Position numbers and translations under genes: made by a program. Under the pieces are notes generated by a model. The model was not told the origin of the DNA. It saw only the letters and a program-made list of their open reading frames with translations, and ran no database searches. A DNA stretch of 64,000 nucleotides from Escherichia coli (lineage in GTDB: Bacteria > Pseudomonadota > Gammaproteobacteria > Enterobacterales > Enterobacteriaceae): the NCBI RefSeq assembly GCF_044324875.1, contig NZ_CP172185.1. One strand, given 5' to 3'. This document shows positions 1-64,000 of the stretch, one piece after another; within the stretch, counting starts at the first letter, position 1; the number at the start of each line of letters is the position of its first letter.

Positions 1-775
1 ACGAGTCTGTATCATTAGCGTGATGCAGTCTCTGCAAAGGATCTTGTTGATAAAATTGGCAGAAACGTTGCCACAATGAAGGGAAACGAGGAGCAAAAAG
101 TTCTGGGGCGCTAAAGAAATATTCAGAAAGTACGGCAAAACATTCAGCAGGATCACTGGCAGCATAAGCATCAATGCTCGCCGCATTCACGCCAACTAAT
201 TCGATTTCTTCCTGAATGTTGTTCATTGCAGCATGAAGATCGTGTTCCCAGCCAGCAACCTCACGCAACGGAATAAAGGGAACTCCGCTGGCGCGATCGC
301 CGTTACGGGTGTCCAGCTTATGAGCGACTTCATGAATAATCAGGTTAAAACCAGAAGCATCAAAAGAATCTTGTATATCCAACCAGTTCAAAACGATAGG
401 CCCTTGCTGCCAGCTCTGACCTGACTGAACAATACGTTGGTTATGCACCAGACCGATATCGTCTTCCCATTCATCATCGACCACAAATGGCGCAGGATAA
501 ATTAAGACTTCATGAAAACCATCCAGCCATTCCAGTCCTAACTCCAGAACGGGAAGGCAAAATAGAAGTGCTATCCGGCAGCTTCTTAATGAATCCAGTT
601 CAAAGCCCTGTAAAGGAACAAGCCGCTTTTGCTGTAAAAAACGTTCGGCAAGAGTGACTAATTTGCTTTGTTCCTGTTCCGTCAGACACGTTAAAAGGGG
701 GATCGATAGTGCTTCCTGCCAGGGAAGGGCAGTTTGATGTGCTGATTCTTGTACTTTCCAGGGCCACTTAATCAT
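1..775 (-). CDS. mtfA: MtfA (Mlc titration factor A), N-terminal part; 3' end runs off the window start
   Basis: Minus-strand translation from the ATG at 775..773 reads [58 protein letters not shown], recalled as the MtfA N-terminus. No stop before position 1, so it is absent from the ORF track. Confidence 0.8.
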
Positions 776-868
776 CGTTTTGCTCGCAAACTCGTCACTT
801 GAACAAAATTGCACGGACAGGGACTGTTAAAATGCCAAATTTCCTGGCATCATGGCAACCATCTGAAC

Positions 869-958
869 GGAGAGATGCCGGAGCGGCTGAACGGACCGGT
901 CTCGAAAACCGGAGTGGGGGCAACTCCACCGGGGGTTCAAATCCCCCTCTCTCCGCCA
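869..958 (+). tRNA. serU: tRNA-Ser (anticodon CGA), 90 nt, long variable arm
   Basis: GGAGAGATGCCGGAGCGGCTGAACGGACCGGTCTCGAAAACCGGAGTGGGGGCAACTCCACCGGGGGTTCAAATCCCCCTCTCTCCGCCA. Anticodon stem CCGGT/ACCGG with loop CTCGAAA gives anticodon CGA. The variable arm differs from the attR copy by two compensatory changes. Confidence 0.9.
898..958 (+). repeat. attL core: 61 bp 3' portion of tRNA-Ser, directly repeated at 47168..47228 with 2 mismatches
   Basis: GGTCTCGAAAACCGGAGT[G/A]GGGGCAACTC[C/T]ACCGGGGGTTCAAATCCCCCTCTCTCCGCCA occurs at both ends of the phage-gene block. Integrase gene lies immediately inside. Confidence 0.75.
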
Positions 959-1003
959 AAATTCAATCACTTATACATCATTAAGTCAGTGACAAAAATC
1001 ACA

Positions 1004-1040
1004 CTTGGAATTACTTGGAATATTTTCTTGGAATATTTTC
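1004..1040 (+). promoter_or_regulatory. Three tandem direct repeats CTTGGAAT(A/T)TT next to attL; putative integrase arm-type binding sites
   Basis: CTTGGAATTA, CTTGGAATATTTTC, CTTGGAATATTTTC in tandem, overlapping the int stop codon. An inverted copy (TTATTCCAAG) lies near attR at about 47113..47124. Confidence 0.4.
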
Positions 1041-2036
1041 AGGTAACGGGACATCAAGTGTTGGTGAAACTTTAACCTTCCGGTCATAGATTAGCACTTG
1101 CCCTTCGGTTTTGTGACCAGAGAAAAGTTGCTTATCCCGGCTGCTTCCTTCATAGTCTGAAATTCCTTTCGCCTTCAGATCATGAAAGGTGAAGTCGGTT
1201 AAAATACCTGAAACTTTGCCTGCGCGATTTCTTGCTTCTACCCACATTTCGTTAAAGCCTTTGTACATATATCGGTTGCCGTATTGATTGCTGATCACAT
1301 AGGCGGATTTTGGTAACTGTTTTGCTTTTTCGACCGCTGCCTGTAATCGTGGACTCCATGCTTTTATCTGTTTTTTCCCTGTTTTCCCTTGCTGGATAAA
1401 GATCCCGTCGTTTCCAATCTGCTCCCATTTCAGCGATAACACATCGGAAACCCTCGCTGCACACAGATAGGCAATTTCCATTGCGATAAAAACAGGAAGG
1501 GGTGCCACGCTTAATACTGCCTGGTATTCTTTGTCGGTTACATATCGTTCGCGGTTTTTGGCCTTGAATTTACTTACTCCTGCACATGGGTTAGCCTTCA
1601 CGTACCCTCGCTCATACCCCCAACTGTAAACACGGGACATACTGCTTTTTTCATGGTTGGCTTGCGTTTTACTCTGTTCCCCTCTTTTGTCCATGTATCG
1701 ACGGATGTGTTCTGGTTTTATGGAATCCGCTGGTACCTTACCGAATACGGCAAGCAACTTTTTTTGATGTTGCAGATAATCTTTTTGTGTTCTTGGACTA
1801 AGGTCACTGTAACAGGCGCTGGCGAGGAATTTTTCCCACAAGCGACCGAATGTCATTGCACGATCGCGATTATTTACAGTTTCCTCATACTTTTTCCATA
1901 AAGCAGCTAAACCATCCTTGATGGCGGTTAGTGTTACAGATTCTCTGGATGTTGGTTTCCATACATAACTATATTTATTTGGGTATACATTTGGAGGTAA
2001 TTTTTCGTGTTCAGGATTTTTCCTTCGTCTTCCCAT
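1011..2036 (-). CDS. int: Tyrosine integrase, lambda Int family
   Basis: 341 aa ORF. N-terminus MGRRRKNPEHEKLPPNVY resembles lambda Int MGRRRSHERRDLPPNLY. Adjacent to the tRNA attachment site. Confidence 0.9.
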   Translation of the reverse strand: MGRRRKNPEHEKLPPNVYPNKYSYVWKPTSRESVTLTAIKDGLAALWKKYEETVNNRDRAMTFGRLWEKFLASACYSDLSPRTQKDYLQHQKKLLAVFGKVPADSIKPEHIRRYMDKRGEQSKTQANHEKSSMSRVYSWGYERGYVKANPCAGVSKFKAKNRERYVTDKEYQAVLSVAPLPVFIAMEIAYLCAARVSDVLSLKWEQIGNDGIFIQQGKTGKKQIKAWSPRLQAAVEKAKQLPKSAYVISNQYGNRYMYKGFNEMWVEARNRAGKVSGILTDFTFHDLKAKGISDYEGSSRDKQLFSGHKTEGQVLIYDRKVKVSPTLDVPLPENIPRKYSK

Positions 2037-2239
2037 CAGATCGCACCAAAATTCGGCTCTACCTCGCGTGGTGGTAAAGTTTTATTGCAGGTAAATAGAT
2101 CCCGGCTGACAATCGGTTTGCCACTACGATTGGTATAGAACGGAAGCCCGTTTTCCATTAACCATTTTCGCTGGTGGCTTGCATATTTGCAGCCCGTTAA
2201 TATTAGCAATTCATCTTCGGTTAAAAATAAGCTGCTCAT
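2036..2239 (-). CDS. xis: Excisionase-like protein (Xis)
   Basis: 67 aa ORF whose stop overlaps the int start. Small basic protein with a DNA-binding-like motif. Position is canonical for xis. Confidence 0.65.
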   Translation of the reverse strand: MSSLFLTEDELLILTGCKYASHQRKWLMENGLPFYTNRSGKPIVSRDLFTCNKTLPPREVEPNFGAI

Positions 2240-2255
2240 AGCTATATCTCATAAC

Positions 2256-2283
2256 CGCCGCTAACTATATGCGGTTAGCGGCG
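2256..2283. other. 10 bp perfect inverted repeat (CGCCGCTAAC...GTTAGCGGCG) between exonuclease and xis
   Basis: Stem-loop in the 58 bp gap between the two genes; no U-run, so not a simple terminator. Confidence 0.3.
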
Positions 2284-2297
2284 ATTAGGGTTGAACA

Positions 2298-4751
2298 TTA
2301 AAAATCAGCCTGATTCGGGATCAGTTTTTGTATAGTGGCTGTTACGTATTTTGCCTGGTGAAGAGCGTCATCCAGAGCATTATGGCGCACGCCTTCGAAT
2401 GGAATTACGCTTCTGGCATTGAAGTCTGTGATTTTCCCCATCTCAACGATTGTGCGTACATCACGATCGTTGCTGTAATGCCACGGACAGGGGATGTCCA
2501 GACGTTCGTATGAGGTGCGCAAAATTGCGTTATCGAACGTTGCGCCATTACCCCACACCTGAACGAATTTTTCATCAGAGTGTTCATTGACGAATTGCCG
2601 AAAACGCAAAAGGGCATCTTTCATTTTTACCTGGTCAGTTAAAATGGCAGCTCTGGCTTCGCTGGACTGCTTCAGCCACCATTCGATGGTGCCACCATCA
2701 GGAACAGCCCCTGTATTCATTGCGTCAGTCAGGCTGATAACGATATAAAATACCGGCCCGATTTCCCCTGTTTCCGGGTCGAAGAAAACCGCACCAATAA
2801 CTACTATGGGTGCATTGGTGTTGGCTCCCATTGTTTCAAGGTCGACTGACAGGTGATTCCATACTCTGCTGGTGGATGTGATTTCACGATGACCGTTCAT
2901 CTTAATTAAGGAATTTTCTGTTTCGCCAGTTTTATTATCGCTGGCGTGGCCCTGAGCGCCGCCAGTGTTCTCCTTGTGCGGATGCTCAGTGCCTTCCGTT
3001 TCCTCCGGATTTTTTTCCTGAGATTCAGCCTGATTTTCTCCATTGAATGTTTCCTGGTATGTTGCGTCACCCATTACTGAGCCACAATCAGGGCAGTTGC
3101 CGCCGCTGGTCTGACCGCAGGCGGTGCAGACTTTTTCCGGTTCCTGTTGCGCTACTGGCTCAGGTTGTTTCGTTTCTGGCTCGTTTTGTAACGCATTTTG
3201 GCTGTTTTGTTCCGCTTTCTGGTCGTTCTGTTCCGTTTCTTGCTGGTTCTGGTTCACTGAATCGCGAGTCTGGACTCCCTTAACCCATTTCAGATCATTC
3301 GGGTCGCTAATCCCTTCAACGAACTCACCACGCGAGGCCGCCAGTAATTTGTCTGCATCGACAGGATTTTTGGGCGGAATGTTTTTCCTAGCTTCATGGA
3401 GTTCTGCCCGCAGTTTCTGATATTTCGCATCAACAGAATTCACCTGCGGCTGAGCATCCAGCGGCTGCGTGTCCGGATGATGTTCAGTTGTATCCGGTTC
3501 CACTGTTTCAGTCGTTGGCTGTTCATCTGCCATTGCGCCAGACGGTTGCGGTTTTTCTTCATCATCCTGTTTTCCTTCTTCTGTTACACGCTGCGGCATT
3601 GGGGCAGAGGAACGACCGCAGGCAATATCCACGATTTCCGGATCAGGGTTGGCATGATCGGTTTCGGTCAGCACTTTATTCAAGTATTCGGTGACGCGCT
3701 GGGGCATAGCCTCTATACCAACCGGTGCTTCTTTCACGGAGGCAACCACGATGGCGCGGGAATAATCCATCCCGCCTGGCATGTTCAGAAAAGCCTTAAG
3801 GAAGACGGAGAAACAGGGATCATTTTCTGCGATAATTTCGTTAACACGTCTGGTATGTGAAGGATGCATGTTGTAAATATCCACATCCATCGAACGAGCC
3901 AGTTTTCCTGTAGCAACATCGAATGCCATTGACGCATTATCATGCACAAAACCTTCGCCGCGATCGGTAAGAATACCGCCGCCAGCGTTAGCGCCGGATG
4001 GTGTGCGACTGATGCGAGAAACACGATTTCCTTTCATCCACTCTTTTGTAAGCAGACCACGATCAGTGTAGTCAGCGTCCAGGTATGCTTCGATGAAGGA
4101 GGTCATCAGTCCCAGGTCTGAATTTACGGGGGCGGGAAAAACTTTGTCAGTGTCCCGCACCAGTTTGTACAAATCCCGAATCTCCAGCGGTTCGAGTTGC
4201 GCTGCTTTATTTGAGATGGCCAGCGCGGTAACGGCGGGAAGTTTTTCTTCCTGTGCGTTATGTAATGAGCGCAGTTCATCCCGCGAAACGTGCGTTACTG
4301 GTTTTTCGCCGCCGTGTTGCGCCAGCCAGCGAACAGGCAGAATCTGACCTGAAACCGGCAGAAGCATATTCTCCTCAATCTCAGTCATGTCTTCGCCATT
4401 AACATTGGTGTTGTCAGTGCTGGCTGGTTTGTCCTGCGCGGATGGCGGAGGCGCGATAAATATCATTGTGATGCCATCTTCGCCGCCTTTTTCATACCGG
4501 TTACAGAATTCGGTATCAAACACGCCTTCCGGTGGAAGGTCATCAACAACGGGCAAATGGACGCGAACAGGTTTTTTAAAGTCGTCTTCATCATAATCGT
4601 TATCATCCATTGCGGTAATGCAGCGGGAGATGGCAACAGATAATTTTTTTGCTGTAGTCCAGTAAAAACCACCTTTAATCCCAAGGCGTTTTCTGACTTT
4701 GTCATTTTTAGCTTCGCAATATAGCGCAAAAGTTTCTTTATCAGTGCTCAT
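2298..4751 (-). CDS. Large exonuclease with C-terminal DnaQ-like (DEDD) 3'-5' exonuclease domain; the type often annotated exodeoxyribonuclease VIII in E. coli prophages
   Basis: 817 aa ORF. C-terminal region has DLETMG...H...D motifs typical of DEDDh exonucleases. Central acidic/Gln-rich low-complexity region and an internal CxxC...CxxC zinc ribbon ([16 protein letters not shown]). Confidence 0.75.
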
Positions 4752-4870
4752 TGATAAACCTCATTGCTGTTTTAAGGTTGTGCGAATCCCTGCCATTGCT
4801 GGCATATAAGAATCGACCCTTATGTATTTATTAAGCTGAATGTCGTATTGGGTCAGTTATTTATTACAGC

Positions 4871-5092
4871 TCACCATGCCACCGCCTTTACAGGTAAACC
4901 ATCACGACCGAGGAAGACTTTAATCATGCGGTCAGTAATGCATGTTTTTGTAGTGAAATCACGGATATAAAGTTTTTGCTTTTCGATATTGTTTGCCGAG
5001 GCGATATATGTCCGGCCTTCGTAAATAACGTAATCGCCGGGAGTGACGCACTGGCGTGGTATTTCATCGGTTCCGAAGTGATGAGCAATCAT
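4871..5092 (-). CDS. Hypothetical small early protein (73 aa)
   Basis: ORF in the leftward early operon between the Rha-like gene and the exonuclease; no recognisable motif. Confidence 0.45.
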
Positions 5093-5137
5093 AATAATCT
5101 CCTTAATAATTTGTGATATGAAGGAAATTCCAGAAAA

Positions 5138-5692
5138 CTATTTAATACTCAGCAACTGCTCGACGGTCATATTTTTAATTGCGCCCCGGTTTATGAGAGT
5201 CCATCCCTGCTTTTCCAGATAAAAACGGAAAGTATCCAGAGTACAGACCAGTGCGCCATCAGGAACTGTTTCGGTGAATTTGATGTAGCCGTGTTCGTCG
5301 AAGCGGATAACCAGGGTGCGGCCATCACCCGGGATTATTTTGTCAGCGGGTGTGGTGTTATTCCGGCGCAGTTCTTCCTCCATGCGGTCGAACTCGGCAA
5401 TGTAGGCTTCCTTGAATGCAGCGGCCTTTTTGCCCGTGAAGCCCATCACAAGGAAAACGAAGCCGTTTTTGGTGATTTGGTACATTGGGAGTTTGCGTCC
5501 TGTTGAGTCGGTGTATTCGCTCGCCTTAAAATTAAGGGCAGTGAACTCAGCGGAGCAGTCCAGTAATTTTATTTTTTGGATAACATTGTCGTGACGCTTG
5601 CCAAAGAATTCCGCGATCGCAACAGACGTAGTGACAGCGCGACCATTTTCAATGGTTACGTCAGGGTGAGAAAGGGTAAGGGTAGTAGCCAT
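5138..5692 (-). CDS. Phage regulatory protein, Rha-like (185 aa from internal start)
   Basis: Track ORF 5138..5989; the ATG at 5692 is preceded by GGAGG with 8 nt spacing. Sequence from MATTLTLSHPDV...AIAEFFGKRHDNVIQKIKLL resembles the Rha family. A terminator-like hairpin sits inside the upstream extension. Confidence 0.65.
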   Translation of the reverse strand: MATTLTLSHPDVTIENGRAVTTSVAIAEFFGKRHDNVIQKIKLLDCSAEFTALNFKASEYTDSTGRKLPMYQITKNGFVFLVMGFTGKKAAAFKEAYIAEFDRMEEELRRNNTTPADKIIPGDGRTLVIRFDEHGYIKFTETVPDGALVCTLDTFRFYLEKQGWTLINRGAIKNMTVEQLLSIK

Positions 5693-5860
5693 AATGGCAG
5701 CCTCCACGTTGAGTATTGATAACTCACCACCGAGGCTTTCCACGACCATAATGGTGGTGAGACGTACAGGGGTGGAAATACCGGTCAACGTAGAACCCGG
5801 CCAGCCTTGCGGCTGCCCTGCACGCCCCACCATAATCTGAATGTGGCTGTGCTTCACGCA

Positions 5861-5884
5861 TAAAAAAACCGCCTGAGCGCGGTT
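5861..5884 (-). terminator. Rho-independent terminator-like hairpin on the minus strand
   Basis: Minus-strand AACCGC-GCTCAG-GCGGTT followed by a T-run; lies between dicF and the Rha-like gene. Confidence 0.5.
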
Positions 5885-6167
5885 GTGCGCTACGTTTGAC
5901 TTCGGGTTTCCACGCCCGGCACCCGGTTTATGAGGTGCAGGTGCACTATAATTCCACCCGTACTGGTTTTCAATAGCTACATTCAACATTTTCTCTTACC
6001 TTTCATCACCGAAGTGAACTTTGTTGATGCGGTGCCAGGTGCCTCCAGGTGACGTTAACCAGTTAACAATTAACGCCGGATACAGAGAATCCACCCATAA
6101 CTCTGTTTTTGGTTTTAACTGTTCCACGTGCGATCAGCCGCATTCACCACATCACAAAATTCACTTT

Positions 6168-6225
6168 AAAAAGGGCGGCAGAGCAGTCACGGAGTAAAAC
6201 TGATACCGCAAAACGTCACCAGAAA
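6168..6225 (-). ncRNA. dicF: DicF sRNA homolog (ftsZ-targeting sRNA of Qin-type prophages)
   Basis: Minus strand reads TTTCTGGTGACGTTTTGCGGTATCAGTTTTACTCCGTGACTGCTCTGCCGCCCTTTTT, nearly identical to the recalled K-12 DicF (one difference) and ending in its own terminator. Lies downstream of a DicA-like repressor as in Qin. Confidence 0.7.
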
Positions 6226-6480
6226 ATTGATAACAGATGGCGTTGCAGCGGGGTTGTCACTCAGGCGCATGGTCAACCTGACAACCCGGTGTCCTCAAGG
6301 GGAAGGGAACCCCGCCATGCTTACCGCCGCGCCATTTCGCGGAGTGCCACAACCGGAAGCGGACGGTCGACGAAAATTTAACGACAGGCTATATATGAAC
6401 CAGCTACCTCGCCGTGCGCTTTCGTGTTGTGTGCCTGCTTTTAACCACGTCAGGCGAGGTGGTATCCTCTGAGGGGTCTG

Positions 6481-6837
6481 TTACCCGAGAGGAAATTGGT
6501 TATGAATACAATCAAGTTTTCTTGCCCAGAATGTGGTGGCGAAGTCTTCGACACATCCTTTAAGCCGCAGGGCTCTGACAGTTTCGCGGGAGCCATCTGC
6601 AAAAATTGTGGTCACCTTGTAACTGAAGATGAGTCCTCGCAATTCGATGAGGAAATCGTTGACAATATCTTCGGTGTAATCACCGGAGCCTTTCTGAAGT
6701 AAAGGCACATACCGCTTAGTTACCGCTCTGATAATTCTTACCTGCCCGGCAATGGCGCTGATGTCAATATAAAGCGCCATTGCTGCTTCTTTGCCGATCC
6801 CGGGATGCCTTCCATTCTGATGTTTGACTTCGCCCAC
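6481..6837 (-). CDS. Hypothetical protein (118 aa) in leftward operon orientation; overlaps the antisense zinc-ribbon ORF
   Basis: GTG start at 6837 preceded by AGGA at about 7 nt; first ORF after the 7066..7096 terminator. No recognisable domain. Mutually exclusive with 6502..6702. Confidence 0.3.
   Translation of the reverse strand: MGEVKHQNGRHPGIGKEAAMALYIDISAIAGQVRIIRAVTKRYVPLLQKGSGDYTEDIVNDFLIELRGLIFSYKVTTIFADGSRETVRALRLKGCVEDFATTFWARKLDCIHNQFPLG
6502..6702 (+). CDS. Small zinc-ribbon protein (66 aa), antisense to the early-left operon
   Basis: MNTIKFSCPECGGEVFDTSFKPQGSDSFAGAICKNCGHLVTEDESSQFDEEIVDNIFGVITGAFLK has two CxxC pairs about 25 aa apart and an acidic tail. ATG at 6502 preceded by GAGAGGAAATTGGTT. 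Confidence 0.4.
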   Translation: MNTIKFSCPECGGEVFDTSFKPQGSDSFAGAICKNCGHLVTEDESSQFDEEIVDNIFGVITGAFLK

Positions 6838-7065
6838 TGAGAAATCCTCTGTTTCCCCTTAACGCCGGGGTAGCGGAACAAAAACCTGCTGCATAGTTAA
6901 AGTTAAACCCTGCCGTCATGTTCATACGCCTCGGGCTGGCTACTTAACCCCTGACCACTGCCTGGTAACTCGAAGTATTGCCCTGCGTTCTGTGGGGCGG
7001 GGTGGGTTGGTGAAATTAGTTTATACAAAAATAAACTTAACAGTCAATCTGCAACTTAACTAAAC

Positions 7066-7096
7066 AGTAAAAAATAACACTCTCTTTGAGAGTGTT
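7066..7096 (-). terminator. Rho-independent terminator downstream of the parE-like gene
   Basis: 9 bp stem AACACTCTC/GAGAGTGTT with a 3 nt loop, followed on the minus strand by ATTTTTTAC. Confidence 0.6.
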
Positions 7097-7121
7097 TAAG
7101 GCTGTGTTGATGGGCAGAGGG

Positions 7122-7406
7122 TTATGTTACAGGGAACTGTCGGCGGGTATGGACTACGTTTACTATTTCAATACTTGAGGTTGTCACGCGGTACAGAATT
7201 ATATAATTGGGGTGAGCCACAATCTCACGTAAGCCTGGCACTCTGTCGCTTGGGGGGTATAAATACGGATGTTCGGATAATGGCAGCACACACCCCCTTA
7301 ATCGCTGCCATAAGCGTTCTGCCGCATCTATGTCGAAACGAGCAATGTAACTAGTTATATCATCCAGGTCGGTATCTGCGCTTTCAGGCCATAACACAGG
7401 TAACAT
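7122..7406 (-). CDS. parE: ParE/RelE-superfamily toxin (ParE2-like) of a three-gene TA cassette
   Basis: 94 aa. N-terminal LWPESADTDLDDITSYIARFDIDAAERLWQRL and C-terminal IVAHPNYIILYRV fit the ParE pattern. Start abuts the stop of the upstream antitoxin. Confidence 0.8.
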   Translation of the reverse strand: MLPVLWPESADTDLDDITSYIARFDIDAAERLWQRLRGCVLPLSEHPYLYPPSDRVPGLREIVAHPNYIILYRVTTSSIEIVNVVHTRRQFPVT

Positions 7407-7598
7407 TTACTGTTCACTCCGTTCCTTGCGTATTTTAGCAAAGCGTTCTGCCATTCTGCGCTCAACTTCGTCATGGGGAATTGCTGGGCGCGGATCTGCA
7501 AGGCTTGCAGCTACTTTGGCTCGCAGCCATTCGTTGTAACTGTTTTCTTGTTCAATAGTTTCAAACTCAGAAACCATTGGTGAAAGGGCCGTATTCAT
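7407..7598 (-). CDS. paaA: PaaA2-like antitoxin (63 aa)
   Basis: ATG at 7598 preceded by GGAGG. MNTALSPMVSEFETIEQENSYNEWLRAKVAASLADPRPAIPHDEVERRMAERFAKIRKERSEQ resembles the recalled PaaA2 antitoxin of O157 prophage three-component systems. Confidence 0.7.
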   Translation of the reverse strand: MNTALSPMVSEFETIEQENSYNEWLRAKVAASLADPRPAIPHDEVERRMAERFAKIRKERSEQ

Positions 7599-7627
7599 GG
7601 CACACCTCCGTCTGTGTATGGTGGTCA

Positions 7628-8026
7628 TTATGCCCGATGCCCTTTCCGGGCAGCGAGCCATCTTTCAATTGTGCGATCCATTAACTCTTTTTTGTCTTTC
7701 ATCTCCTGAAGCATTTGCTCTTGATCTTCCTCTGGAAATGCCTCAAATGTTTGAAGTAGCTCCTTTTGCCTAGGAGTTATTTTTATTATATCTTGTATTC
7801 TGTCATTTTTTTCTTCATTTAACGGTAAGAAGAACCAATACTGAGGATATCCTGTTGCTTCAGATAGTTTATCTAGATTAGCTGCTGTAGGGCTTGAGAT
7901 ACCACAAACCCATCTTTGAACGGATTGTTGAGTAATGCCAATTCTGCGCGCAAGTTCTGCCTGGCTCCAGCCTGTTACCAACAAAAGCTTCCTAATTCTA
8001 AGAGCACTAATTTCGAGTACACCCAT
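7628..8026 (-). CDS. paaR: PaaR-like HTH regulator (DicA paralog); start uncertain (track ORF extends to 8101 from TTG)
   Basis: XRE-type HTH (GWSQAELARRIGITQQSVQRWVCG). C-terminal LTPRQKELLQTFEAFPEEDQEQMLQEMKDKKELM is paralogous to the C-terminus of the adjacent repressor. Sits directly upstream of the antitoxin-toxin pair. Confidence 0.6.
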   Translation of the reverse strand: MGVLEISALRIRKLLLVTGWSQAELARRIGITQQSVQRWVCGISSPTAANLDKLSEATGYPQYWFFLPLNEEKNDRIQDIIKITPRQKELLQTFEAFPEEDQEQMLQEMKDKKELMDRTIERWLAARKGHRA

Positions 8027-8060
8027 CTGATATATCTTGTTTTTAAGAGTATGCTTCCCA

Positions 8061-8432
8061 TCAGGCGCGGCGACCTTGCTGCGCCAACCAACGTGCGACA
8101 AAATCTTCCATTGCTTCTTTTTTGTTTCTTAGTTCTTTTATGATCTCTTGCTGTTCATTATCAGGAAATGCACTAAATATTTGTAGCAATTCCAGCTGGT
8201 TAGGGGTTAATGCTATAGCTCTTGATGATGGAGACTCTGTTATGTCTTCTGGCTCAATATCAAGATAACCCCCTGGCATCCCATATGTTTGTTCAATACG
8301 TCTAGCTGCTTTTTCGCCAAACGTAGCCTTACCGCTCATTAACTGAGATAAGTAACTTTTCTCTTTGGGTGGCAAAGTTCTGTCTTTGAACCACTCTTTG
8401 AGGCGTAAACGCCGAATCTCTCTTGTTTCCAT
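8061..8432 (-). CDS. dicA: Prophage immunity repressor, DicA-like (HTH_XRE)
   Basis: 123 aa. HTH (SYLSQLMSGKATFGEKAARRIEQTYG) and C-terminal LTPNQLELLQIFSAFPDNEQQEIIKELRNK resemble recalled Qin DicA. Divergent from the cro-like gene. Confidence 0.75.
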   Translation of the reverse strand: METREIRRLRLKEWFKDRTLPPKEKSYLSQLMSGKATFGEKAARRIEQTYGMPGGYLDIEPEDITESPSSRAIALTPNQLELLQIFSAFPDNEQQEIIKELRNKKEAMEDFVARWLAQQGRRA

Positions 8433-8535
8433 ACATGCATTATCTTTAGTAATTGCGAAATAAGCAAATACTTGACTGGTTTATTTAGTTACGTATAAAC
8501 TTTTGCTTGCACTAAAGTATGTTGAGATCGAAATC
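8433..8535. promoter_or_regulatory. Divergent immunity promoter/operator region between the repressor and cro-like genes
   Basis: Sigma70-like rightward promoter TTGACT (8472..8477), 16 bp spacer, TATAAA (8494..8499). Flanked by partially palindromic TTTAGTAA / ACTAAAG motifs that may be operators. Confidence 0.5.
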
Positions 8536-8823
8536 ATGACTCTAAAGGAATTCATCAAATCATTAAAAACTGGAGAAGCAAAAAAATTTGCTGCCAACCT
8601 TGGTGTGTCTCCGTCCTTCTTGTCTCAAATGGCATCTGGCAGTTCACCAGTGTCTCCTGTTCGTGCGTTAATGATAGAAGCAGAAACTGCAGGGCATGTT
8701 ACAAGAAGAGAGTTGAGGCCGAATGACTGGGATCTTATATGGCCGGAATACACCGGAATTACGCCCCCTTCAAGTCATAAATATGAGCTTAACACCAAAA
8801 AAGTTGATGGGGTTGATTCATGA
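8536..8823 (+). CDS. Cro-like regulator, YdaS/DicC-type HTH
   Basis: Internal ATG at 8536 of track ORF 8503..8823. Motif KFAANLGVSPSFLSQMASGSSPVSPVRALMIEAETAGHV resembles Rac YdaS. First rightward gene. Confidence 0.7.
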   Translation: MTLKEFIKSLKTGEAKKFAANLGVSPSFLSQMASGSSPVSPVRALMIEAETAGHVTRRELRPNDWDLIWPEYTGITPPSSHKYELNTKKVDGVDS

Positions 8824-9245
8824 AAATCAAACATGAGCACATCCGCATGGCGATGAATGCCTGGGCGCATCCGGACGGCGAAAAAGTACCGGCTGCGAAA
8901 ATTACCAAAGCGTATTTCGAACTGGGTATGACGTTCCCGGAACTGTACGACGACAGCCACCCTGAAGCCCTGGCGCGTAATACCCAGAAAATTTTCCGCT
9001 GGGTAGAGAAAGACACCCCTGATGCAGTTGAAAAAATTCAGGCGTTGTTACCAGCGATCGAAAAGGCAATGCCACCTTTGCTGGTGGCCAGAATGCGCAG
9101 CCACAGTTCAGCTTATTTTCGGGAGCTGGTGGAGATGCGGGAACGACTGGTGAGAGACGCTGATGATTTTGTCGCGGTGGCAATAGCTGGCTTCAACCAG
9201 ATCAACCGTGGTGGCCCGGCCGGAAATGCTGTGGCTGTGCATTGA
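8820..9245 (+). CDS. YdaT-like protein (proposed CII-like regulator in Rac-type prophages)
   Basis: 141 aa starting MKIKHEHI, as recalled for Rac YdaT; overlaps the cro-like stop (translational coupling). Confidence 0.7.
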   Translation: MKIKHEHIRMAMNAWAHPDGEKVPAAKITKAYFELGMTFPELYDDSHPEALARNTQKIFRWVEKDTPDAVEKIQALLPAIEKAMPPLLVARMRSHSSAYFRELVEMRERLVRDADDFVAVAIAGFNQINRGGPAGNAVAVH

Positions 9246-9316
9246 TCGGCAATATTCATACCGGATCTCTTTCGGTAATACGTGATTAAAAAGATTCGGT
9301 ATCTGAAGAGGTTAGT

Positions 9317-10387
9317 ATGGCTAATGCCTGGCTCAGATTATGGCATGACATGCCAAATGACCCCAAGTGGCGAACCATTGCCCGGGTGTCAGGTCAGCCA
9401 ATTGCAACAGTGATGGCTGTGTATATCCACCTCCTGGTGAGCGCGTCACGAAATGTCACGCGAGGTCACATTGATGTCACGACCGAGGATTTGGCAAGTG
9501 CGCTCGATGTGACAGAAGAGATGATTGATTCAATTTTGCAGACGATGCAGGGGCGGGTACTTGATGGTGATTTAATCACTGGATGGGAAAAACGCCAGGT
9601 GCTGAAAGAGGACAACGGCAATATTTCGCAAACCGCAAAATCTCCTGCAGAGCGCAAGAGGGCGCAGCGAGAGAGGGAAAGAAAGCGGGAACAAAATGGC
9701 GATTGTCACGGCGCGTCACGAAATGTCACGCACATGTCACGACGAGTCACGACAGATAAAGATACAGATAAAGATACAGATCAAGAAGATCAAAACACTA
9801 TGGTCCATGGCGTGAAAAACGCCACGAACCAGGCTGGGGATGTTCAGACCGTCAATCCTGATCAGCCCGCAGGCACGACACCGGAAGCCGATTCAGCGTA
9901 TGCGCTGAAAGCCGATTCGGGCGCTGTGCAGCAGGCGATGACCGCAGGGTCGGAGCAATCACACCAACTGCAGCAGCCTGAAGCCGATTCCGCGATTCAG
10001 CGGGAAGCCGATCGGGTAGTCCCGGAAAACACCGGGCAGCCTGTGGGACGAGTGGATTATCCGGATGTGTTCGAACAGGTCTGGCGGGAATACCCGTTGC
10101 GTGCCGGGGCAAACCCGAAGAAATCCGCTTTCAGTGCCTGGAAGGCCAGATTACGCGAGGGGGTGCCACCGCAGGTCATGCTGGATGGTGTGAGGCGTTA
10201 CGCGAGGTACCTGGCGGCGACCGGGAAAGCGGGAACGGAATTTGTTCAGCGGGCGACAACGTTTTTTGGACCTGACCGGAATTTTGAAAACCCCTGGTTG
10301 CTCCCGACTGGCGGGACGAACAACCAGCGTTGTGTGAATCATATTTCCGAACCGGATACCGAAATTCCACCAGGTTTCAGGGGGTGA
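9317..10387 (+). CDS. Replication initiator / replisome organiser (O-like, with conserved phage C-terminal domain)
   Basis: 356 aa. N-terminal MANAWLRLWHDMPNDPKWRTIA and C-terminal FEQVWREYPLRAGANPKKSAFSAWKARL are typical of phage replication initiators. Iteron clusters lie inside the gene. Confidence 0.75.
   Translation: MANAWLRLWHDMPNDPKWRTIARVSGQPIATVMAVYIHLLVSASRNVTRGHIDVTTEDLASALDVTEEMIDSILQTMQGRVLDGDLITGWEKRQVLKEDNGNISQTAKSPAERKRAQRERERKREQNGDCHGASRNVTHMSRRVTTDKDTDKDTDQEDQNTMVHGVKNATNQAGDVQTVNPDQPAGTTPEADSAYALKADSGAVQQAMTAGSEQSHQLQQPEADSAIQREADRVVPENTGQPVGRVDYPDVFEQVWREYPLRAGANPKKSAFSAWKARLREGVPPQVMLDGVRRYARYLAATGKAGTEFVQRATTFFGPDRNFENPWLLPTGGTNNQRCVNHISEPDTEIPPGFRG
9440..9795. repeat. 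Putative replication origin: two iteron clusters plus an A/T-rich tandem repeat inside the O-like gene
   Basis: TCACGAAATGTCACGC-GAGGTCACATTGATGTCACGA at about 9444..9490 and GTCACGGCGCGTCACGAAATGTCACGCACATGTCACGACGAGTCACGA at about 9700..9750 (at least 8 GTCACG-type repeats); GATAAAGATACA x2 at about 9757..9790. Confidence 0.5.
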
Positions 10388-10393
10388 AGGATT

Positions 10394-11140
10394 ATGAAAA
10401 ATATAGCGGCAGGAGGTGTTCTTGAACGTATCCGCAAGCTGGCACCACAGCATGTAACCGCGCCGTACCGGACGGCAGAAGAGTGGCGTGAGTGGCAACT
10501 TGCGGAAGGCCAGAAACGTTGCGAGGAGATCAACCGTCAGAATCGTCAGTTACGGGTGGAAAAAATTCTGAATCGCTCCGGTATCCAGCCGTTGCACCGC
10601 AAATGTTCGTTTGCGAATTACTGGGTGCAGAACGACGGCCAGCGATATGCGCTGAGCCAGGCAAAATCCATCGCGGACGTACTGAGAACCGGATGCACAA
10701 ATTTCGTGTTCAGCGGTAAGCCGGGTACCGGAAAAAATCACCTGGCAGCCGCCATCGGTAATCATCTTCTGGCGAAAGGTCGCAGCGTGATTGTGGTCAC
10801 GGTGGCTGATGTGATGCTGGCGCTACACGGCATCTACGATAACAAAAACTCAGGCGAAAAATTTTTGCAGGGTTTGTGTGACGTTGACCTGCTGGTTCTG
10901 GATGAGATTGGCATGCAGCGTGATACGCGCAACGAACAGGTCACACTGAACCAGATCGTCGATCGCAGAACAGCCGCGATGCGCAGTGTCGGGATGCTGA
11001 CGAACCTGAATCATACCGCAATGAGCACCCTGCTTGGCGGGCGCGTGATGGACCGCATGACCATGAACGGTGGGCGCTGGGTGAATTTTAACTGGGAGAG
11101 CTGGCGTGCGAATGTCGGTCAGCCAGGAATTGAAAAGTAA
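10394..11140 (+). CDS. DnaC-like helicase loader (IstB/DnaC AAA+ ATPase)
   Basis: 248 aa with Walker A FSGKPGTGKNHLAAAIG and Walker B LLVLDEIG; directly follows the initiator gene. Confidence 0.85.
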   Translation: MKNIAAGGVLERIRKLAPQHVTAPYRTAEEWREWQLAEGQKRCEEINRQNRQLRVEKILNRSGIQPLHRKCSFANYWVQNDGQRYALSQAKSIADVLRTGCTNFVFSGKPGTGKNHLAAAIGNHLLAKGRSVIVVTVADVMLALHGIYDNKNSGEKFLQGLCDVDLLVLDEIGMQRDTRNEQVTLNQIVDRRTAAMRSVGMLTNLNHTAMSTLLGGRVMDRMTMNGGRWVNFNWESWRANVGQPGIEK

Positions 11141-11163
11141 TTTTATCGGGGAGAAAAAATTTA

Positions 11164-11934
11164 ATGGAAACCGTTTTAGACGCACTGAAAGCAATGGGAA
11201 AAGCCACGTCGGTAGAATTGGCTACGCGACTTGATATCAGTCGTGAAGAAGTTCTGAACGAGCTGTGGGAACTCAAAAGAAATGGCCTCGTTGATAAAAC
11301 TGGTCACATCTGGTTTCTGGCTGGCGAAGGTGAATCCCGGGTAACCGAAGAGCGACCAGTAAAATCTGAAGCACAGGATATGCTGACCGGGGAGGTTGAA
11401 CAAAAAGTTACCGCAGACATGATGATTGAGTTTATCAGTCAGGAGGGGGCTAAAACGTGTGAGGAACTGGCGGGTAAGTTCGGTGTCAGCACTCGCAAGG
11501 TTGCTTCCACACTGGCGGTAGTAACCGCAACGGGGCGGCTGGCACGCGTTAATCGGAACGGTAAATTTAGTTACTGCATGCCGGGCGATAATTTACCGGC
11601 AGAGCCGAAAGCTGCACCGGTAACGAAAACGGCTGGTAAGGCCTTTCCTCAGCCAGCAGGTGTTGCGTTACCAGTACAGGAAGCTGCAACACAGGAAGAA
11701 ATTACAACAGATACTGTGGCGGACATTGTGCAGTCGCTGCCATCGTTTACTGAAACGCGAGCGGATGACCTGGTTTTACCATCGCTGCATATGGCAAACC
11801 GCGAATTGCGTCGGGCGAAAAATCATGTTCAGAAGTGGGAGCGAGTCTGCGCCGCGCTGCGGGAGCTGAACAAGCACCGGGATATTGTTCGACAGATTAC
11901 TGATTCTTCCCGCCGTGTTGTATCGGAAAAGTGA
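11164..11934 (+). CDS. Hypothetical phage protein with N-terminal winged-helix-like region
   Basis: 256 aa; N-terminus ELATRLDISREEVLNELWELKRNGLVDKTG is wHTH-like; Ala/Pro-rich linker. Confidence 0.55.
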   Translation: METVLDALKAMGKATSVELATRLDISREEVLNELWELKRNGLVDKTGHIWFLAGEGESRVTEERPVKSEAQDMLTGEVEQKVTADMMIEFISQEGAKTCEELAGKFGVSTRKVASTLAVVTATGRLARVNRNGKFSYCMPGDNLPAEPKAAPVTKTAGKAFPQPAGVALPVQEAATQEEITTDTVADIVQSLPSFTETRADDLVLPSLHMANRELRRAKNHVQKWERVCAALRELNKHRDIVRQITDSSRRVVSEK

Positions 11935-12344
11935 TTGCCGGAGGCGCTTATGGCAAAAGTATTTACACAAGAAGAGCGGGAAAAATTAAAGGGCAGGTTG
12001 TCGAACTCGTGCGACAGAGCGGGCGCGAGACGTTACGACAACTGGAAGCGAAAACAGGTGCGACAAGATATCTGCTGAGCGTTCTTGCCAGAGAGCTGGT
12101 TGCCAGTGGTGATGTATACAATTCAGGCTACGGATTATTCCCGTCTGAGCAGGCGCGTAAAGACTGGCAAAACGCCCGCAAAAAACTATCAAGGGAAAAG
12201 GTGAAAAAACCGGTTGTGGTTGATCCTGACCTTATCTGGTCATTACCAGACGGAGAAATACGCCGCTACGACAGGCGCCTGAATATAATCTGTCGCGAGT
12301 GCCGGAAGAGCGAAGCTATGCAGCGTGTACTGGCATTTTATTAA
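11931..12344 (+). CDS. Hypothetical phage protein (137 aa), wHTH-like
   Basis: GTG start overlapping the upstream stop (GTGA). ETLRQLEAKTGATRYLLSVLARELVASGDV resembles a winged helix. Confidence 0.5.
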   Translation: MIAGGAYGKSIYTRRAGKIKGQVVELVRQSGRETLRQLEAKTGATRYLLSVLARELVASGDVYNSGYGLFPSEQARKDWQNARKKLSREKVKKPVVVDPDLIWSLPDGEIRRYDRRLNIICRECRKSEAMQRVLAFY

Positions 12345-12549
12345 GGAAATGTTAGGTATTTTAGACGTTACTAGATTAAAGAGCATTAGTTCAGATGTGA
12401 ATTGACATTTTCATGGCGCAGGGTAGAGCTAGTGTGGTTGTCCGCTTTGCGTCAAAACCAGATATTACCAGATTTAGACATATATTCCCGATAGCCCTGC
12501 TCTGATGCTACACTCTGTGCTATTTTCATGACCCCCAATAAAAATATTT

Positions 12550-13215
12550 ATGACTATTGCTGATTTCAAACGGCCTAAATTGGAGCTCCCGAACGGGGCA
12601 AACAAACTACTACTGCACTCTTGCTGTGCTCCATGTTCCGGTGAAGTGATGGAGGCGCTTCAGGCCTCGGGAATCGACTACACCATCTTTTTCTACAACC
12701 CGAACATTCATCCTCAGAAAGAGTATTTAATTCGTAAGGATGAAAATATTCGCTTTGCTGAACAACACGGCGTGCCGTTTATCGATGCTGATTACGACAC
12801 CGACAACTGGTTTGAACGTGCCAAAGGAATGGAATGGGAGCCTGAGAGGGGGATCCGTTGTACCATGTGTTTTGACATGCGTTTTGAGCGGACAGCGTTG
12901 TACGCTGCTGAAAATGGTTTCAGTGTGATCAGCAGTTCACTGGGCATTTCACGCTGGAAAAATATGCAGCAGGTTAACGAGTGTGGGCGGCGAGCTGTTG
13001 CGCATTATCCGGGTATGGTGTACTGGGATTATAACTGGCGCAAGCAGGGCGGCTCGTCCCGTATGATTGAAATCAGCAAGCGCGAAAAATTCTATCAGCA
13101 GGAATATTGTGGCTGTGTGTATTCTCTGCGCGATACCAATCTACACCGCAAATCTCAGGGACGCCCTCTTATAAAAATTGGCCAACTCCACTACGGAAAA
13201 GAAGAGAAGGAGTGA
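12550..13215 (+). CDS. queH: QueH-like protein (DUF208; putative cobalamin-independent epoxyqueuosine reductase)
   Basis: 221 aa with N-terminal [10 protein letters not shown] motif, FYNPNIHP...EY, and C-terminal EYCGCVYS cysteines, matching my recollection of DUF208/QueH. Preceded by about 200 bp non-coding with a TTGACA-like element. Confidence 0.6.
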
Positions 13216-13451
13216 TTTTATGGATCACCTTTCTGATTGATTTCATATTGGCGAGGTGACGGGAGTTAAGTAGAATTGCTGCGGGTGCTTGAGGCTATCT
13301 GCCTCGGGCATGAACACCAACGGCAGATAGAGAAAAGCCCCAGTTAACATTATGCGTCCTGCAAGACGCTTAACATTAATCTGAGGCAGAATCTATGTCT
13401 AGCAAATGTAGGTTAGCCTCTTACGTGCCGAAAGGCAAGGAGAAGCAGGCT

Positions 13452-13607
13452 ATGAAGCAGCAAAAGGCGATGTTAGTCGCCCTGATCGTCATCTGTATTA
13501 CCGTCATTGTGACGGCACTGGTAACGAGGAAAGACCTCTGCGAGGTACGAATCCGAACCGGCCAGACGGAGGTCGCTGTCTTCACAGCTTACGAACCTGA
13601 GGAGTAA
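13452..13607 (+). CDS. hok: Hok/Gef-family membrane toxin (type I toxin-antitoxin)
   Basis: MKQQKAMLVALIVICITVIVTALVTRKDLCEVRIRTGQTEVAVFTAYEPEE (51 aa) closely resembles HokD/RelF. Track ORF 13395..13607 carries an in-frame upstream extension. Upstream leader has inverted repeats. Confidence 0.8.
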   Translation: MKQQKAMLVALIVICITVIVTALVTRKDLCEVRIRTGQTEVAVFTAYEPEE

Positions 13608-13711
13608 GAGACCAGGCGAGGGAGAAATCCCTCGCCACCTCTGATGTGTCAGGCATTCTCAACGCACCCGCACTTAACCCGCTTCGGCTGTTCCTTAGTT
13701 TGTCCTGATTT

Positions 13712-14065
13712 TTATTTATTACTAATACATGATTTAATTCCTTGAATCCTCTTGTTTTTTCCATTGGTAGGATCTAACACACCTCGAAGAGAATAAAAAT
13801 CAATAGTGGTAGAGCCGTCTGCTGACTTATAAATGTCGGCATTATCTGCAACTGCTAATACACTGTAATATTTACCAATTTTTTGAGAAGTGATAGTATA
13901 CAAGAGAGGTACACGTTGCCACTCACTGAGAATGCATTCTTGTATTTCTTGTGGTGGAGAATTTGTTTTAAATGAAATGATAATATCCTGCTCTTCTCTA
14001 TAATTATAAGGGTTTACGCATCCAGAAATTGCGAAAGAAAACAGAAGAATAATGATCCTGTTCAT
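13712..14065 (-). CDS. Predicted lipoprotein (about 117 aa from internal Met), AT-rich
   Basis: Internal start MNRIIILLFSFAISGC gives a signal peptide plus lipobox. Gene is markedly AT-rich compared with neighbours. No known family. Confidence 0.55.
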   Translation of the reverse strand: MNRIIILLFSFAISGCVNPYNYREEQDIIISFKTNSPPQEIQECILSEWQRVPLLYTITSQKIGKYYSVLAVADNADIYKSADGSTTIDFYSLRGVLDPTNGKNKRIQGIKSCISNK

Positions 14066-14127
14066 TTTTTTGCCTCTTTTGAAAATATTACTCAATTATT
14101 TTAGTTGCGGTGTGTTATAAGCATTAA

Positions 14128-14427
14128 CTATAAAATATTAGATTCATAATTTTGTCCGCCGTGGTAAACGCCAGCGATAAAGACTTTATTGCCATCAACG
14201 GCAAAAGCAATAATCGTTCTGTGTCGGAAATGAGTTACCCGCATCCCCTGGCGAATATCATCGCGTTTATTGCCCCGATGCGGGAATGTAGAAAACCCAT
14301 CAAGATAATCAAGAAGCGCATTGGCATAATTGTCAGCAATGACGCTTCTTGCTTTCTCCGTTATATATCTGTGCAGGTTTATTATCTGCTGTTCGGCCTC
14401 GGGGGTAATGATGACTTCATATGTCAT
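14128..14427 (-). CDS. parE: ParE-family toxin (type II TA)
   Basis: 99 aa; MTYEVIITPEAEQQIINLHRYI...FRHRTIIAFAVDGNKVFIAGVYHGGQNYE fits ParE/RelE. Immediately downstream of the ParD-like gene. Confidence 0.8.
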   Translation of the reverse strand: MTYEVIITPEAEQQIINLHRYITEKARSVIADNYANALLDYLDGFSTFPHRGNKRDDIRQGMRVTHFRHRTIIAFAVDGNKVFIAGVYHGGQNYESNIL

Positions 14428-14432
14428 GCAGA

Positions 14433-14690
14433 TTACTTCCCGGATCGAATCGCGGCGCGAACCTGTGAAATGGAGCGTCCGTTGTTTGGATTTTCGCGGA
14501 TAGAATCAAGAGAGGGGGCGGCTGAATGCGTTAACCACGCTTCGATTGCTTTATCGCGCTCATTCAGTGCACGAAGCCCTTCACGAATGACCTCGCTTTC
14601 TGAAGCATAGGCACCGGAAGCCACACGGGCGCGCACCATGTCAGCCATCTCGTTAGTTAATGTAATGCTGAATTGTTGGGTTGTACGCAT
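14433..14690 (-). CDS. parD: ParD-family antitoxin (RHH)
   Basis: Internal ATG at 14690 with upstream GAGG. MRTTQQFSITLTNEMADMVRARVASGAYASESEVIREGLRAL is the typical ParD N-terminus. Confidence 0.75.
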   Translation of the reverse strand: MRTTQQFSITLTNEMADMVRARVASGAYASESEVIREGLRALNERDKAIEAWLTHSAAPSLDSIRENPNNGRSISQVRAAIRSGK

Positions 14691-14825
14691 GGTAAACCTC
14701 ACGGAGTAGGATAGAACACTATTCGATGATAGCACGCTGCCTGTTGACGACAACAGAAATCAGAGACAATATTGCCGCACGCCAGCCTGAACAACTGGCA
14801 CCTGCTGCGCCAGCAGAGAAAACAA

Positions 14826-15098
14826 ATGGCGCACAATACCAAAAATCACAATTCTGATGCCGTTCGTGCCAGCAGGCATGGGCGGCGTTCGCGCGTATTT
14901 AAAACCGACTGGTACCAACACCCTCCATGCACTGAAGAACAGGCCGAATGGCTGATTCAGTGTTACCGCAGACACGGATACGAGATTAAGAAAGCCCTCA
15001 GCCTCGATTATCGTCACTGGATAATCTCCGTCAGGCTTCCTTACTCAGAACGCCCACCGCGTCCGTCCCGCACATACCAGCAACGTATCTGGAGGTAA
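14826..15098 (+). CDS. Hypothetical phage protein (about 90 aa)
   Basis: Internal ATG of track ORF 14772..15098; basic N-terminus; stop overlaps the RBS of the next gene. Confidence 0.45.
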   Translation: MAHNTKNHNSDAVRASRHGRRSRVFKTDWYQHPPCTEEQAEWLIQCYRRHGYEIKKALSLDYRHWIISVRLPYSERPPRPSRTYQQRIWR

Positions 15099-15099
15099 C

Positions 15100-16158
15100 G
15101 TGCGGGTATTACTTCGACCTGTTCTGGTACCGGAACTCGGGCTGGTGGTCCTTAAGCCCGGTCGTGAATCCATGCCGGTATTTCACAATCCTCGAGTGCT
15201 GGTGGAGCCGGAACCGAAAAGTATGTGCGGCCTGCCATCCGGAGTCGTCCCTGCCGTTCGCCAGCCGCTGGCGGAGGATAAATCATTACTGCCATTTTTC
15301 AGCGATGATCGGGTGATTCGTGCTGTTGGCGGCGCTGGGGCACTGTCTGACTGGCTGTTGCGTCATGTCAAATCCTGCCAGTGGCCTCATGGTGACTATC
15401 ATCACAGTGAAATCGTCATACATCGTTACGGTACCGGCGCGATGGTGTTGTGCTGGCACTGCGACAACCAGCTGCGTGACCAGACATCCGAATCACTCGA
15501 GCAACTTGCTCATCAAAACCTGTCAGCATGGATGATTGACGTCATCGGTCACGCAATAAGCGGTACGCAGGAGCGTGAATTATCTCTGGCTGAATTATCC
15601 TGGTGGGCGGTCCGCAATCAGGTGGCGGACGCGCTTCCGGAGGCAGTATTACGTCGTTCTCTGGGGTTACGTGCGGAAAAAATCCGCTCCTTGTACCGCG
15701 AAAGCGACATCGTACCGGGAGAGCAGACCGTCACCAGCATACTGAAGCAGCGCACAAAAAATATTGCGCTACCGCCTCTCGTCCACCAGCAACAGAACCC
15801 ACCACAGGAAGAGACGGTGGTCAGCATTGCCGTTGATCCGGAGTCACCGGCTCAGTATCTCCAGCGCCAGAAACCACAACGGGAAGAGATGCCTGTATAC
15901 ACGCGCTGGGTAAAAACGCAGAAATGCATGACGTGCGGTAATCAGGCAGATGATCCGCATCACATCATTGGTCATGGACTGGGAGGGATGGGAACAAAGG
16001 CTGATGATTTGTTTGTTATTCCGCTGTGCCGTAAATGTCATAACGAACTGCACGCCGGGGTAAAAGATTTTGAAGAAAAACACGGCAGCCAGCTGTTGTT
16101 GCTGATTCGTTTTTTAATGCACGCGAGAAATTCAGGTGTCCTGAAGTGGAAAGCATAA
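15100..16158 (+). CDS. DUF968-like phage protein with C-terminal Cys/His (HNH-like) motif
   Basis: 352 aa; GTG start preceded by GGAGG. C-terminal CMTCGNQADDPHHIIGHGLGG...LCRKCHNELH. Position before rusA/Q. Confidence 0.6.
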   Translation: MRVLLRPVLVPELGLVVLKPGRESMPVFHNPRVLVEPEPKSMCGLPSGVVPAVRQPLAEDKSLLPFFSDDRVIRAVGGAGALSDWLLRHVKSCQWPHGDYHHSEIVIHRYGTGAMVLCWHCDNQLRDQTSESLEQLAHQNLSAWMIDVIGHAISGTQERELSLAELSWWAVRNQVADALPEAVLRRSLGLRAEKIRSLYRESDIVPGEQTVTSILKQRTKNIALPPLVHQQQNPPQEETVVSIAVDPESPAQYLQRQKPQREEMPVYTRWVKTQKCMTCGNQADDPHHIIGHGLGGMGTKADDLFVIPLCRKCHNELHAGVKDFEEKHGSQLLLLIRFLMHARNSGVLKWKA

Positions 16159-16524
16159 ATGACTGAAAGCATAGAATTTGTTTTGCCTTACCCGCCAACG
16201 GTGAACACCTACTGGCGACGTCGTGGCAGCACATATTTTGTATCAAAAGCCGGTGAGCGTTATCGCCGTGATGTGGCGCTCATTGTTCGCCAGCAGCGGC
16301 TGAAGTTAAACCTGTCCGGACGGCTGGCGATAAAGATTATTGCAGAGCCACCGGATAAACGTCGTCGTGACCTGGACAATATCCTGAAAGCACCACTGGA
16401 TGCGCTGACGCATGCCGGACTTCTCATAGACGACGAGCAGTTTGATGAAATCAATATTGTGCGCGGTCAGCGCGTTCCTGGGGGGCGGCTGGGCGTGAAG
16501 ATTTACAAAATTGAGAGTGAGTGA
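16159..16524 (+). CDS. rusA: Holliday junction resolvase RusA
   Basis: 121 aa; PPTVNTYWRRRGSTYFVSKAGERYRRDVA...DKRRRDLDNILKAPLDALTHAGLLIDDEQ matches the RusA family. Confidence 0.85.
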   Translation: MTESIEFVLPYPPTVNTYWRRRGSTYFVSKAGERYRRDVALIVRQQRLKLNLSGRLAIKIIAEPPDKRRRDLDNILKAPLDALTHAGLLIDDEQFDEINIVRGQRVPGGRLGVKIYKIESE

Positions 16525-17111
16525 TCGTAAATATGATATACCCGGAAATTACAGGCAAAAGCGGCGAGCATTTACGTCTAAAAACGCTGGAAGCCGTCTG
16601 GATCCAGGGGAAATTACGGATGTGGGGGCGTTGGTCGTATATCAGTGGAGGGACTAGCGGTAACATGTTTAACCAACTGCTTGTATCCAGCAAAATTACC
16701 AAAACTGCAATCAACGATGCGCTGCGCCGTATGAAAAAGTCAGGCATTACGAAACCAGAGCTCGAAGCTTATTTGCGCGAAATACTCAACAGTAAAAACA
16801 AAAGTAGTCTGGCGTTTTGCTCGGACGATGAAGGCCTGAAGATTGACGGTGTGATCGCCTCGGTGCTGATGAATAATGATTACCGTTCTCTATACGGTGT
16901 GATTGTTGGCCGGTATCGTCTGCGTAAGAGCAAGTTGCAAATGGCCAATGAGCTTCATATTAAACATCCTGACTGGGCGCTCATTACCTGTCGCCGCCGA
17001 GTTGACACATGGATAAGTTTGGCCGAATCGCTCCTGTACGTTCCACTATGTGATGCGTTTGGCACAAATAGCGACAGATTTAAATTGCAAAGTGAGCAAG
17101 AAAGTGCTTGA
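16521..17111 (+). CDS. Late-gene antiterminator Q-like protein
   Basis: 196 aa directly upstream of the tR'-like terminator and lysis genes. LEAVWIQGKLRMWGRW resembles the conserved N-terminal motif of phage 82/DLP12-type Q proteins. Family assignment is tentative. Confidence 0.6.
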   Translation: MIVNMIYPEITGKSGEHLRLKTLEAVWIQGKLRMWGRWSYISGGTSGNMFNQLLVSSKITKTAINDALRRMKKSGITKPELEAYLREILNSKNKSSLAFCSDDEGLKIDGVIASVLMNNDYRSLYGVIVGRYRLRKSKLQMANELHIKHPDWALITCRRRVDTWISLAESLLYVPLCDAFGTNSDRFKLQSEQESA

Positions 17112-17160
17112 ATTGTGATAAGCTCGGGACGAAAAGCGAACTGAGCAACATAATAGTAAG

Positions 17161-17186
17161 AACCCGCCATTGTGCGGGTTTTTTTG
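17161..17186 (+). terminator. Rho-independent terminator (tR'-like) about 50 nt after Q
   Basis: AACCCGC-CATTGTG-CGGGTT followed by TTTTTTT. Confidence 0.6.
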
Positions 17187-17510
17187 TCTGCACAACAGGT
17201 AAGAGCACTGAACCCGCAGACCTCGCGGAACTGGTGAAAGGTGCCGCGCAGTGCTCTTATCGTTGTGGTGAAGCTCAATGGCGAGCTAGCAGATAGGCGA
17301 CAGTGAAAATACTAGTCATGTATCTGACCGCCGCGCGTACTGCAATCGGCAGCGCACCGATGGAAGCCGGTTCGATTCCGGCCGCCACAACCCAAACTGA
17401 GCCGTAGCCACTGGCTGTCCTGAACTCCTCAGTGATAGTTACGCTGCGGCCTTCTTTTTCCCCTTCCTAATACAAGAACTACGCAATCCGTTACTGGCGG
17501 AGGCGTTGCT

Positions 17511-17726
17511 ATGAAATCCATGGATAAGATAACAACGGGTGTCGCCTATGGCACCTCGGCAGGCAGTGCCGGGTACTGGTTTTTACAGTGGCTTGATCAG
17601 GTTAGTCCGTCACAGTGGGCTGCTATTGGTGTGCTGGGGAGTCTGGCACTGGGCTTTCTGACTTATCTGACGAATCTGTATTTCAAAATTAAAGATGATC
17701 GGCGCAAAGTGGCGCGGGGAGAGTAG
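17511..17726 (+). CDS. S: Holin, phage 21 S21 pinholin type
   Basis: 71 aa; [71 protein letters not shown] is near-identical to recalled S21. GGAGG RBS. Confidence 0.9.
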
Positions 17727-17729
17727 GCG

Positions 17730-18041
17730 ATGAATAAAAAATACGAACTGGTTATTAAAGGGATAAGTAGTCACCCGGATAAGGTTGTGGTTACTGTGGC
17801 GCTGGAGAGCGACGGCTATCCGACGCTGTTTTCGCCGCATGTGGTGATTAAGCTTGATCGTGTTGACGGCGCAGCGCTGGAGCTTTATGAAGCAGAGGCG
17901 AAAAAACGAGCGAAGAAGATTTTTATGGATGCTGCTGCCGGGTTATGTGAAGCGTGGTCGTTGCCGGAAAAGCGCCTCCATTCAGAGGCGCGGTATACCA
18001 TAAAAATTAACGGTTCAGATAACTCAATTGCTGGTTTTTAA
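17730..18041 (+). CDS. Hypothetical protein (103 aa) inserted between holin and endolysin
   Basis: Starts 4 nt after the holin stop with GGAGAG upstream; no known motif. Confidence 0.5.
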   Translation: MNKKYELVIKGISSHPDKVVVTVALESDGYPTLFSPHVVIKLDRVDGAALELYEAEAKKRAKKIFMDAAAGLCEAWSLPEKRLHSEARYTIKINGSDNSIAGF

Positions 18042-18277
18042 CCTTTTGTCTCAGTTGGCTTTCCAATATCTTTCATTGGTAGCAGCATTTCGATATTGCT
18101 TTTGATATATGGATTATCTGCATGTTCTGTTAATTGATAAATGATAGCATTTTTTTCATTCTGGTCTAATACAGAAAACATAACTGCAATCATATATTTA
18201 AGAGCCTCAATTTCTCCTGTTGTTGAGTTGGGGGATGAACAGTCCGCTGTAACATTAATAAAAGTTTCTTTTTTCAT
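18038..18277 (-). CDS. Hypothetical AT-rich ORF (79 aa), opposite strand, inside the lysis cassette
   Basis: Convergent with 17730..18041; markedly AT-rich compared with flanks, suggesting a horizontally acquired insert. Confidence 0.4.
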   Translation of the reverse strand: MKKETFINVTADCSSPNSTTGEIEALKYMIAVMFSVLDQNEKNAIIYQLTEHADNPYIKSNIEMLLPMKDIGKPTETKG

Positions 18278-18401
18278 ATCAGATCCTTAGATGGGGTAGC
18301 TCAGCCAACCACCCGAGCCTTAACCGGAACGCCAGTGCCCACTACACTACTGGCGGGCTGAGGCTTTAACATATCCAGGGTTCAGAAAACGATAAATATC
18401 C

Positions 18402-18935
18402 ATGAGCACAAAAATCAGATACGGCCTGTCGGCTGCCGTTCTGGCGTTGATTGCTGCAGGTGCATCCGCTCCCGTCATTCTTGACCAGTTTCTGGACGAA
18501 AAAGAAGGTAATCACACTACGGCATACCGTGATGGCTCCGGTATATGGACCATCTGTCGGGGTGCCACGATGGTGGATGGAAAACCCGTTTTTCCCGGTA
18601 TGAAACTGTCGAAGGAAAAATGCGACCAGGTCAACGCCATCGAACGGGATAAGGCGCTGGCATGGGTGGAGCGCAATATTAAAGTTCCACTGACCGAAGC
18701 ACAGAAAGCGGGTATTGCGTCATTCTGTCCCTATAACATTGGCCCCGGTAAGTGTTTCCCGTCGACGTTTTATAAGCGGCTGAATGCCGGTGATCGTAAG
18801 GGCGCATGCGAGGCGATTCGCTGGTGGATAAAAGATGGTGGGCGCGATTGCCGCATACGTTCAAATAACTGCTATGGACAGGTTATTCGTCGTGACCAGG
18901 AAAGCGCATTAGCCTGTTGGGGAATAGATCAGTGA
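18402..18935 (+). CDS. R: SAR endolysin (lysozyme, R21-like)
   Basis: 177 aa. N-terminal hydrophobic signal-anchor-release segment [21 protein letters not shown] followed by a lysozyme domain ([20 protein letters not shown]). Confidence 0.9.
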
Positions 18936-19399
18936 GCAGAGTCGCCGCGATTATTTATGCTCTGGTTATCTGCACTATCGTCTGCCTGTCGTGGGCGGTC
19001 AATCATTACCGTGATAACGCCATAGCCTACAAAGAACAGCGTGATAAAAAAGTCAGTGAGCTGAAGCAGGCGATCGCCACCATCGCTGACATGCAGCAGC
19101 GTCAGCGTGATGTTGCTGCGCTCGATGCAAAGTACTCGAGAGAATTAGCCAATGCGAAAGCTGAAAATGAAACTCTGCGCGCTGATGTTGCCGCTGGTCG
19201 TAAGCGCCTGCGGGTCAATGTCAGTTGCTCCGAAGCCGTGCGTGAAGCCACCGGACCCACCAGCGTGGATAATGCAACCAGCCCCCGACTGGCAGACACC
19301 GCTGAACGGGATTATTTCACCCTCAGAGAACGGTTGATGACGATGCAGAAGCAACTGGAAGGGGCACAGGAGTATATCCGCACTCAGTGCATTAAGTAG
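18932..19399 (+). CDS. Rz: i-spanin Rz
   Basis: GTG start overlapping the endolysin stop. [40 protein letters not shown] resembles lambda Rz. Confidence 0.85.
19152..19337 (+). CDS. Rz1: o-spanin Rz1, embedded in Rz in another frame
   Basis: 61 aa lipoprotein [20 protein letters not shown] with Pro-rich [27 protein letters not shown], like lambda Rz1. Confidence 0.8.
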
Positions 19400-19441
19400 C
19401 CTTTTTATCGTGGTAAACATTTCGCAGGGTATGAGGTATTT

Positions 19442-19792
19442 ATGCCATCACGAATCCCACGCGCCTGCCGTAAGCGTGGATGTGCAGGTACAACCACAGA
19501 CAGTTCTGGTTACTGCGATAAACATCGTGGCGAAGGATGGGTACAGCATCAACGCGGACTGAGCCGCCACCAGCGTGGCTATGGCTCGAAATGGGATGCC
19601 ATACGTGCGCGCATACTGAAGCGTGATAATCATCTGTGTCAGAACTGCCTGTGCAATGGGAGAGCTGTTGAAGCCAGAACTGTGGACCACATCATTCCGA
19701 AAGCTCATGGTGGCACGGATGCAGACAGTAACCTGCAGAGTCTGTGCTGGCCCTGTCATAAAGCAAAAACAGCGCGCGAACGCATCAATTGA
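19442..19792 (+). CDS. HNH endonuclease (terminase-associated)
   Basis: 116 aa with Cys clusters and HIIPKAHGGTDADSNLQSLCWPCH motif; located just upstream of terS/terL as in HK97-like phages. Confidence 0.8.
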   Translation: MPSRIPRACRKRGCAGTTTDSSGYCDKHRGEGWVQHQRGLSRHQRGYGSKWDAIRARILKRDNHLCQNCLCNGRAVEARTVDHIIPKAHGGTDADSNLQSLCWPCHKAKTARERIN

Positions 19793-19939
19793 TAACAGCT
19801 CCCATCTGCAGGGGAGGGGCGGGTCAAATCTCTGCAACCCAGGCTGCTCAGTACCGCCGCCTTGCCTTTCCTCGCATCGCCGCAGGTTCGAAAACTTTTT
19901 TTTGGAAAGTTATTAAATGATTGATAGGTAAAACCGATT

Positions 19940-20422
19940 ATGTCAGGACCCCCGAAAACCCCGCCACGCCTGCATTTGATACGAGGCAACCCCTCAAAGC
20001 GCCCCGTTAAAGACCCAAAAAAAACCGCTAAAAAGGATGAAAAAGGTCTCCCTAAAATTCCGCAACATTTAGGGTCGCAGGGGAAGTACTGGTTCAGGCG
20101 AATGGCGGAAGAACTGAATGCGGAAGGGATCATTTCTCAGCTTGATGCGCGTGCACTCGAGTTACTGGTGGAAGCCTACACCGAATACCGGCATTACTGC
20201 GAAACACTCGATGTTGAGGGGTATACCTACCGCACGGAAACGCAGAACGGTGATGTGCTGATTAAGGCACACCCGGCTGCTGCGATGAAAGCGGATGCCT
20301 GGAAGCGGATCCGGGCGATGCTTGCAGAATTTGGTATGTCACCGGCAAGCCGGGCGAAAGTAAATACCGCCGGACCGGATGATGTTGATCCGCTGGCGGA
20401 GCTTTTAAAAGCGAGAGACTGA
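19940..20422 (+). CDS. terS: Terminase small subunit
   Basis: 160 aa, basic N-terminus; stop overlaps the terL start. Confidence 0.7.
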   Translation: MSGPPKTPPRLHLIRGNPSKRPVKDPKKTAKKDEKGLPKIPQHLGSQGKYWFRRMAEELNAEGIISQLDARALELLVEAYTEYRHYCETLDVEGYTYRTETQNGDVLIKAHPAAAMKADAWKRIRAMLAEFGMSPASRAKVNTAGPDDVDPLAELLKARD

Positions 20423-22179
20423 TGGCAAAAGTGGCTGACGGGATCCGCTACGCCGAACGTGTTGTTGCAGGAGAAATTGTTGCTGGCGAATTTGTCCGCC
20501 TAGCCTGCCAGCGTTTTCTTGATGATCTGAAGTACGGCGAAGAGCGGGGGATTTATTTCAGTGAACCCCGTGCGCAGCACATCCTGAATTTCTACAAATT
20601 TGTGCCCCATGTGAAAGGGGCGCTGGCAGGCCAGCCCATTGAGTTGATGGACTGGCATGTATTTATCCTCATTAATATTTTTGGTTTTGTCATTCCGCTG
20701 GTGAATGAAGAGACCGGGGAAGTTGTCATGCGCAGCGATGGCAGCGGACGCCCGGTGATGGTGCGCCGGTTCCGGACGGCGTACAACGAAGTCGCCCGTA
20801 AAAACGCAAAATCAACCCTGTCATCGGGTATCGGCCTGTATATGACGGGGGCAGATGGTGAAGGCGGTGCTGAGGTTTATTCAGCCGCAACCACGCGTGA
20901 TCAGGCCAGAATTGTGTTTGAAGACGCCAAAAATATGGTCAGAAAAGCCCGGTCGACACTCGGGCGGTTGTTTGATTTCAACAAGCTGGCGATTTACCAG
21001 GAGCAGAGCGCATCAAAATTTGAGCCGCTTTCCTCGGATGCAAACAATCTGGACGGTCTGAACATCCACTGCGCCATTATTGATGAGCTGCATGCACATA
21101 AAACCCGTGACGTGTGGGACGTTCTGGAAACGGCAACCGGTGCCCGTCTGCAGTCCCTTTTATTTGGTATCACCACGGCAGGGTTTAACAAGGAAGGGAT
21201 TTGTTACGAGCAGCGTGATTACGCCATCAAGGTATTGCGTGGCTATAACAGCGACGTGGAGGGCGCGGTAAAAGACGACTCCTACTTTGCGATTATTTAC
21301 ACCCTCGATGAGGGAGATGATCCGTTTGATGAAACGGTCTGGCAGAAAGCGAATCCCGGCCTGGGCATCTGTAAACGCTGGGATGATCTGCGTCGCCTGG
21401 CGAAAAAAGCGAAAGAACAGGTCTCTGCGCGGGTGAATTTTTTTACCAAACACATGAATGTGTGGGTCACTGCCGAATCAGCCTGGATGGACATGATTAA
21501 GTGGGAGAAGTGCGAATATATTGCTCCACGACATGAGCTGAAAACATATCCCATGTGGGTCGGCGTTGACCTTGCTCATAAGATTGATATCTGTGCAGCG
21601 GCAAAACTCTGGCGAACGGATAACGGGCATGTTCATGCCGATTTTAAATTCTGGCTTCCGGAAGGACGGCTGGAACGATGCTCGCGGCAGCAGGCAGAAC
21701 TTTACCGGAAGTGGGCGGAGATGGATAAGCTGATTCTGACGGATGGTGATGTTATCGATCATGGCCAGATAAAAAGTGACTTACTGGAATGGACTGGTGG
21801 TGAAAACCTCAGGGAACTGGGATTTGACCCGTGGAGCGCGATGCAGTTCAGCCTGGCACTGGCTGAAGAAGGGATACCGCTGGTGGAGGTTCCGCAGACG
21901 GTTCGCAATCTGTCAGAGGCCATGAAGGAAACGGAATCACTGGTCTATGCCGGGCGTTTCCATCACAGCAATCACCCGGTCATGAACTGGATGATGTCTA
22001 ACGTTACGGTGAAACCGGACAAAAACGACAATATCTTCCCGAATAAATGCACGCCGGAAGCCAAAATCGACGGCCCTGTTGCGCTTTTTACAGCCATGAG
22101 CCGCCTTCTGGTAAATGGCGGGGACGTGAATGACTTTCTGTCCACGCTTGATCCTGATGAGGACCTGTTAATTCTGTGA
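20422..22179 (+). CDS. terL: Terminase large subunit
   Basis: 585 aa with ATPase motifs and acidic nuclease residues, recognised as HK97-type TerL. Confidence 0.9.
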   Translation: MAKVADGIRYAERVVAGEIVAGEFVRLACQRFLDDLKYGEERGIYFSEPRAQHILNFYKFVPHVKGALAGQPIELMDWHVFILINIFGFVIPLVNEETGEVVMRSDGSGRPVMVRRFRTAYNEVARKNAKSTLSSGIGLYMTGADGEGGAEVYSAATTRDQARIVFEDAKNMVRKARSTLGRLFDFNKLAIYQEQSASKFEPLSSDANNLDGLNIHCAIIDELHAHKTRDVWDVLETATGARLQSLLFGITTAGFNKEGICYEQRDYAIKVLRGYNSDVEGAVKDDSYFAIIYTLDEGDDPFDETVWQKANPGLGICKRWDDLRRLAKKAKEQVSARVNFFTKHMNVWVTAESAWMDMIKWEKCEYIAPRHELKTYPMWVGVDLAHKIDICAAAKLWRTDNGHVHADFKFWLPEGRLERCSRQQAELYRKWAEMDKLILTDGDVIDHGQIKSDLLEWTGGENLRELGFDPWSAMQFSLALAEEGIPLVEVPQTVRNLSEAMKETESLVYAGRFHHSNHPVMNWMMSNVTVKPDKNDNIFPNKCTPEAKIDGPVALFTAMSRLLVNGGDVNDFLSTLDPDEDLLIL

Positions 22180-22337
22180 AACAGCTTATTACTGATATGA
22201 CCGGGCTGATCGGTTTCGGTCTGCTCACTGCTGGCGTTTATCTGTATGCAGGTCTGCCAGCGTCTCTGATCCTGTCCGGCTGTTTGTTACTGCTTTATGC
22301 ACTGGTGGTGTCCATGAGGAGAAAACATGCTTCTTGA
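22176..22337 (+). CDS. Possible small membrane protein (about 53 aa) between terL and portal
   Basis: GTG overlapping the terL stop. VKQLITDMTGLIGFGLLTAGVYLYAGLPASLILSGCLLLLYALVVSMRRKHAS has two hydrophobic segments. Below the track's 60 aa cutoff. Confidence 0.35.
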   Translation: MKQLITDMTGLIGFGLLTAGVYLYAGLPASLILSGCLLLLYALVVSMRRKHAS

Positions 22338-23553
22338 TGCTCTGTTTCGCAGTGAACCTCTGGAAAATCCCTCGGTTCCGGTAACCGGAGAGACAGCTGA
22401 GACGGATAATATTTTTGCCCGGGATGTGTATGTCAGTCCGGAAACATCCATGAAGCTGGCTGCTGTCTATGCCTGTATTTATGTTATTTCATCCAGTGTG
22501 GCTCAGATGCCCCTGCATGTGATGCGAAAAACGGATGACCAGGTTCATCCGGCACGCGATCACCCGTTGTTCTGGCTCGTTCATGATGAACCGAATGCCT
22601 GGCAGACCAGCTATAAGTGGCGGGAACTGAAGCAGCGTCATGTGCTGGGGTGGGGCAATGGTTATACGTGGGTAAAACGTAATCGTCGTGGCGAGGTTAC
22701 CAGTCTTGAATGCTGTATGCCATGGGAAACCACGTTACTTAACACCGGTGGGCGTCATACCTACGGGGTGTATAACGAAGAGGGCGCATTTGCGGTAAGT
22801 CCGGACGACATGATCCATATCAGGGCACTGGGAAACAATCAGAAAATGGGACTGAGTCCGATCATGCAGCATGCTGAAACCATTGGCATGGGGATGAGCG
22901 GCCAGCAGTATACCAGTGCCTTTTTTAATGGTAACGCGCGTCCTGCCGGTATTATTTCTGTGAAAAATGAACTGAACGAACAGAGCTGGAGCAGGCTTAA
23001 AAATATGTGGCAGCGGGCGGTGACAGGGCTTCGCAGTCAGGAAAATAAAACTATGCTCCTGCCCGCGCAACTGGATTACCGTGCTCTGACAGTTTCACCG
23101 GTGGATGCTCAGATCATTGATATGACCAAACTGAACAGGTCGATGATTGCCGGGATTTTTAATGTCCCGGCGCACATGATTAATGACCTGGAAAAAGCCA
23201 CGTTTTCGAATATTACACAGCAGGCGATTCAGTTTGTTCGCTACACGATGATGCCCTGGGTTGCGAACTGGGAGCAGGAGCTTAACCGCCGCCTGTTTAC
23301 CCGTACAGAACGGGCTGCCGGGTATTACGTTCGTTTCAACCTCACGGGGTTGCTCCGTGGGACCCCACAGGAGCGTGCGCAGTTCTATCACTTTGCCATT
23401 ACAGATGGCTGGATGAGCCGGAATGAAGCCAGGGCATTTGAGGACATGAACCCGGTTGACGGTCTGGATGAAATGCTGGTCAGCGTAAATGCAGCAAATC
23501 CGTTGAATAACTTTAAAGATACGAAAGGCAAAGAGGAAAAGGACGATGAATGA
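22327..23553 (+). CDS. Portal protein (HK97 family)
   Basis: 408 aa ORF after terL; recognised as HK97-type portal by sequence and position. Confidence 0.85.
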   Translation: MLLDALFRSEPLENPSVPVTGETAETDNIFARDVYVSPETSMKLAAVYACIYVISSSVAQMPLHVMRKTDDQVHPARDHPLFWLVHDEPNAWQTSYKWRELKQRHVLGWGNGYTWVKRNRRGEVTSLECCMPWETTLLNTGGRHTYGVYNEEGAFAVSPDDMIHIRALGNNQKMGLSPIMQHAETIGMGMSGQQYTSAFFNGNARPAGIISVKNELNEQSWSRLKNMWQRAVTGLRSQENKTMLLPAQLDYRALTVSPVDAQIIDMTKLNRSMIAGIFNVPAHMINDLEKATFSNITQQAIQFVRYTMMPWVANWEQELNRRLFTRTERAAGYYVRFNLTGLLRGTPQERAQFYHFAITDGWMSRNEARAFEDMNPVDGLDEMLVSVNAANPLNNFKDTKGKEEKDDE

Positions 23554-24148
23554 CCGTGAAATCCGTTGTTACAGCGGTGAGGTGCGTGCTGAGAAGCATG
23601 ACGATAACCCGGCGCACATTATCGGTTATGGATCGGTGTTTGACAGTCGTTCTGAGCTGATATTCGGTTCATTCCGCGAAATCATCCGGCCCGGCGCTTT
23701 TGACGATGTGCTTGGTGATGATGTACGCGCACTGTTTAACCACGATCCTAATTTTATTCTTGGGCGTAGTGCAGCAGGCACGCTGAATCTTTCAGTTGAT
23801 GAACGTGGATTGCGCTATGACATCCAGGCTCCGGAGACACAGACCATTCGTGACCTGGTGCTGACCCCGATGCAACGCGGAGATATTAACCAGTCATCTT
23901 TCGCTTTCCGTGTCGCCCGTGACGGCGAGGAGTGGTATCAGGATGAGGACGGGGTTGTTATTCGCGAGATAACCCGCTTTTCCCGCCTGTTTGATGTCAG
24001 CCCGGTGACATATGCGGCCTATCAGGAGGCAGAATCTGGCGTTCGCTCGATGAAAGCCTGGCAGGAAGCGCGGGCGAGTGGTGCGCTGAAGAAAGCTGTT
24101 AATGAACGAATGGCGCGTGAGCGCCTTTTGACCCTTCTTAATGCATAA
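23546..24148 (+). CDS. Prohead protease (HK97 family)
   Basis: 200 aa between portal and capsid genes; overlaps the portal stop. Confidence 0.8.
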   Translation: MNDREIRCYSGEVRAEKHDDNPAHIIGYGSVFDSRSELIFGSFREIIRPGAFDDVLGDDVRALFNHDPNFILGRSAAGTLNLSVDERGLRYDIQAPETQTIRDLVLTPMQRGDINQSSFAFRVARDGEEWYQDEDGVVIREITRFSRLFDVSPVTYAAYQEAESGVRSMKAWQEARASGALKKAVNERMARERLLTLLNA

Positions 24149-24162
24149 GGATACTACTGACG

Positions 24163-25380
24163 ATGAAACTTCATGAGATGAGGCAAAAACGAAACACCAT
24201 TGCAAAGGATATGCGTGCACTGCATGAAAAAATTGGTGATAACGCATGGACTGATGAGCAACGGGCAGAGTGGAACAGGGCGAAAGCTGAGCTGGATGCG
24301 CTGGATGAGCAAATCGCCCGTGAAGAAGAGTTGCGCCGTCAGGATCAGGCATATGTGGATGAGTCCGGGCCGGAAGAGCGCCAGAATAATGAGGCGGAGA
24401 ACGGGAAAAAGGCGGTGGAAGAGAAGCGTGCTGCGGCATTTAACCGTTTTCTGCGTGCCGGATTTGCAGAACTGAATGCTGAAGAGCGTAATCTGATGCG
24501 TGAACTGCGGGCTCAGGGTGTAACAACGGATTCTCAGGGCGGATATACGGTGCCCACGCAGATGCGTAACAAAATCATTGACGCCATGAAGGCTTATGGC
24601 GGGATTGCCGGTGTGGCACAACTTCTGACCACATCAACCGGGCAGGATATCACCTGGTCAACGTCTGACGGCACGACTGAAGAGGGCGAACTGCTGGCGG
24701 AAAATACAGCCGCAACGGAGCAGGATGTGACGTTCGGGACTGCTATTCTGGGGGCTAAAAAGCTGTCATCAAAAATAATTCGTGTGTCCAATGAGCTGCT
24801 CCAGGACAGTGGGGTGGATATTGAATCTTATCTGGCAAACCGTATTGCCCAGCGTATTGGTCGTGGAGAGGCAAAATATCTGGTTCAGGGGACCGGAACG
24901 GGATCACCGTTACAGCCAAAAGGGCTGGCAGCGTCGGTGACGGGAACCATCCAGACTGCAGCTTCTGCCGCTTTCACCTGGAAAGAAATGAATGCCCTGA
25001 AACATGCCATTGATCCGGCATATCGTGGTGGGCCGAAATACCGCTGGGCATTCAATGATGCCACATTGCAGACTATTGAACAGATGGAGGATGGACAGAA
25101 ACGCCCGTTATGGCTTCCGGATATTGCAGGCGGTACGCCAGCTACTGTGCTGGGGATCCCTTATGTTATTGATCAGGCTATTGACGGGATTGGTACCGGG
25201 AAAAAATTCATTTTCCTGGGGGATTTCAACCGCTTTATCATTCGCCGCGTTACTTATATGGAGCTGAAACGTCTGGTTGAGCGTTATGCTGAGTTTGATC
25301 AGGTAGCATTTCTTGCTTTCCATCGTTTTGACTGTGTGCTGGAAGATGTGGCAGCCATCAAGGCGCTCACTGGCAAATAA
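24163..25380 (+). CDS. Major capsid protein (HK97 fold) with N-terminal delta/scaffold domain
   Basis: 405 aa; coiled-coil-like charged N-terminal 100 aa followed by a capsid domain. Confidence 0.9.
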   Translation: MKLHEMRQKRNTIAKDMRALHEKIGDNAWTDEQRAEWNRAKAELDALDEQIAREEELRRQDQAYVDESGPEERQNNEAENGKKAVEEKRAAAFNRFLRAGFAELNAEERNLMRELRAQGVTTDSQGGYTVPTQMRNKIIDAMKAYGGIAGVAQLLTTSTGQDITWSTSDGTTEEGELLAENTAATEQDVTFGTAILGAKKLSSKIIRVSNELLQDSGVDIESYLANRIAQRIGRGEAKYLVQGTGTGSPLQPKGLAASVTGTIQTAASAAFTWKEMNALKHAIDPAYRGGPKYRWAFNDATLQTIEQMEDGQKRPLWLPDIAGGTPATVLGIPYVIDQAIDGIGTGKKFIFLGDFNRFIIRRVTYMELKRLVERYAEFDQVAFLAFHRFDCVLEDVAAIKALTGK

Positions 25381-25401
25381 CCACACGTTGTTCAGTTACA
25401 G

Positions 25402-25423
25402 ACCGCGCCGACGCGGTTTTTTT
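25402..25423 (+). terminator. Terminator-like hairpin after the major capsid gene
   Basis: ACCGCG-CCGA-CGCGGT followed by TTTTTTT. Confidence 0.5.
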
Positions 25424-25456
25424 ATGCCCGCACAGTGTTGCGGGCAGGAGTTTCTG

Positions 25457-25774
25457 ATGGCAGCAATAGTGGAAAAACTCAGGACGCAGTGCCGTATTGA
25501 TACAGATGATGCAACTGATGATGAGTTACTGATGCTGTATTTCCGGGCTGCCTGTCGTAAGGCAGAAAACTTTATCAACCGTAAGCTCTATGAGGAGACG
25601 GTGCCGGAGGATGATCCTGAAGGGGTGCTTATTGCTGATGATGTTTTGCTGGCGCTCATGTTGCTGGTCGGGCACTGGTACGAAAACCGGGAAAATTCCT
25701 CAGATGTCAGCAAGGCTCCCATACCGTTTGGTTTTTCCTCTCTTCTGGAGCCTTATCGTTTTATTCCTTTGTAG
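25457..25774 (+). CDS. Head-tail connector (gp6-like)
   Basis: Internal ATG at 25457 preceded by GCAGGAG; 106 aa product MAAIVEKLRTQCRIDTDDATDDELLMLY. Confidence 0.7.
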   Translation: MAAIVEKLRTQCRIDTDDATDDELLMLYFRAACRKAENFINRKLYEETVPEDDPEGVLIADDVLLALMLLVGHWYENRENSSDVSKAPIPFGFSSLLEPYRFIPL

Positions 25775-25782
25775 GAGGAGCC

Positions 25783-26121
25783 ATGCAGGCGGGAAGATTA
25801 CGCGATCGTGTGGTTATTCTGAATGCCACCACCGTTCGCTCTCCGTCAGGGCACCCGGTGGAGACGATGACGGAGGGAGCCACCGTATGGGCAGAGGTTA
25901 AAGGGATCAGTGGACGGGAACGTATATCGGGCGGTGCGGAAACCGCTCAGGCTACCGTGAGAGTCTGGATGAGATTCCGGCGCGATGTGACAGCAACTTC
26001 ATGTCTGAAAGTGCTGACTGGTGCATTCAAAGGAGCGATTCTGAGTATAGACGGTCCGCCGATACCGGATGCACGTGCCACCCGGATTGAAATACTCTGC
26101 TCTCAGAAGGGGAATGTGTGA
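25783..26121 (+). CDS. Head closure / head-tail adaptor protein
   Basis: 112 aa ORF in canonical HK97 module order. Confidence 0.65.
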   Translation: MQAGRLRDRVVILNATTVRSPSGHPVETMTEGATVWAEVKGISGRERISGGAETAQATVRVWMRFRRDVTATSCLKVLTGAFKGAILSIDGPPIPDARATRIEILCSQKGNV

Positions 26122-26567
26122 TGGATTTCAGTCTTGATTTTTCCGGCCTGGCAGATATTGCACGGGATCTGGAGACGCTCAGCAGGGCAGAAAACAATAA
26201 GGTACTGCGCGATGCCACCCGTGCCGGTGCTGAAATTATGCGGGATGCGGTTGTTGAACGTGCGCCGGAGCAAACCGGGAAACTGAAGAAAAATGTGGTT
26301 GTTCTCACTCAGCGTTCAAAGCGTCGGGGGGAAATTATCTCGGGTGTCCACATTCGCGGACGGAACCTGCGAACCGGAAACAGTGATAACAGCATGAAAG
26401 CCAGCGATCCCCGGAATGCGTTTTACTGGCGCTTTGTCGAACTGGGCACGGTAAATATGCCCGCACATCCGTTCATTCGTCCGGCGTTTGATACGACTGA
26501 GGAACTGGCGGCACGGGTTGCCATACAGAGAATGAATCAGGCTATTGATGAGGTATTAAGTAAATGA
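26118..26567 (+). CDS. HK97 gp10-like tail-neck protein
   Basis: 149 aa with overlapping start/stop codons in the morphogenesis operon. Confidence 0.65.
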   Translation: MMDFSLDFSGLADIARDLETLSRAENNKVLRDATRAGAEIMRDAVVERAPEQTGKLKKNVVVLTQRSKRRGEIISGVHIRGRNLRTGNSDNSMKASDPRNAFYWRFVELGTVNMPAHPFIRPAFDTTEELAARVAIQRMNQAIDEVLSK

Positions 26568-26908
26568 GGGAGGCCGCACTGTATTCCCGGCTCTCTGAGC
26601 TGGCCGGAGGACAGGTTTACCCTTATGTGGTCCCGCTGACGGAGGGAAAGCCTGCGGTATCTCCGCCGTGGCTGGTGTTTTCTGTGGTGTCTGATACCGC
26701 ATCTGATGTGCTTGATGGTCAGGCTGAATCCAGAATTACCGTGCAGATCGATGTCTGGGCAAGGATACCTGATGACGCAGATAATATCCGTGAGCAGGCG
26801 CTTGATGCGGTAAGGCAACTTGCACCCTCCGTTATTTCTAAAACGCAGGGTTATGATCCTGATTCCCGTCTGAGCAGAGCCACGCTTGAATTTCAGGTAA
26901 TAGCCTGA
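26564..26908 (+). CDS. Tail completion protein (gp11-like)
   Basis: 114 aa, position-based with family-like sequence. Confidence 0.6.
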   Translation: MREAALYSRLSELAGGQVYPYVVPLTEGKPAVSPPWLVFSVVSDTASDVLDGQAESRITVQIDVWARIPDDADNIREQALDAVRQLAPSVISKTQGYDPDSRLSRATLEFQVIA

Positions 26909-26929
26909 GGTCGTTAATGATTTTACCCA

Positions 26930-26950
26930 CCCGCCGCTGGCGGGTTTTTT
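26930..26950 (+). terminator. Strong hairpin plus T-run between tail-completion and major tail genes
   Basis: CCCGCC-GCT-GGCGGG followed by TTTTTT. Confidence 0.5.
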
Positions 26951-26967
26951 ATTTTCAGGAGACGAGT

Positions 26968-27672
26968 ATGCCCTCGAATTTTGAACGTTCGCAACTGACG
27001 AAAATTATGATTTCGTCCGTACCGGTAAGGAAAGAAACACTGGATTCTGCCAGTTTTCTTGAACTGAGCTGTACGATTAAAGAGGTTCAGTTTACCGCCG
27101 GGCAGAAACAGGACATTGACGTCACCACGCTGTGTTCTGTTGAGCAGGAGAATATCAACGGTCTTGGGGCTGCTTCAGAGATTTCCATGTCAGGAAATTT
27201 TTATGTCAATGCTGCCCAGAACGCGTTGCGCAGTGCCTATGACAATGACGCCACGTATGGCTTTAAAGTTATTTTTCCGTCAGGCAACGGATTTACCTTT
27301 ATGGCAGAGGTGCGTCAGCATACCTGGTCTGCAGGTACTAACGGCGTGGTGGCTGCCACATTTTCCCTTCGCCTGAAAGGTAAGCCTGTGCTGACCACAC
27401 AGTTGCTGAAAGTTAAGCTTGACTTAAAAAGTACGCTGAAAGTCTCTACCGGCAATAAACTGGAAATGGTGGTTGAGGCTGCCGGTGGTGTGCCGCCTTA
27501 TTCTTATGTCTGGAAGAAAGGTGGTTCTCCTGTTGCCGGACAGACGGCGGCAACGTTCAGTAAGGCATCCGCAGTATCCGGTGATGCCGGTGCGTATACC
27601 TGCGAGATTTCTGATTCAGCAAGCCCTGTTAACAAGGTGACCTCCACTTCCTGCACTGTTACCGTCAGTTAA
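26968..27672 (+). CDS. Major tail protein with C-terminal Ig-like domain
   Basis: Internal ATG at 26968 with GGAG RBS. C-terminal 90 aa (KVSTGNKLEMVVEAAGGVPPYSYVWKKGGSPVAG...YTCEISD) is Ig-like. Confidence 0.8.
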   Translation: MPSNFERSQLTKIMISSVPVRKETLDSASFLELSCTIKEVQFTAGQKQDIDVTTLCSVEQENINGLGAASEISMSGNFYVNAAQNALRSAYDNDATYGFKVIFPSGNGFTFMAEVRQHTWSAGTNGVVAATFSLRLKGKPVLTTQLLKVKLDLKSTLKVSTGNKLEMVVEAAGGVPPYSYVWKKGGSPVAGQTAATFSKASAVSGDAGAYTCEISDSASPVNKVTSTSCTVTVS

Positions 27673-28058
27673 TGAGGATAGATGTGATGACTAAAAATAT
27701 CCGTAATCTGGCACTGGCAACGATGTCGGGGTTTCGCCATAAAACTGTTGATGTGCCTGAATGGGAAGGGGCAACGGTTGTGTTACGGGAACCTTCTGCA
27801 GAAGCCTGGTTGCGCTGGCAGGAGATCGTTAAAGCAAAAGATGATGAGACACCGTTATCCGTTGCGGAGCGCGCCCGCCGAAATCTGAAAGCGGATGTTG
27901 AACTGTTCATCGATGTTCTGTGTGATACCGGACTGCAACCTGTATTTTCAGAGGATGATCGTGAACAGGTGATTGCCGTGTATGGCCCGGTGCATGCGCG
28001 GCTTCTTCGTCAGTCACTGGAACTGATCAGTGATGCCGGAGAGGTTAAAAAAAAGTAG
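27672..28058 (+). CDS. Tail assembly chaperone (lambda gpG analog)
   Basis: 128 aa ending at a slippery A AAA AAG site. Confidence 0.8.
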   Translation: MRIDVMTKNIRNLALATMSGFRHKTVDVPEWEGATVVLREPSAEAWLRWQEIVKAKDDETPLSVAERARRNLKADVELFIDVLCDTGLQPVFSEDDREQVIAVYGPVHARLLRQSLELISDAGEVKKK

Positions 28059-28360
28059 CGCTTCCGGGGATGCGTTTTCTGATGATGCTGGCGCTCAGGA
28101 TGGGGCGCACATTGTCAGAATTACGCCGGGAAATGTCCGCATCAGAAATCATGATGTGGGCAGAATTTGACAGGTTCAGCCCGCTGGGGGACGAACGGGC
28201 TGATATCCGGGCTGCCCAGATAGTTTCTGCGGTTTACGGTGCGCAGGGTGTCAAAGTACCACTGAATGACGCGCTTCTTCAGTGGGAACAAGAGCTGACA
28301 GAAGGCGCCTCAGATCCATTTGCCGGACTGGAAAACGCGCTTTTAACCGTGTCTCAGTGA
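27672..28360 (+). CDS. Tail assembly chaperone G-T fusion made by programmed -1 frameshift
   Basis: A -1 slip at A AAA AAG (28049..28055) reads through into the frame of ORF 28070..28360 (MRFLMMLALRMGR...), the conserved G/GT arrangement of long-tailed phages. Confidence 0.65.
28049..28055 (+). promoter_or_regulatory. -1 programmed ribosomal frameshift slippery heptamer A AAA AAG
   Basis: Heptamer is in the zero frame of the chaperone gene, 1 codon before its stop; the -1 frame is open into the next ORF. Confidence 0.7.
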
Positions 28361-28368
28361 GTCAACAT

Positions 28369-28390
28369 AACCGCTTCGGCGGTTTTTTTT
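28369..28390 (+). terminator. Hairpin with TTCG tetraloop plus T8, just upstream of the tape measure gene
   Basis: AACCGC-TTCG-GCGG followed by TTTTTTTT. Confidence 0.5.
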
Positions 28391-28400
28391 CGTCCGGAGA

Positions 28401-31400
28401 GTGAGTGTGGCGACATTACGTGAACTGATTATTAAAATCTCGGCAAATTCCCGGTCATTCCAGTCAGAGATCTCCCGGGCTTCGCGTATGGGGCAGGATT
28501 ACTACCGTACCATGCAGAACGGAGGCCGACAGTCCGCTGCTGTATCCCATGAAATGCGGCGTGCACTGGCAGAAGTGACGGATCAGATAAATACAGCTAA
28601 ATCTTCGGCACTGAACATGGCGGGGGCATTTGCCGGGGCTTTTGCTACCGGTCATCTTATTTCTCTCGCCGATGAGTGGAATTCAGTAAATGCCCGTCTG
28701 AAGCAGGCCTCACAGTCCAGTGATGATTTTCAGTCATCACAGCGTGAATTAATGGCGATCAGCCAGAGAACGGGGACGGCTTTTTCTGATAACGCCAGCC
28801 TTTTTGCCCGCTCTGCAGCTTCCATGCGGGAGTATGGTTACAGTTCTGAGGAGGTACTGAAAGTCACCGAGGCGATCTCCACGGGCCTGAAATTATCCGG
28901 TGCCAGTACAGCAGAAGCCAGTTCGGTGATCACGCAGTTCAGTCAGGCTCTGGCGCAGGGAGTGCTGCGCGGTGAAGAGTTTAACTCGGTGAATGAGAGT
29001 GGCGATCGTGTTATTCGTGCTCTGGCTGCGGGAATGGGAGTTGCCCGTAAGGATCTGAAGGCCATGGCGGATAACGGAAAGTTGACCGCCGATAAGGTTG
29101 TTCCTGCACTGATTAGTCAGCTTGGGGCATTACGTGATGAATATGCGGCAATGCCTGATACGGTTTCATCCTCTGCAACCAAAGTTGAAAACGCCTTTAT
29201 GGCCTGGGTTGGTGGTGCGAACGAGGCAAGCGGAGTGACGAAGACGCTCTCCGGTGTGCTGAATGGTATTGCAGGCAATATTGACACCGTGGCAACCGCT
29301 GCCGGTGCTCTGGTTGCCGTCGGGGTAGCCCGATATTTTGGCAATATGGCGTCGTCTGCTGGATCTGCAACTGCCGGATTAATTACTGCAGCCAGAAACG
29401 AAGTGGCTCTTGCTGAAGTGCAACTTCGGGGGACACAGATAGCAACCGCCAGGGCGCGTGCGGCGGTTTATCGTGCGCAACAGGCGGTTGTTGCTGCTCG
29501 CGGTACCGAAAGGCAGGCCGCAGCAGAAGCGAAGCTGACAGCTGCCCAGGCGTCACTTACCCGTAATATTGCGGCCAGAACAGCGGCACAGACAACGCTG
29601 AATAATGTTACGTCAGTGGGGAGTCGTTTATTAAGTGGCGCGCTGGGGCTGGTTGGTGGTGTGCCGGGGCTTGTCATGCTGGGGGCTGCGGCCTGGTACA
29701 CGATGTATCAGAATCAGGAGCAGGCCAGAGAATCTGCACGCCAGTATGCCGCAACAATCGACGAAATTCGCCAGAAAACGTCGGCAATGTCGCTTCCTGA
29801 AGCGTCAGATAATGAGGAAAAGACGCGACAGGCACTGAAGGAGCAAAACAGGTTAATTGACGAGCAGAAAAGTAAGATTAAATCCTTACAGGAAAAAATT
29901 GCTGGCTATCAGTATGTGCTGGCAAATCCGGGTTGGACAACCGATAACGGTTTTATGATTAACCACATGACGTCGGTAAAAACTGTCACAGAAGGGCTTG
30001 CAGAAGCAACAAATCAACTGGCAGTTGAACAGTCTCGCCTCACTCAAATGCAGGGCAAAGCGCAATCCATTCAGGATGTGCTTGCCGGGCTGGAGGAGCG
30101 ACGGGTGGCGTTGATCCGTCAACAGGCAGCGGAACAAAACAAAGCGTATCAGTCCCTGTTGATCATGAATGGGCAGCATACCGAGTTTAATCGCCTTCTC
30201 GGGCTCGGTAATGAATTACTTCAGCAGCGACAGGGGCTGGTGAATGTACCGTTACGGCTACCACAGGCAACCCTGGATGATAAACAGCAGACCGCACTGA
30301 ATAACAGCGAGCGCGAACTGGCTCTGTCCCGCCTGAAGGGGGAAGCCCGTGAGCGTGCCCGCCTGGGTTATGCTGCGGATGATCTCGGCTTTGTGGGAGA
30401 GGCGTATCAGACAGCAAGACTGAATTATATAAATAACTCACTGGATGCATGGCGAAATAACCAGGCAAATAAACCCAAAGCGCATAAAAAGACCGAAGCG
30501 GAAAAAACAGAAGATACTTATAAGCGACTGATTAAACAGCAAAAAGAGCAAATAGCACTGGCAGGGCAGAATACTGAACTGGCTAAGATGAAATATCAGG
30601 TCAGCAAGGGCGAATTATCAACCCTGTCAGAAGCGCAGAAAAAAACGCTTTTGCAGAATGCAGCACTCATCGACCAGAAAAAGATTCGTGAGCAGCTTGC
30701 TGCGTATGAGAGCAGTCTGGCGGACAGTAATGCCAGTGTCAGAGCATCAAATGAGGCTCAGTTACTGGGATATGGTGAAGGCTCACGGATGCGTGAACGA
30801 CTTCAGGAAATGTGGAGCATCCGGCAGGAGTTTGAGCAGAAAAATAACGAGCTACTGAGACAGTATCAGGCCGGAGAAATTGAAGAAGCCCTGTGGAAAC
30901 AGGAAAAATCTCTGAATGAAAAATATCTGGAAGAGCGTCTCAGCGATCAGCAGGATTATTATGCAAAGGCTGATGCTTTACGCAGTAACTGGAATGCCGG
31001 ACTCCAGGAGGGACTGACGAACTGGGCAGACAGTGCCACCGATTATGCTTCGCAGGCGGCAGATGCTGTCGTTTCCACTATGGACGGGCTGGTATCAAAT
31101 ATTTCCGATGCACTGGCCGGAAATGTTGTGGACTGGAGAAACTGGGGGAGTTCAATTCTCCAGGAAGTTTCAAAAATTCTGATGAACGCTGCCATCGTTA
31201 ACGGGCTGAAGTCACTTTCCAAAAGCATGTCCGGTGCCGGAGGATGGCTTGGTACAGTCGGCGACTGGCTTTCCGGTGCAGTGGCAAACGCAAAAGGTGG
31301 TGTTTATACATCGGCAAATCTGAGTGCTTACAGTAACACCATTGTGGATACCCCGACGTATTTTGCTTTTGCGAAAGGTGCCGGGCTGATGGGCGAGGCC

Positions 31401-31646
31401 GGGCCTGAAGCTATCATGCCACTGACTCGGGCAGCGGACGGCTCTCTTGGAGTCAGAGCCATTGGCAATGTGAATGGTGGCGGTGGATTTGTTTATTCTC
31501 CCGTGTATCACATCAGCATTCAGAATCAGGGGAGCAATGGCGAGATAGATGCGCGCTCAGCCAGGGGACTGGTGGATCTGATCGACAGCAGGGTTGTGTC
31601 AGTTATGCAGTCATCGCGTCGGGATGGAGGATTGTTGAGTGGGTGA
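28401..31646 (+). CDS. Tail tape measure protein
   Basis: 1081 aa, Ala/Gln-rich coiled-coil-like, canonical position. Confidence 0.9.
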   Translation: MSVATLRELIIKISANSRSFQSEISRASRMGQDYYRTMQNGGRQSAAVSHEMRRALAEVTDQINTAKSSALNMAGAFAGAFATGHLISLADEWNSVNARLKQASQSSDDFQSSQRELMAISQRTGTAFSDNASLFARSAASMREYGYSSEEVLKVTEAISTGLKLSGASTAEASSVITQFSQALAQGVLRGEEFNSVNESGDRVIRALAAGMGVARKDLKAMADNGKLTADKVVPALISQLGALRDEYAAMPDTVSSSATKVENAFMAWVGGANEASGVTKTLSGVLNGIAGNIDTVATAAGALVAVGVARYFGNMASSAGSATAGLITAARNEVALAEVQLRGTQIATARARAAVYRAQQAVVAARGTERQAAAEAKLTAAQASLTRNIAARTAAQTTLNNVTSVGSRLLSGALGLVGGVPGLVMLGAAAWYTMYQNQEQARESARQYAATIDEIRQKTSAMSLPEASDNEEKTRQALKEQNRLIDEQKSKIKSLQEKIAGYQYVLANPGWTTDNGFMINHMTSVKTVTEGLAEATNQLAVEQSRLTQMQGKAQSIQDVLAGLEERRVALIRQQAAEQNKAYQSLLIMNGQHTEFNRLLGLGNELLQQRQGLVNVPLRLPQATLDDKQQTALNNSERELALSRLKGEARERARLGYAADDLGFVGEAYQTARLNYINNSLDAWRNNQANKPKAHKKTEAEKTEDTYKRLIKQQKEQIALAGQNTELAKMKYQVSKGELSTLSEAQKKTLLQNAALIDQKKIREQLAAYESSLADSNASVRASNEAQLLGYGEGSRMRERLQEMWSIRQEFEQKNNELLRQYQAGEIEEALWKQEKSLNEKYLEERLSDQQDYYAKADALRSNWNAGLQEGLTNWADSATDYASQAADAVVSTMDGLVSNISDALAGNVVDWRNWGSSILQEVSKILMNAAIVNGLKSLSKSMSGAGGWLGTVGDWLSGAVANAKGGVYTSANLSAYSNTIVDTPTYFAFAKGAGLMGEAGPEAIMPLTRAADGSLGVRAIGNVNGGGGFVYSPVYHISIQNQGSNGEIDARSARGLVDLIDSRVVSVMQSSRRDGGLLSG

Positions 31647-31980
31647 ACTTAAAATTTTTAGGTGGCTCCCCAGGGAGGGGATGGAGACGACACGAAAGCC
31701 ATCTGTTATTACGGTAAAGTTCGGTGACGGATATGAACAGCGAAGGGCGGGTGGTCTGAATGCAGATCTGAAAACGTTTAAACCGGTATTTCGTGTCACA
31801 GATGAATATTCCCGCGCAGCACTGGACAGTTTTTTATCCCGTCATGCCGGGGTTCGTGCTTTTTTATGGCGACCACCAAAATACAACAGAACTGTCCGGG
31901 TTGTCTGCAGGGAGTGGAGTATTTCGGATAATGCCATGTATACCGATTTTAGCTGTACCTTTGAAGAGGTTACTCACTGA
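31639..31980 (+). CDS. M: Minor tail protein M
   Basis: 113 aa; RFGDGYEQRRAGGLNADLKTF...FLWRPP resembles lambda gpM. Confidence 0.85.
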   Translation: MGELKIFRWLPREGMETTRKPSVITVKFGDGYEQRRAGGLNADLKTFKPVFRVTDEYSRAALDSFLSRHAGVRAFLWRPPKYNRTVRVVCREWSISDNAMYTDFSCTFEEVTH

Positions 31981-32678
31981 TGCAGGATCTACAGCCGCAA
32001 ACACTTAATGAGTGTACAAAATCGCAGCAATCCGCACTGGTCGTGCTCTGGGAAATCGATCTGACAGAGGTCGGTGGAGAACGTTATTTTTTCTGTAATG
32101 AGCAGAACGAAAAAGGTGAGGCGGTCACCTGGCAGGAGCGGCAGTATCAGCCGTATCCCATTCAGGGGAGCGGATTTGAGATGAACGGCAAAGGAGCCAG
32201 TGCCAGACCAACACTGAAAGTCTCTAATCTGCACGGTATGGTCACCGGTATGGTGGAAGATATGCAGAGTCTGGTCGGCGGAACGGTGGTCAGGCGTAAG
32301 GTTTACGCCCGTTTTCTGGATGCGGTGAACTTCGTCAACGGAAACAGCGACGCCGATCCGGAGCAGGAGGTGATCAGCCGCTGGCGCATCGAGCAGTGCA
32401 GCGAACTGAGCGCGGTGAGTGCCTCCTTTGTACTGGCCACGCCGACGGAAACGGACGGCGCTGTTTTTCCGGGACGTATCATGCTGGCCAACACCTGCAC
32501 CTGGACCTATCGCGGCGATGAGTGCGGTTATAGCGGTCCGGCGGTCGCGGATGAATATGATCAGCCGACGTCCGATATCACGAAGGATAAATGCAGCAAA
32601 TGCCTGAGCGGCTGTAAGTTTCGCAATAACGTCGGCAACTTTGGCGGTTTTCTTTCCATTCACAAACTTTCGCAGTAA
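31980..32678 (+). CDS. L: Minor tail protein L
   Basis: 232 aa; resembles lambda gpL, with C-terminal Cys cluster CSKCLSGC. Confidence 0.85.
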   Translation: MQDLQPQTLNECTKSQQSALVVLWEIDLTEVGGERYFFCNEQNEKGEAVTWQERQYQPYPIQGSGFEMNGKGASARPTLKVSNLHGMVTGMVEDMQSLVGGTVVRRKVYARFLDAVNFVNGNSDADPEQEVISRWRIEQCSELSAVSASFVLATPTETDGAVFPGRIMLANTCTWTYRGDECGYSGPAVADEYDQPTSDITKDKCSKCLSGCKFRNNVGNFGGFLSIHKLSQ

Positions 32679-32682
32679 TTCC

Positions 32683-33426
32683 ATGACAGAGACAGAATCA
32701 GCGATTCTGGCGCACGCCCGGCGATGTGCGCCAGCGGAGTCGTGCGGCTTCGTGGTGAGAACGCCGGAGGGGGAAAGATATTTTCCCTGCGTGAATATCT
32801 CCGGTGAGCCGGAGGATTATTTCCGGATGGCTCCGGAGGACTGGCTGCGGGCAGAAATGCAGGGTGAGATTGTGGCGCTGGTCCACAGCCACCCCGGTGG
32901 TCTGCCCTGGCTGAGTGAGGCCGACCGGCGGCTGCAGGTGCAGAGTGATTTGCCGTGGTGGCTGGTTTGCCGGGGGACGATTCATAAGTTCCGCTGTGTG
33001 CCGCATCTCACCGGGCGGCGTTTTGAGCACGGGGTGACGGACTGTTACACGCTGTTCCGCGATGCCTATCATCTTGCAGGTATCGATTTGCCGGATTTTT
33101 ACCGACATGATGACTGGTGGAAATCAGGTCAGAATCTCTATCTTGACAATATGGAGGCGACTGGTTTTTACCGTGTCGCACTGACAGAGGCGCAGCCCGG
33201 CGACGTGCTGCTGTGCTGTTTTGGTTCATCGGTGCCGAATCATGCCGCCATTTACTGCGGCGACGGCGGGCTGCTGCACCATATTCCTGAACAACTGAGC
33301 AAACGAGAGAGGTATACCGACAAATGGCAGCGACGCACACACTCCCTCTGGCGTCACCGGGCATGGCACGCATCTGCCTTTACGGGGATTTGCAACGATT
33401 TGGCCGCCGCATCGACCTTCGTGTGA
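32683..33426 (+). CDS. K: Tail assembly protein K (NlpC/P60 plus MPN-like)
   Basis: Internal ATG at 32683 of track ORF 32641..33426; lambda gpK-like sequence (HSHPGG...). Confidence 0.8.
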   Translation: MTETESAILAHARRCAPAESCGFVVRTPEGERYFPCVNISGEPEDYFRMAPEDWLRAEMQGEIVALVHSHPGGLPWLSEADRRLQVQSDLPWWLVCRGTIHKFRCVPHLTGRRFEHGVTDCYTLFRDAYHLAGIDLPDFYRHDDWWKSGQNLYLDNMEATGFYRVALTEAQPGDVLLCCFGSSVPNHAAIYCGDGGLLHHIPEQLSKRERYTDKWQRRTHSLWRHRAWHASAFTGICNDLAAASTFV

Positions 33427-33971
33427 AAACGGGAGCCGAAGCCATCCGGGCGCTGGCCACGCAGCTCCCTGCGTTTCGTCAGAAACTGAGCGACGGCTGG
33501 TATCAGGTGCGTATTGCCGGGCGTGATACAGGCGAAAACGAATTATCAGCCCGTCTTAATGAACCGCTGGCAAATGGTGCCGTGATCCACATCGTGCCGC
33601 GTCTGGCGGGAGCCAAACGTGGTGGTGTGTTTCAGGCAGTGCTGGGCGCGGCGCTGATTGCGGTGGCATGGTGGAACCCTGCAGGCTGGCTGGGGGCTGC
33701 GGCTTTATCGGGCATGTATGCGGCAGGGGCCAGTATGGTGCTCGGTGGTGTGGCGCAGATGCTGGCACCGAAAGCCAGAATGCCCGGAGTATCAGCCACG
33801 GATAACGGCAAACAGAACACCTATTTCTCCTCACTGGATAACATGGTTGCCCAGGGGAATGCTCTGCCCGTTCTGTACGGTGAAATGCGCGTGGGGTCAC
33901 GGGTAATTTCGCAGGAGATCAGCACAGCGGATGAGGGGGATGGCGTCCGGGTTGTGGTGATTGGTCGCTGA
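33324..33971 (+). CDS. I: Tail assembly protein I
   Basis: 215 aa starting MAATHTLPLASPGMARICLYGDLQRFGRR; lambda gpI-like. Confidence 0.8.
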   Translation: MAATHTLPLASPGMARICLYGDLQRFGRRIDLRVKTGAEAIRALATQLPAFRQKLSDGWYQVRIAGRDTGENELSARLNEPLANGAVIHIVPRLAGAKRGGVFQAVLGAALIAVAWWNPAGWLGAAALSGMYAAGASMVLGGVAQMLAPKARMPGVSATDNGKQNTYFSSLDNMVAQGNALPVLYGEMRVGSRVISQEISTADEGDGVRVVVIGR

Positions 33972-34031
33972 TGAAAAACGTTTTATGTGAAACCGCCTCC
34001 GGGCGGTTTTGTCGTTTATGGAGCGTGAGGA

Positions 34032-35474
34032 ATGGGTAAAGGCAGCAGTAAGGGGCATACCCCGCGCGAAGCGAAGGACAACCTGAAGTCCACGCAGTTG
34101 CTGAGTGTGATCGATGTCATCAGCGAAGGGCCGATACAAGGACCGGTGGATGGATTAAAAAGCGTGCTGCTGAACGGTACGCCGGTGCTGGACAGTGAGG
34201 GGAATACCAATATATCCGGCGTCACGGTGGTATTCCGGGCCGGTGAGCAGGAGCAGACGCCGCCGGAGGGATTTGAATCCTCCGGCTCCGAGACGGTGCT
34301 GGGTACGGAAGTGAAGTACGACACGCCGATTACCCGGACCATCACGTCGGCAAACATCGACCGTCTGCGCCTGACCTTCGGTGTGCAGGCACTGGTGGAA
34401 ACCACCTCAAAGGGGGACCGGAATCCGTCGGAAGTCCGCCTGCTGGTTCAGATACAGCGTAACGGTCGCTGGTTAACGGAAAAAGACATCACCATTAAGG
34501 GCAAAACCACCTCGCAGTATCTGGCCTCGGTGGTGGTGGGTAACCTGCCGCCGCGCCCGTTCAGTATCCGGATGCGCAGGATGACGCCGGACAGCACCAC
34601 AGACCAGCTGCAGAACAAAACGCTCTGGTCGTCATACACCGAAATCATCGATGTGAAACAGTGCTACCCGAACACGGCACTGGTCGGTGTGCAGGTGGAT
34701 TCGGAGCAGTTCGGCAGCCAGCAGGTGAGCCGTAATTATCATCTTCGCGGGCGCATTCTGCAGGTGCCGTCGAACTATAACCCGCAGACGCGGCAATACA
34801 GCGGTATCTGGGACGGAACGTTTAAACCGGCATACAGCAACAACCCGGCCTGGTGTCTGTGGGATATGCTGACCCATCCGCGCTACGGCATGGGGAAACG
34901 TGTTGGCGCAGCGGATGTGGATAAATGGGCGCTGTATGTCATCGGCCAGTACTGCGACCAGTCAGTGCCGGACGGCTCTGGTGGCACGGAGCCGCGCATC
35001 ACCTGTAATGCCTGGCTGACCACACAGCGTAAGGCGTGGGATGTGCTCAGTGATTTCTGCTCGGCGATGCGCTGTATGCCGGTATGGAACGGGCAGACGC
35101 TGACGTTCGTGCAGGACCGACCGTCGGATAAGGTGTGGACCTATAACCGCAGTAATGTGGTGATGCCGGATGATGGCGCGCCGTTCCGCTACAGCTTCAG
35201 CGCCCTGAAGGACCGCCATAATGCCGTTGAGGTGAACTGGAGTGACCCGGATAACGGCCAGGAGACGGCGACAGAGCTTGTGGAGGACACGCAGGCCATT
35301 GCCCGTTACGGTCGTAACGTCACGAAGATGGATGCCTTTGGCTGTACCAGCCGGGGGCAGGCACACCGCGCCGGGCTGTGGCTGATTAAAACAGAACTGC
35401 TGGAGACGCAGACCGTGGATTTCAGCGTGGGTGCTGAAGGGCTTCGCCATGTACCGGTGCAAAATGGCATCTGA
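34032..35474 (+). pseudogene. J: Host specificity protein J, N-terminal fragment (interrupted by IS21-family insertion at about 35458)
   Basis: MGKGSSKGHTPREAKDNLKSTQLLSVIDVISEGPIQGPVDGLKSVLLNGTPVLD matches lambda J. The reading frame runs into the IS and stops at 35474. Confidence 0.85.
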
Positions 35475-35659
35475 ATCGATCGCAGTTTGGCATTCGAATC
35501 GATCATGATTTGGCATCCATCTCCGATCACAGTTTGGCATCACAATCGATCACGATTTGGCATGCTTCCGATCATTGATTGGCATCCTGCCAGTCACTCC
35601 GGGAATTAACTCTTTTCACCACAGTCTCCATTGCCGTGTTTAAACCAGTGGAGACGTCA

Positions 35660-37225
35660 ATGTCCAGAAAGAGAAAATCCAGGAGCACTATGGAAACCTG
35701 TTTTAAGATCCTTCAGCTCAAGTTCGACAAGAAGCTGACTAACCGTTGTATCGGACTGACGTTACACATCAGCGCCTCAACCGTTTTTGAGGTTCTTGCC
35801 CGCTTCAAAGCCTCTTCTCTGTCATGGCCATTACCTGCTGATATATCCCATGACACGCTGGAGAAACTCATTTTTCCGCCCAAAGACACCTTTGCATCAG
35901 AGCTTGTAATGCCTGACATGTTGTACTTCGATACGGAAATGAGAAAACCAGGTGTGACGCGGCAACTGTTGTGGATGGAATACAAGGCACAGGCGGGTAA
36001 CAAAGCGATGGGATACTCGCACTTCTGCCGTTGCTACCGGGAGTGGAAAAAAACGCGACGTCTCTCCATGCGCCAGGAGCATCGTGCCGGCGAAAAGCTT
36101 TTTATCGACTTCTGTGGTCCTACGGTTCCTGTTATTAATCCGGACACCGGTGAGATACGCCGCGTGGCAATCTTCGTGGCCGTAATGGGGGCGTCCAACT
36201 ATACCTACGTTGAAGCGTGCGAAGGTCAGGACATGATGTCATGGTTAAATGCCCACAGCCGTTGCCTGACCTTCCTGGGCGGCGTACCGAAGCTGCTCAT
36301 CCCCGATAACCTCAGAAGCGCAGTGAAAAAGGCCGATCGATATGAGCCTGTCATCAACGACAGTTATCAGGCACTGGCTGAGCACTATGGCACGGTTATC
36401 ATCCCGGCCCGACCACGCAAACCTAAAGATAAACCAAAAGCAGAAAACGGCGTCCTCATCGTTGAACGATGGCTTCTTGCCCGCATCCGTAATGAAACCT
36501 TCCACACGCTCAGGGCGCTGAATGCGCGCCTTAGGGAGTTACTGACAGACATGAATAACCGGCCAATGAAGGGGTACGGCAATCAAACCCGTGCAGAACG
36601 CTTCCGCATACTGGATGCGCCAGCACTCTCTCCGCTGCCTCTGGCACCTTATGAATACACGGAATACAAAGCTGTGAAGGTTGGCCCTGACTACCACGTT
36701 GAATATGCCCGTCACTGGTACTCCGTTCCACACGAACTGGTCGGTCAGCGTCTGTCACTGAAGGCGGGGCAGTCGGTGGTACAGCTCTGGCACAAGGGGC
36801 AGTGTGTGGCGCAACATCCGCGCAGCACACATGAATATAAACACACAACCAATCCGCTTCACATGCCAGAGCGCCACCGGCAGCACGGGACATGGACACC
36901 GGAACGCCTGATCGAGCAGGGAAAACGTACGGGCCCGTCCACAGGCCGGGTGGTTGAATCCATGCTGAAGGCAAAACCCCATCCGGAACTGGCTTATCGT
37001 GCAGTTCTGGGGCTGCTGGCACTTCAGAAAAAATACGGCCCGGAACGGCTGGAAAAGGCCTGTTACGTTGCCCTGCACTATAACGCCCCTGACAGACGCT
37101 TTATCGACAATCTGCTGCGTCACCATCGGGAGAACCTGGAGCTTCCATTATCCCGCCAGGGCGAACAACATCCGGCATATGCTTCAGAGCATGAAAACCT
37201 GCGTGGTCCGGGCTACTACCACTGA
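35660..37225 (+). CDS. istA: IS21-family transposase IstA
   Basis: Internal ATG at 35660 with GGAG RBS; about 521 aa with N-terminal HTH and DDE-type core. Confidence 0.85.
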   Translation: MSRKRKSRSTMETCFKILQLKFDKKLTNRCIGLTLHISASTVFEVLARFKASSLSWPLPADISHDTLEKLIFPPKDTFASELVMPDMLYFDTEMRKPGVTRQLLWMEYKAQAGNKAMGYSHFCRCYREWKKTRRLSMRQEHRAGEKLFIDFCGPTVPVINPDTGEIRRVAIFVAVMGASNYTYVEACEGQDMMSWLNAHSRCLTFLGGVPKLLIPDNLRSAVKKADRYEPVINDSYQALAEHYGTVIIPARPRKPKDKPKAENGVLIVERWLLARIRNETFHTLRALNARLRELLTDMNNRPMKGYGNQTRAERFRILDAPALSPLPLAPYEYTEYKAVKVGPDYHVEYARHWYSVPHELVGQRLSLKAGQSVVQLWHKGQCVAQHPRSTHEYKHTTNPLHMPERHRQHGTWTPERLIEQGKRTGPSTGRVVESMLKAKPHPELAYRAVLGLLALQKKYGPERLEKACYVALHYNAPDRRFIDNLLRHHRENLELPLSRQGEQHPAYASEHENLRGPGYYH

Positions 37226-37241
37226 CAGAAGGAACAACAGT

Positions 37242-37997
37242 ATGAGTGATAACCTGTTAAACAAACTGACCCAACTGAAACTCCCGGCGATGGCCGGGAG
37301 CCTGATACGGCAGCGGGAAACGCCTCAGACCTACGACGAACTGTCGTTCGAGGAAAGGCTGACGCTGCTGGTTGATGACGAGCTTCTGAGCAGGGAAAAC
37401 AGCCGTGTGGCACGGTTGAGAAAAAATGCCGGCCTGAAATACCAGGCAACACCGGAAGGGCTGCGCTATCCGGCCTCAAGAGGTCTGCGGGCTGAACAGA
37501 TGAGAGAACTGCTGAACGGCCACTACATAACCCACAGGAAAAACCTGCTGATAACCGGTCCGACAGGATGTGGCAAGAGCTGGATAGCCAATGCGCTGGG
37601 CGAACAGGCATGTCGACAGAAACACAGCGTCCGGTACTGTAGAACCGGGCGATTACTGGAACAACTGGCTCAGGGACGTGTTGATGGCAGCTGGCTGAAA
37701 TATCTGAAACAGTTGCAAAAAATACAGGTTCTAATCCTGGACGATCTGGGGCTGGAACAGTTAAGTAACGCCCAGTGTAATGACCTTCTGGAGCTCATAG
37801 AGGATCGTTACGGACAAAGCAGCACGATAGTGGTAAGCCAGTTCCCGGTAGATAAATGGCATGGTCTGATGGAGAACCCAACAACAGCAGATGCCATCCT
37901 GGACAGACTGGTACATAACTCACACCGAGTGGTCCTTCAGGGAGAGTCACTGAGGAAAAATCCCCCGGTAGTGGAAAGCAGCGAAAAAACGCGTTAA
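37242..37997 (+). CDS. istB: IS21-family ATP-binding helper IstB
   Basis: MSDNLLNKLTQLKLPAMAGSL...LITGPTGCGKSWIANALG (Walker A)...LILDDLG (Walker B). Confidence 0.85.
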   Translation: MSDNLLNKLTQLKLPAMAGSLIRQRETPQTYDELSFEERLTLLVDDELLSRENSRVARLRKNAGLKYQATPEGLRYPASRGLRAEQMRELLNGHYITHRKNLLITGPTGCGKSWIANALGEQACRQKHSVRYCRTGRLLEQLAQGRVDGSWLKYLKQLQKIQVLILDDLGLEQLSNAQCNDLLELIEDRYGQSSTIVVSQFPVDKWHGLMENPTTADAILDRLVHNSHRVVLQGESLRKNPPVVESSEKTR

Positions 37998-38096
37998 AAA
38001 GCGGTAGAAAAAGTTAAGTTCCCGGTTGATCGAATGGATGCGAATCGCTGATCGGACTTCGATGCCAATCCGTGATCGAATAGAGCGGAATACGCA

Positions 38097-40219
38097 TACC
38101 GGGCGATGTCATTGAAATCTGTGATGATGACTATGCCGGTATCAGCACCGGTGGTCGTGTGCTGGCGGTGAACAGCCAGACCCGGACGCTGACGCTCGAC
38201 CGTGAAATCACGCTGCCATCCTCCGGTACCACGCTGATAAGCCTGGTTGACGGAAGTGGCAATCCGGTCAGCGTGGAGGTTCAGTCCGTCACCGACGGCG
38301 TGAAGGTAAAAGTGAGCCGGGTTCCTGACGGCGTTGCCGAGTACAGCGTGTGGGGGCTGAAGCTGCCGACGCTGCGCCAGCGCCTGTTCCGCTGCGTGAG
38401 TATCCGTGAGAACGACGACGGCACGTATGCCATCACTGCCGTGCAGCATGTACCGGAAAAAGAGGGCATCGTGGATAACGGGGCACACTTTGACGGTGAC
38501 CAGAGCGGCACGGTGAATGGTGTCACGCCGCCAGCAGTGCAGCACCTGACTGTCGAAGTCACCGCAGACAGCGGGGAGTATCAGGTACTGGCCCGCTGGG
38601 ACACGCCGAAGGTGGTGAAAGGCGTGAGTTTCATGCTTCGCCTGACCGTGGCAGCGGATGACGGCAGTGAGCGGCTGGTCAGCACGGCCCGGACGACGGA
38701 AACCACATACCGCTTCAGGCAGCTGGCGCCGGGGAACTACAGGCTGACAGTCCGGGCAGTAAATGCCCGGGGGCAGCAGGGAGACCCGGCGTCGGTATCG
38801 TTCCGGATTGCCGCACCGGCAGCGCCGTCGCGGATTGAGCTGACGCCGGGCTATTTTCAGATAACCGCCACGCCGCATCTTGCCGTTTATGATCCGACGG
38901 TGCAGTTTGAGTTCTGGTTCTCGGAAAAGCGGATTACCGATATCAGGCAGGTTGAAACCACAGCCCGTTATCTTGGTACCGGAAGTCAGTGGCTTGTCTC
39001 CGGCCAGAATATTAAACCTGGCCATGATTATTACTTTTATATCCGCAGTGTTAACACTGTCGGTAAATCGGCATTCGTGGAGGCAGTCGGTCGGGCGAGT
39101 AATGATCCTGCCGGTTACCTTAATTTTTTCAGGGGGGCGATAAATAAAACGCATCTGGGACGGGAGATCAATGAACGCATTGATGCCTCTGCACGGCGCA
39201 CTGAAGTTGAGCAACTGGAGAATGCGATTAACCGCGAAATGACGCAGCTGGAGAATGCGATTAACCGCGAAATGACGCAGCTGGAGAAAGATGTGAGGCA
39301 GCGTGCGGAGCGTGATATCGCAGAGGTGACGAAAAAAATCACGGCGTCTGAAAACAGCATAACGGAACTGGTGGCGAAAAAGAGCGGTGAACAGTCGCTG
39401 GCCATTGCGAAAGTCGACAGGAAAGTTGACAGCGTGAGCAGTGAAATCCGGCAGACAGTAAGCAGGAGCACGGAGGAGAACAGCCGACAGATAGCGCAGG
39501 TCAGGCAGTATGTTGATGATAAAAGTGCGCAAATAAGTACTGTTGTGGCGAAAAAGAGCGGTGAACAGTCAATGGCCATTGCGGAAGTTGACAGAAAAGT
39601 TGACAGGATGGGCAGCGAAATCCGGCAGACAGTAAGCAGGAGCACGGAGGAGAACAGCCGACAGATAGCGCAGATCAGACAGTATGTTGATGATAAGGGA
39701 AGTCAGATCAAACAGAGCACGGATAAAAAACTGGGATCCTGGAATGCCAGCATTGAGCAGATACAGAAAGTTCAGGAGGACACGCGCCGGAACCTGAACA
39801 GCATGTGGGCTGTGAAGCTGCAGCAGACACGGGATGGACGTCTCTATATTGCAGGTATTGGTGCCGGAATCGAAAATACGTCTGACGGAATTCAGAGTCA
39901 GATCCTGATGCAGGCAGATCGTATTGCGATGATTAACCCGGAAAATGGCAATACAACACCTTTGTTTGTGGCTCAGGGTGATCAGCTGTTCATGAATGAT
40001 GTTTTCATGAAAAAACTGACCGTGGATTTTGCCAGAGTGACGGGAGATATCCGGTCAGATAATTTTCATTCCGGTAGTCCGGGGTGGCGTTTATCAAGAA
40101 ACGGCAGCCTTGAAATTAACTCAGGAAGGCCCGGCGCAGGCCGCCTGTTTTTCAATGGCGAGCGAATCGACGTATATGACGATAACAATGTGTTAAGAGT
40201 ACGACTGGGGAGACTGTAA
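38097..40219 (+). pseudogene. J: Host specificity protein J, C-terminal fragment (distal tip diverges from lambda and carries tandem duplications)
   Basis: Continues the lambda-J-like sequence [43 protein letters not shown]. Track ORF 38159..40219. Confidence 0.85.
39214..39718 (+). repeat. Tandem duplications inside the J distal region: 2 x 33 bp and 2 x about 174 bp
   Basis: CTGGAGAATGCGATTAACCGCGAAATGACGCAG twice ([11 protein letters not shown] x2). A larger unit starting GTGGCGAAAAAGAGCGGTGAACAGTC repeats at about 39371 and 39545 with about 90 percent identity. Confidence 0.7.
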
Positions 40220-40479
40220 TGTTCGGAGTCCGGGTATGGCGCAAAGGGCGCCTTGTGACACATGAAATAAACCCAACAGGGGTGCTGGATGTGATCACTG
40301 AAGGGACGGGGCAGCGTTCTTATACTCCTTTGCAGGGCTGGCGTCTGGAAGTCTGTTCACCGGCCATTCTGATTAACGGTCAGGGAAGTCATACCAGTGC
40401 CAGTGTATCCGGCTGGACAGTGCACTATGCCAACACAAGCTGGCTAAGACCCGTGCTGGTCATGATAAGGGGGATCTGA
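40219..40479 (+). CDS. Hypothetical protein (86 aa), translationally coupled to J
   Basis: Start overlaps the J stop (TAATG); no known motif. Confidence 0.5.
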   Translation: MFGVRVWRKGRLVTHEINPTGVLDVITEGTGQRSYTPLQGWRLEVCSPAILINGQGSHTSASVSGWTVHYANTSWLRPVLVMIRGI

Positions 40480-41141
40480 TGTTTGCACTTAAATTAACTG
40501 ATGAGCGGGGGAGAGAATGGATATCACCTGTTGCGCCGCCACTGAACCTTGTGCGCCGTTTTCATTTCACACTGAGTGCGCGTGATGCGGTGATGCAGTT
40601 TATCGACACCGGGGTGCCGACGAATTATCGTTGCGTGATTTTTATTAAACAGATAAGCGGTAATCAGTCCTTCCATGGTGAAATGGTTCAGCTTAACGGT
40701 ACCTGGCAGTATGACATTTTCAGCGCTGGTACAGGGCAGGAGCCGGGCATGGAACAGGACAGCACATATGTTGTTTATGTTTTTGCCAACATGGTGAATG
40801 TATGGCCGCAATGGGGAATACAGTTGTGCGACAGTCATGGCAGGGTGGTCTGGAACACGGAAATGCTGCCACTGGAAGTAAAAATGACGCGAATATGGGA
40901 AAAGGATGTACCGATCAGTGTGGGACATGATGTGGCCGTAATGCCGGGGTGTACCCAGTGGACGACAGTTCAGGAAGGGGAGAGTTATTACTGGTATACC
41001 GCCAGTTTTAATGCCAGAAACTCACAGTTATGGCGTCAGTCAACTTTTGCTGAAGATAACGTAGCGGCGCCCAATGATAATTCAGGTGTTGTTAATAACC
41101 TCTGTTATTACATAAATGCAGAAATTTATGATGCGTACTGA
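40479..41141 (+). CDS. Hypothetical protein (220 aa) downstream of J
   Basis: Start overlaps the previous stop (TGATG); Trp/Tyr-rich; no family recognised. Confidence 0.5.
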   Translation: MFALKLTDERGREWISPVAPPLNLVRRFHFTLSARDAVMQFIDTGVPTNYRCVIFIKQISGNQSFHGEMVQLNGTWQYDIFSAGTGQEPGMEQDSTYVVYVFANMVNVWPQWGIQLCDSHGRVVWNTEMLPLEVKMTRIWEKDVPISVGHDVAVMPGCTQWTTVQEGESYYWYTASFNARNSQLWRQSTFAEDNVAAPNDNSGVVNNLCYYINAEIYDAY

Positions 41142-41162
41142 TAGTTATGTTGAGGGCATGTA

Positions 41163-41408
41163 ATGAAAATAATCGTCTGCACTTTTTTGCTGTTTCTTGT
41201 ATCAGGTTGCGCGGGGTACCGTTCCGTTACGGAGAGAGTCCGGTGCACCGGTGTGCTGAGTCCCGGGGTTTTACAGCGAGCTTATACGGTAGATCTTACA
41301 GGGAAAATAGAAACGAAAAGCGGCACTGTGTATAAAGTATCAGCTCCGAGATTTTATGGTCAGTGGGTGAGTGAAGATATGTTTACGAAAGTTTCGTGCG
41401 TGAAGTAA
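41163..41408 (+). CDS. Small predicted lipoprotein (81 aa); possible Cor-like superinfection-exclusion protein
   Basis: MKIIVCTFLLFLVSGC lipobox; located between J and the side tail fibre, where cor-type genes sit in some lambdoid phages. Function is inferred from position only. Confidence 0.5.
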   Translation: MKIIVCTFLLFLVSGCAGYRSVTERVRCTGVLSPGVLQRAYTVDLTGKIETKSGTVYKVSAPRFYGQWVSEDMFTKVSCVK

Positions 41409-41483
41409 TCATAAAAACACCCGATTGTAAATGAATGACGACGCCCGCAATTTTGCGGGATTATTTTTATTTGTGGAGCGAGT

Positions 41484-42812
41484 ATGGCGGCTGTAAAAAT
41501 TTCAGGCGTGCTCAGGGACGGAACCGGAAAACCGGTACCGGGATGCATTATTGAGCTGAAAGCGAAGAGAACCAGCGAGACAGTCATCGCCACGACAGTG
41601 GCTTATGGCATGCCGGAAGAGACGGGGAGTTACAGTATGGATGTGGAGCCAGGAATATACAGGGTGACACTCAATACAGAAGGTTACCGTCCTTCGTATG
41701 TGGGAGATATCGTGGTCAGGGAGGATTCTTCACCGGGAACACTGAATAAATTTCTGATGGAGATGGAAGATGCTCCTTATTATCCGAAGGCGTTGTCAGA
41801 GCTGGAGGCTGTGGTGCAGTCCATACTGCACAGAGCAGAGTCCGCGGCATCTGAGGCGGAGGAAGCCCGGAAGCGAGCAGCATCTGCCCGGGGACCACGA
41901 GGAGAGAAAGGGGATACCGGCGCTCGTGGTGAAAGAGGCATTACCGGGCCACAGGGGCCAAAAGGTGAAACAGGAGCACGTGGCCCGGCAGGACCACAGG
42001 GACCAAAAGGTGAAACAGGTGAACGCGGTCCGGCAGGTCCACAGGGACCAAAGGGCGATACAGGTGAACGCGGCCCGGCAGGTCCACAGGGACCAAAAGG
42101 TGAAACAGGTGCACGTGGTCCGGAAGGTCCACAGGGAGCAAAAGGTGAAACAGGTGAACGCGGCCCGGCAGGTCCACAGGGAGCAAAGGGCGAAACAGGT
42201 GCACGTGGTCCGGAAGGCCCTCAGGGTCTGAAGGGAGAAAAGGGTGAGCGAGGAGAAAAAGGCCCTAAGGGGGATAAAGGAGATCCGGGAGGTCCACAGG
42301 GACCAAAAGGTGAAACAGGTGAACGTGGCCCGGCAGGTCCACAGGGACCAAAAGGTGAAACAGGTGAACGTGGCCCGGCAGGTCCACAGGGACCAAAGGG
42401 CGATACAGGTGAACGCGGTCCGGCAGGTCCACAGGGGCCAAGAGGGTATACAGGTGAACGCGGGCCGACAGGTCTACAGGGGCCAAGAGGGTATACAGGT
42501 GAACGCGGGCCGGCAGGTCCACAGGGGCCAAGAGGAGAAGCGGGGCGGCCAGCGAGCGTCGGAAGTGTTTATTCCGTGGGGTCTTATGTTCTGGGGATCA
42601 TAGAACGAAATCATGAGATAACAAATACCCGTCAAATACCCGGGTATCGTATCAGACAGGCCGTTATTGTGTCGTCGTCATCGGATAAACTTACAGATAT
42701 CCGCTTTTTATTTGGCAATCCTATGCTTGGTACATGGATGTTATGCACAACTAACATGGCGGTGAATAATATCAGTGGGACGATTTGGGGCCTGTTTCAG
42801 AGAATACTGTGA
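41484..42812 (+). CDS. stf: Side tail fibre protein with collagen-like Gly-X-Y repeats
   Basis: N-terminal tail-fibre domain ([63 protein letters not shown]) followed by about 70 G-X-Y triplets. Confidence 0.85.
41884..42546 (+). repeat. Collagen-like triplet repeat array (tandem about 45 bp units) within the tail fibre gene
   Basis: Repeated GGTCCACAGGGACCAAAAGGTGAAACAGGTGAACGCGGCCCGGCA-type units encoding [15 protein letters not shown]; explains the many antisense ORFs in the track here. Confidence 0.8.
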
Positions 42813-42827
42813 CAGGGGGAGAAATGA

Positions 42828-42950
42828 ATGAAGGTCGATAAAATCACGTCACCAGTGTGGGCTGACAGGGGTCATACGACCATAAACTGTATAGTGAAGT
42901 TTTCAGACGCGGAAACAGAATGTGTATTTACAGCAAGTGCGGATGATCCG
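42828..42950 (+). pseudogene. tfa: Tail fibre assembly protein, N-terminal 41 codons (interrupted by IS66-family insertion)
   Basis: ATG at 42828 with GGGGGAG RBS; MKVDKITSPVWADRGHTTINCIVKFSDAETECVFTASADDP then a stop inside the IS end. Confidence 0.6.
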
Positions 42951-43032
42951 TAACCGGCTCATTTAAACCGTCTGGTCTGTTTCCTCCGGCTCTACAAAAA
43001 TAATGTCCATCATTTTTAATGGACACTATCGT

Positions 43033-43680
43033 ATGAAACACCGGACCTGGATCACTGAAGCTTTACGTCTTCACTTTGAAGAACATTTACCCCGGGTTGT
43101 GGCCGGGCGTCGCCTGGGTGTACCAAAATCAACAGTTTGTAGTATGTTCGTGCGCTTTCGGAGAGCTGGCCTTTCGTGGCCTTTGCCCGCAGGCATGTCG
43201 GAGCAGGAACTTGATGCCTGCCTTTACGGACAATTTTCCACGGTACCAGTCGTACGTCCTGAAAGCACCGTTATATCCGAAGCCCCCGTGGTAAAAAAAC
43301 GTCCCCGGCGGCCCAACTTCCCTTATGAGTTTAAAATCGCCTTAGTGGAGCAGTCACTGCAGCCCGGAGCCTGTGTGGCGCAGATCGCCCGGGAAAACGG
43401 AATCAACGATAACCTGCTCTTCAACTGGCGCCATCAATACCGGAAAGGTGGCCTGCTGCCTTCCGGAAAAAATATGCCGGCACTGCTTCCCGTGACGTTA
43501 ACGCCGGAGCCGGATAATAAAATCCCGGCCCCCGCACAGGAACCAGAGCAGATAAATACACCGTCCGACAGTCTGTGTTGTGAGCTGGTTCTGCCGGCCG
43601 GAACTCTCAGGCTTAAAGGTAAACTGACGCCGGCGTTATTACAGACACTTATCCGCGAAATAAAAGGGAGCAGCCACTGA
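43033..43680 (+). CDS. tnpA: IS66-family accessory protein TnpA (orf1)
   Basis: Internal Met of track ORF 43003..43680; HTH-like N-terminus. Confidence 0.7.
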   Translation: MKHRTWITEALRLHFEEHLPRVVAGRRLGVPKSTVCSMFVRFRRAGLSWPLPAGMSEQELDACLYGQFSTVPVVRPESTVISEAPVVKKRPRRPNFPYEFKIALVEQSLQPGACVAQIARENGINDNLLFNWRHQYRKGGLLPSGKNMPALLPVTLTPEPDNKIPAPAQEPEQINTPSDSLCCELVLPAGTLRLKGKLTPALLQTLIREIKGSSH

Positions 43681-44027
43681 TGATATCTCTCCCTGCAGGT
43701 TCGCGTATCTGGCTGGTTGCAGGTATCACCGATATGCGAAATGGCTTTAACGGCCTGGCATCAAAAGTTCAGAACGTCCTGAAGGATGACCCGTTCTCCG
43801 GACACCTGTTCATCTTCCGCGGACGCCGGGGTGACCAGATAAAAGTGTTGTGGGCTGACAGTGACGGACTGTGCCTCTTCACCAAACGCCTGGAGCGGGG
43901 CCGCTTCGTCTGGCCAGTCACCCGTGACGGCAAGGTGCACCTTACTCCGGCTCAGTTATCCATGCTTCTTGAAGGTATCAACTGGAAGCACCCGAAACGA
44001 ACGGAACGCGCTGGAATCCGCATATAA
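43680..44027 (+). CDS. tnpB: IS66-family TnpB (orf2)
   Basis: 115 aa; MISLPAGSRIWLVAGITDMRNGFNGLASKVQNVLKDDPFSGHLFIFRGRRGDQIKVLWAD is the typical IS66 Orf2. Confidence 0.85.
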   Translation: MISLPAGSRIWLVAGITDMRNGFNGLASKVQNVLKDDPFSGHLFIFRGRRGDQIKVLWADSDGLCLFTKRLERGRFVWPVTRDGKVHLTPAQLSMLLEGINWKHPKRTERAGIRI

Positions 44028-44046
44028 CCCGTTGTAAAGTGAGGAT

Positions 44047-45618
44047 ATGGACACCTCACTTGCTCATGAGAACGCCCGCCTGCGGGCACTGTTGCAGACG
44101 CAACAGGACACCATCCGCCAGATGGCTGAATACAACCGCCTGCTCTCACAGCGGGTGGCGGCTTATGCTTCCGAAATCAACCGGCTGAAGGCGCTGGTTG
44201 CGAAACTGCAACGTATGCAGTTCGGTAAAAGCTCAGAAAAACTTCGTGCAAAAACCGAACGGCAGATACAGGAAGCACAGGAGCGAATCAGCGCACTTCA
44301 GGAAGAAATGGCGGAAACGCTGGGTGAGCAATATGACCCGGTACTGCCATCCGCCCTGCGCCAGTCTTCAGCCCGTAAACCGTTACCGGCCTCACTTCCC
44401 CGTGAAACCCGGGTTATCCGGCCGGAAGAGGAATGCTGTCCTGCCTGTGGTGGTGAACTCAGTTCTCTGGGATGTGATGTGTCAGAGCAACTGGAGCTTA
44501 TCAGCAGCGCCTTTAAGGTTATCGAAACACAACGTCCGAAACAGGCCTGTTGCCGGTGCGACCATATCGTGCAGGCACCAGTACCTTCAAAACCCATTGC
44601 ACGCAGTTATGCCGGAGCGGGGCTTCTGGCCCATGTTGTCACCGGGAAATATGCAGACCATCTGCCGTTATACCGCCAGTCAGAAATATACCGTCGTCAG
44701 GGAGTGGAGCTGAGCCGTGCCACACTGGGGCGCTGGACAGGTGCTGTTGCTGAACTGCTGGAGCCGCTGTATGACGTCCTGCGCCAGTATGTGCTGATGC
44801 CCGGTAAAGTCCATGCTGATGATATCCCCGTCCCGGTCCAGGAGCCGGGCAGCGGTAAAACCCGGACAGCCCGGCTGTGGGTCTACGTCCGTGATGACCG
44901 TAACGCCGGTTCACAGATGCCCCCGGCGGTCTGGTTCGCGTACAGTCCGGACCGGAAAGGTATCCATCCACAAAATCACCTGGCCGGTTACAGCGGTGTG
45001 CTTCAGGCCGATGCTTACGGTGGTTACCGGGCGTTATACGAATCCGGCAGAATAACGGAAGCCGCGTGTATGGCTCATGCCCGGAGAAAAATCCACGATG
45101 TGCATGCAAGAGCGCCCACCTACATCACCACGGAAGCCCTGCAGCGTATCGGTGAACTGTATGCCATCGAGGCAGAGGTCCGGGGCTGTTCAGCAGAACA
45201 GCGTCTGGCGGCAAGAAAAGCCAGAGCCGCGCCACTGATGCAGTCACTGTATGACTGGATACAGCAACAGATGAAAACACTGTCGCGTCACTCAGATACG
45301 GCAAAAGCGTTCGCATACCTGCTGAAACAGTGGGATGCACTGAACGTGTACTGCAGTAATGGCTGGGTGGAAATCGACAACAACATCGCAGAGAACGCCT
45401 TACGGGGAGTGGCCGTAGGCCGGAAAAACTGGATGTTCGCGGGTTCCGACAGCGGTGGTGAACATGCGGCGGTGTTGTACTCGCTGATCGGCACATGCCG
45501 TCTGAACAATGTGGAGCCAGAAAAGTGGCTGCGTTACGTCATTGAACATATCCAGGACTGGCCGGCAAACCGGGTACGCGATCTGTTGCCCTGGAAAGTT
45601 GATCTGAGCTCTCAGTAA
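44047..45618 (+). CDS. tnpC: IS66-family transposase TnpC (orf3)
   Basis: 523 aa with N-terminal coiled coil, Cys cluster CPACGG...CCRCDH, and DDE-type core. Confidence 0.85.
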
Positions 45619-45648
45619 ATATCAATACGGTTCTGACGAGTCGCTTAC

Positions 45649-46110
45649 GATGATCCTGAGTCTTACGGTCGTGAAATATTTGAAGCCTGCATAAGAGGTG
45701 ATGCAGGGCCGGTAGGTGAGTACCGGGCAAATGATGATATGGCTGTGGAAGAAGCACGCAGGATGAAAAACGCGGAGATAAATGCCTGGCGTGATGCGAT
45801 GGAGGCGTCAGGGTATGTTTTTGAGCACAGAGGACGGAAATGGGATTATGGAAAGGAAACCATGACACGTCTTGGAATGTCGGCATCAGCGGCCAGAGGC
45901 GGTGTGTTGCCGGAAGGATTTTTCTGGACGGACGCAGAGAATAATGATGTACCGATGACGGCAGATGAACTGATATCCCTGAGTGATGCTGCTGGTAAAG
46001 CGATGTTCAGGAAAGGCCTTGAAATACATATAAGGCAAAGGGAGATGAAAAAGGCAATAGCAGAACTGAGTGACAGTGAAACCATTCTGGCGTACAGGGT
46101 TGGATGGTGA
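45649..46110 (+). pseudogene. tfa: Tail fibre assembly protein, C-terminal fragment
   Basis: In frame with the N-terminal fragment once the IS and one TSD copy are removed (..ADDPESYGREIFEACIRGDAGPVGEY..); track ORF 45739..46110. Confidence 0.6.
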
Positions 46111-46127
46111 AACTGATAAAAAAACCC

Positions 46128-46160
46128 CTCTGAAAATTCTGTCAGAGGGGGGCAAGGATC
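46128..46160. terminator. 9 bp perfect hairpin CCCCTCTGA/TCAGAGGGG with flanking A-run (T-run on minus strand)
   Basis: Located just after tfa; geometry favours minus-strand termination. Confidence 0.4.
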
Positions 46161-46336
46161 TATATTTATTATGCGGTAATGCTTTCACTCCGGTAATTAA
46201 TTTCAGTGATTAACTGCTTTCGATCAATAAAGGAATTGCAAAAAGGTGATCTTGTTCACGACATTGTGGATGATAATATGCCTGATGTCTGAATCCGGAA
46301 ACAGTGATCTGGCGGGTTTCATGTGAAGTTGACGGA

Positions 46337-46368
46337 TAAAAAATCCGCACGACCAGACAGACGTGCGG
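46337..46368 (-). terminator. Rho-independent terminator downstream of the ykgJ-like gene
   Basis: CCGCACG-loop-CGTGCGG hairpin, followed on the minus strand by a T-run. Confidence 0.5.
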
Positions 46369-46475
46369 TTTACGAAATTCGTAACAAGAGGCTTTTCTAG
46401 GGATCACGTGGTGCGTGCCACGTGAAATTTTTGTAGCGCAAAATGTGTAATGTGTAAATACAAGGAAGGAAAAAG

Positions 46476-46805
46476 TTAAATCGGTGGAAGTCCATACCGG
46501 GAACGTGCACGGTTACATGCTTCGTTTTCAATACCATTTTCACCAGACATGGCAAATTCCCGGCACGTTGATGAACGGTTTTCGTAGATGGTACAGCTCG
46601 CTTCTTTACCTGGTGTTCCTGCAAGGGCAATACATCTGGGGTTTTTCTGGTTTGTACCGATCATGCATCGGTGCAAAGGCGATACTTGTTCAGTAAGTCT
46701 GGCTGGAATGGTGCCGCCAGCATCGTCGGCTTCGGCCCAGTAAAAAGAGACGCGGAAAAATGCACAACAGGCACCACACGTTATGCATGGATTTGGATTG
46801 CTCAT
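46476..46805 (-). CDS. YkgJ-family (UPF0153) Cys-rich putative metal-binding protein; cargo gene at the prophage right end
   Basis: [31 protein letters not shown]...[16 protein letters not shown] closely resembles recalled E. coli YkgJ (CxxCGxCC motif). Confidence 0.75.
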
Positions 46806-47167
46806 AATTCACCACAGCTATAAATTATAAAGAAAACCGCAGCATGTCGTATGCAAGAACGTGCTGCAGCTGGCTGGTTAACTTTCGATAGTGCGAGTAT
46901 TGAATGATTTCCAGCCGTTACCGATTTTATATAACTGCAGTGGAATTATTCAACACAGGCAAAACGGAATAAGCTGAGAAAAAAGCGTACTTTCCCAATC
47001 TGGGGCAAATCACGTCTGAATGACACCTGACAACAGATGGTGGCCTCAAGAAGGCTTGGAATATTCTTCTTTAATGTTATGTAAATTATTGATTTTTCGT
47101 GTACGATTTTAAGACATTTATTCCAAGAAAAATTTTTAACTCTTTGATTTTTCGACTCTGTATCATC

Positions 47168-47228
47168 GGTCTCGAAAACCGGAGTAGGGGCAACTCTACC
47201 GGGGGTTCAAATCCCCCTCTCTCCGCCA
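47168..47228 (+). repeat. attR: partial 3' copy of tRNA-Ser with the host-type variable arm
   Basis: GGTCTCGAAAACCGGAGTAGGGGCAACTCTACCGGGGGTTCAAATCCCCCTCTCTCCGCCA; lacks the tRNA 5' half. Confidence 0.75.
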
Positions 47229-47775
47229 CTTTATCAATGACTTATCTCCCGACTTCCCGCCTTGCTTTTCCTAAACAGAACAATCGTAGAATATTCTTGA
47301 AGGGTTAGATCGTCACTGTTTTCTGTTCGATACTGTGACATTCAGCACTTGATTCGCTATGGATCTGACAGGAAGGTTTCGAGCGAAAATCTGCAATTAT
47401 TCAGTCGTTTTCTTATCGGTCACCATTATTCTTTTAGACATTGATCCTACAAAGCTGCCGCAAAGTTGGTGGTGGGAACTGAAGTTGCGTAGAGAAGTGG
47501 TCAATAATTGAGCAAAAAAAGGAACGCGGCCGTCAGATTAAAGCCGCGGGACAAAGTCCATAATTTCCAAGAGTTGTTGAATTTCCCAGCTTTTTTGAAA
47601 GCCTTCGTATCATACTAACAAGTAAAAAAGGTTTAAATACCAAAATTAACCTATATTTCTGGTTAGCTTTACCATGACAGATGACTTGCTCCTGGAGACA
47701 TTGGCGCAGCCAGTCTGTATTGGTGAGTTGTGTATTTATTGTTCGCCGTTTTCTCAGTTTTTTCTACAGACATAA

Positions 47776-47815
47776 TAAAAAAGACACGTCTCAAGCATGA
47801 GCGTGTCTGAGTTTG
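47776..47815 (-). terminator. Rho-independent terminator downstream of zinT
   Basis: AGACACG...CGTGTCT hairpin, followed on the minus strand by TTTTTTATT. Confidence 0.5.
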
Positions 47816-47895
47816 TCTTATTTATTTGTCTTGGTAAATTATTGTCGTTACTACCAGGCACTGTTCTGTTAAATAATTGAATCAGCGAAAAAAAA

Positions 47896-48546
47896 TCAAT
47901 GAGACATCATTTCCTCGACCACTTCTTCGCTACTCAACTGATAGGGATAATACGTTGGCCAGTTTTCCATTTCATTTAATAAAGATTGCTGTGAATCATT
48001 ACCCATAAAAATGTGAAAATGAGATGATTTTCGTGGTGCAATTATATGATCGCTAAATTGAATATATTTAGGGGCTTTGCTTTCAGGATCTTTACATTCG
48101 AATAAATAACGAACGCCTTTCTTACCTGATTTATAGGTGAGTATTTTGTATCCATCGTAATCATATTTACAGGATGTTGTTTCATTATTTCTATGGAATT
48201 CAACAATGCCGTCCTCAATGCCAATCATCTCGATATCTGTCACATAACCTTTGCGATAATAATCTTTAATTTCAGCAAATGTTTTGGTTTTATCTGCATC
48301 CGCTTTCTTCTGAAAGACGGGGTCAAGTTTGCCACTTTGCAGTAAAGGATAAACGGATTGCCATACTCCATCCCAGTCACTTAGCGTTCGGTTTTGTACA
48401 TTGGCATCATCAAAAACACCATTAGCAGCTTTTTGTTCGACCTCTGTTAAGGGTTTGCCGTGTGAGTGATGACCATGCGAAAAGGCAGGAGCGCTAACAA
48501 TAAAGACACCTAAAGCAACAGCCAGTTTATGAAGACGAATCGCCAA
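47896..48546 (-). CDS. zinT: Zinc/cadmium-binding periplasmic protein ZinT (YodA)
   Basis: 216 aa with signal peptide and His-rich [12 protein letters not shown]; recognised as ZinT. Confidence 0.9.
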
Positions 48547-48802
48547 AACAGTTTCCTCCAGAGTTAATGTATATAATGTGTAATGTTATATTGTAACATA
48601 TAACAAAATGCAACAACTCTTAGGAAACGAGTGCAAAGTTACCTCAGGTATATTTTCCTATCTTATTGAAATGACATAAATTATGTCGATGATTTGAGGT
48701 TGATGACAAACGAAACATAACCTGATGTGATCTGCGTAGGCCGGATAGGGCGCTCGCGCCGCATCCGGCAGGGATAACGCGTACTTTGTCGGTAATATGA
48801 AG

Positions 48803-49438
48803 TTATAGAGATAATTTGTTGTGAACCTGCTTGCGTAACCGGTTGAAAAGGGAAAGCAACTTCTTATACCGTAAGGCTAAAAGCAGTACCGCCAGCCCAG
48901 CGTAGATGAGTGGCTGCGGTGAAATAATCTTCACTGACCACAGATAATGTATTGGGGCCAGGATCGCGACAAGATAGACGAAATTATGCAACTGTTGCCA
49001 GTGCTTGCCGAGTTTTCGCTGCATCGCCTGGGTTGAAGTAAACGCTAAAGCAAGCAAAATAACCCAGCTGATAATTCCTAACGTTAAATAAGGCCGGGTA
49101 ATTAACTCCTTACCTAATAACGCCAGATTATTCACGCCCAGCTCCAGTAATGCGTAACTGGTTAAATGCAGTGTCGCCCAGGCAAAGCACCATAAGCCTA
49201 ACAGGCGGCGAGTGCGTATCAATAACGGCTGTTTTGCGTAGCGTGCCAGAGGTGTGATTAACAAGGTCGCCAGCAAAAATTTCAGTGCAGTGCGACCAGT
49301 AAAATGCTGAATATCTTTCACTGGATCGGCACCCAGTCCACCGTGATTGATCGCCCAGACCAGCCAGAGAAACGGCAACAATCCGGCAAGATGCAGGCAA
49401 ACTTTCATCCATGTCACCTGTTTTGCTGTCAGACGCAT
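48803..49438 (-). CDS. msrQ: Methionine sulfoxide reductase haem-binding subunit MsrQ (YedZ)
   Basis: 211 aa polytopic membrane protein immediately downstream of msrP. Confidence 0.9.
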
Positions 49439-50449
<1,011 letters not shown>

Positions 50450-50551
50450 TCACACTTTTTTGTCGTTAGCCAGCAAGAGCCGTTTACTGTTAATCTGTCA
50501 GGGAGTGTCCTCCCTAACAGTAGCAGAGATCTGCTTTTACATATTTATGCA

Positions 50552-50965
50552 TTAACTGCCACGATAGGTTGAATACCCATATTGGCTAAGTAATAAAGGC
50601 ACATGATAATGCTCGTTCACTTTATTAATATGAAATTCAACGGGGATCTCAGGGAAGAAACTTTCAAGATTTTGTTTCTTGAAATAGTCCCCGGTTTTAA
50701 ATACGACACGGTAATCGCCCGTAGTTGCAGTTTGCTCGGGCCACAGTGCCTTAATTCGTCCATCCTTATCTGTTTTGGCGGTATTAAGTTGTAACCAGCC
50801 GTTGTCCGCTTTCTTTTCAAGAGTGACTGTCACGTCGGCAGCGGGTTTTCCTGTTTGCTGGTTCAAAATGTGCACGCTAAGAATGTTTTGTTGTGCAGCA
50901 TAGACCAAAGAAGGTAATGAAAATGCAGCCGTTACTACGGAGAGTACTAAATAACGCTTTAACAT
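50552..50965 (-). CDS. hiuH: 5-hydroxyisourate hydrolase (transthyretin-like) HiuH
   Basis: 137 aa with signal peptide and C-terminal YRGS motif. Confidence 0.85.
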
Positions 50966-51097
50966 GTTTATATCCTTGTCATGTGAATGAGTTTTGAGGA
51001 TAGCGAAAAAGCGTCCAGGGTAACCTTACAGCAGCATTACAATTTTGTAATGAACCAGGCTGTTTCTATAACATATGATTTATGGCATATTATTTTC

Positions 51098-51769
51098 ATG
51101 AAGATTTTACTTATTGAAGATAATCAAAGGACCCAGGAGTGGGTAACGCAGGGGCTTTCCGAAGCGGGTTATGTCATTGATGCCGTTTCTGATGGCAGAG
51201 ATGGGCTTTATCTTGCGCTGAAGGATGATTATGCATTGATCATTCTGGATATTATGCTTCCGGGTATGGATGGCTGGCAGATCTTACAAACGTTAAGAAC
51301 AGCAAAGCAAACCCCTGTTATTTGCCTTACTGCAAGGGATTCTGTCGATGACAGAGTCAGAGGGCTGGACAGTGGAGCAAATGATTATCTGGTAAAACCT
51401 TTTTCATTTTCTGAGTTGCTGGCAAGGGTTCGGGCACAATTAAGGCAACATCATGCTTTGAATTCAACATTAGAAATCAGTGGCTTAAGAATGGACTCTG
51501 TTAGTCAAAGTGTGAGCAGGGACAATATCAGTATTACACTGACGCGCAAGGAGTTTCAGTTACTTTGGCTACTGGCCTCCAGAGCTGGCGAAATTATACC
51601 CAGAACGGTTATTGCGAGTGAAATTTGGGGAATCAACTTTGATAGTGATACCAATACGGTGGACGTCGCCATTCGCAGGCTCCGCGCAAAAGTTGATGAT
51701 CCTTTTCCTGAAAAGCTAATCGCCACAATCCGGGGGATGGGCTATTCATTCGTAGCGGTAAAAAAATAA
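51098..51769 (+). CDS. hprR: Two-component response regulator HprR (YedW), OmpR family
   Basis: Internal ATG at 51098 (MKILLIEDNQRTQEW) of track ORF 50987..51769; receiver plus winged-helix domains. Confidence 0.85.
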   Translation: MKILLIEDNQRTQEWVTQGLSEAGYVIDAVSDGRDGLYLALKDDYALIILDIMLPGMDGWQILQTLRTAKQTPVICLTARDSVDDRVRGLDSGANDYLVKPFSFSELLARVRAQLRQHHALNSTLEISGLRMDSVSQSVSRDNISITLTRKEFQLLWLLASRAGEIIPRTVIASEIWGINFDSDTNTVDVAIRRLRAKVDDPFPEKLIATIRGMGYSFVAVKK

Positions 51770-53127
51770 TGAAAAGATTATCTATAACCGTCCGTTTAAC
51801 CTTGCTTTTTATATTGGTGCTGTCTGTTGCTGGCGCTGGAATTGTCTGGACTCTCTATAATGGCCTGGCAAGTGAGTTGAAATGGCGCGATGATACAACA
51901 CTCATTAACCGGACAGCGCAGATCAAGCAGTTGTTAATTGATGGGGTAAATCCAGATACGTTACCTGTGTACTTTAACCGGATGATGGATGTTAGTCAGG
52001 ATATCTTGATCATTCATGGTGATAGCATCAACAAAATTGTTAACCGGACGAATGTCAGTGATGACATGTTAAATAACATACCTGCTACTGAGACAATCAG
52101 CGCAGCTGGCATTTACAGAAGCATTATTAATGATACAGAGATAGATGCTTTACGAATTAATATTGATGAAGTTTCGCCATCATTAACGGTTACTGTGGCT
52201 AAATTGGCTTCAGCCAGACATAACATGCTTGAACAGTATAAAATTAATAGCATTATAATTTGCATTGTCGCCATTATACTTTGTTCAGTATTAAGTCCGC
52301 TGTTAATCAGAACGGGGTTACGAGAGATCAAAAAGTTGAGTGGTGTAACGGAAGCGCTGAATTATAACGATAACCGGGAGCCTGTTGAGGTTAGCGCATT
52401 ACCGAGAGAACTAAAACCTCTTGGGCAGGCGTTGAATAAAATGCACCAAGCCTTAGTCAAAGATTTTGAACGCCTAAGTCAATTTGCTGACGATCTCGCT
52501 CATGAACTTAGAACGCCAATTAATGCATTACTGGGTCAGAATCAGGTTACGCTCAGTCAAACCAGAAGTATCGCTGAATATCAAAAAACAATTGCCGGAA
52601 ACATTGAAGAGCTGGAAAATATTTCGCGGTTAACAGAGAACATACTGTTTCTTGCCAGGGCAGATAAAAATAATGTTTTGGTGAAACTGGACTCGCTTTC
52701 TCTCAATAAGGAAGTCGAAAATTTGTTGGACTATCTTGAATACCTTTCAGACGAGAAAGAGATTTGCTTTAAGGTCGAGTGCAATCAGCAAATCTTTGCG
52801 GATAAAATTTTACTACAACGAATGTTATCGAATCTTATTGTTAACGCTATTCGATATTCGCCAGAAAAATCGCGCATTCTTATAACCAGTTTTCTTGATA
52901 CCAACGGCTCTCTTAATATTGATATCGCCAGCCCTGGTACGAAAATTAATGAGCATGAAAAACTCTTCCGTAGATTTTGGCGCGGAGATAATTCGCGTCA
53001 TTCCGTAGGTCAGGGACTTGGTCTTTCTTTAGTCAAAGCGATTGCCGAATTGCATGGGGGAAGTGCTACGTATCACTATCTCAATAAGCTTAATGTGTTC
53101 CGGATTACGTTACCGCAAAGAAATTAA
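51769..53127 (+). CDS. hprS: Sensor histidine kinase HprS (YedV)
   Basis: 452 aa with two TM segments, H-box (LAHELRTPINAL) and ATPase motifs. Confidence 0.9.
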   Translation: MKRLSITVRLTLLFILVLSVAGAGIVWTLYNGLASELKWRDDTTLINRTAQIKQLLIDGVNPDTLPVYFNRMMDVSQDILIIHGDSINKIVNRTNVSDDMLNNIPATETISAAGIYRSIINDTEIDALRINIDEVSPSLTVTVAKLASARHNMLEQYKINSIIICIVAIILCSVLSPLLIRTGLREIKKLSGVTEALNYNDNREPVEVSALPRELKPLGQALNKMHQALVKDFERLSQFADDLAHELRTPINALLGQNQVTLSQTRSIAEYQKTIAGNIEELENISRLTENILFLARADKNNVLVKLDSLSLNKEVENLLDYLEYLSDEKEICFKVECNQQIFADKILLQRMLSNLIVNAIRYSPEKSRILITSFLDTNGSLNIDIASPGTKINEHEKLFRRFWRGDNSRHSVGQGLGLSLVKAIAELHGGSATYHYLNKLNVFRITLPQRN

Positions 53128-53233
53128 CATAGGGCTTCAGTACGCCATAAATTAACCGTGAAAAACGCAGCCACGTCGTGAGTATTAACGTGGCTGCGAT
53201 TGATTATGCGCTTACATTACAATGTAACAGGGA

Positions 53234-54085
53234 TTAACTCGAGTAAGCGGCCAGCATTTCCTGCGCCGCCAGTTTACCCAACGCATTCGCTGCGAAAGGA
53301 CTGTCGCCGGTGAGAACTTTACGGTCCTTATGTACTCGCCCGGTGATGTCGTCATTAATAATGTTCATGCCCATTTTCTTCAGCTCTTCGCCGAAGTACC
53401 AGGTGAGATGACCCGGCATATAGCCTATCTCTGGCGTTTGTTTGTCTGCGGCGTCTGGGAATGCGCAAATGGAATAACCATTCAGTGGGTTATCGCCGTG
53501 GCGAAGTGCCAGAAAAGCCGCCGGACCGTGGCAAAGGGATATAACAAAACGGTCATTTTTGATTGCCCACTGTAAAGCGGCAGCCACGTCCTGGCTTTCT
53601 GGTAAACCAATAAGTGCGCCATGACCACCAGGAACAAAGATTGCTGCATATTCGCTGTCAGCGTTGAGGCTGGCGACAACATCCGCGAGTTTATTCGGAT
53701 TGCGGAACAACGATTTATGCTGCTCAAAGAATGGCATTACTTTTTCATCTTTGTGTGGCATAGCCCAGTATTCAAACTTGGTCATCAGACCGGAAATGGT
53801 CGCCACTTCGAATTCGAAACCTGCAGCATGGAGATGATACAACGGCAGCAACGTTTCAATCGGATGGTTACCGGTCGAAAACAGTTTGCCGTTATCGGTC
53901 GGCAAATAACGTTCGTCCGCGGCGATCACCAGAATTTTATGTTTACCACGATAAGGTTTTGGGTAGTCCACGCCATCAAGATCAGAGACAGGACTAGTAT
54001 ATTGGCTAAGCGAATATTCTGAAGGGAAGAATGCATTATCTTCAGCAATATCGACCTGCGGATTTTTACTTGTTTGAACAGTCAT
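53234..54085 (-). CDS. hchA: Hsp31 chaperone / glyoxalase III HchA
   Basis: 283 aa; MTVQTSKNPQVDIAEDNAFFPSEYSLSQYTSPVSDLDGVDYPKPYRGKHKILVIAADERYL recognised as HchA. Confidence 0.9.
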   Translation of the reverse strand: MTVQTSKNPQVDIAEDNAFFPSEYSLSQYTSPVSDLDGVDYPKPYRGKHKILVIAADERYLPTDNGKLFSTGNHPIETLLPLYHLHAAGFEFEVATISGLMTKFEYWAMPHKDEKVMPFFEQHKSLFRNPNKLADVVASLNADSEYAAIFVPGGHGALIGLPESQDVAAALQWAIKNDRFVISLCHGPAAFLALRHGDNPLNGYSICAFPDAADKQTPEIGYMPGHLTWYFGEELKKMGMNIINDDITGRVHKDRKVLTGDSPFAANALGKLAAQEMLAAYSS

Positions 54086-54676
54086 AGTGTATTCCTTATT
54101 GTTGCTTAGTTAGGGTAGTCACTATATTTGCGACTGAGCTGGTCGCTATTTTTAACCAGGCTGGAAAATTGAGTCAATATATCGAAAGCGGTAGTCGGCG
54201 GGTGTAAGTATGTAATGATGATGCTGCACTGGTGTTGAATATTATTCACGCCAAATTTTCCTTATTGAGCAACGTCGTCGCAAGTGGCCTCAATGATTTT
54301 AGACCATTATCAGAGGTCCGGGGCGGCAGGGAGAGATTTAGTGCTGTGGAATATTGTGGTGCTGATGAATATTTATATCCCGGATTGGTAGAGAAAAAGC
54401 TTTTTCCATGCACTTTTTTTGCAAATATTTCTGTATGGGAGGCGGTTTTGTTGCAGATTAATTCATAAAGAAATGCATTTGGGTGTTGGCTGGAAGAGTC
54501 GCGGGTAGATGTTATTGTGCCAGCAGGGGCAGGGTAAGGTACTGTATCGATATGCTTTGGCAATTGCATGTGCCGCAGAGGGAGATGAAATGCCAATAAA
54601 AAAGCCTGAGTTCGATGAGGGACGAACTCAGGCTAGTGTTAACTTTTACAGTAACACGCCGCGGCGCGTTGGCTGA

Positions 54677-55870
54677 TTAGAACTGGTAGACTAAGCCCAC
54701 AGCAACGATATCATCGGTAGCGATGCCGTTTGCTTTGTAGAAGTCGTCGTCGTTGTCCAGCAGGTTGATTTTGTAATCAACGTAGGTGGACATGTTTTTG
54801 TTGAAGTAGTAAGTCGCACCAATATCAACGTATTTAACCAGATCTTTATTGGTGTAACGTGGGTCGCCGTTGCCGTCATGAGCCCAACCACCTAAATCCT
54901 TACCTTTAGATTGCAGGTAAGCGATGGACGGGCGTAGGCCGAAGTCGAACTGATACTGAGCAACAACTTCAAAGTTTTGGGTTTTGTTCGCAATACCACC
55001 TCTGTCAATGTCGTTATTGTCTTTTCCGCTGCCATATGCAGTCATATTACGTGTTTCTGCATACATTGCCGCTAAATAGACATTATTCGCATCATATTTA
55101 GCACCGACTGTCCATGCTTCAGCTGTTTCACCACCAGCATATTTATTCGAGCGTTGCTCACCTAAACCAGTAGCACGTTGGTTATCAGTACGGTCAGAGT
55201 TTGAATATGCAGCCCCGAGGCTTAACCCGAAGTCAAAGTCATAGGAAGTGGACATACCGAAACCGTCACCATTTTCTTTAGACAGTTTACGATTATTACC
55301 ATTACCAGAACCTTCTTGATCCCAAAGCCCACCCGATCCTTCATTATTACCCTGATATTGCAGAGCAAAGTTCAGGCCATCGACCTGACCAAAGAAGCCA
55401 TTGTTACGGTAGGTTGCAACACCATTAGCACGACCGTTCAGGAAGTTGTCGGCACCAGCATAGGTATCGCCACCAAATTCTGGCAGCATATCGGTCCATG
55501 CTTCGATGTCATATACGACACCGTAGTTACGACCATAGTCGAAAGTACCATTCTGACCAAAGCCTAAACCTGCAAATGCCAGACGCGTTGCGGTATTACC
55601 TTTGTCGCTTTCAGGACCGTTTGCGCCAATGTTAAATTCCCACTGACCATAACCAGTGAATTGGTCAGCGATCTGAGTTTCACCTTTGAAACCGATACGG
55701 GCATATGACATGTCGCCATCGCTGCCAGCATCATCAGAGAAGTAGTGCAGGCCCGCTACTTTTCCGTACAAATCCAGTTTATTACCATCTTTATTATAGA
55801 CTTCAGCCGCATTTGCTGCGCCAGCAACTAATAACGCCGGGACCAGCATTGCCAGAACTTTTCTTTTCAT
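54677..55870 (-). CDS. yedS: OmpC-family outer membrane porin YedS, apparently intact
   Basis: Internal start [37 protein letters not shown] (signal peptide) of track ORF 54677..55900; C-terminal porin motif ending F. Confidence 0.8.
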
Positions 55871-56498
55871 TATGTATTCCCTTGTGATTATAATCTTCAT
55901 GAATATATCAATAAGTGCCGTTATCCAAAAAAAAGCACATTTGGATACTATTCTATGAAGTTCATTTTATTTTAAAGATTACATGTAACAAATATATTTA
56001 AAAGATTTCAAAATGTTTCTAATCTATTTAATATAATTCAGAATTATGAATTCTAAATATAAATATTCATGAAAATTATAAATGTATATCAATATGTTAT
56101 GAGTTGAGCGGAAACATAGGGGGTATCAATGATTGTTGCGCCAAACGGCTGGTGTGATCACGCGCACATTAATGAAGGCATAAAAAAAGCCGGCATCATG
56201 CCGGCCCAAAAAAAATAAACAAGACGATAAAAGGCTAATAACGGAAGCATCATGACACAGAATAATAAAAAGGTATAATTGTAATCAGTGCTAATATATT
56301 GATTGAATGAATTAATAAAGCCGATATCAAAGATAAATAAAATCGCTCAAAACGATTTTTCCTGTATTCACTGCCGTTGCGCAAAAATTATCTATTTGTT
56401 CAAAAAATGATTGAGTCTTGACTGGCTCATCCAATGTGGAAAAATGTGACTTTTATCACATAATAGTACTAAGTCTGAATTTTCCGGGTTATCTCAAA

Positions 56499-56801
56499 AT
56501 GGAATACGGTTCGACAAAGATGGAAGAGAGACTCTCTCGCAGCCCTGGCGGCAAATTGGCTTTGTGGGCTTTCTATACATGGTGTGGCTATTTCGTCTGG
56601 GCAATGGCGCGTTACATCTGGGTGATGAGCCGGATCCCTGATGCCCCGGTGTCGGGATTTGAAAGCGATTTAGGCTCTACCGCGGGAAAGTGGTTAGGGG
56701 CACTGGTTGGCTTTTTATTTATGGCTCTGGTCGGGGCATTGTTAGGCAGCATTGCCTGGTACACCCGACCTCGTCCCGCACGTAGCAGACGCTATGAATA
56801 A
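56499..56801 (+). CDS. yedR: Inner membrane protein YedR
   Basis: Internal ATG (MEYGSTKMEERL...) of track ORF 56418..56801; two hydrophobic segments. Start is uncertain. Confidence 0.6.
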   Translation: MEYGSTKMEERLSRSPGGKLALWAFYTWCGYFVWAMARYIWVMSRIPDAPVSGFESDLGSTAGKWLGALVGFLFMALVGALLGSIAWYTRPRPARSRRYE

Positions 56802-56840
56802 AAACTGCTAAGGTTGCGATTCTTTGGCAACGGAGCGCGT

Positions 56841-57535
56841 ATGGACTTACAACACTGGCAGGCACAGTTCGAAAACTGGTTGAAAAACCATCATCAGCAC
56901 CAGGACGCGGCCCATGACGTATGTCATTTTCGCCGCGTCTGGGCTACGGCACAGAAGCTGGCGGCAGATGACGATGTCGATTGCTGGTGATTTTAACCGC
57001 CTGTTATTTTCACGATATTGTGAGCCTGGCGAAAAATCATCCGCAACGGCAGCGTTCTTCAATCCTGGCGGCAGAAGAGACGCGTCGCCTGCTCCGTGAA
57101 GAGTTCGTGCAATTTCCGGCGGAGAAAATTGAGGCCGTTTGTCATGCCATTGCCGCGCACAGTTTCAGCGCGCAAATCGCCCCCTTAACAACGGAAGCTA
57201 AAATCGTCCAGGATGCGGATCGGCTGGAAGCCCTGGGGGCGATTGGCCTGGCGCGCGTGTTTGCCGTTTCAGGGGCATTGGGCGTGGCGCTGTTTGATGG
57301 TGAAGATCCGTTCGCACAGCATCGCCCGCTTGATGATAAACGCTACGCGCTGGATCATTTCCAGACTAAGTTGCTGAAGCTACCGCAAACCATGCAAACC
57401 GCAAGAGGCAAGCAGCTGGCGCAGCACAACGCGCAATTTTTAGTCGAGTTTATGGCGAAGCTCAGTGCCGAACTGGCGGGGGAGAATGAAGGTGTCGATC
57501 ACAAGGTGATAGATGCGTTTTCACCCGCGGGCTGA
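56841..57535 (+). pseudogene. yedJ: HD-domain phosphohydrolase YedJ with apparent frameshift near 56980
   Basis: ATG at 56841 encodes the HD motif ([47 protein letters not shown]) then hits TGA at 56988. The rest of the HD domain continues in the +2 frame (track ORF 56981..57535). Frames overlap by 1 nt, consistent with a single-base deletion or sequencing error. Confidence 0.65.
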
Positions 57536-57601
57536 GCGCGTGGCCCTAAATGGCTGTAATTATGTTAACCTGTCGGCCATCTCAGATGGCCGGTTAAATC
57601 T

Positions 57602-59020
57602 ATGCAGGAAAATATATCAGTAACCGATTCATACAGCACCGGGAATGCCGCACAGGCAATGCTGGAGAAACTGCTGCAAATTTATGATGTTAAAACGCTG
57701 GTGGCGCAGCTTAATGGTGTGGGTGAGAATCACTGGAGCGCGGCAATTTTAAAACGTGCACTGGCGAATGACTCGGCATGGCACCGTTTAAGTGAGAAAG
57801 AGTTCGCCCATCTGCAAACGTTGTTACCCAAACCACCGGCACATCATCCGCATTATGCGTTTCGCTTTATCGATCTATTCGCCGGAATTGGCGGCATTCG
57901 TCGCGGTTTTGAATCGATTGGCGGACAGTGCGTCTTTACCAGCGAATGGAACAAACATGCGGTTCGCACTTATAAAGCCAACCATTATTGCGATCCGGCG
58001 ACGCATCATTTTAATGAAGATATCCGCGACATCACCCTCAGCCATAAAGAAGGCGTGAGTGATGAGGCGGCGGCGGAACATATTCGTCAACACATTCCTG
58101 AACACGATGTATTACTGGCGGGTTTTCCTTGTCAGCCATTTTCGCTGGCTGGCGTATCGAAAAAGAACTCGCTCGGGCGGGCGCACGGTTTTGCCTGCGA
58201 TACCCAGGGCACGCTGTTCTTTGATGTGGTGCGCATTATCGACGCGCGTCGTCCGGCGATGTTTGTGCTCGAAAACGTCAAAAACCTGAAAAGTCACGAT
58301 AAAGGAAAAACGTTCCGCATCATCATGCAGACGCTGGAGGAACTGGGCTATGACGTGGCTGATGCAGAAGATAACGGGCCGGACGATCCGAAAATCATCG
58401 ATGGTAAACATTTCCTGCCGCAGCACCGTGAACGCATCGTGCTGGTGGGGTTTCGTCGCGATCTGAATCTGAAAGCCGATTTTACTCTGCGTGATATCAG
58501 CAAATGTTTCCCTGCACAGCGAGTGACGCTGGCGCAGCTGCTGGACCCGATGGTCGAGGCGAAATATATCCTGACGCCGGTGCTGTGGAAGTACCTCTAT
58601 CGTTATGCGAAAAAACATCAGGCACGCGGTAACGGCTTCGGTTATGGAATGGTTTATCCGAACAATCCGCAAAGCGTCACGCGTACGCTGTCTGCTCGTT
58701 ATTACAAAGATGGCGCGGAAATTTTAATCGATCGCGGTTGGGATATGGCCACGGGTGAGAAAGACTTTGACGATCCGCTGAATCAGCAACATCGTCCACG
58801 TCGGTTAACGCCTCGGGAATGCGCGCGCTTAATGGGTTTTGAAGCGCCGGGAGAAGCGAAATTCCGCATTCCGGTTTCGGACACTCAGGCCTATCGCCAG
58901 TTCGGTAACTCGGTGGTCGTACCGGTCTTTGCCGCGGTGGCAAAACTGCTTGAGCCAAAAATCAAACAGGCGGTGGCGTTGCGTCAGCAAGAGGCACAAC
59001 ATGGCCGACGTTCACGATAA
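57602..59020 (+). CDS. dcm: DNA-cytosine methyltransferase Dcm
   Basis: 472 aa with C5-MTase motifs FAGIGG and [11 protein letters not shown]. Confidence 0.9.
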
Positions 59021-59471
59021 GGCCACTCGCAGCAAAAATATGCGCGCGATTGCCACGCGTGATACGGCGATTGAGAAGCGCCTCGCCAGTCTGTTAACCG
59101 GGCTGGGCCTGGCGTTTCGCGTTCAGGACGCCAGTCTGCCCGGACGCCCGGATTTTGTCGTTGATGAATATCGCTGCGTGATATTTACCCACGGCTGCTT
59201 CTGGCACCATCATCACTGCTATTTGTTTAAAGTGCCTGCGACTCGAACCGAGTTCTGGCTGGAGAAGATAGGTAAAAATGTTGAACGCGATCGCCGCGAT
59301 ATCAGTCGCTTGCAGGAACTCGGCTGGCGCGTATTGATTGTCTGGGAGTGTGCGTTACGTGGGCGCGAGAAGCTGACGGATGAAGCGCTTAGCGAGCGTC
59401 TGGAAGAGTGGATCTGCGGCGAAGGTGCCAGCGCGCAGATCGACACGCAGGGGATTCATTTACTCGCTTGA
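59001..59471 (+). CDS. vsr: Very-short-patch repair endonuclease Vsr
   Basis: ATG at 59001 overlapping the dcm 3' end; [32 protein letters not shown]...[12 protein letters not shown]. Confidence 0.9.
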
Positions 59472-60380
59472 TGCGTCCTGAATAACGGGCGCAACTACGG
59501 GTTTTGCCGGGAAGAGATATTTTCCCAACGTGACCAGTAACACCGCGAAGACAATCACGCCGAGCGCCAGCCATTCAATCTTCGACAGCGTCTCTCCGCC
59601 CAGTCCCGTACCCAGCAAGACCGCGACCACCGGGTTAACGTAGGCGTAGCTGGTGGCGAGAGCCGGACTGACGTTGCGGATTAAATACATATAAGCGTTA
59701 ATGGCGATAATTGAACCAAACAGCGCCAGATAGCCGACCGCAAGGAAGCCTGAAAGGGAAGGGAGCGCCGTCAGTTTTTCACCCGCAATCATCGACGCGA
59801 TCATTAACACCACGCCTGCTGCCAGCATCTCAATCGCACCCGCCATCATCCCTACAGGTAAGGTAATGCGCGAGCCATAAACCGAGCCAAACGCCCAGCT
59901 AATCGAGCCGATTAAAATCAGAATCGCGCCCCACGGATTGCCGCTTAAATTTCCACCGCTATAGAGCATGATGATTCCGGCAAGCCCAATGGCGATACCC
60001 ACCCATTCCAGTTTGCGCGTTTTAATGCCAAACAGGCGGCTGAAGCACAGGGTAAAGAGGGGCACGGTTGCAACCACTACGGCGGCGATGCCGGAAGGAA
60101 CATTTTGATGTTCGGCAACCGTCACCATGCCATTACCGACAGCCAGCAATAACAGGCCAATCAGCGCGGCATTGAGCAGCGGACGTAGCGGGGGGAGTTT
60201 GTGTCCGCGCAGTAGCAAAAATGCCAGCAATAAAATACCGGCTGCCAGGAATCGAACGCCCGCCATCATTAACGGCGGCCAGCTTTCCACGCCAATCCGA
60301 ATGACAAAATAGGTTGAGCCCCAAATGATATACAACGCAAACAACGCGCCAAAAAGCGGTAACAACTGGCGGAAACGCAT
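59460..60380 (-). CDS. yedA: EamA/DMT-family transporter YedA
   Basis: 306 aa polytopic membrane protein with the duplicated EamA pattern. Confidence 0.85.
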   Translation of the reverse strand: MRFRQLLPLFGALFALYIIWGSTYFVIRIGVESWPPLMMAGVRFLAAGILLLAFLLLRGHKLPPLRPLLNAALIGLLLLAVGNGMVTVAEHQNVPSGIAAVVVATVPLFTLCFSRLFGIKTRKLEWVGIAIGLAGIIMLYSGGNLSGNPWGAILILIGSISWAFGSVYGSRITLPVGMMAGAIEMLAAGVVLMIASMIAGEKLTALPSLSGFLAVGYLALFGSIIAINAYMYLIRNVSPALATSYAYVNPVVAVLLGTGLGGETLSKIEWLALGVIVFAVLLVTLGKYLFPAKPVVAPVIQDASSE

Positions 60381-60552
60381 AATCCCTCACGGTGGAAATA
60401 AAAAGGTGGTTCATAGTAAACGTGAAAATCATTCTGCTGGCGAGAGATATAATTGCACTTGATTGTTAAAAAAATGTTGACCTGTGAAGCAAGTATCAGA
60501 GCTACCGTTTTTGCTTCATACTTACACCCTTCAACAATAAAAATGAGAGGGA

Positions 60553-61470
60553 ATGCTTTTGGCCGGGAGTAGTTTACTGACGTTGCTCGATGATATCGCC
60601 ACACTGCTGGACGATATCTCCGTGATGGGCAAACTGGCGGCGAAGAAAACCGCCGGTGTATTAGGGGATGACTTATCGCTCAATGCGCAACAAGTTTCAG
60701 GCGTGCGGGCCAACCGGGAACTTCCCGTGGTCTGGGGCGTGGCGAAAGGATCGCTGATCAATAAAGTGATTCTGGTGCCGCTGGCGCTGATCATCAGTGC
60801 GTTTATCCCGTGGGCGATTACGCCACTGTTGATGATTGGCGGCGCGTTTCTCTGCTTTGAAGGGGTAGAGAAAGTGCTGCATATGCTGGAGGCGCGTAAA
60901 CATAAAGAAGATCCGGCGCAGAGTCAGCAGCGTCTGGAGAAGCTGGCGGCGCAGGATCCGCTGAAGTTTGAAAAAGACAAAATAAAAGGGGCGATTCGTA
61001 CCGATTTTATATTGTCTGCGGAAATCGTCGCCATCACGCTGGGGATTGTGGCAGAAGCGCCGTTGCTTAATCAGGTGCTGGTGCTTTCAGGCATCGCGCT
61101 GGTAGTGACCGTGGGCGTCTATGGTCTGGTAGGGGTTATCGTTAAGATTGATGACCTGGGGTATTGGCTGGCGGAAAAATCCAGCGCGCTGATGCAGGCA
61201 TTAGGTAAAGGGTTATTGATCATTGCGCCCTGGTTGATGAAGGCGTTATCGATTGTCGGCACGCTGGCGATGTTCCTCGTCGGCGGCGGGATTGTGGTAC
61301 ATGGTATTGCGCCGCTGCATCACGCCATTGAACATTTCGCCGGGCAGCAAAGTGCAGTGGTGGCGATGATATTACCGACTGTTTTAAATCTGATTCTTGG
61401 TTTTATCATCGGCGGCATCGTGGTGCTGGGAGTGAAAGCCGTAGCGAAAATGCGCGGTCAGGCACATTAA
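60553..61470 (+). CDS. yedI: DUF808 inner membrane protein YedI
   Basis: 305 aa membrane protein; start is an alternative codon per track. Confidence 0.8.
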
Positions 61471-61548
61471 TACTCGCACTGGCTATTATGCAAAATTCGC
61501 CATCTTAAACTAAGGTGAACAAGTTTCACTCGAAAAAAGGAGGCGAGT

Positions 61549-61731
61549 ATGAGCTTTATGGTTAGTGAGGAAGTTACGGTTAAAGAGGGCGGCCCGCGGA
61601 TGATTGTCACCGGATACTCCAGCGGTATGGTTGAGTGTCGTTGGTATGACGGTTACGGGGTCAAGCGGGAAGCTTTTCATGAAACCGAGCTTGTTCCAGG
61701 GGAGGGGAGTCGTCCTGCGGAAGAAGTTTGA
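61549..61731 (+). CDS. yodC: Small protein YodC
   Basis: 60 aa; GGAGG RBS upstream; MSFMVSEEVTVKEGGPRMIVTGYSSGMVECRWYDGYGVKREAFHETELV. Confidence 0.7.
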   Translation: MSFMVSEEVTVKEGGPRMIVTGYSSGMVECRWYDGYGVKREAFHETELVPGEGSRPAEEV

Positions 61732-61901
61732 AAGGGTATCATTAACACCAGGCCGGATCACATCCGGCCTGGTGTGCCAATGCCTGCAATGAATGATAGT
61801 CGCGTCTTATCATGCCACCATTATAAAATTATCGCTGTTTTGCGGTACGTTATCGCCGGGTTATGCCAGAATCATAAAAAAGCAGGTTGGGAGTCGTCAG
61901 G

Positions 61902-64000
<2,099 letters not shown>

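Follow-up and report, generated by a model that had tools for sequence, protein, structure and literature searches.

A Cor-like lipoprotein gene and two J-coupled genes form a predicted receptor-specificity cassette in a lambda-like prophage of Escherichia coli

We analysed a stretch of 64,000 nucleotides of Escherichia coli DNA (the window) and found that the three genes directly following the tail tip gene J probably constitute one cassette (we give this reading a probability of about 0.75). Judged from sequence comparison, this cassette would provide a lambda-like tail with its terminal receptor specificity and the lysogen with protection. It is a divergent copy of the known module of the phi80/N15/T1 type, ordinary in kind, and does not correspond to any of the four receptor types tested. 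The functions of the three gene products (ORF1, ORF2 and ORF3) are assigned by homology at low identity. The features of the locus are the following:

34032..35457, + strand: N-terminal part of J, the lambda-type tail tip gene, truncated by an insertion element (ORF collinear with E. coli LH50-c, L001)
35458..38096, + strand: IS21-family element with istA/istB-like ORFs, inside J (ends accurate to within a few bases)
38097..40219, + strand: C-terminal part of J (Pfam domains and final hairpin)
40219..40479, + strand: ORF1, 86 aa, predicted small beta-sandwich protein, putative phi80 gp22 homologue (PHROG 557)
40479..41141, + strand: ORF2, 220 aa, predicted all-beta protein, homologue of phi80 gp23 and Bas06 bas06_0024 (PHROG 425)
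41163..41408, + strand: ORF3, 81 aa, predicted Cor-family lipoprotein, presumably of the outer membrane (PHROG 1119, residues, position)
41444..41469, + strand: intrinsic terminator ending the J-ORF1-ORF2-ORF3 transcription unit (CCCGCAATTTTGCGGG followed by a T-run)
41484..42812, + strand: side tail fibre gene with collagen-like repeats, outside the cassette (PHROG 366 tail fibre, E 2.6e-103; annotated in L001 as prophage tail fiber N-terminal domain protein)
42950..45648, + strand: IS66-family element in the DUF4376 gene downstream of the side fibre gene (ORFs 43003-45618)

The three ORFs are intact and lie exactly where the initial annotation had placed them, and the coupling to J that it described is present. 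In fact, the J stop codon TAA (40217-40219) overlaps the ATG of ORF1 (40219-40221) in a TAATG, and the ORF1 stop codon TGA (40477-40479) overlaps the ATG of ORF2 (40479-40481) in a TGATG. Shine-Dalgarno-like runs precede the starts of ORF1 (GGGGAG, 40207-40212), ORF2 (AAGGGGGA, 40467-40474) and ORF3 (GAGGG, 41152-41156). No promoter for separate expression of ORF3 was found above chance upstream of this gene. The arrangement is that of gp22-gp23-cor in the FhuA-dependent lambdoid phages phi80 and N15, in which J, a gene for about 90 aa, a gene for about 220 aa, cor, a terminator and the side fibre gene follow each other on the same strand; gene order in Midgardsormr38 and Bas03 is likewise identical to that of the window trio. 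The phi80 proteins are 100, 224 and 77 aa long, as compared to 86, 220 and 81 aa in the window, and the terminator annotated after phi80 cor stands at the same place as ours. Both loci have the same three PHROG families, which the phi80 proteins match strongly, and the same J C-terminal domain, so that the earlier statement that none of the ORFs belongs to a nameable family no longer holds: the families of phi80 gp22, gp23 and Cor are all matched. Identity to the phi80 proteins is nevertheless low (ORF2, about 21%; ORF3, about 32%; ORF1, hardly detectable), and for this reason FhuA cannot be assumed as the target of the window cassette.

By Pfam, the C-terminal part of J has two Ig_J domains (Ig_J 3.5e-43, Ig_J_second 5.3e-40) and a Phage_Tail_Tip domain (2.1e-34); it also contains a coiled stretch rich in repeats and terminates in a hairpin. 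Over the last 150 aa it shares 26-37% identity with the J-like C-termini of JenP1, phi80, haarsle and Midgardsormr38 and with the Stx2-86 tail tip, i.e., with J-like proteins accompanied by modules of this kind, and its end is similar to the ends of Bas10 J and LIT1 gp56. The matches of J in sequence searches of the PDB included lambda J (to residue 941 only), DEV gp56 (9ze4) and the 1148-aa J-like tail tip gp24 (23gd), whereas neither single sequences nor profiles gave any real match for the cassette proteins. On sequence grounds, J ends in a conserved tail-tip domain and is devoid of the lambda-type LamB-binding end. Between loci, the last residues of J change along with the cassette (window, ...VLRVRLGRL; diverged copy L009, ...VVRVRIGRL; Stx2-86, ...RLAVRIGRLS), and the C-terminal end of J may be the docking site for ORF1 and ORF2.

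The gp22 and gp23 proteins of phi80 and N15 are treated in the literature as an adaptor and a receptor-binding protein on the J tip (PMC8594841, PMC12892993, PMC12309495, bioRxiv 10.64898/2026.04.02.716166), although the published support for the gp23-type protein as receptor binder, as opposed to the LptD type, is mostly correlative or in silico. Among the phages tested in PMC8594841, alleles of the J-adjacent locus match receptor use with no exception, and the receptor-binding alleles are believed to have genes for cognate exclusion proteins beside them. The window cassette corresponds to this locus in concept and position, and its ORF2 has relatives in the alleles of Bas06 (BtuB) and Bas03 (FhuA). 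It differs in that the genes of Bas06, Bas10 and Bas18 (BtuB, YncD and LptD alleles) converge on J, whereas those of the window are co-directional and J-coupled, and in that its host phage is a temperate lambda-like prophage.

A remote counterpart is gp56-gp55-gp54 of the N4-like Pseudomonas phages DEV and LIT1, whose receptor is LptD. The operon layout in DEV is the same: stop and start codons overlap, and the C-terminal domain is J-like. Suppressor genetics identified gp54 as the receptor-binding protein, gp55 being the adaptor (PMC12892993). In LIT1 the three proteins have 429, 99 and 223 aa, and a profile match links the N-terminal half of gp54 to ORF2 (ORF2-family profile, hhalign probability 89.6%, E 1.9e-6). 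However, the small proteins have only an N-terminal motif in common with ORF1, and no exclusion lipoprotein is annotated next to these genes. DEV also bears on the alternative that ORF1 and ORF2 are assembly factors or chaperones of the J tip that do not enter the virion, receptor binding residing in J itself. Coupling to J would suit a chaperone as well, virion presence of DEV gp55 is reported as uncertain, and a structural or chaperone-like role was raised by Matusiak et al. We consider this alternative improbable, because J has no receptor-binding end of the lambda type (homology to lambda J stopping at residue 941), because DEV gp54 is a virion protein that carries host-range suppressor mutations, and because alleles of the J-adjacent locus track receptor use.

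ORF2, the putative receptor-binding protein, matches PHROG 425 over its full length (E 3.3e-27, residues 1-218 on profile positions 3-224), a family that phi80 gp23 matches at 1.6e-80. Searches with phmmer and blastp found JenP1, Stx2-86 gp28, haarsle, Bas06 (the receptor of which is BtuB), and the FhuA-type proteins of Bas03 and phi80, the phmmer matches to Bas03 and Bas06 being weak; phmmer gave no matches to the YncD and LptD types (Bas10, Bas18). The N-terminal motif and a C-terminal ...YIN..IYD motif are conserved in the alignment of ORF2 with its relatives. Every relative examined directly follows a gene for 82-86 aa, which in turn follows a Phage_Tail_Tip-bearing protein wherever one was called. 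A word-indexed protein search returned near-identical clusters only, plus one 52%-identical cluster for ORF2. The AF2 model of ORF2 is soluble and all-beta (pLDDT 89.9, pTM 0.88); Foldseek gave no significant fold match in the PDB, and the structure matches in BFVD were uncharacterised phage proteins. Taken together with the published homologues, these data suggest that ORF2 may be a receptor-binding protein capping the J trimer.

Product names in PHROG and GenBank ('outer membrane protein', 'membrane associated protein') would instead make ORF1 and ORF2 host-membrane proteins, i.e., morons. This is very unlikely, as neither has a signal peptide or a hydrophobic segment (the maximum Kyte-Doolittle hydrophobicity over 15 residues is 0.91 for ORF1 and 1.07 for ORF2, versus 2.62 for ORF3), the ORF2 model is soluble beta, both genes are translationally coupled within the late tail operon, and published estimates of membrane affinity for the homologues are low. 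A Lom identity was also discarded for the two proteins, considering that they have no signal peptide and no significant Pfam match.

Which receptor ORF2 would bind cannot be carried over from characterised alleles, since its identity to the FhuA-, BtuB- and Stx-phage-type proteins is only 21-28% (about 21-25%, over partial length, to those of phi80, FhuA type, and haarsle, BtuB type). With a receptor-defined subfamily taken as >30% identity and >99% coverage to FhuA, BtuB, YncD or LptD binders (the 30% limit is that of the receptor-prediction study), ORF2 falls below the identity threshold for all four. FhuA, suggested by the link to Cor, was dropped as a target because both ORF2 and ORF3 are too distant from the FhuA alleles; BtuB, suggested by the similarity to haarsle and Bas06, because 21-28% identity is too low to transfer specificity; LptD and YncD because ORF2 matches neither protein type.

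ORF1 matches PHROG 557 weakly (E 2.8e-4, as compared to 2.4e-36 for phi80 gp22). By hhalign, it is related to the small proteins of the Stx phages, JenP1 and haarsle with a probability of 78.8% (E 1.7e-5) and to the phi80 set with a probability of 15.9% only; common motifs are visible in its alignment with small tail-tip proteins. Its AF2 model has six strands (pLDDT 84.7) and gave no significant Foldseek match in the PDB, the best one (E 0.33) being to the C-terminal sandwich of the Sf6 tailspike. Homologues of 86 aa at 62-65% identity exist, one of them from Citrobacter, and tblastn of ORF1 against the phage collection gave zero matches. We infer that ORF1 is a homologue of phi80 gp22 and an adaptor between the J tip and ORF2. 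In the RefSeq copy, ORF1 is given a shortened start.

The product of the third gene is an 81-aa precursor that starts with a lipoprotein signal (MKIIVCTFLLFLVSG followed by C), with Cys16 and Ala at +2; the clear lipobox previously described, LVSG before C16, is therefore present. ORF3 thus has the lipobox cysteine of the Cor family and conforms to its mature size of about 55-70 aa. It matches PHROG 1119 (Cor) at E 8.2e-7 and is 32-36% identical to Cor of phi80 and Midgardsormr38 over 91-96% of its length. Cys16, Cys28, Tyr57, Trp68, Phe74 and Cys79 are kept in ORF3, and C28, Y57, W68, F74 and C79 are invariant among ORF3, its L009 copy, Cor of phi80, Midgardsormr38 and Stx2-86, and haarsle gp39. 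Moreover, the gene occupies the cor position beside a gp22/gp23-type pair, as in phi80, Midgardsormr38 and Bas03. These features identify ORF3 as a predicted member of the Cor family. Of the cor- or lom-type character proposed in the initial annotation, the Cor part is borne out by family match, residues and position, whereas the Lom part fails: Lom is an Ail/Lom beta-barrel of about 200 aa, and ORF3 is an 81-aa lipoprotein with zero Pfam matches. It appears unlikely that ORF3 is instead a lipoprotein moron serving some other purpose, for instance at the cell surface or in virulence. Its score with NCBIfam NF047972 (lamb_exclu_cor) is 28.4 bits (E 1.2e-6), below the curated cut-off of 31 bits, and its best PHROG match is a family with no assigned function (27799, E 1.2e-8); yet it has the signature residues and the position of Cor, and it travels with its ORF1 and ORF2 partners between unrelated phage types, as expected of a cognate pair. 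We observed that the ORF3 gene is intact in the RefSeq copy, where it was left unannotated. A lipoprotein resembling ORF3 also occurs in a T5-like Providencia phage; a 328-aa protein encoded nearby was checked and is not ORF2-like.

In the mechanism that we propose on the basis of published homologues, ORF2 would cap the trimeric J tip and bind an outer-membrane protein, while ORF1 would bridge or stabilise its attachment; binding of the receptor by ORF2 would then trigger DNA ejection. ORF3 would be exported and lipidated and would stay on the periplasmic side of the outer membrane, where it probably blocks the same receptor that ORF2 binds. It would do so from the periplasm, distorting the outer loops of the receptor, so that phages using it, own progeny included, would no longer adsorb. 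T5 Llp (PMC9586334) and Rtp45 of Rtp (bioRxiv 10.1101/2025.07.07.663478) bind and act on their receptors from the periplasmic side. They resemble ORF3 in being small outer-membrane lipoproteins encoded beside a receptor-binding gene, and have an internal disulphide; their sequence families are distinct from that of ORF3, and the mechanism is transferred by analogy only.

Non-conservation of the coupled ORFs, which the initial annotation had named as evidence against its proposal, was not what we found: relatives of ORF1 and ORF2 are conserved in other loci. In L009 the three ORFs stay open and the TGATG and TAATG junctions are kept, at amino acid identities of 63% (ORF1), 53% (ORF2) and 48% (ORF3). 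With respect to this copy, pS is 0.61-0.76, near saturation, and pN only 0.29-0.37. Open frames and a pN well below pS indicate that these are real genes and not chance ORFs. The 48%-identical ORF3 copy accompanies the ORF1 and ORF2 homologues in L008-L011. In short-tailed Stx-like prophages, a trio copy of about 50-63% identity sits in place of gp27-gp28-lom, which indicates that the trio moves as a cassette. On either side of the trio, L009 runs collinear with Stx2-86, the sole difference being a block of 1.35 kb that extends from about 30 nt before the stop of the tip gene to the end of the lipoprotein gene. By this comparison, the trio and the final few J codons are exchanged as one unit, with a long-tailed prophage on one side and short-tailed Stx-like prophages on the other. 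The Stx-converting phages themselves have a small and large pair, gp27-gp28, preceded by a protein whose C-terminal tip domain is the same (gp28 is about 27% identical to ORF2), and differ in carrying Lom in place of the Cor-like lipoprotein, with one prophage variant having the window-type cassette. The receptor of the short-tailed 933W, Stx2-86 and phi24B is BamA (Smith et al. 2007, cited in PMC12309495).

A DNA search of the phage collection gave zero matches to the trio, and the allele was not found in any of 50,697 sequenced phage records; it is known only from prophages. A single-protein scan of viral contigs returned two identical copies only, PADLOC gave zero matches, and Pfam nothing significant for ORF1, ORF2 or ORF3. 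Tentatively, and at rather less than even odds, the cassette may represent a fifth class, by receptor, of J-tip modules, with ORF2 binding an E. coli outer-membrane protein so far unassigned to its family and ORF3 as the dedicated blocker, in an allele confined to prophages that has jumped between long-tailed lambdoid and short-tailed Stx-like ones. Lying outside the four receptor-linked groups tested, the window allele is a candidate for a receptor not yet assigned. Annotations of the trio genes still read 'hypothetical', 'outer membrane protein' or 'membrane associated protein'; interpreted as a putative receptor-binding cassette with its exclusion partner, these genes offer a direct route to receptor prediction in lambda-like and Stx-like prophages. 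The clean replacement of gp27-gp28-lom by the trio suggests that one recombination step can change the host range of a Stx-like phage.

In the source strain, activity of the cassette is doubtful. Up to 35457, J is collinear with gpJ of E. coli LH50-c (NZ_CP100500), which is intact and has 1169 aa; at this point it is split by the IS21-family element (ORFs 35579-37225 and 36999-37997), and a virion role of ORF1 and ORF2 is therefore lost here. Action of ORF3 would still be feasible, but only with transcription of its gene. Intact relatives of the prophage include those of LH50-c and of strain 24A16CRGN010. Since the prophage is defective, the practical meaning of the cassette in the window is small. 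The flanks of the IS21-family element map to L001 positions 7036 and 7031, with a 6-bp overlap, and its junction with J is absent from every complete E. coli genome in the collection searched. The fibre-associated (DUF4376) gene is split as well, by the IS66-family element, whose flanks map to L001 positions 12333 and 12326 inside the DUF4376 CDS and reveal an 8-bp duplication.

Upstream of ORF1, the window contains the tail genes G, T, tape measure, M, L, K, I and J, arranged as an operon of lambda type. ORF calling after the tail tip gene J confirmed the positions proposed in the initial annotation for the three following genes (the trio), which are closed by a terminator:

40219-40479, + strand, ORF1, 86 aa (ORF call)
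40479-41141, + strand, ORF2, 220 aa (ORF call)
41163-41408, + strand, ORF3, 81 aa (ORF call)
41444-41469, after ORF3, stem-loop and T-run (terminator)

In the window sequence, the overlaps reported previously were seen at the J/ORF1 (TAATG) and ORF1/ORF2 (TGATG) junctions, establishing translational coupling, and a purine-rich ribosome-binding site lies upstream of each of the three starts; no promoter above chance was found before ORF3. As had been described, ORF3 encodes an 81-aa lipoprotein with a lipobox, opening with the lipoprotein signal MKIIVCTFLLFLVSG followed by C; no hydrophobic segment was found in ORF1 or ORF2. Conservation of the coupled ORFs had been named beforehand as a point on which the proposal could fail. 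A diverged copy of all three genes, with amino-acid identities of 63%, 53% and 48%, is present in other E. coli prophages, of Stx-like short-tailed type (loci L008-L011), with overlapping junctions and open frames retained. With respect to the window trio, this copy gave pS values of 0.61-0.76 (synonymous sites near saturation) and pN values of 0.29-0.37. ORF1 homologues of 86-87 aa (62-65% identity, one from Citrobacter) were also predicted by other gene callers. The sequence evidence indicates that ORF1, ORF2 and ORF3 are real genes. The exact locus was found at >99% identity in only 9 of the 5426 complete E. coli genomes. In the RefSeq record of an intact relative prophage, that of E. coli LH50-c (NZ_CP100500, L001), the ORF1 start is placed late (L001 9156-9380; 74 aa instead of 86 aa) and the intact 81-aa lipoprotein gene is left out of the annotation (L001 10064-10309). 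The 86-aa form of ORF1 is favoured, since its N-terminus is conserved and its start overlaps the J stop.

The initial annotation had stated that none of the three products matches a nameable family. This statement has to be revised: ORF1 matched PHROG 557 (E 2.8e-4), ORF2 matched PHROG 425 over its full length (E 3.3e-27) and ORF3 matched PHROG 1119, the Cor family (E 8.2e-7), as well as PHROG 27799 (1.2e-8). ORF2, and probably ORF1, belong to the known gp22/gp23-type tail-tip module. For comparison, phi80 gp22, gp23 and Cor match PHROG 557, 425 and 1119 at 2.4e-36, 1.6e-80 and 7.1e-37, respectively. The order in phi80 is J, gp22 (100 aa), gp23 (224 aa), cor (77 aa), terminator and tail fibre; the layout in the window is identical, and the same is found in Erwinia phage Midgardsormr38. 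The Cor-like candidacy of ORF3 is supported by this position, by the PHROG match, by a score of 28.4 bits on NCBIfam lamb_exclu_cor (slightly below the 31-bit cut-off) and by the retention of the lipobox Cys, C28, Y57, W68, F74 and C79 in the alignment with Cor proteins. The family link of ORF1 is the weakest of the three, being based on the PHROG match, hhalign with the small proteins of Stx phages, JenP1 and haarsle (probability 78.8%, E 1.7e-5), shared motifs and synteny. The trio is a new, divergent member of an already known tail-tip module and Cor type.

The trio is also a mobile cassette, whose exchange is shown by sequence comparison. The prophage of L009 and Stx2-converting phage 86 are collinear on both sides (81% and 89% DNA identity) and differ in a single 1.35-kb block. 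This block starts about 30 nt ahead of the tail tip gene's stop and ends with the lipoprotein gene, and in it gp27-gp28-lom is swapped for the window-type trio. At the DNA level, the window and L009 become similar 12 nt upstream of the J stop, and the final residues of J, or of the tip protein, go with the cassette type. This co-variation is consistent with docking of the cassette proteins on the J end.

Several observations were made on neighbouring genes. A hok/gef toxin gene lies about 250 bp after the lipoprotein gene in L008-L011 (e.g. L009 7217-7357). In L019 (CP084225.1), where J looks degraded, the Cor position beside a 31%-identical ORF2 relative is taken by a different, convergent 85-aa ORF (5196-5453, minus strand), whose N-terminus is signal-like and which carries a TonB_C domain (Pfam PF03544); its product may be secreted and may mediate exclusion as a TonB-domain decoy. 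T5-like Providencia phage PSTCR5 encodes an 89-aa lipoprotein (L023 3489-3758) with about 34% identity to ORF3 and the C-terminal pattern GWV.ED.F..V.C in common with it; a 328-aa protein encoded nearby was rejected as ORF2-like, showing no ORF2 likeness.

The window J terminates in a Phage_Tail_Tip domain. Its homology to lambda J ends at residue 941, and therefore the LamB-binding end of lambda is absent. Its last 150 aa share 26-37% identity with the J-like ends of phi80, JenP1, haarsle, Midgardsormr38 and the Stx2-86 tip protein, and the last ~60 residues match gp56 of Pseudomonas phage DEV and other tail tip proteins. The DEV operon encodes a J-like fibre, a small protein and a larger protein with overlapping stops and starts (PMC12892993), which is the layout of J, ORF1 and ORF2 in the window; suppressor genetics identified the larger protein, gp54, as the receptor binder, and gp55, the small one, serves as an essential adaptor (PMC12892993). 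In the DEV-like phage LIT1, gp56, gp55 and gp54 have 429, 99 and 223 aa, and the ORF2-family profile matched the N-terminal 125 residues of gp54 (probability 89.6%, E 1.9e-6). The predicted structure of ORF2 is all-beta and confident (pLDDT 89.9, pTM 0.88); fold and sequence-profile searches of the PDB gave no solved counterpart, and the model resembles many uncharacterised phage proteins, including one from Pseudomonas phage vB_Pae_AM.P2. An N-terminal motif, approximately [YF]G-h-x-h-x-D/N-x-x-G, is common to the small and large proteins (ORF1 from 40219, ORF2 from 40479), and also occurs in FhuA-, BtuB-, YncD- and LptD-type loci and in LIT1 gp54/gp55 (L002, L006, L014-L018); the last J hairpin (~40160-40216; I-x-V-x-D-x-x-G-x-L-R-V) is similar to it. 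This points to a docking strand shared even by receptor-binding families that have been considered unrelated.

The main question raised by the trio is the identity of the targeted receptor. In small E. coli siphoviruses, the alleles adjoining the J-like gene track the terminal receptor (FhuA, BtuB, YncD and LptD among others) with no exceptions, and cognate exclusion proteins are probably encoded beside them (Maffei et al., PMC8594841); a 2026 preprint confirmed the allele-receptor match by genome-wide screens and noted co-variation of the extreme GpJ tip with the allele (10.64898/2026.04.02.716166). Reference loci were fetched for four receptor types, FhuA (Bas03), BtuB (Bas06), YncD (Bas10) and LptD (Bas18). 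In phmmer searches, ORF2 matched the proteins of JenP1, Stx2-86 and haarsle (E 1e-13 to 1e-15), the BtuB-type protein of Bas06 (8.4e-9) and the FhuA-type proteins of Bas03 (5.1e-8) and phi80 (1.1e-7), and gave no match to the YncD- and LptD-type proteins of Bas10 and Bas18. Its identities to the FhuA-, BtuB- and Stx-phage-type proteins (21-28%) lie below the range that goes with conserved receptor use in published receptor studies. ORF3 is closer to FhuA-type Cor proteins than to the BtuB-type lipoprotein, whereas ORF2 leans the opposite way, which allows no receptor call. The window allele was found in none of 50,697 isolated-phage records (best tblastn identity ~28%), and among 1.84 billion representative proteins, searched exhaustively, only 41 relatives reached E <= 0.001 and one of them E <= 1e-30.

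A PHROG 557/425-type pair has been modelled with one member as a small Ig-like protein and the other as a 'hand-like' cap that sits on the 'knife-like' J end (Matusiak et al., PMC12309495). By analogy, ORF2 would cap the J trimer and bind an outer-membrane protein, and ORF1 would bridge or stabilise its attachment to J. In the LptD type, cryo-EM showed LptD with the receptor-binding protein on its outer face and the lipoprotein Rtp45 on its periplasmic side (10.1101/2025.07.07.663478); T5 Llp works on FhuA from the periplasm, and Cor has been proposed to act likewise (PMC9586334). ORF3 would similarly sit on the inner face of the outer membrane and lock the receptor of ORF2 in a form that phages cannot bind.

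Two insertion elements interrupt the prophage:

~35458-38096, IS21-family element (istA/istB-like ORFs) splitting J; the flanking J sequence overlaps by 6 bp
~42950-45648, IS66-family element, three ORFs, with an 8-bp target duplication; inside the DUF4376 gene downstream of the side tail fibre gene

Since both J and the DUF4376 gene are split, the window prophage is defective. The J::IS junction is absent from every complete E. coli genome of the collection. The collagen-like side tail fibre gene (41484-42812) encodes 442 aa, as compared to about 604 aa in LH50-c (L001 10382-12196), the gap corresponding to the number of Gly-X-Y repeat units. In the coiled region of J, two 152-bp segments (39371-39522 and 39545-39696), 174 bp apart and about 92% identical, show that a 58-aa unit is duplicated in tandem within the gene.

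Follow-up and report, generated by a model that had tools for sequence, protein, structure and literature searches.

A stretch of Escherichia coli DNA of 64,000 nucleotides (contig NZ_CP172185.1 of assembly GCF_044324875.1), referred to here as the window, carries a gene in which a long collagen-like region of Gly-X-Y triplets is built from repeated 45-bp units, and this raises the question of what the repeated region encodes and what follows when units are gained or lost. What the array encodes is very probably the shaft of a trimeric side tail fibre from a lambda-like prophage, a shaft that is collagen-like and triple-helical. The gene itself is an intact ORF, and its parts are as follows.

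41484..42812, plus strand: collagen-like side tail fibre protein (Stf homologue, EPclC-like), intact ORF, 442 aa
41490..41882, plus strand: N-terminal collar domain of PfN / gpStfN type, aa 3-133 (PF08400 and PDB 9e7m)
41892..42287, plus strand: collagen run 1, 44 uninterrupted triplets, aa 137-268 (triplet parsing)
42288..42290, plus strand: extra Gly codon GGA, giving the register break GDP-G-GPQ (triplet parsing)
42291..42551, plus strand: collagen run 2, 29 triplets, aa 270-356
42552..42809, plus strand: C-terminal non-collagen domain, 86 aa (aa 357-442)

The best PHROG for the ORF at 41484-42812 was phrog_366, 'tail fiber protein' (E 2.6e-103). Over the N-terminal 133 aa, PF08400 ('Prophage tail fibre N-terminal') scores 137.9 bits where the cut-off is 26.6, and residues 3-94 of this collar match chain Ta of PDB 9e7m, the collar domain of Ur-lambda gpStf (E 3.4e-30). 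The final 30 or so residues of the collar domain are rich in Ala and Glu and run directly into the collagen region, a PCoil segment being absent. The collagen region itself, 220 aa long (aa 137-356), begins directly after PfN, and its Gly-X-Y region matches PF01391 (Collagen) at 127.7 bits, where the Pfam gathering threshold is 27.2. The Pfam search for PF06820 (PfC) gave no match anywhere in the fibre protein.

The fibre gene sits downstream of fragments of J in a lambdoid tail module, and the annotations of relatives show the genes in the same order. The neighbouring features in the window are listed below.

33324-33971: gpI, part of the lambdoid tail module
34032-35474 and 38159-40219: J domains of a split J
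about 35458-38098: IS21-family element splitting J, with IstA and IstB ORFs at 35579-37997
40479-41141: phrog_425 membrane protein
41163-41408: Cor-like lipoprotein
42828..42949, plus strand: 5' part of the DUF4376 partner gene (191 aa when whole), whose 3' part lies at 45657-46110
42950..45648, plus strand: IS66-family element of 2699 bp (tnpA, tnpB and ISCro1-like transposase), from the annotation of identical proteins in relatives

The PF08400 match, the match of the collar to 9e7m and the position of the gene downstream of J in this module together uphold the assignment to a side tail fibre that an initial annotation of this DNA had proposed. A Tfa-type assembly chaperone (PF02413) was not found by Pfam directly after the fibre gene; the DUF4376 gene stands there instead, with PF14301 (DUF4376) as its only Pfam match and a further match to phrog_1141, 'tail fiber protein', while a search of the PDB with its product returned nothing. 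The start of the prophage adjoins tRNA-Ser(CGA) at 869-958. E. coli chromosomes match the right flank at 99.3% identity.

Triplet parsing of the collagen region found 73 Gly-X-Y triplets at 41892-42551, arranged as 44, one extra Gly and then 29. The initial annotation had given about 70 consecutive triplets at 41884-42546; the place was right to within 8 and 5 bases at the two ends and the number was close, but the triplets are not consecutive, a one-residue register break dividing them. In the window protein this break reads G-D-P-G-G-P-Q-G (aa 266-273) and fits the motif G-X-P-G-G-P-X-G, an interruption already described for the collagen-like proteins of E. coli prophages (Ghosh 2012, PMC3368898). 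It is kept in all 11 relatives compared, as well as in phage PhiR12_2 and in P-EibA ORF-401. Gly is intact throughout all 73 triplets, with Pro and Glu abundant at the X positions and Lys, Arg, Thr and Gln abundant at the Y positions.

At the level of DNA, the region is largely composed of tandem repeats, which account for about 530 of its 660 bases and fall into the following parts.

41949..42226, plus strand: tandem array 1, 6.2 copies of the 45-bp unit (TRF, 87% matches)
42227..42284, plus strand: divergent, non-tandem, Lys-rich collagen segment of 58 bases between the arrays (TRF and relatives)
42285..42539, plus strand: tandem array 2, 5.7 copies of the 45-bp unit (TRF, 90% matches)

In array 1, TRF also found a higher-order period of 90 bp (89% matches). 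The earlier description of near-identical tandem units of 45 bp thus holds for the periodicity, which TRF recovered, and fails for the near-identity, as the 11 full units have a mean pairwise identity of 87% (range 73-100%); moreover, there are two arrays rather than one. The Lys-rich segment between them is kept in 11/11 relatives. A 32-nt core of the unit has eight matches (with up to three mismatches), all within the collagen region, compared with none in 100 shuffles, which excludes chance as the source of the repeat; the same core search found no copies elsewhere in the window that could serve as recombination partners. Inside array 2 lies the longest exact direct repeat, of 63 nt, at 42290 and 42335. 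When the 11 units were compared codon by codon, Gly codon positions 1 and 2 varied at none of 10 sites and Gly third positions at all five, and this pattern of invariant first and second positions beside variable third positions marks selection that keeps a Gly in every third place.

We then considered how the gene varies among its relatives. Megablast matched the window gene in 23 of 5426 complete E. coli genomes, DNA of the EPclA/EPclB type discussed below being too divergent from it for this method, and in 22 of the 23 the C-terminal domain is present together with the beginning of the DUF4376 gene. The comparison set consisted of 11 fetched relatives and the window gene, that is 12 full-length genes, together with a database protein (P0005). 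Gene lengths were 1329 (the window), 1374, 1590, 1671, 1734, 1761, 1806, 1815 and 1851 bp, so that the window allele is the shortest among the 12 and all the differences are multiples of 9 bp. Among relatives, 34, 44 or 54 triplets of run 1 precede the break, so that this run changes in steps of 90 bp. These copy numbers were read from assemblies, and assemblers may collapse or expand tandem arrays.

The closest comparison is offered by AR_0085, which carries the same prophage at the same chromosomal site and is near-isogenic. Its identity to the window is 99.8% upstream of the array and 99.0% downstream, rising to 100% over the C-terminal domain and the 5' part of the DUF4376 gene, whereas it exceeds the window by two units (90 bp) in array 1 and by seven (315 bp) in array 2, a total of 405 bp or 9 x 45. 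A second kind of change concerns a non-collagen knob of about 90 aa (ARGQLLNGDLNRL…WSEWKELGAQ), which stands between two collagen blocks in eight of the 11 relatives and in P0005 and which had no match in Pfam or the PDB. This knob is missing from the window, TUM1886 and AR_0085, where there is a single fused collagen region. The start of run 2 in the window matches Col2 of TUM9803 (L008) over 146 nt with two mismatches, and its end matches Col3 of the same gene over 105 nt, again with two mismatches. Compared with alleles that have the knob, run 2 joins Col2-type to Col3-type units, which amounts to 351 bp lost in frame, the junction lying within a shared unit. The view that the array is prone to recombination was therefore supported by the varying lengths among the 11 relatives, by the difference of exactly nine 45-bp units in AR_0085 and by the loss of the knob in the window; the direction of each length change, whether loss or gain, is one that we infer.

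Pfam, PHROGs, NCBIfam and the PDB (the PDB by means of an alignment profile) gave no match to the C-terminal domain of 86 aa. A word-index search with this domain returned only four clusters, partial and from E. coli. An exhaustive phmmer search of 1.84 billion cluster representatives found one true 50% cluster and a fragment, and this single-sequence search did not reach the P-EibA type. The other phmmer matches (P0006-P0009) were judged spurious and spread over multiple stretches, P0006, the one inspected, being a repetitive protein. With a profile of three C-terminal subtypes, 21 proteins were retrieved, most of them partial and every one from Escherichia, although this profile, which did reach the P-EibA type, had been built from an alignment already containing that type. 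The domain is 28-34% identical to the C-termini of the PhiR12 and P-EibA types and has the motifs Y-x-x-G, G-[ST]-W and L-F-Q-R in common with them, so that on its sequence it may be described as distantly PfC2-like. An AlphaFold2 model built from an 11-sequence alignment was all-beta and unusable (mean pLDDT 51.7, pTM 0.36). Public databases already contain identical C-terminal fragments (P0011). PfC of EPclA is a trimerisation module (PMC3368898), and by analogy the C-terminal domain here probably nucleates trimerisation; it may also bind a receptor or dock the DUF4376 protein.

The kind of gene is already known. Descriptions of collagen-like side tail fibres, of their length polymorphism by whole triplets and of the G-G interruption all date from 2012, when Ghosh (PMC3368898) sorted the collagen-like proteins of E. 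coli prophages into the architectures EPclA to EPclD and reported Col-length differences in multiples of three. The nearest of these to the window protein is P-EibA ORF-401 (AAF63232, from ECOR-9), the EPclC prototype, with 45% identity by BLASTP (E 9e-80). Both have PfN followed by collagen without PCoil and a C-terminal domain that is not PfC (PF06820); in both, the next gene encodes a DUF4376 protein of 191 aa (ORF-191A in P-EibA), and relatives of the window gene sit, like P-EibA, in Eib-type prophages with YadA-like immunoglobulin-binding genes downstream. In contrast to P-EibA, which has two Col regions of 117 and 75 aa with a non-collagen module between them, the window protein has one fused region of 220 aa made of clear 45-bp tandem units. 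The middle module is a Pf2-like segment in P-EibA and the knob of about 90 aa in the closest relatives of the window gene, and the C-terminal domains of the window protein and P-EibA are only about 28-30% identical. From its sequence, the window gene is EPclC-like, with a different C-terminal subtype. A further homologue, 42.6% identical over 99% of the length, occurs in the phage PhiR12_2, the recorded host of which is E. coli K-12 MG1655.

The likeness to EPclA and EPclB (ECs2717 and Z1483 of O157:H7) and to gp61 of phi24B is more general. A PfN collar, a collagen region and a small globular C-terminal domain are found in all of them, and length polymorphism in multiples of three residues occurs among them, but those proteins have an Ala/Ser-rich PCoil of 109-116 aa before the collagen and a PF06820 PfC after it, and the window protein has neither. 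Experiments showed EPclA to be trimeric and dumbbell-shaped, with the CD spectrum of collagen and a transition at 42 °C (PMC3368898), and it is by analogy with EPclA that the window protein would be expected to form a triple helix.

The Ur-lambda virion provides the model for the attachment of such a fibre. There, residues 1-91 of gpStfN form a dodecameric collar at the junction of gpV and gpM, four trimeric side fibres extend from this collar, and gpStf, the protein of these fibres, speeds adsorption (PMC12617516). The N-terminal collar domain of the window protein is homologous to that of Ur-lambda gpStf and the gene likewise follows J. In contrast, the shaft of lambda Stf is an alpha-helical coiled coil with a hinge, whereas that of the window protein is collagen-like, and lambda Stf has a gp37-like distal domain that binds OmpC, followed by Tfa, whereas the window protein has an unrelated 86-aa tip and a DUF4376 partner gene. 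The distal end may thus work differently from that of lambda Stf, the partner being DUF4376 rather than Tfa.

Taken as a shaft, the array can be envisaged to work as follows. Three 442-aa chains would be held on the tail via their N-terminal collar domains, homologous to Ur-lambda gpStfN, and the 219 Gly-X-Y residues would wind into a rod of a calculated 63 nm or so (0.286 nm per residue), which Pro at X positions and the many Glu, Lys, Arg and Asp residues would stabilise. [quoted passage not shown] At the far end, the C-terminal domain would nucleate the trimer and bear or recruit the distal binding function, possibly with the DUF4376 protein. Unequal homologous recombination or replication slippage, for which the 63-nt exact direct repeat inside the array is a substrate, would add or remove whole 45-bp units in frame, each 15-aa unit being worth about 4.3 nm of shaft, and the same recombination could delete a whole domain between two collagen blocks. 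The outcome would be fibres that differ in length and in domain content. Both the attachment of the fibre to the tail and any functional effect of its length are things that we infer.

Not every observation on this locus fits a working fibre, since J is split by the IS21-family element and the DUF4376 gene by the IS66-family element. With both genes split in this way, the lambda-like prophage is defective in this strain, and the fibre, though its gene is intact, probably goes unused here; the array may now be drifting in a prophage of this state. It could accordingly be proposed that the gene is a decaying remnant in a cryptic prophage with no function as a fibre, and that the loss of units and of the knob is neutral decay, for which the window allele being the shortest of the 12 full-length genes can also be cited. 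We regard this as a tenable reading, although one that we somewhat doubt. The ORF is intact and Gly is kept in every one of its triplets. The IS66-family element is flanked by 8-bp target duplications (GATGATCC at 42942-42949 and 45649-45656), and when the DUF4376 gene is rejoined across it (42828-42949 and 45657-46110, 576 bp) the product is 100% identical to the intact protein WP_000861763.1, from which it follows that the insertion is recent. Furthermore, a knob-less allele of 457 aa is also present in TUM1886, where it adjoins J and DUF4376 genes annotated as intact. In any case, decay of this kind bears on the gene's current condition in this strain, and what the array encodes, a collagen-like fibre shaft, is undisputed by it.

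The fibre-shaft reading can be extended to a bolder one, in which the 45/90-bp array is a contingency locus through which fibre length is matched to how thick the host's O-antigen or capsule layer is, the G-G break is an obligatory hinge and the C-terminal domain is a new trimerising or receptor-binding fold. We consider this combination unlikely. If length tuning were true, each unit would change the reach of the fibre by about 4.3 nm, giving about 63 nm here and about 101 nm in AR_0085, and loss of the knob would also alter reach.

Collagen-like regions of tandem triplet repeats are also known from BclA of Bacillus anthracis and from streptococcal Scl. BclA (PDB 1wck) matched the window protein at E 4.5e-09 over the collagen part only, and the likeness to both ends at Gly-X-Y, BclA and Scl being spore- or cell-surface proteins with other terminal domains (a C1q/TNF-like head and an LPXTG anchor). 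Sylvestre and colleagues reportedly found in 2003 that the repeat number of BclA determines how long the surface filament is. A protein of this sort in a prophage could be a 'moron' product, i.e. a surface collagen mimic or adhesin like Scl, Lcl or BclA that is expressed by the lysogen and is not part of the virion, and the sub-threshold NCBIfam matches to SclB, Lcl and SclA would agree with this, as would neighbours within the prophage family that include lysogen-expressed surface proteins (Eib/YadA-like proteins and Lom in relatives, and the Cor-like lipoprotein in the window). However, the scores lie well below the curated cut-offs (188.5 against 325 bits for SclB, 164.2 against 500 for Lcl and 133.7 against 400 for SclA) and cover the Gly-X-Y region only; inspection by eye found no hydrophobic leader and no LPXTG at the C-terminus; the N-terminus is a gpStfN collar; and the gene occupies the stf position after J. 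We therefore rejected the surface adhesin as a very improbable reading, the fibre shaft being retained.

Four further ORFs overlap the array, with lengths of 87, 88, 119 and 153 aa.

41941..42204, minus strand: antisense ORF, 87 aa, composition artefact of array 1
42265..42531, minus strand: antisense ORF, 88 aa, composition artefact of array 2
41770-42231 and 42244-42603, plus strand: +1-frame ORFs, composition artefacts of the same cause

Within 41892-42551 the three forward frames contain 0 (the coding frame), 1 and 18 stops and the three reverse frames 1, 1 and 2, and of the five non-coding frames of the consensus unit, four are free of stops. The sense strand of the array is just 8% T, so that A is equally rare on the antisense strand, and as every stop codon needs an A, the four extra ORFs arise in consequence. 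The initial annotation had attributed the numerous antisense ORFs to the array, and the stop counts and base composition bear this out. That they are real overlapping genes has next to no chance of being correct, given that they follow mechanically from this composition, that what they encode is the same repeat in a shifted frame and that the variation between units respects the Gly-X-Y frame only.

The finding matters little beyond correct annotation, for which there are nevertheless practical consequences. The four extra ORFs over the array should be left unannotated as genes. The array breaks short-read assemblies, and database copies of the C-terminal domain are nearly all partial proteins; PGAP can also miscall genes of this kind as pseudogenes, as in AR_0085. 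In the window and AR_0085, nature offers a clean case of copy number changing by whole units while the rest of the prophage stays nearly identical, and the pair could serve for assessing the effect of fibre length on adsorption.

In the first tandem array of the side tail fibre gene (41949-42226), two types of 45-bp unit, …GET GER GPA and …GET GAR GPE, are arranged in turn to give a 90-bp higher-order repeat. The length of run 1, the first 44 Gly-X-Y triplets, differs among relatives in steps of 10 triplets (30 residues) only, whereas the second array (42285-42539) changes in length by single 45-bp units. A non-collagen knob of about 90 residues (ARGQLLNGDLNRLGRVTDQGDYYQ…WSEWKELGAQ), with collagen on each side, was found in the related loci L001, L003-L009 and L011, as between the collagen blocks at residues ~369-458 of the L001 gene; the window allele is without it. 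Searches of Pfam and the PDB with the knob gave no match.

The DUF4376 gene, directly downstream of the fibre gene, is interrupted by a mobile element.

42942-42949 and 45649-45656: 8-bp target duplications, GATGATCC, either side of the element
42950-45648: IS66-family element, 2699 bp, with tnpA, tnpB and an ISCro1-like transposase

When rejoined across the element, the DUF4376 product was 100% identical to the intact protein, and the IS66-family insertion is therefore recent. Beyond the DUF4376 gene, only ~700 bp (46111-46820) precede conserved chromosome in the window, as in strain AR_0085 (L002), and this stretch holds a YkgJ-like ORF (46476-46805, - strand). In most of the relatives compared here (L003, L004, L006, L007 and L009-L011), a YadA-like / Eib immunoglobulin-binding gene lies 3' of the DUF4376 gene. 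Several of the relatives (L001, L002, L005 and L008) have IS66-family copies around the tail-fibre module too, but at sites different from that in the window.

Upstream, the tail tip gene J is cut in two (34032-35474 and 38159-40219) by an IS21-family element, the limits of which are approximate and were obtained by BLAST against a relative with the region intact. With J split in this way, the prophage of the window cannot make a central fibre. The element and the two small genes situated between J and the fibre gene are as follows.

~35458-38098: IS21-family element, with ORFs at 35579-37225 and 36999-37997 encoding IstA (rve/Mu-transposase C domains) and IstB
40479-41141, + strand: phrog_425 'membrane associated protein', 220 aa
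41163-41408, + strand: Cor-like lipoprotein, 81 aa (phrog_1119, E 8e-7)

The last product resembles the Cor exclusion protein, its score against NCBIfam lamb_exclu_cor (28.4 bits) being slightly under the cut-off of 31. Other relatives carry lom in place of these two genes.

RNA features elsewhere in the window were identified with Rfam and ARAGORN.

869-958: tRNA-Ser(CGA), left prophage end, a likely attachment site
5750-6224: C4 antisense RNA, isrK and DicF, early region
13283-13457: sok antitoxin RNA (hok/sok-type module)
56182-56271: rseX, chromosomal flank

In RefSeq, the AR_0085 fibre gene (NZ_CP029741.1) is called an incomplete pseudogene (4001-5290, 'missing C-terminus'). By sequence it is a single intact ORF (locus 4001-5734) of 577 aa with 118 triplets, and the pseudogene call looks like an annotation artefact arising from the repeat. 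Nearly all of the database proteins P0001-P0004 and P0010-P0025, which carry the fibre C-terminal domain, are partial and come from short contigs that begin within the collagen repeat. The array is evidently a breakpoint of short-read assemblies, and full-length alleles are therefore under-represented in databases.

What the first reader, a model, noticed from the sequence alone, without database searches (positions are those of the whole stretch)
42942..45656. IS66-family element splitting the tail fibre assembly gene, with GATGATCC target duplication
A three-ORF IS66-type element (tnpA-tnpB-tnpC, GTAA-type imperfect terminal repeats) lies between two copies of GATGATCC. Removing it restores an about 193 aa tfa frame. 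This is a second independent IS hit in the tail module, reinforcing that the prophage is decaying.
Basis: seen in the sequence. Interest (0 to 1): 0.55.

Follow-up and report, generated by a model that had tools for sequence, protein, structure and literature searches.

The report
ISCro1 insertion splitting a prophage tail-fibre chaperone gene
An intact copy of the common E. coli insertion sequence ISCro1 (IS66 family) has jumped into a small gene just after the side tail-fibre gene of a lambda-like prophage and cut it in two; this is an ordinary mobile-element insertion.

Summary
Window 42950-45648 is a 2,699-bp IS66-family element. It has tnpA, tnpB and tnpC, imperfect terminal inverted repeats that start GTAA, and an exact 8-bp direct repeat GATGATCC on each side.

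The element is 100% identical to copies that RefSeq annotates as 'IS66-like element ISCro1 family'. At least 1,492 of 5,426 complete E. coli genomes hold a near full-length copy.

Removing the element and one repeat copy gives a 191-aa open frame (not 193). That protein is 100% identical to a known E. coli protein, and 22 complete genomes carry the uninterrupted site.

The split gene is not a lambda-type Tfa. Its only Pfam domain is DUF4376, the family of the experimentally supported tail-fibre chaperones of Alteromonas phages V22 and A5. 'Tail-fibre assembly gene' is therefore a reasonable functional label but the wrong family, and the function is inferred.

The 'second IS hit' is real: an IS21-family element with a TACCGG duplication splits gene J at 35458-38096. 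Neither insertion occurs in any complete E. coli genome searched, and the other core prophage genes tested are open.

One mild curiosity: three further independent ISCro1 insertions lie within the same 1.8 kb of this module in other strains.

Verdict: real, correctly read, already known, low interest.

The parts
42942..42949 (.). Left copy of the 8-bp target-site duplication GATGATCC
   Evidence: Read directly. The empty site in AR_0085 has a single copy.
42950..45648 (+). Complete ISCro1-type insertion sequence (IS66 family), 2,699 bp
   Evidence: 100% identical full-length copies occur in many E. coli genomes and plasmids, annotated 'IS66-like element ISCro1 family'. The same termini are seen at independent insertions in L001, L002 and L004.
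42950..42971 (+). Left terminal inverted repeat (GTAACCGGCTCATTTAAACCGT)
   Evidence: (pair I2).
43003..43680 (+). tnpA, accessory protein, 225 aa
   Evidence: NF038385 at 296 bits against a cut-off of 150. RefSeq annotates the same 678-nt gene in L001 and L002. The N-terminal residues 21-75 resemble IS21 IstA.
43680..44027 (+). tnpB (IS66-type accessory protein, 115 aa); its ATG shares one base with the tnpA stop codon (TGATG)
   Evidence: NF033819 at 129 bits against a cut-off of 50; sequence read.
44047..45618 (+). tnpC, DDE transposase, 523 aa
   Evidence: NF033517 at 478 bits against a cut-off of 180. Pfam finds LZ_Tnp_IS66, zf-IS66, DDE_Tnp_IS66 and DDE_Tnp_IS66_C.
45627..45648 (-). Right terminal inverted repeat (GTAAGCGACTCGTCAGAACCGT on the minus strand)
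   Evidence: (pair I2).
45649..45656 (.). Right copy of the target-site duplication GATGATCC
42828..42949 (+). 5' fragment of the DUF4376 gene (codons 1-40 plus 2 nt). As it stands the ORF ends at 42953, using the TAA inside the element's GTAA end, and gives a 41-aa stub.
   Evidence: In the AlphaFold model this stub holds the three N-terminal beta strands, residues 3-37.
45657..46110 (+). 3' fragment of the DUF4376 gene (last base of codon 41 through the stop codon); holds the whole DUF4376 domain
   Evidence: in-frame join, 191 aa. Pfam PF14301 at residues 73-180, E 3e-20. 100% identical to P0002.
41484..42812 (+). Context: side tail-fibre gene (442 aa) with a collagen-like Gly-X-Y repeat; it ends 15 nt before the DUF4376 gene starts
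   Evidence: phrog_366 'tail fiber protein', E 2.6e-103. 45-nt repeat family D1. RefSeq name 'prophage tail fiber N-terminal domain-containing protein'.
35458..38096 (+). Context: the other insertion in the tail module, a 2,639-bp IS21-family element (istA, istB) flanked by TACCGG (35452-35457 and 38097-38102), splitting gene J (34032-35474 and 38159-40219)
   Evidence: NF033546 IS21 transposase and NF038214 IstB above their cut-offs; the lambda_TipJ profile matches positions 1-475 and 495-888 on the two J fragments.
897..958 (+). Context: left prophage attachment site, the 3' 62 nt of tRNA-Ser(CGA); it is repeated at 47167-47228, so the element lies about 1.5 kb inside the right end of a roughly 46-kb prophage
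   Evidence: tRNA; family D3, 97% identity.

Best explanation
A full-length, apparently functional copy of ISCro1 (IS66 family) transposed into codon 41 of a 191-aa gene. That gene lies directly downstream of the side tail-fibre gene of a lambda-like prophage integrated at the serU tRNA-Ser(CGA) gene of E. coli.

Shown:
- Staggered cutting and repair of the target left the 8-bp duplication GATGATCC.
- The gene is cut into a 41-aa stub, terminated by the TAA in the element's own GTAA end, and a promoterless 3' part that holds the entire DUF4376 domain.

Inferred: the gene product is an intermolecular tail-fibre chaperone of the DUF4376 class. The N-terminal beta strands would dock on the fibre tip, and the helical body with its beta hairpin would form a trimeric cap. 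If so, the insertion removes the ability to mature the side tail fibre.

Together with the IS21-family insertion in gene J, the prophage can no longer build a functional host-recognition apparatus. Its head, tail-tube, replication and integration genes are still open. Both insertions are recent, lineage-specific events.
For: - Element anatomy and family profiles.
- Identity to known copies: 100% matches in many genomes and plasmids named ISCro1 family. A 2,699-bp ISCro1 making an 8-bp duplication is described in PMC12115866.
- Empty site: 100% identity over 600 bp in AR_0085, plus 21 further genomes. The restored protein is 100% identical to P0002. ORF-191 homologues occur in the P-Eib prophages.
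- Gene function: only DUF4376 is found. phrog_1141 (tail category) matches full length at E 1.4e-62. DUF4376 proteins V22 gp27 and A5 gp9 are tail-fibre chaperones.
- Structure: the AlphaFold model has pLDDT 93.3, with three N-terminal strands, a helical body and a beta hairpin, as described for those chaperones. BFVD matches are phage DUF4376 proteins and one protein named 'Phage tail assembly chaperone protein'.
- Recency: no filled site in 5,426 complete genomes. The copy has zero differences from other copies.
- Second insertion.
- Remainder of the prophage open.
Against: - Nothing contradicts the insertion itself.
- The chaperone role is inferred. No solved structure matches by sequence.
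- PHROGs and some phage records call homologues 'tail fiber protein' rather than chaperone.
- A5 fibres fold without their chaperone (PMC10579305), so loss of the gene need not abolish fibre function.
- Side tail fibres are dispensable for plaque formation in laboratory lambda (general knowledge), so this hit alone might not inactivate the phage.
Confidence: 0.95

Rival explanations
1. The split gene encodes a structural distal tail-fibre subunit or receptor-binding adaptor, not an assembly chaperone. The insertion would then remove a virion component rather than a folding helper.
For: PHROG families 1141, 11571 and 1807 are labelled 'tail fiber protein'. Homologues in phages GER2, 1720a-02, Rac-SA53 and Av-05 are annotated 'tail fiber protein'. 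PMC10579305 itself proposes that these proteins may stay on as transient 'caps'.
Against: Those labels are automatic annotations. The only experimental data for DUF4376 proteins (V22 gp27) show a chaperone needed to produce active fibre. The model is a small helical protein with a beta hairpin, not a fibre-like beta structure.
Confidence: 0.2
2. The insertion is not neutral decay. It reflects a regional preference of ISCro1 for, or selection for insertions in, the tail-fibre and chaperone module of this prophage family.
For: There are four independent ISCro1 insertions with different 8-bp targets and both orientations within 1,834 bp of target DNA:
- AGTAATCA, window-equivalent 41404, in AR_0085.
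- GATAAACT, 42684, in SRR14687536.
- GATGATCC, 42942, in this window.
- GAGAATAA, 45937, in TUM9803.
Only 23 complete-genome records carry the module, and several of those are clonal duplicates.
Against: ISCro1 is very abundant, with up to 34 places per genome. Insertion sequences are generally enriched in prophages, where insertions are tolerated (PMC3072379). The four targets share no clear motif. The fourth case came from a far larger, undefined sampling frame. No formal test was run.
Confidence: 0.15
3. The element sits here through an assembly artefact, that is, a repeat misplaced by the assembler.
For: ISCro1 is multi-copy and identical between copies, which is the classic cause of misassembly. 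The filled site is not seen in any complete genome.
Against: A misjoin would not create an exact 8-bp duplication of a target that is single-copy in empty sites. It would also not place both element termini precisely at that target, in frame with a clean restoration.
Confidence: 0.02

Closest known systems
ISCro1 (IS66 family; first named in Citrobacter rodentium ICC168, widespread in E. coli, Shigella, Salmonella and Klebsiella plasmids)
   Same: The length is 2,699 bp and the duplication is 8 bp, as reported for ISCro1 in PMC12115866. 100%-identical copies are named 'IS66-like element ISCro1 family transposase' by RefSeq. The layout is the same tnpA (225 aa), tnpB (115 aa) and tnpC (523 aa).
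   Different: Nothing detectable differs. I could not compare with the ISfinder reference sequence itself. One paper quotes 2,824 bp for an ISCro1 in strain EC958 (PMC8764528), so published lengths vary.
IS679 and ISEc8 (other E. coli IS66-family elements)
   Same: They share the family architecture, GTAA-type ends and an 8-bp duplication (family features from my own knowledge of ISfinder and Han et al. 2001; not re-read here).
   Different: ISEc8 matches only about 71% over part of tnpC (H165-H171), so it is a different element. ISCro1-type TnpA is twice the usual length; the short IS66 TnpA profile NF047595 covers only residues 102-219. It also has an IstA-like N-terminal helix-turn-helix.
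DUF4376 tail-fibre chaperones: Alteromonas phage V22 gp27 and A5 gp9
   Same: It has a C-terminal DUF4376 domain, a size of about 190-240 aa, and a gene immediately downstream of the fibre gene. The predicted layout is N-terminal beta strands, a helical body and a beta hairpin.
   Different: No pairwise similarity was detectable at E below 1e-5. No Alteromonas phage appears among the genera counted in the tblastn search of phage records. The relation therefore rests on the shared Pfam family and the predicted architecture. The partner fibre here is a collagen-repeat lambdoid side fibre.
Lambda Tfa / Caudo_TAP (PF02413) tail-fibre assembly proteins
   Same: The position (downstream of the side tail-fibre gene) and the size (lambda Tfa is 194 aa, from my own knowledge) are alike, and the role is presumed to be analogous.
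   Different: There is no PF02413 match and no NCBIfam match. It is a different family.
ORF-191 of the P-Eib prophages of E. coli ECOR-9 (P-EibA, C, D, E)
   Same: The proteins are 57-60% identical over the full length and 191 aa long, in a lambdoid tail-fibre region.
   Different: In the P-Eib phages, and in TUM9803, a YadA-like (Eib-type) gene follows. In this window the next gene is a YkgJ-family gene on the opposite strand.

Membership tests
IS66 family of insertion sequences | Three consecutive same-strand genes: tnpA, tnpB and tnpC | tested here: met
   NF038385, NF033819 and NF033517 all score above their curated cut-offs.
IS66 family of insertion sequences | The tnpB start overlaps the tnpA stop, and tnpC starts about 20 nt after tnpB | tested here: met
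   TGATG at 43678-43682; the tnpB stop is at 44027 and the tnpC ATG at 44047.
IS66 family of insertion sequences | TnpC carries the IS66-type DDE domain with the zinc-finger and leucine-zipper modules | tested here: met
   PF03050 matches positions 1-283 of 284 at E 5e-103, together with PF13005, PF13007 and PF13817.
IS66 family of insertion sequences | Imperfect terminal inverted repeats of about 20-30 bp beginning 5'-GTAA | tested here: met
   (pair I2).
IS66 family of insertion sequences | 8-bp target-site duplication | tested here: met
   GATGATCC here. Independent copies have GAGAATAA and AGTAATCA. TAACCTTT is reported in PMC12115866.
IS66 family of insertion sequences | Demonstrated transposition of this copy | not testable with these tools
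   Indirect only: all three frames are intact, the copy has zero differences from many others, and there are several independent insertion sites.
ISCro1 (named element) | At least 95% nucleotide identity to the ISfinder reference sequence | not tested
   ISfinder is not available here. No copy was found in the first 50 kb of C. rodentium plasmid pCROD1. Indirect support comes from the RefSeq naming and the published 2,699-bp length.
Lambda-type tail-fibre assembly protein (Tfa, Pfam Caudo_TAP PF02413) | Match to PF02413 | tested here: not met
   The Pfam scan of the restored 191-aa protein returns only DUF4376. NCBIfam returns nothing.
DUF4376-class intermolecular tail-fibre chaperones (V22 gp27 type) | DUF4376 (PF14301) domain in the C-terminal half | tested here: met
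   Residues 73-180, E 3e-20.
DUF4376-class intermolecular tail-fibre chaperones (V22 gp27 type) | Encoded immediately downstream of the tail-fibre gene | tested here: met
   The fibre gene's stop codon ends at 42812 and the DUF4376 gene starts at 42828. The arrangement is the same in 22 genomes.
DUF4376-class intermolecular tail-fibre chaperones (V22 gp27 type) | Fold: N-terminal beta strands, alpha-helical body and beta-hairpin 'tentacle', resembling the intramolecular chaperone domains of T5 and K1F | tested here: inconclusive
DUF4376-class intermolecular tail-fibre chaperones (V22 gp27 type) | Required for production of active fibre | not testable with these tools
   Needs co-expression experiments.

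The most novel reading that the evidence does not exclude
ISCro1 has a regional insertion preference for, or insertions are positively selected in, the side tail-fibre and chaperone module of this serU-integrated, P-Eib-like prophage family. Four independent insertions at four different 8-bp targets fall within 1.8 kb in different strains. Repeated knock-out of phage host recognition by insertion sequences would then be a recurrent route of prophage domestication rather than random decay.
Probability: 0.15. Interest if true: 0.35.

Novelty: already known. Interest (0 to 1): 0.1.

Why it matters
The practical value is for annotation. The two fragments 42828-42953 and 45739-46110 should be annotated as one disrupted DUF4376 gene, and the prophage should be flagged as defective in host recognition because J and the fibre chaperone are both interrupted. 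It also gives a clean, datable pair of lineage-specific markers. Biologically it is one more example of insertion sequences accumulating in prophages. The only wider point is the hint that ISCro1 repeatedly hits this small module.

Tried and rejected
- Same insertion in other genomes. The junction queries found none among 5,426 complete E. coli genomes.
- Exact-protein look-up of the 41-aa stub. It returned two short contigs, but both are contig-end truncations of an empty site (they end ...GATGATCCT(G)), so they do not show the same insertion. One of them (L004) revealed a different ISCro1 insertion instead.
- ISCro1 reference in C. rodentium plasmid pCROD1. There is no copy in the first 50 kb, so identity to the type copy could not be measured.
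- Sequence search of PDB with the restored protein: no hit at E up to 1.
- A 6-kb reconstructed module query meant to count insertions in relatives. The collagen repeats fragmented the matches. It showed an IS66 element under the match only for AR_0085; the TUM9803 insertion lay outside the matched stretch.
- Promoter and terminator scan of 42600-46400. Nothing exceeded the shuffle expectation. The one clear stem-loop, CCCCTCTGA...TCAGAGGGG at 46125-46150, was scored on the minus strand.
Full report
What is at the coordinates. The sequence shows GATGATCC at 42942-42949 and again at 45649-45656, with exactly 2,699 bp between the two copies. The intervening element begins GTAACCGGCTCATTTAAACCGT and ends with the reverse complement of GTAAGCGACTCGTCAGAACCGT. 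This is an imperfect inverted repeat of about 22 bp that starts GTAA (pair I2).

The element holds three plus-strand ORFs. All three pass NCBI's curated cut-offs for IS66 TnpA (296 bits against 150), IS66 TnpB (129 against 50) and the IS66 transposase (478 against 180):
- 43003-43680, 225 aa.
- 43680-44027, 115 aa. Its ATG shares one base with the preceding stop codon (TGATG).
- 44047-45618, 523 aa, starting 20 nt after tnpB.

The transposase carries the complete Pfam set LZ_Tnp_IS66, zf-IS66, DDE_Tnp_IS66 (1-283 of 284) and DDE_Tnp_IS66_C. There are no frameshifts or stops. Every defining feature of the IS66 family that sequence can show is therefore met.

Which element it is. The 2,699 bp are 100% identical to full-length copies in many E. 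coli chromosomes and plasmids. RefSeq names the transposase of those copies 'IS66-like element ISCro1 family'. Of 5,426 complete genomes, 3,017 have some match and 1,492 have a copy covering at least 80%, with up to 34 places per genome.

In the plasmid collection, matches occur in Escherichia (2,005 records), Shigella (154), Salmonella (126) and Klebsiella (107); identical full-length copies were listed for all four genera. A published E. coli plasmid comparison describes 'a 2699 bp ISCro1' that created an 8-bp duplication (PMC12115866). I could not compare with the ISfinder type sequence. The first 50 kb of the C. rodentium plasmid I fetched holds no copy.

Is it a real insertion? Deleting 42950-45656 joins 42828-42949 to 45657-46110 in frame. 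The result is 191 codons plus a stop, with no internal stop.

A 600-bp reconstruction of the empty site matches E. coli AR_0085 at 100% in a single piece with one GATGATCC. It matches 21 further complete genomes at 98.7-99.8%, always annotated 'DUF4376 domain-containing protein' next to 'prophage tail fiber N-terminal domain-containing protein'. The restored protein is 100% identical to a database protein seen on 462 contigs (P0002). This rules out chance and makes assembly error very unlikely.

No complete genome carries the filled site. As it stands, the 5' fragment terminates at the TAA inside the element's own GTAA end and gives a 41-aa stub.

What the interrupted gene is. It starts 15 nt after the stop of the 442-aa side tail-fibre gene (41484-42812). 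That gene matches phrog_366 and contains a collagen-like repeat of 45-nt units.

Pfam finds only DUF4376 (residues 73-180, E 3e-20) and no Caudo_TAP. NCBIfam finds nothing. It is therefore not a member of the lambda Tfa family. PHROGs places it full length in phrog_1141, a tail-category family (E 1.4e-62).

Phage homologues at 57-61% identity include ORF-191 of the P-Eib prophages and several Escherichia phages (PhiR5_2, PhiR12_x). They are variously labelled 'tail fiber assembly protein', 'tail fiber protein' or 'hypothetical protein'.

The only experimental information on DUF4376 proteins that I found concerns Alteromonas phages. V22 gp27, encoded just downstream of the fibre gene, is essential for producing active fibre. 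A5 gp9 is its homologue. Both are proposed to act as trimeric caps resembling the intramolecular chaperone domains of the T5 and K1F fibres (PMC7289586, PMC10579305).

An AlphaFold model of the restored protein is confident (pLDDT 93.3). It shows three N-terminal strands (residues 3-37), a helical body, a beta hairpin (94-105) and a long C-terminal helix. This is the layout described for those chaperones. Foldseek against viral models returns DUF4376 proteins and one 'Phage tail assembly chaperone protein'.

Context and the 'second IS' claim. The window is E. coli. The flank 47800-51800 (zinT, msrQP, hiuH, hprR) is 100% identical to many strains. The prophage runs from the tRNA-Ser(CGA) gene at 869-958 to a 62-nt copy of that gene's 3' end at 47167-47228. 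The integrase gene lies next to the tRNA.

Gene J is indeed split. Its N-terminal 480 aa (34032-35474) and C-terminal 686 aa (38159-40219) match lambda_TipJ profile positions 1-475 and 495-888. Between them lies a 2,639-bp IS21-family element (35458-38096) with IstA and IstB above their cut-offs, flanked by a 6-bp TACCGG duplication. That insertion is also absent from all complete genomes.

The integrase, RecE-like exonuclease, replication initiator, large terminase, portal, major capsid and tape-measure genes are full-length open frames with strong family matches. The prophage has therefore been disabled in its host-recognition end by two recent, independent insertions. It has not been broadly eroded.

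Mechanism. The following steps are shown: an intact IS66-family element, precise termini, an 8-bp duplication of a target that is single-copy elsewhere, and truncation of the target ORF. The following are inferred from family knowledge: the DDE transposase TnpC, helped by TnpA and TnpB, made staggered cuts 8 bp apart at GATGATCC, and repair of the gaps duplicated the target. The consequence is also inferred. The side fibre would lose chaperone-assisted maturation, and the loss of J independently blocks tail-tip assembly and adsorption.

Something seen beyond the finding. In related prophages, ISCro1 has inserted independently at three other places in the same module:
- In TUM9803, in the same gene 288 bp further along the restored gene (duplication GAGAATAA, window-equivalent 45937, same orientation, element 99.93% identical).
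- In AR_0085, at the stop codon of a small lipoprotein ORF just upstream of the fibre gene (AGTAATCA, window-equivalent 41404, opposite orientation, element 98.6% identical).
- In a contig from SRR14687536, in the 3' end of the fibre gene (element end abutting GATAAACT, 42684, opposite orientation).

With this window that makes four sites within 1,834 bp of target DNA. Only 23 complete-genome records hold the module, and several are duplicates of one strain. This may reflect a regional preference or selection. It may equally reflect the abundance of ISCro1 and the tolerance of prophage late genes to insertion. I did not run a formal test and rate the hotspot reading at about 0.15.

Verdict. 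The observation and the interpretation are essentially correct. The element is a known insertion sequence in a known kind of target, so novelty is nil and interest is low. The corrections are the length (191 aa), the family of the interrupted gene (DUF4376 chaperone class, not lambda Tfa), and the emphasis (recent inactivation rather than advanced decay).

Noticed in passing
window 35452-38102: An IS21-family element (2,639 bp; istA 35579-37225 as listed, istB within 36999-37997) with a 6-bp TACCGG duplication splits gene J. No complete E. coli genome in the collection has this insertion.
   Followed up: yes
window-equivalents 41404, 42684 and 45937; L002:4644-7358, L004:1-850, L001:2643-5357: Three further independent ISCro1 insertions occur in other strains (AR_0085, SRR14687536, TUM9803). 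They have different 8-bp targets and orientations and lie within the same 1.8-kb fibre and chaperone module. This could be a hot region or just tolerated insertions.
   Followed up: partly
window 41811-42634: The side tail-fibre gene holds about 13 copies of a 45-nt unit encoding collagen-like Gly-X-Y repeats. Gene length differs between strains: 442 aa here and 529 aa in TUM9803, while the AR_0085 copy is annotated as a pseudogene. This suggests repeat-number variation.
   Followed up: no
window 897-958 and 47167-47228: The prophage attachment repeat is the 3' 62 nt of tRNA-Ser(CGA). The two copies differ at two positions (AGTGGGG...CTCCAC against AGTAGGG...CTCTAC) that look like a compensating pair in a tRNA stem.
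   Followed up: partly
window about 47680-47890, against L002:11300-12300: Relative to AR_0085, the window has no yodB (cytochrome b) gene between the right prophage end and zinT. About 780 bp are missing and the adjoining stretch aligns poorly. From 47800 onwards the window is 100% identical to other E. coli strains, so it appears to be a natural variant.
   Followed up: partly
window 43063-43227 (TnpA residues 21-75) against 35711-35875 (IstA residues 19-73, numbered from the ATG at 35657): The N-terminal extension of the long ISCro1-type TnpA is 36% identical (E 5e-9) to the N-terminal helix-turn-helix of the IS21 IstA in the same window. The IS66 TnpA profile also hits IstA at 55 bits. The two IS families appear to share a DNA-binding module.
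   Followed up: partly
window 45657-46110; hits H48 and P0073-P0120: The C-terminal DUF4376 part of the gene is shared at high identity with proteins of about 220 aa that have different N-terminal parts, and with another prophage type next to gene J. This suggests mosaic exchange, with the N-terminus matched to the partner fibre.
   Followed up: no
window 39211-39276 and 39371-39696: The C-terminal part of J holds a 33-nt tandem duplication and a 152-nt direct repeat (93% identical, 174 nt apart). These encode repeated coiled-coil-like segments.
   Followed up: no
window 41163-41408: A small ORF of 81 aa with a lipoprotein-like signal (MKIIVCTFLLFLVSGC...) lies between the phrog_425 membrane-protein gene and the fibre gene. 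Its function was not examined.
   Followed up: no
L001:5923-7233 against window 46200-46900: In TUM9803 a YadA-like (Eib-type) gene follows the DUF4376 gene, as in the P-Eib prophages. This window instead has a YkgJ-family gene on the opposite strand (46476-46805). The cargo at the prophage's right end differs between relatives.
   Followed up: no

Follow-up and report, generated by a model that had tools for sequence, protein, structure and literature searches.

The end of a lambdoid prophage at serU in this Escherichia coli chromosome raises the question whether the ykgJ-like gene found there is phage cargo, how it reached this place, and whether it still contributes to the lysogen. The window analyzed here is a stretch of 64,000 nucleotides (contig NZ_CP172185.1, assembly GCF_044324875.1), and all coordinates refer to it. 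An earlier note had described the gene as a minus-strand, Cys-rich ykgJ relative with its own terminator and about 350 bp of AT-rich upstream DNA, situated between the tail-fibre-assembly gene tfa and attR as terminal prophage cargo, and it had named as the contrary case a core gene at this position in prophage-free strains. The ends of the prophage and the interruptions in its late genes are as follows.

869-958, plus strand: complete tRNA-Ser(CGA) gene serU at attL (ARAGORN; comparison with the native tRNA of strain KE55 and with the attR copy).
1011-2036, minus strand: tyrosine integrase of the serU prophage (Pfam Phage_integrase with central and SAM-like N-terminal domains).
35458-38098, plus strand: IS21-family element (IstA/IstB) inside the tail-tip gene J (Pfam rve, Mu-transpos_C_2, IstB_IS21).
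42827-42949, plus strand: 5' part of the DUF4376 tail-fibre-assembly gene, severed by the IS66 insertion (99% match to tfa of TUM1886 up to 42949).
42950-45648, plus strand: IS66-family element with three ORFs and an 8-bp target duplication, GATGATCC (Pfam HTH_Tnp_1, TnpB_IS66, DDE_Tnp_IS66; junctions read directly).
45739-46110, plus strand: 3' part of the tfa (DUF4376) gene (Pfam DUF4376, E 6e-21; collinear with the intact 191-aa gene of TUM1886).
47167-47229, plus strand: attR, the displaced native 3' part of serU, 63 nt (alignment with attL; identical to the 3' end of the KE55 tRNA).

The 3' part of serU at attL is supplied by the phage and carries a compensatory G...C variant in the variable arm, while the native half known from KE55 is the copy at attR; a phage-supplied 3' tRNA end at attL is the usual result of integration into a tRNA gene. 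The J gene of TUM1886 aligns to 34032-35456 and 38087-40216, on either side of the IS21 element. With J split by IS21 and tfa split by IS66, the serU prophage is defective. The gene of interest occupies the interval from the tfa stop at 46110 to attR; its placement between tfa and attR thus stands, but tfa is not whole, and what adjoins the interval is the 3' part of the gene.

Beyond attR, the chromosomal flank (47230-52000) matches several E. coli strains at 99.8-99.9% identity, among them KE55 (99.8%). In KE55, mtfA-serU runs straight into the base that here follows attR, with neither a prophage nor ykgJ, and in K-12 the order is zinT-yodB-serU-mtfA, again with no ykgJ at this place. The contrary case named above is therefore not what these strains contain, and the position of ykgJ within the prophage boundaries together with its absence from both empty serU sites supports its assignment, by sequence comparison, as prophage cargo. 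Sister prophages at serU hold other genes in the same place: XJ6.1 and many others with the same attR arm encode a GGDEF protein there, the prophage of APEC O1 an alpha/beta hydrolase together with a ykgJ stump, and that of EC12 NleG, a HECT-type E3 and NleC, likewise with a ykgJ stump. The tfa-to-attR interval is evidently a cargo slot whose contents are exchanged among sister serU prophages.

Whether the gene always accompanies this type of prophage, a question that the earlier note had left for checking, has a one-sided answer. The serU attR arm (46930-47164) is present in 826-1016 of 5426 complete E. coli genomes, and within this complete-genome set the window allele (at least 99% identity) was found in only two of the arm-bearing genomes, TUM1886 and AR_0085. 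Records of the exact protein come from 557 assemblies, and the ten contexts that were read all show the order zinT (with or without yodB), attR, ykgJ, DUF4376 tfa, tail fibre, J. Co-occurrence is thus one-way: the allele goes with the serU prophage end, whereas the prophage type is not always accompanied by the gene.

The interval itself contains the gene, two terminator-like hairpins downstream of it and a composite upstream region.

46111-46475, no strand assigned: non-coding spacer 3' of ykgJ (365 bp), part of a recurrent module, 46031-46558.
46118-46150, minus strand: distal intrinsic terminator with a 9-bp stem and a T7 run (terminator scan).
46337-46368, minus strand: proximal terminator-like hairpin, CCGCACG...CGUGCGG, then AUUUUUUAU (RNA fold).
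46476-46805, minus strand: ykgJ paralogue, 109 aa (ORF, Pfam, alignment to chromosomal YkgJ).
46806-46929, minus strand: captured upstream block of the ykgJ/ecpE type (124 bp), phage att-like DNA, homologous to HK633 attP and of the 'attB-in-PP_2' type (sequence comparison).
46837-46869, minus strand: conserved hairpin with a U-tract after it (46829-46836), resembling a terminator in the ykgJ/int sense (fold z -3.4).
46880-46927, minus strand: 48-nt ultra-conserved core of the att-like block (48/48 in HK97, 47/48 in K-12 and HK633).
46930-47164, no strand assigned: AT-rich, serU-prophage-specific arm forming the phage side of attR (235 bp; genome survey, promoter scan).

The family assignment is clear-cut. 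The PF03692 profile, labelled by Pfam as CxxCxxCC, 'putative zinc- or iron-chelating domain', is matched over its whole length (profile positions 1-85 of 85, E 9.4e-11) and scores 42.7 bits, compared with a curated gathering cut-off of 23; 95 of the 109 residues (87%) are identical to the chromosomal YkgJ of K-12, and in this same setting RefSeq lists the gene as 'YkgJ family cysteine cluster protein'. Taken together, profile match and identity lie far beyond chance expectation. The protein has the N-terminal CxxCxxCC motif and four further conserved cysteines, that is, all eight family-invariant ones (C7, C10, C13, C14, C58, C71, C81, C97). These eight show no variation among 34 Enterobacterales sequences, and among 132 diverse PF03692 members each is at least 90% conserved. 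The serine at position 70, where K-12 has C70, is the family-majority state and represents no loss. The G+C content of the gene (48.8%) is not atypical.

In about 4960 of 5426 complete E. coli genomes the core ykgJ gene is flanked by yagU and ecpE and shares 84-85% nucleotide identity with the window copy, and homology between the two loci covers 46506-46929, i.e. the ORF and 124 bp upstream. Judged from this relationship, the window gene is a paralogue of the core chromosomal ykgJ and not an orphan. It shares with K-12 YkgJ (b0288, YKGJ_ECOLI, yagU-ykgJ-ecpE) the length of 109 aa, the eight cysteines, the ribosome-binding site and 86% identity over the 124 bp upstream; in contrast to the K-12 gene it resides in a prophage at serU and is strongly diverged at synonymous positions. 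K-12 ykgJ is followed by the IS009/EcsR2 sRNA, whereas Rfam finds no such RNA at the window copy, whose downstream DNA is unrelated. No donor species for the window allele emerged, as no species representative exceeded 86% amino acid identity.

Synonymous divergence between the window gene and the K-12-type chromosomal copy is near saturation (dS 1.06), with a dN/dS of 0.069. Two other phage-borne copies gave similar values (dS 0.89 and dN/dS 0.064 for KC-Dl-1; dS 0.79 and dN/dS 0.060 for FORC_082), although these ratios average over whole lineages and may mainly mirror time spent in chromosomes. A dN/dS of about 0.06 at a dS of about 1, combined with the retention of all eight cysteines, argues that the prophage protein is under strong purifying selection and still selected. 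PF03692 comprises at least 1282 clusters at 50% identity, chiefly stand-alone proteins of 110-170 aa. An AlphaFold model built on the 132-sequence alignment is confident (pLDDT 94.3); it has no structural relatives in the PDB or BFVD, and PDB sequence searches with the single protein and with the profile returned no match. Searches of NCBIfam, PHROGs and PADLOC were likewise empty and so lend no support to a known phage function or a defence system. Pfam families other than PF03692 were matched by none of the 132 family members, leaving no Pfam link to DUF3109.

The upstream region turned out to be as long and as AT-rich as proposed: the 359 bp from 46806 to 47164 have 37% G+C, compared with 51% for the prophage. 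They are composite, however, consisting of the ykgJ/ecpE-type att block (46806-46929) and the serU arm (46930-47164). The block is 86% identical to K-12's ykgJ/ecpE intergenic region and 84-89% identical to HK633 and HK97 (84.5% for the HK633 attP region). Its 48-nt core is nearly unchanged among these sequences, in contrast to the third codon positions of the adjacent ykgJ, which are only about 60% identical. In an alignment fold of eight sequences, the hairpin at 46837-46869 shows compensatory double changes in 4 of 13 pairs; it is terminator-like and may act as a terminator in the int/ecpE/ykgJ sense. Rfam gave only sub-threshold matches (the 3' hairpin of CssrB at 46803-46868, plus strand, 37.6 versus 76 bits).

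The att-like block occurs in 198 phage records, and the HK633 record labels it attP, 'similar to non-coding region between genes ykgJ and yagV'. Over about 100 bp, the attP regions of HK633, HK75, HK542 and mEp460 and the relic in HK97/HK106 are 84-93% identical to the window block, and this stretch takes in both the hairpin and the 48-nt core. Unlike in the window, HK633-type phages carry no ykgJ with the block, which serves there as attP (or adjoins it) and separates int from the tail-fibre genes. A ykgJ/ecpE-derived 'attB-in-PP_2' has been described in STEC prophages (Nakamura 2021, PLoS Pathog 17:e1009073; PMC8112680); lambda-like phages integrate there, giving rise to prophages within prophages (PMC8112680). 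These prophages resemble the window in carrying a block of this origin at the lambdoid tail-fibre end beside exchangeable cargo, and the window block aligns with Sp15 and Stx2 phages at 83-84%. Their block, however, extends over at most 309 bp (about 35 ykgJ codons) and its site is used by other phages, whereas the window has the whole gene, an unoccupied site and a location at serU. The block here is a single uninterrupted copy with no flanking duplicate, and from its similarity to these attachment sites we consider it a potential secondary attachment site for HK633/lambda-like phages.

Sp15/VT1-Sakai offers a further comparison with its H0001-H0002 region (SOS-box promoter, dinI, truncated 'similar to YkgJ'). 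With respect to the tail-fibre genes it is oriented as in the window, and an att-like block likewise precedes the ykgJ start, but H0002 is a 66-aa fusion or stump, and the window has neither dinI nor an annotated SOS box. In Sp15/VT1-Sakai the att-like block is located between the SOS-box dinI and the truncated 'similar to YkgJ' ORF. With respect to its position, the window cargo also resembles lambdoid morons and effector loci (lom, bor, NleG/NleC), which are found after stf/tfa and before attR, on the strand opposite to the late genes, with their own terminators and replaceable. It differs from these in that it duplicates a housekeeping-like host gene, lacks a signal peptide and has a G+C content that is not atypical.

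A terminator of its own had also been claimed for the gene, and two minus-strand terminator-like hairpins were in fact found. The stem of the proximal one runs from 46368 to 46345, about 110 nt past the ykgJ stop, and its U-run extends to about 46337; the distal hairpin is at 46150-46125. Owing to its 10-nt loop, the proximal hairpin escaped the terminator scan. The spacer 46111-46475 matched nothing in Pfam or Rfam. On the 5' side, the promoter scan yielded no strong sigma-70 promoter directly upstream of ykgJ. Its sole match upstream of the gene was a promoter-like site, TTGAAT-18-TAAAAT, at 46953-46924 on the minus strand, from which transcription would need to read through the leader hairpin and U-tract. 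Within the att-like block, a candidate -10 element, TATAAT (46829-46824), and the native Shine-Dalgarno sequence, GGTGA, come after the hairpin; a genomic SELEX paper mentioning ykgJ held no usable promoter information. In summary, ykgJ is oriented opposite to the late operon and has two terminators, a leader hairpin with U-tract and promoter signals that are weak consensus matches only. We infer that transcription of the gene would run counter to the late genes, begin at a weak promoter within the att-like block or immediately upstream, and end at the gene's own terminators.

Intact phage-borne copies of ykgJ exist elsewhere. In FORC_082 the gene follows tfa in a prophage next to potB, and in KC-Dl-1 the order is tfa-ykgJ-dinI-int, adjoining dusA, with overlapping 3' ends of tfa and ykgJ. 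Stumps are found in two forms. Sp15, about 50 Stx phages, APEC O1 and EC12 retain 5' ykgJ stumps with the att block only, with breakpoints at 46537 in APEC O1 and at 46699 in EC12, Sp15 and Stx2 phages. In 370 E. coli genomes, the module 46031-46558 (the end of tfa, the spacer of 365 bp and the final 83 bp of ykgJ) is present, and beyond it, from the 3' stump breakpoint at 46558, other cargo is found, also within sul2 islands. Given this frequent reduction to stumps, the phage does not need ykgJ, and often neither does the host. By comparison with both kinds of stump, the window cassette seems to preserve the slot undisturbed, whereas elsewhere cargo has repeatedly displaced the middle of ykgJ.

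How the gene was acquired can be approached from the order of the elements. Read in the ykgJ sense, the chromosome has ecpE, then att, then ykgJ, so that the captured gene adjoins a known attB there, while HK633 has int, then att, followed by stf in the opposite orientation. From these two orders it follows that the int end of a prophage at the ykgJ/ecpE site would be adjacent to ykgJ. Imprecise excision of such a prophage, as in specialised transduction, would yield the order tfa, then ykgJ, att and int in the opposite orientation, and the ORF would move with 124 bp of ykgJ/ecpE-type intergenic DNA as a single captured block. The window and KC-Dl-1 have the predicted order of an excision product (tfa, then in opposite orientation ykgJ and att, followed in KC-Dl-1 by dinI and int); in the window, the int/att module would later have been swapped for the serU type. 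We therefore infer that ykgJ was captured by aberrant excision of a phage integrated at ykgJ/ecpE.

The opposite direction of transfer is compatible with a short neighbour-joining tree, in which the chromosomal ykgJ of E. coli nests among three phage lineages. In 71 of 80 Enterobacterales species sampled, the family orthologue is located between ompW and yciC. E. albertii carries this ompW-linked orthologue; in K-12 it is cleanly deleted, with no remnant found. Copies not linked to ompW are not syntenic (near icd in E. whittamii, next to an Ail/Lom gene in C. braakii). A tentative scenario, which we put forward as possible and somewhat doubtful, is that an intact tfa-spacer-ykgJ-att cassette was ancestral in many E. 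coli lambdoid slots, that effector and other cargo loci replaced the middle of ykgJ, that the non-ompW 'group A' lineage was spread by phages, and that the chromosomal ykgJ-att locus is a fixed prophage end which replaced the ompW-linked orthologue. If true, this would explain both the 5' stumps with att block (46537, 46699) and the 3' stumps with spacer (46558), and the 'core' ykgJ of E. coli at ecpE would belong to the phage-disseminated group A.

We consider it probable that ykgJ is an intact phage-borne paralogue in the terminal tfa-attR slot of a defective serU lambdoid prophage, captured with its att block and adding a second YkgJ activity. The lysogen would then gain a YkgJ activity divergent from that of its chromosomal copy. 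The biochemistry can be approached by analogy with FliB and with DpdM (DUF3109), which published descriptions set beside YkgJ. Like YkgJ, these proteins have a Cys-rich N-terminal C..C..CC motif, and FliB has eight conserved cysteines; the spacing differs (CX4CX3CC in FliB, CX2CX2CC in YkgJ). The FliB motif binds a [4Fe-4S] cluster needed for SAM-dependent lysine methylation, and PF03692 has been cited as having a similar motif (PMC8598068). DpdM was reported as a YkgJ homologue and preQ1 methyltransferase (PMC10516641). By analogy with FliB, the CxxCxxCC motif of YkgJ would most likely hold a [4Fe-4S] (or Zn) centre, and on balance we rather expect the prophage protein to bind such a cofactor.

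The most serious competitor is the view that the att-like block, as landing pad and terminator, is the selected element and that ykgJ is a passenger with no role in the lysogen, not yet decayed in this lineage. The non-coding 48-nt core is indeed far more conserved than the synonymous sites of ykgJ, most prophages hold the block with a mere ykgJ stump, the function described in the literature belongs to the block and not to the gene (Nakamura 2021), and the allele is rare among complete serU-arm genomes (2 of 826-1016). However, a passenger would hardly be expected to keep a dN/dS of about 0.06 even among three phage-borne lineages, nor every invariant cysteine, nor an exact protein that is unchanged in 557 assemblies while IS elements struck the neighbouring genes. 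We thus regard a pure passenger as unlikely, though still deserving consideration next to a selected second YkgJ.

Far less probable is a dedicated lysogenic-conversion enzyme, namely a minimal N-methyltransferase that resembles FliB/DpdM, depends on [4Fe-4S] and SAM, and would act on protein lysines or on 7-deazaguanine DNA of host or phage. FliB and DpdM are the only characterised proteins tied to this Cys-motif group, and the location is typical for conversion genes, but YkgJ has just 109 aa and no recognisable SAM-binding region, a DUF3109 Pfam match is absent from all 132 family members, the PDB and BFVD hold no structural relative, and no 7-deazaguanine genes were seen nearby. In addition, the chromosomal orthologue is widespread and housekeeping-like, and a K-12 ykgJ knockout has a mild phenotype, filamentation in biofilm (PMC8743551). 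That ykgJ is simply a core gene of the serU-zinT backbone beside the prophage can be dismissed. Although ykgJ is near-universal in E. coli and the neighbouring zinT, msrQ and msrP belong to the core, this view is refuted by the empty serU sites of KE55 and K-12, by the mapping of core ykgJ to yagU-ecpE and by the displaced 3' end of the tRNA, relative to which the gene is on the phage side.

The intact ykgJ paralogue is genuine terminal cargo, but as a host gene on a phage it is not very unusual and no new kind of system; RefSeq already annotates the gene and the literature already discusses its remnants, and what is new is the intact copy. The AT-rich region upstream is explained mostly as phage attachment sequence and terminator. 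Phage stacking in STEC is known to accumulate effectors and to duplicate Stx phages, and the att-like block could let further phages stack into the serU prophage in the same manner. As a rarely seen intact form, the window cassette can serve as reference for the ykgJ stumps with which Stx and other lambdoid prophages end. It also points to strong selection, on phages too, for the small, structurally uncharacterised and putatively Fe-S-type YkgJ family.

The serU-integrated lambdoid prophage is interrupted by two insertion sequences, and the following features of its tail region and attR-proximal end were delimited:

35458-38098: IS21-family element within the tail-tip gene J, encoding IstA (rve and Mu-transposase C domains) and IstB
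41484-42812: tail-fibre gene containing collagen-like repeats, which match Pfam Collagen in three stretches
42950-45648: IS66-family element with three ORFs, interrupting the DUF4376 tail-fibre-assembly gene (tfa)
46031-46558: recurrent module comprising the 3' end of tfa, a 365-bp non-coding spacer and the final 83 bp of the prophage-borne ykgJ

The IS21-family element separates residues 1-475 of J (34032-35456) from residues 470-1180 (38087-40216), and the IS66-family element is flanked by an 8-bp target duplication, GATGATCC. Since both J and the tail-fibre-assembly gene are split by these insertions, the prophage is defective. Between them, the collagen-like repeats of the tail-fibre gene account for a local G+C content of 0.60-0.63 and an AT skew above 0.5 at 41800-42550.

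The module at 46031-46558 was found in 370 E. coli genomes. It occurs in other prophages, for example LH50-c at btsS, where it is followed by a YadA-like adhesin, and also in sul2/ISCR2 resistance islands. The 365-bp spacer was searched against Pfam and Rfam and matched neither.

Upstream of ykgJ lies the att-like block (46806-46929). In the related loci L002 and L003, RefSeq/PGAP places a 69-72-bp 'capsid protein' pseudogene fragment on it (window equivalent 46858-46929); the att DNA here is non-coding, and this assignment by protein homology is apparently spurious. Rfam returned a sub-threshold match to CssrB, Shigella sRNA B, at 46803-46868 on the plus strand (37.6 versus 76 bits), covering only the 3' hairpin; this similarity suggests that the Shigella CssrB locus ends at a copy of the same att-block hairpin. 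In other hosts of the prophage (L102 and L103, from assemblies encoding the identical 109-aa YkgJ protein), IS elements of the IS66 and Transposase_mut families lie between attR/yodB and the start of ykgJ, in or next to the att-like block.

Comparison of the complete tRNA-Ser at attL (869-958) with the native 3' half displaced to 47167-47229 shows two differences, at positions that pair with each other in the variable arm, as G...C at attL versus A...T in the native sequence. The tRNA 3' end at attL is therefore a compensated variant supplied by the phage. Beyond attR, the interval up to zinT (47230-47895) lacks yodB, a cytochrome b561 homologue, which is likewise missing between the serU end and zinT in KE55, a near-identical strain without the prophage, and in APEC O1, which carries another serU prophage; yodB is present in K-12, in TUM1886 (same prophage end and ykgJ allele) and in several assemblies carrying the same prophage. 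Its presence or absence is a backbone polymorphism, independent of the prophage.

A YkgJ-family gene is located between ompW and yciC in 71 of 80 Enterobacterales species, E. albertii included (L021-L095). The corresponding K-12 site (1311000-1317000) shows a clean deletion, with about 47 bp in place of about 405 bp, and the sole E. coli copy is the one at ecpE, which adjoins the phage att site.

Follow-up and report, generated by a model that had tools for sequence, protein, structure and literature searches.

The yedS locus of Escherichia coli raises the question of whether the porin gene that the present strain carries there is a complete gene, when the K-12 copy is a disrupted pseudogene, and whether the strain may in consequence possess an additional porin. 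The window, that is, the whole stretch of DNA that was analysed, comprises 64,000 nucleotides. A sequence-only reading of this stretch had recognized yedS as a continuous OmpC-family ORF whose product has a signal peptide and ends in Phe, had named the gene a disrupted pseudogene in K-12 and had implied that an intact copy is something unusual.

The yedS reading frame

Both the raw sequence and the list of ORFs in all six frames contain an uninterrupted ORF of 397 aa on the minus strand, exactly at the coordinates first proposed (54677..55870), the strand having been left unstated. The sequence-only reading had allowed for an overlooked internal stop; we looked for one, and there is none in 54677..55870. 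The ORF starts with the ATG at 55870, the same start that RefSeq gives for the identical gene, and the following features define its coding region:

54677..55870, minus strand: yedS CDS, 397 codons plus stop, intact; product identical to WP_000824405.1
55878..55883, minus strand: Shine-Dalgarno-like AAGGGA, with a 7-nt spacer to the ATG at 55870, read from the sequence
55898..55900, minus strand: alternative in-frame upstream ATG, which would give 407 aa; no Shine-Dalgarno
55808..55870, minus strand: signal peptide, codons 1-21, with cleavage between ANA and AE, by reading and by alignment to OmpC/OmpF

The upstream ATG at 55898..55900 is probably not the yedS start, and a 407-aa product beginning at 55900 was rejected, as this codon has no ribosome-binding site, the N-terminus that would result is not signal-peptide-like and the RefSeq start gives 397 aa. 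Older GenBank records do contain a 'putative outer membrane protein YedS' of 405-407 aa that begins at the upstream ATG, against the 397 aa of RefSeq, and this differing choice of start has the effect that one yedS gene is split among different database protein clusters.

Alignment with OmpC and OmpF, together with inspection of the sequence, confirmed both the signal peptide and the terminal Phe, the protein ending in ...GLVYQF. In the alignment, the N-terminus of mature YedS (AEVYNK...) is the same as that of K-12 OmpC, and the 21-residue signal peptide is identical in all of the yedS-locus alleles compared (14/14).

Genomic context

The gene order in MG1655 is drpB, rseX, yedS (b4496), hchA, hprS and hprR. 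By blastn, positions 49000-61000 of the window and K-12 2029000-2040000 form a single colinear block with 97% identity, and the identification of the gene as yedS is upheld by the synteny drpB–rseX–yedS–hchA, as in K-12, which is made up by the following neighbours:

56520..56801, plus strand: drpB (yedR), upstream synteny anchor; coordinates transferred from the CFSAN018748 RefSeq annotation
56182..56271, minus strand: rseX, coding for a small RNA (Rfam RF01401, 95.1 bits), ~310 nt upstream of yedS and in the same orientation
56207..56187, minus strand: terminator belonging to rseX itself
53234..54085, minus strand: hchA (glyoxalase III / Hsp31), downstream synteny anchor

Between the yedS terminator and hchA lies an ORF of 116 aa with a TTG start (54246-54596, minus strand), annotated in CFSAN018748 as 'hypothetical protein' (WP_107235853.1). 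Since different small hypothetical ORFs, on the opposite strand, are annotated in the yedS-hchA spacer of other genomes, the 116-aa ORF is probably an over-call. On a larger scale, the genomes that best matched a query of positions 40000-64000 cover it only from ~42950 onward and to at most ~80%, and among the features lying under these matches are an IS66-family (ISCro1) transposase, a phage terminase, yeeJ and a YadA-like protein. Partial coverage and mobile features together indicate that the neighbourhood has mobile or variable insertions, which differ between otherwise close strains.

Comparison with the K-12 copy

That yedS is a disrupted pseudogene in K-12, as the sequence-only reading had stated, proved correct, since annotation and alignment both show lesions. 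In NC_000913.3, yedS (b4496, 2034051..2035243) is annotated as a pseudogene, and in the gene alignment it carries a CAG to TAG (amber) change at nt 484, in codon 162, and lacks 1 bp at about nt 666; PGAP flags the yedS of a K-12 derivative as 'frameshifted; internal stop'. Alignment with K-12 yedS had been proposed as a check on the reading, and K-12 does not have the same intact ORF.

The two copies differ by more than these lesions. They are also separated by two in-frame 3-nt indels, and their global alignment (1194 vs 1193 nt) has 121 differing columns, which are concentrated in nt 530-900, the ends being nearly identical. The divergence thus falls in one segment:

54955..55351, minus strand: hyperdivergent central segment, 70-81% nucleotide identity to K-12; corresponds to extracellular loops L4-L6

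The rest of yedS and both flanks are 95-100% identical to K-12 at the nucleotide level. Because the central ~400 nt (loops L4-L6) are just 70-81% identical, the window gene is, as judged from the alignment, a different allele and not simply 'K-12 repaired'.

Occurrence of intact yedS in E. coli

The implied rarity of an intact yedS was not borne out, as the gene is intact in 16 of 23 sampled genomes, with ORFs of 352-404 aa, and the exact protein is present in RefSeq. The sample was taken at even spacing along a ranking of genomes, each row standing for ~136 genomes, and comprises 23 complete E. coli genomes in which the locus is present; it is not a census, and two of the 23 states were inferred from feature names or scores. 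The remaining seven genomes (7/23) have a broken yedS:

K-12 lineage (n=2): a K-12 derivative flagged by PGAP, and J53 (inferred from an identical score)
Frameshift (n=2): two genomes of ~5.4-5.6 Mb
IS3 insertion (n=1): SCU-105, the closest match over the gene plus flanks
IS5/ISKpn26 insertion (n=1): 160-11H1, from feature names
IS2 insertion (n=1): CX12

The K-12 pseudogene is therefore a minority condition, and E. coli usually has an intact yedS. In CX12, an internal stop is present in the adjacent drpB as well. In the last ~10% of the ranking only true ompC or ompF was matched, and there the yedS locus is either missing or too divergent for megablast.

The particular allele of the window is also widespread. 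Its product is 100% identical to WP_000824405.1, encoded by an intact CDS in CFSAN018748, and the gene differs from that of WP_000824405.1 by one synonymous nucleotide (A/G at ORF nt 936). We considered whether this single-base difference from all database copies could be disruptive, and rejected this on account of its being synonymous. At 99.9% identity, the same allele occurs in about 55 complete genomes of E. coli, which come, among other sources, from swine (ETEC), poultry, wastewater and humans (ESBL), and an exact-sequence look-up found the exact protein on at least 1000 contigs. The intact yedS, its protein sequence and the pseudogene status of the K-12 copy were all already known.

Porin family, fold and pore

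YedS matches the Porin_1 family (PF00267) with 476.9 bits (gathering score 23.7), the match extending over residues 27-397 and over profile positions 1-337 of 337, and it reaches 546.8 bits, vs a cutoff of 484, with NF007841, the NCBIfam model of the 'porin OmpC' subfamily. The description of the protein as OmpC-family holds at the family level, but its closest paralogue is OmpN/OmpK37 and not OmpC: identity to the K-12 paralogues is 68% for OmpN, 62% for OmpC and 56% for OmpF, and the closest solved structure is that of Klebsiella OmpK37 (6v78; E = 6.8e-147, 493 bits), ahead of OmpK36, OmpC (2j1n) and OmpF.

An AlphaFold2 model, obtained with an 11-sequence alignment (pLDDT 60, pTM 0.62), was used for the layout of loops and strands only. 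Strands alternate with loops in this model, as expected for a porin barrel, and the top Foldseek matches are OmpK37, OmpK36 and OmpC (TM 0.68-0.80, probability 1.00), with TM 0.72/0.80 and 64% identity for OmpK37 6v78. YedS is predicted to be a 16-stranded beta-barrel, a prediction in which homology carries the weight, the confidence of the model being moderate. The model segments of low confidence (85-98, 128-150, 179-197, 235-246, 282-290 and 330-336) coincide with loops L2-L7, and the YedS loops, too, are assigned mainly by homology.

The residues expected to line the pore could be located in loop 3 and opposite to it:

55450..55512, minus strand: loop 3 constriction segment, codons 120-140, with PEFGGD and with the counterparts of the acidic OmpF residues D113 and E117

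The basic residues K16, R42, R82 and R132 (OmpF numbering) are also conserved in YedS and, in the alignment, all ten pore positions checked are identical among YedS, OmpC, OmpN and OmpF (10/10).

Allelic variation at the locus

The locus shows much more polymorphism than would be guessed from K-12 alone. The 14 alleles that share the signal peptide have conserved flanks as well, and their mature porins fall into deep classes. The class to which the window allele belongs (387-404 aa) is OmpN/OmpK37-like; the other classes (357/371 aa and 352 aa), at only 59-61% identity to the product of the window allele, have OmpK35, PhoE and OmpF as their best structural relatives. Within the class of the window allele, variable positions amount to 45 of 190 in strands vs 85 of 207 outside strands.

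The deep allele classes, together with the repeated independent inactivations, would fit a hypervariable porin cassette on which phages, colicins or host antibody have long exerted a balancing or diversifying selection, and which is expressed in the host and not in the laboratory; the unusual thing would then be the locus and not this one gene. We offer this reading tentatively, as one that has a real but less than even chance of being right. The hypervariable cassette is a property of the species, not of the window strain.

Regulatory sequences and expression

We identified, on both sides of the gene, sequences that may take part in its transcription:

54603..54634, minus strand: intrinsic-terminator-like hairpin with a 12-bp stem and 7 GC pairs, then the T-run TTTTTATT
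56057..56030 and 55991..55964, minus strand: two sigma-70-like promoter candidates, each with 9/12 matches, by consensus only
55900..56350: AT-rich upstream region, 28-33% GC
56151..56171, plus strand: CRP-type palindrome GGTGTGATCACGCGCACATTA, TGTGA-N6-GCACA, directly downstream of the rseX 3' end

Counted from the last base of the yedS stop codon, the 5' base of the terminator hairpin follows 43 nt downstream. Both promoter candidates lie upstream of yedS, in the AT-rich leader that begins after the rseX terminator, and they are weak, the scan having returned 9 sites vs 5.8 +/- 2.1 expected from shuffles, which is barely above expectation. The palindrome is the counterpart, with one spacer mismatch, of a site at K-12 2033766 (apparently CRP) that a Footprint-seq preprint lists against yedS (PMC12871828). 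We regard it as a putative element, which, at its distance from the gene, may or may not bear on yedS transcription.

Pairing of MicF, MicC and RseX with the yedS leader (-120..+30) was predicted to be no better than with shuffles (z = +0.8, -0.5 and +0.4, respectively), in a procedure with mononucleotide shuffles in which MicF and MicC were represented by their first 40 nt only and the positive controls gave z = -4.9 (MicF-ompF) and z = -5.3 (MicC-ompC). With the prediction at shuffle level while the controls worked, we claim no site for sRNA control in this leader. MicF control of yedS was reportedly described by Warner and co-workers in 2013.

DNA with a GC content of 28-33% is of the AT-rich kind bound by H-NS. 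The adjacent rseX is repressed by H-NS/StpA (PMC8313858) and, by analogy, this repression and the AT-richness suggest that the upstream region of yedS may be silenced by H-NS as well. Several relatives of YedS have a similar reputation. OmpN and OmpK37 are called quiescent, poorly expressed porins; Salmonella OmpS1, for its part, is quiescent in the laboratory, repressed by H-NS/StpA and de-repressed by LeuO (PMC4264507). The AT-rich upstream region (28-33% GC), the quiescence of these relatives (OmpS1, OmpN and OmpK37) and the H-NS-repressed rseX together suggest a low, conditional expression of yedS, such that YedS would be functional but made weakly or conditionally, and poorly under standard conditions.

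A few published observations bear on expression. A paper on the sigma-E regulon lists 'yedS (ompS1)', and in its array study the K-12 yedS transcript changed 2.5-fold (PMC2731931), which indicates that the locus is transcribed at some level. In the passages that cite the work, a clinical isolate is described in which an active yedS is tied to susceptibility to carbapenems (Warner et al. 2013, AAC 57:1935, via PMC4048246, PMC11267920 and PMC8537846), the wording on this isolate in the citing passage of PMC4048246 being 'yedS porin gene is active'. Serum antibodies to a recombinant YedS, which may derive from another allele, were found in 1 of 141 healthy people (PMC11242715). As to the window strain, its sequence is compatible with the proposal that it may express an additional porin.

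Proposed function and alternative explanations

We consider it very probable that the window carries an intact yedS allele, an accessory porin gene at its normal locus, which codes for a general diffusion porin of the OmpC/OmpN/OmpK37 branch and is expressed weakly or conditionally. If YedS behaves as the other members of its family do, the precursor would be exported by Sec and cleaved after ANA, leaving a mature protein of 376 residues, and BAM would recognise the C-terminal ...YQF and insert the protein into the membrane. YedS would then form trimers and act as a classical general diffusion porin, in which the pore would be narrowed by loop 3 (PEFGGD, D106 and E110) facing the basic cluster K16, R37, R75 and R126 (mature numbering) and would let small hydrophilic solutes, beta-lactams among them, diffuse through it passively. 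As a 'quiescent' porin, YedS would be of importance chiefly in cells that have lost OmpC/OmpF or in which the silencing is lifted, and its long variable surface loops may reflect selection by phages, colicins or antibody.

Of the other explanations, the one that survives best is that YedS is made constitutively, as an additional abundant porin beside OmpC and OmpF. An intact ORF with a ribosome-binding site, a terminator and candidate promoters would be expected in that case; the intact state has been kept in 16/23 genomes, which suggests use at least sometimes, and yedS is described as active in the clinical isolate of Warner 2013, in the passage of PMC4048246 that cites it. Nevertheless, the upstream region is of 28-33% GC, typical of H-NS-bound DNA, the adjacent rseX is silenced by H-NS/StpA (PMC8313858) and, in laboratory culture, OmpS1 is quiescent (PMC4264507). 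Within the 7/23 broken copies, the gene has been inactivated independently by IS2, IS3, IS5 and frameshift, which indicates that loss is readily tolerated, and anti-YedS serum antibodies were present in just 1/141 healthy people (PMC11242715). Constitutive, abundant production is, in view of these observations, unlikely.

It is more improbable still, to the point that we give it little weight, that the ORF is intact but the gene dead, a relic that has not yet decayed and has no usable promoter under any condition. The weakness of the promoter matches and the repeated loss or breakage of the gene (7/23 sampled, and ~10% of the ranking with no detectable locus) would agree with such a relic. Against it, strand positions vary much less than loops in the allele class of the window (45/190 vs 85/207), every pore residue is kept among alleles with only ~60% identity, and even the deeply diverged allele classes have retained intact ORFs (352-404 aa); the conserved strands and pore residues and the intact diverged ORFs point to purifying selection on the fold, and a gene that is never expressed would hardly be subject to it. 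The 2.5-fold change of the K-12 yedS transcript (PMC2731931) also speaks against it.

Finally, that the gene is ompC itself, as the RefSeq/PGAP symbol 'ompC: porin OmpC' would have it in dozens of genomes and as the score above the NF007841 cutoff (546.8 vs 484) might suggest, can be dismissed practically with certainty, because NF007841 models a subfamily and is passed by K-12 OmpN as well (593.8, with 751.7 for true OmpC), the context is drpB-rseX-[gene]-hchA and not ftp(apbE)-ompC-micF-rcsD, the protein is 62% identical to OmpC vs 68% to OmpN, and in the same genomes the median number of matching places is 3, with the real ompC among them. Orthology of yedS with ompC (b2215) was rejected on these grounds of synteny, score and identity. 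The label itself arises from the subfamily model, which YedS and OmpN pass alike. Genomes annotated in this way carry two genes named ompC.

Implications

For the window strain itself the finding matters little, as most E. coli have an intact copy. It has two practical sides. K-12 is a poor reference for the porin repertoire of E. coli. In strains with an intact yedS, a spare general porin could partly replace OmpC/OmpF and so affect the entry of beta-lactams and carbapenems, which has been reported for one clinical isolate. The RefSeq name 'ompC' for yedS has the practical consequence that a resistance study which screens automatically for a lost or mutated ompC can pick the wrong gene.

Comparison with known systems

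The records under WP_000824405.1 (CFSAN018748, swine ETEC and ESBL isolates) have the same flanking genes as the window and show no substantive difference from it. The K-12 yedS (b4496; formerly b1964-b1966) shares with the window copy its locus, orientation, signal peptide and C-terminus, and is ~97-100% identical to it over the first ~480 nt and the last ~300 nt; in contrast to K-12, the window copy has neither the amber at codon 162 nor the 1-bp deletion at ~nt 666.

OmpC (b2215) and OmpF (b0929) have in common with YedS the Pfam family, the 16-strand barrel predicted for YedS, the residues of trimeric porins, the style of signal peptide and the N-terminus of the mature protein. They differ in sequence (62% and 56% identity, respectively) and in locus, and a pairing of the MicC/MicF type is not predicted in the yedS leader.

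Salmonella OmpS1 has been equated with yedS by the names that others have used only (PMC2731931; NCBI homologue record 'outer membrane protein S1'). OmpS1 is activated by LeuO and OmpR, and to propose such control for E. coli yedS would be an extrapolation; its upstream region is AT-rich, similarly to that of yedS, and a similar regulation may be expected for yedS.

OmpK37 and E. coli OmpN have the same PEFGGD loop 3 and the same charged constriction residues as YedS. The ompN gene (b1377), however, is located elsewhere, at 1.436 Mb in K-12, where it adjoins micC and uspF, and the window YedS is ~20 residues longer than OmpK37/OmpN, with longer loops L4-L7. The yedS gene is best regarded as a relative of the OmpN/OmpK37 group rather than as an orthologue of its members.
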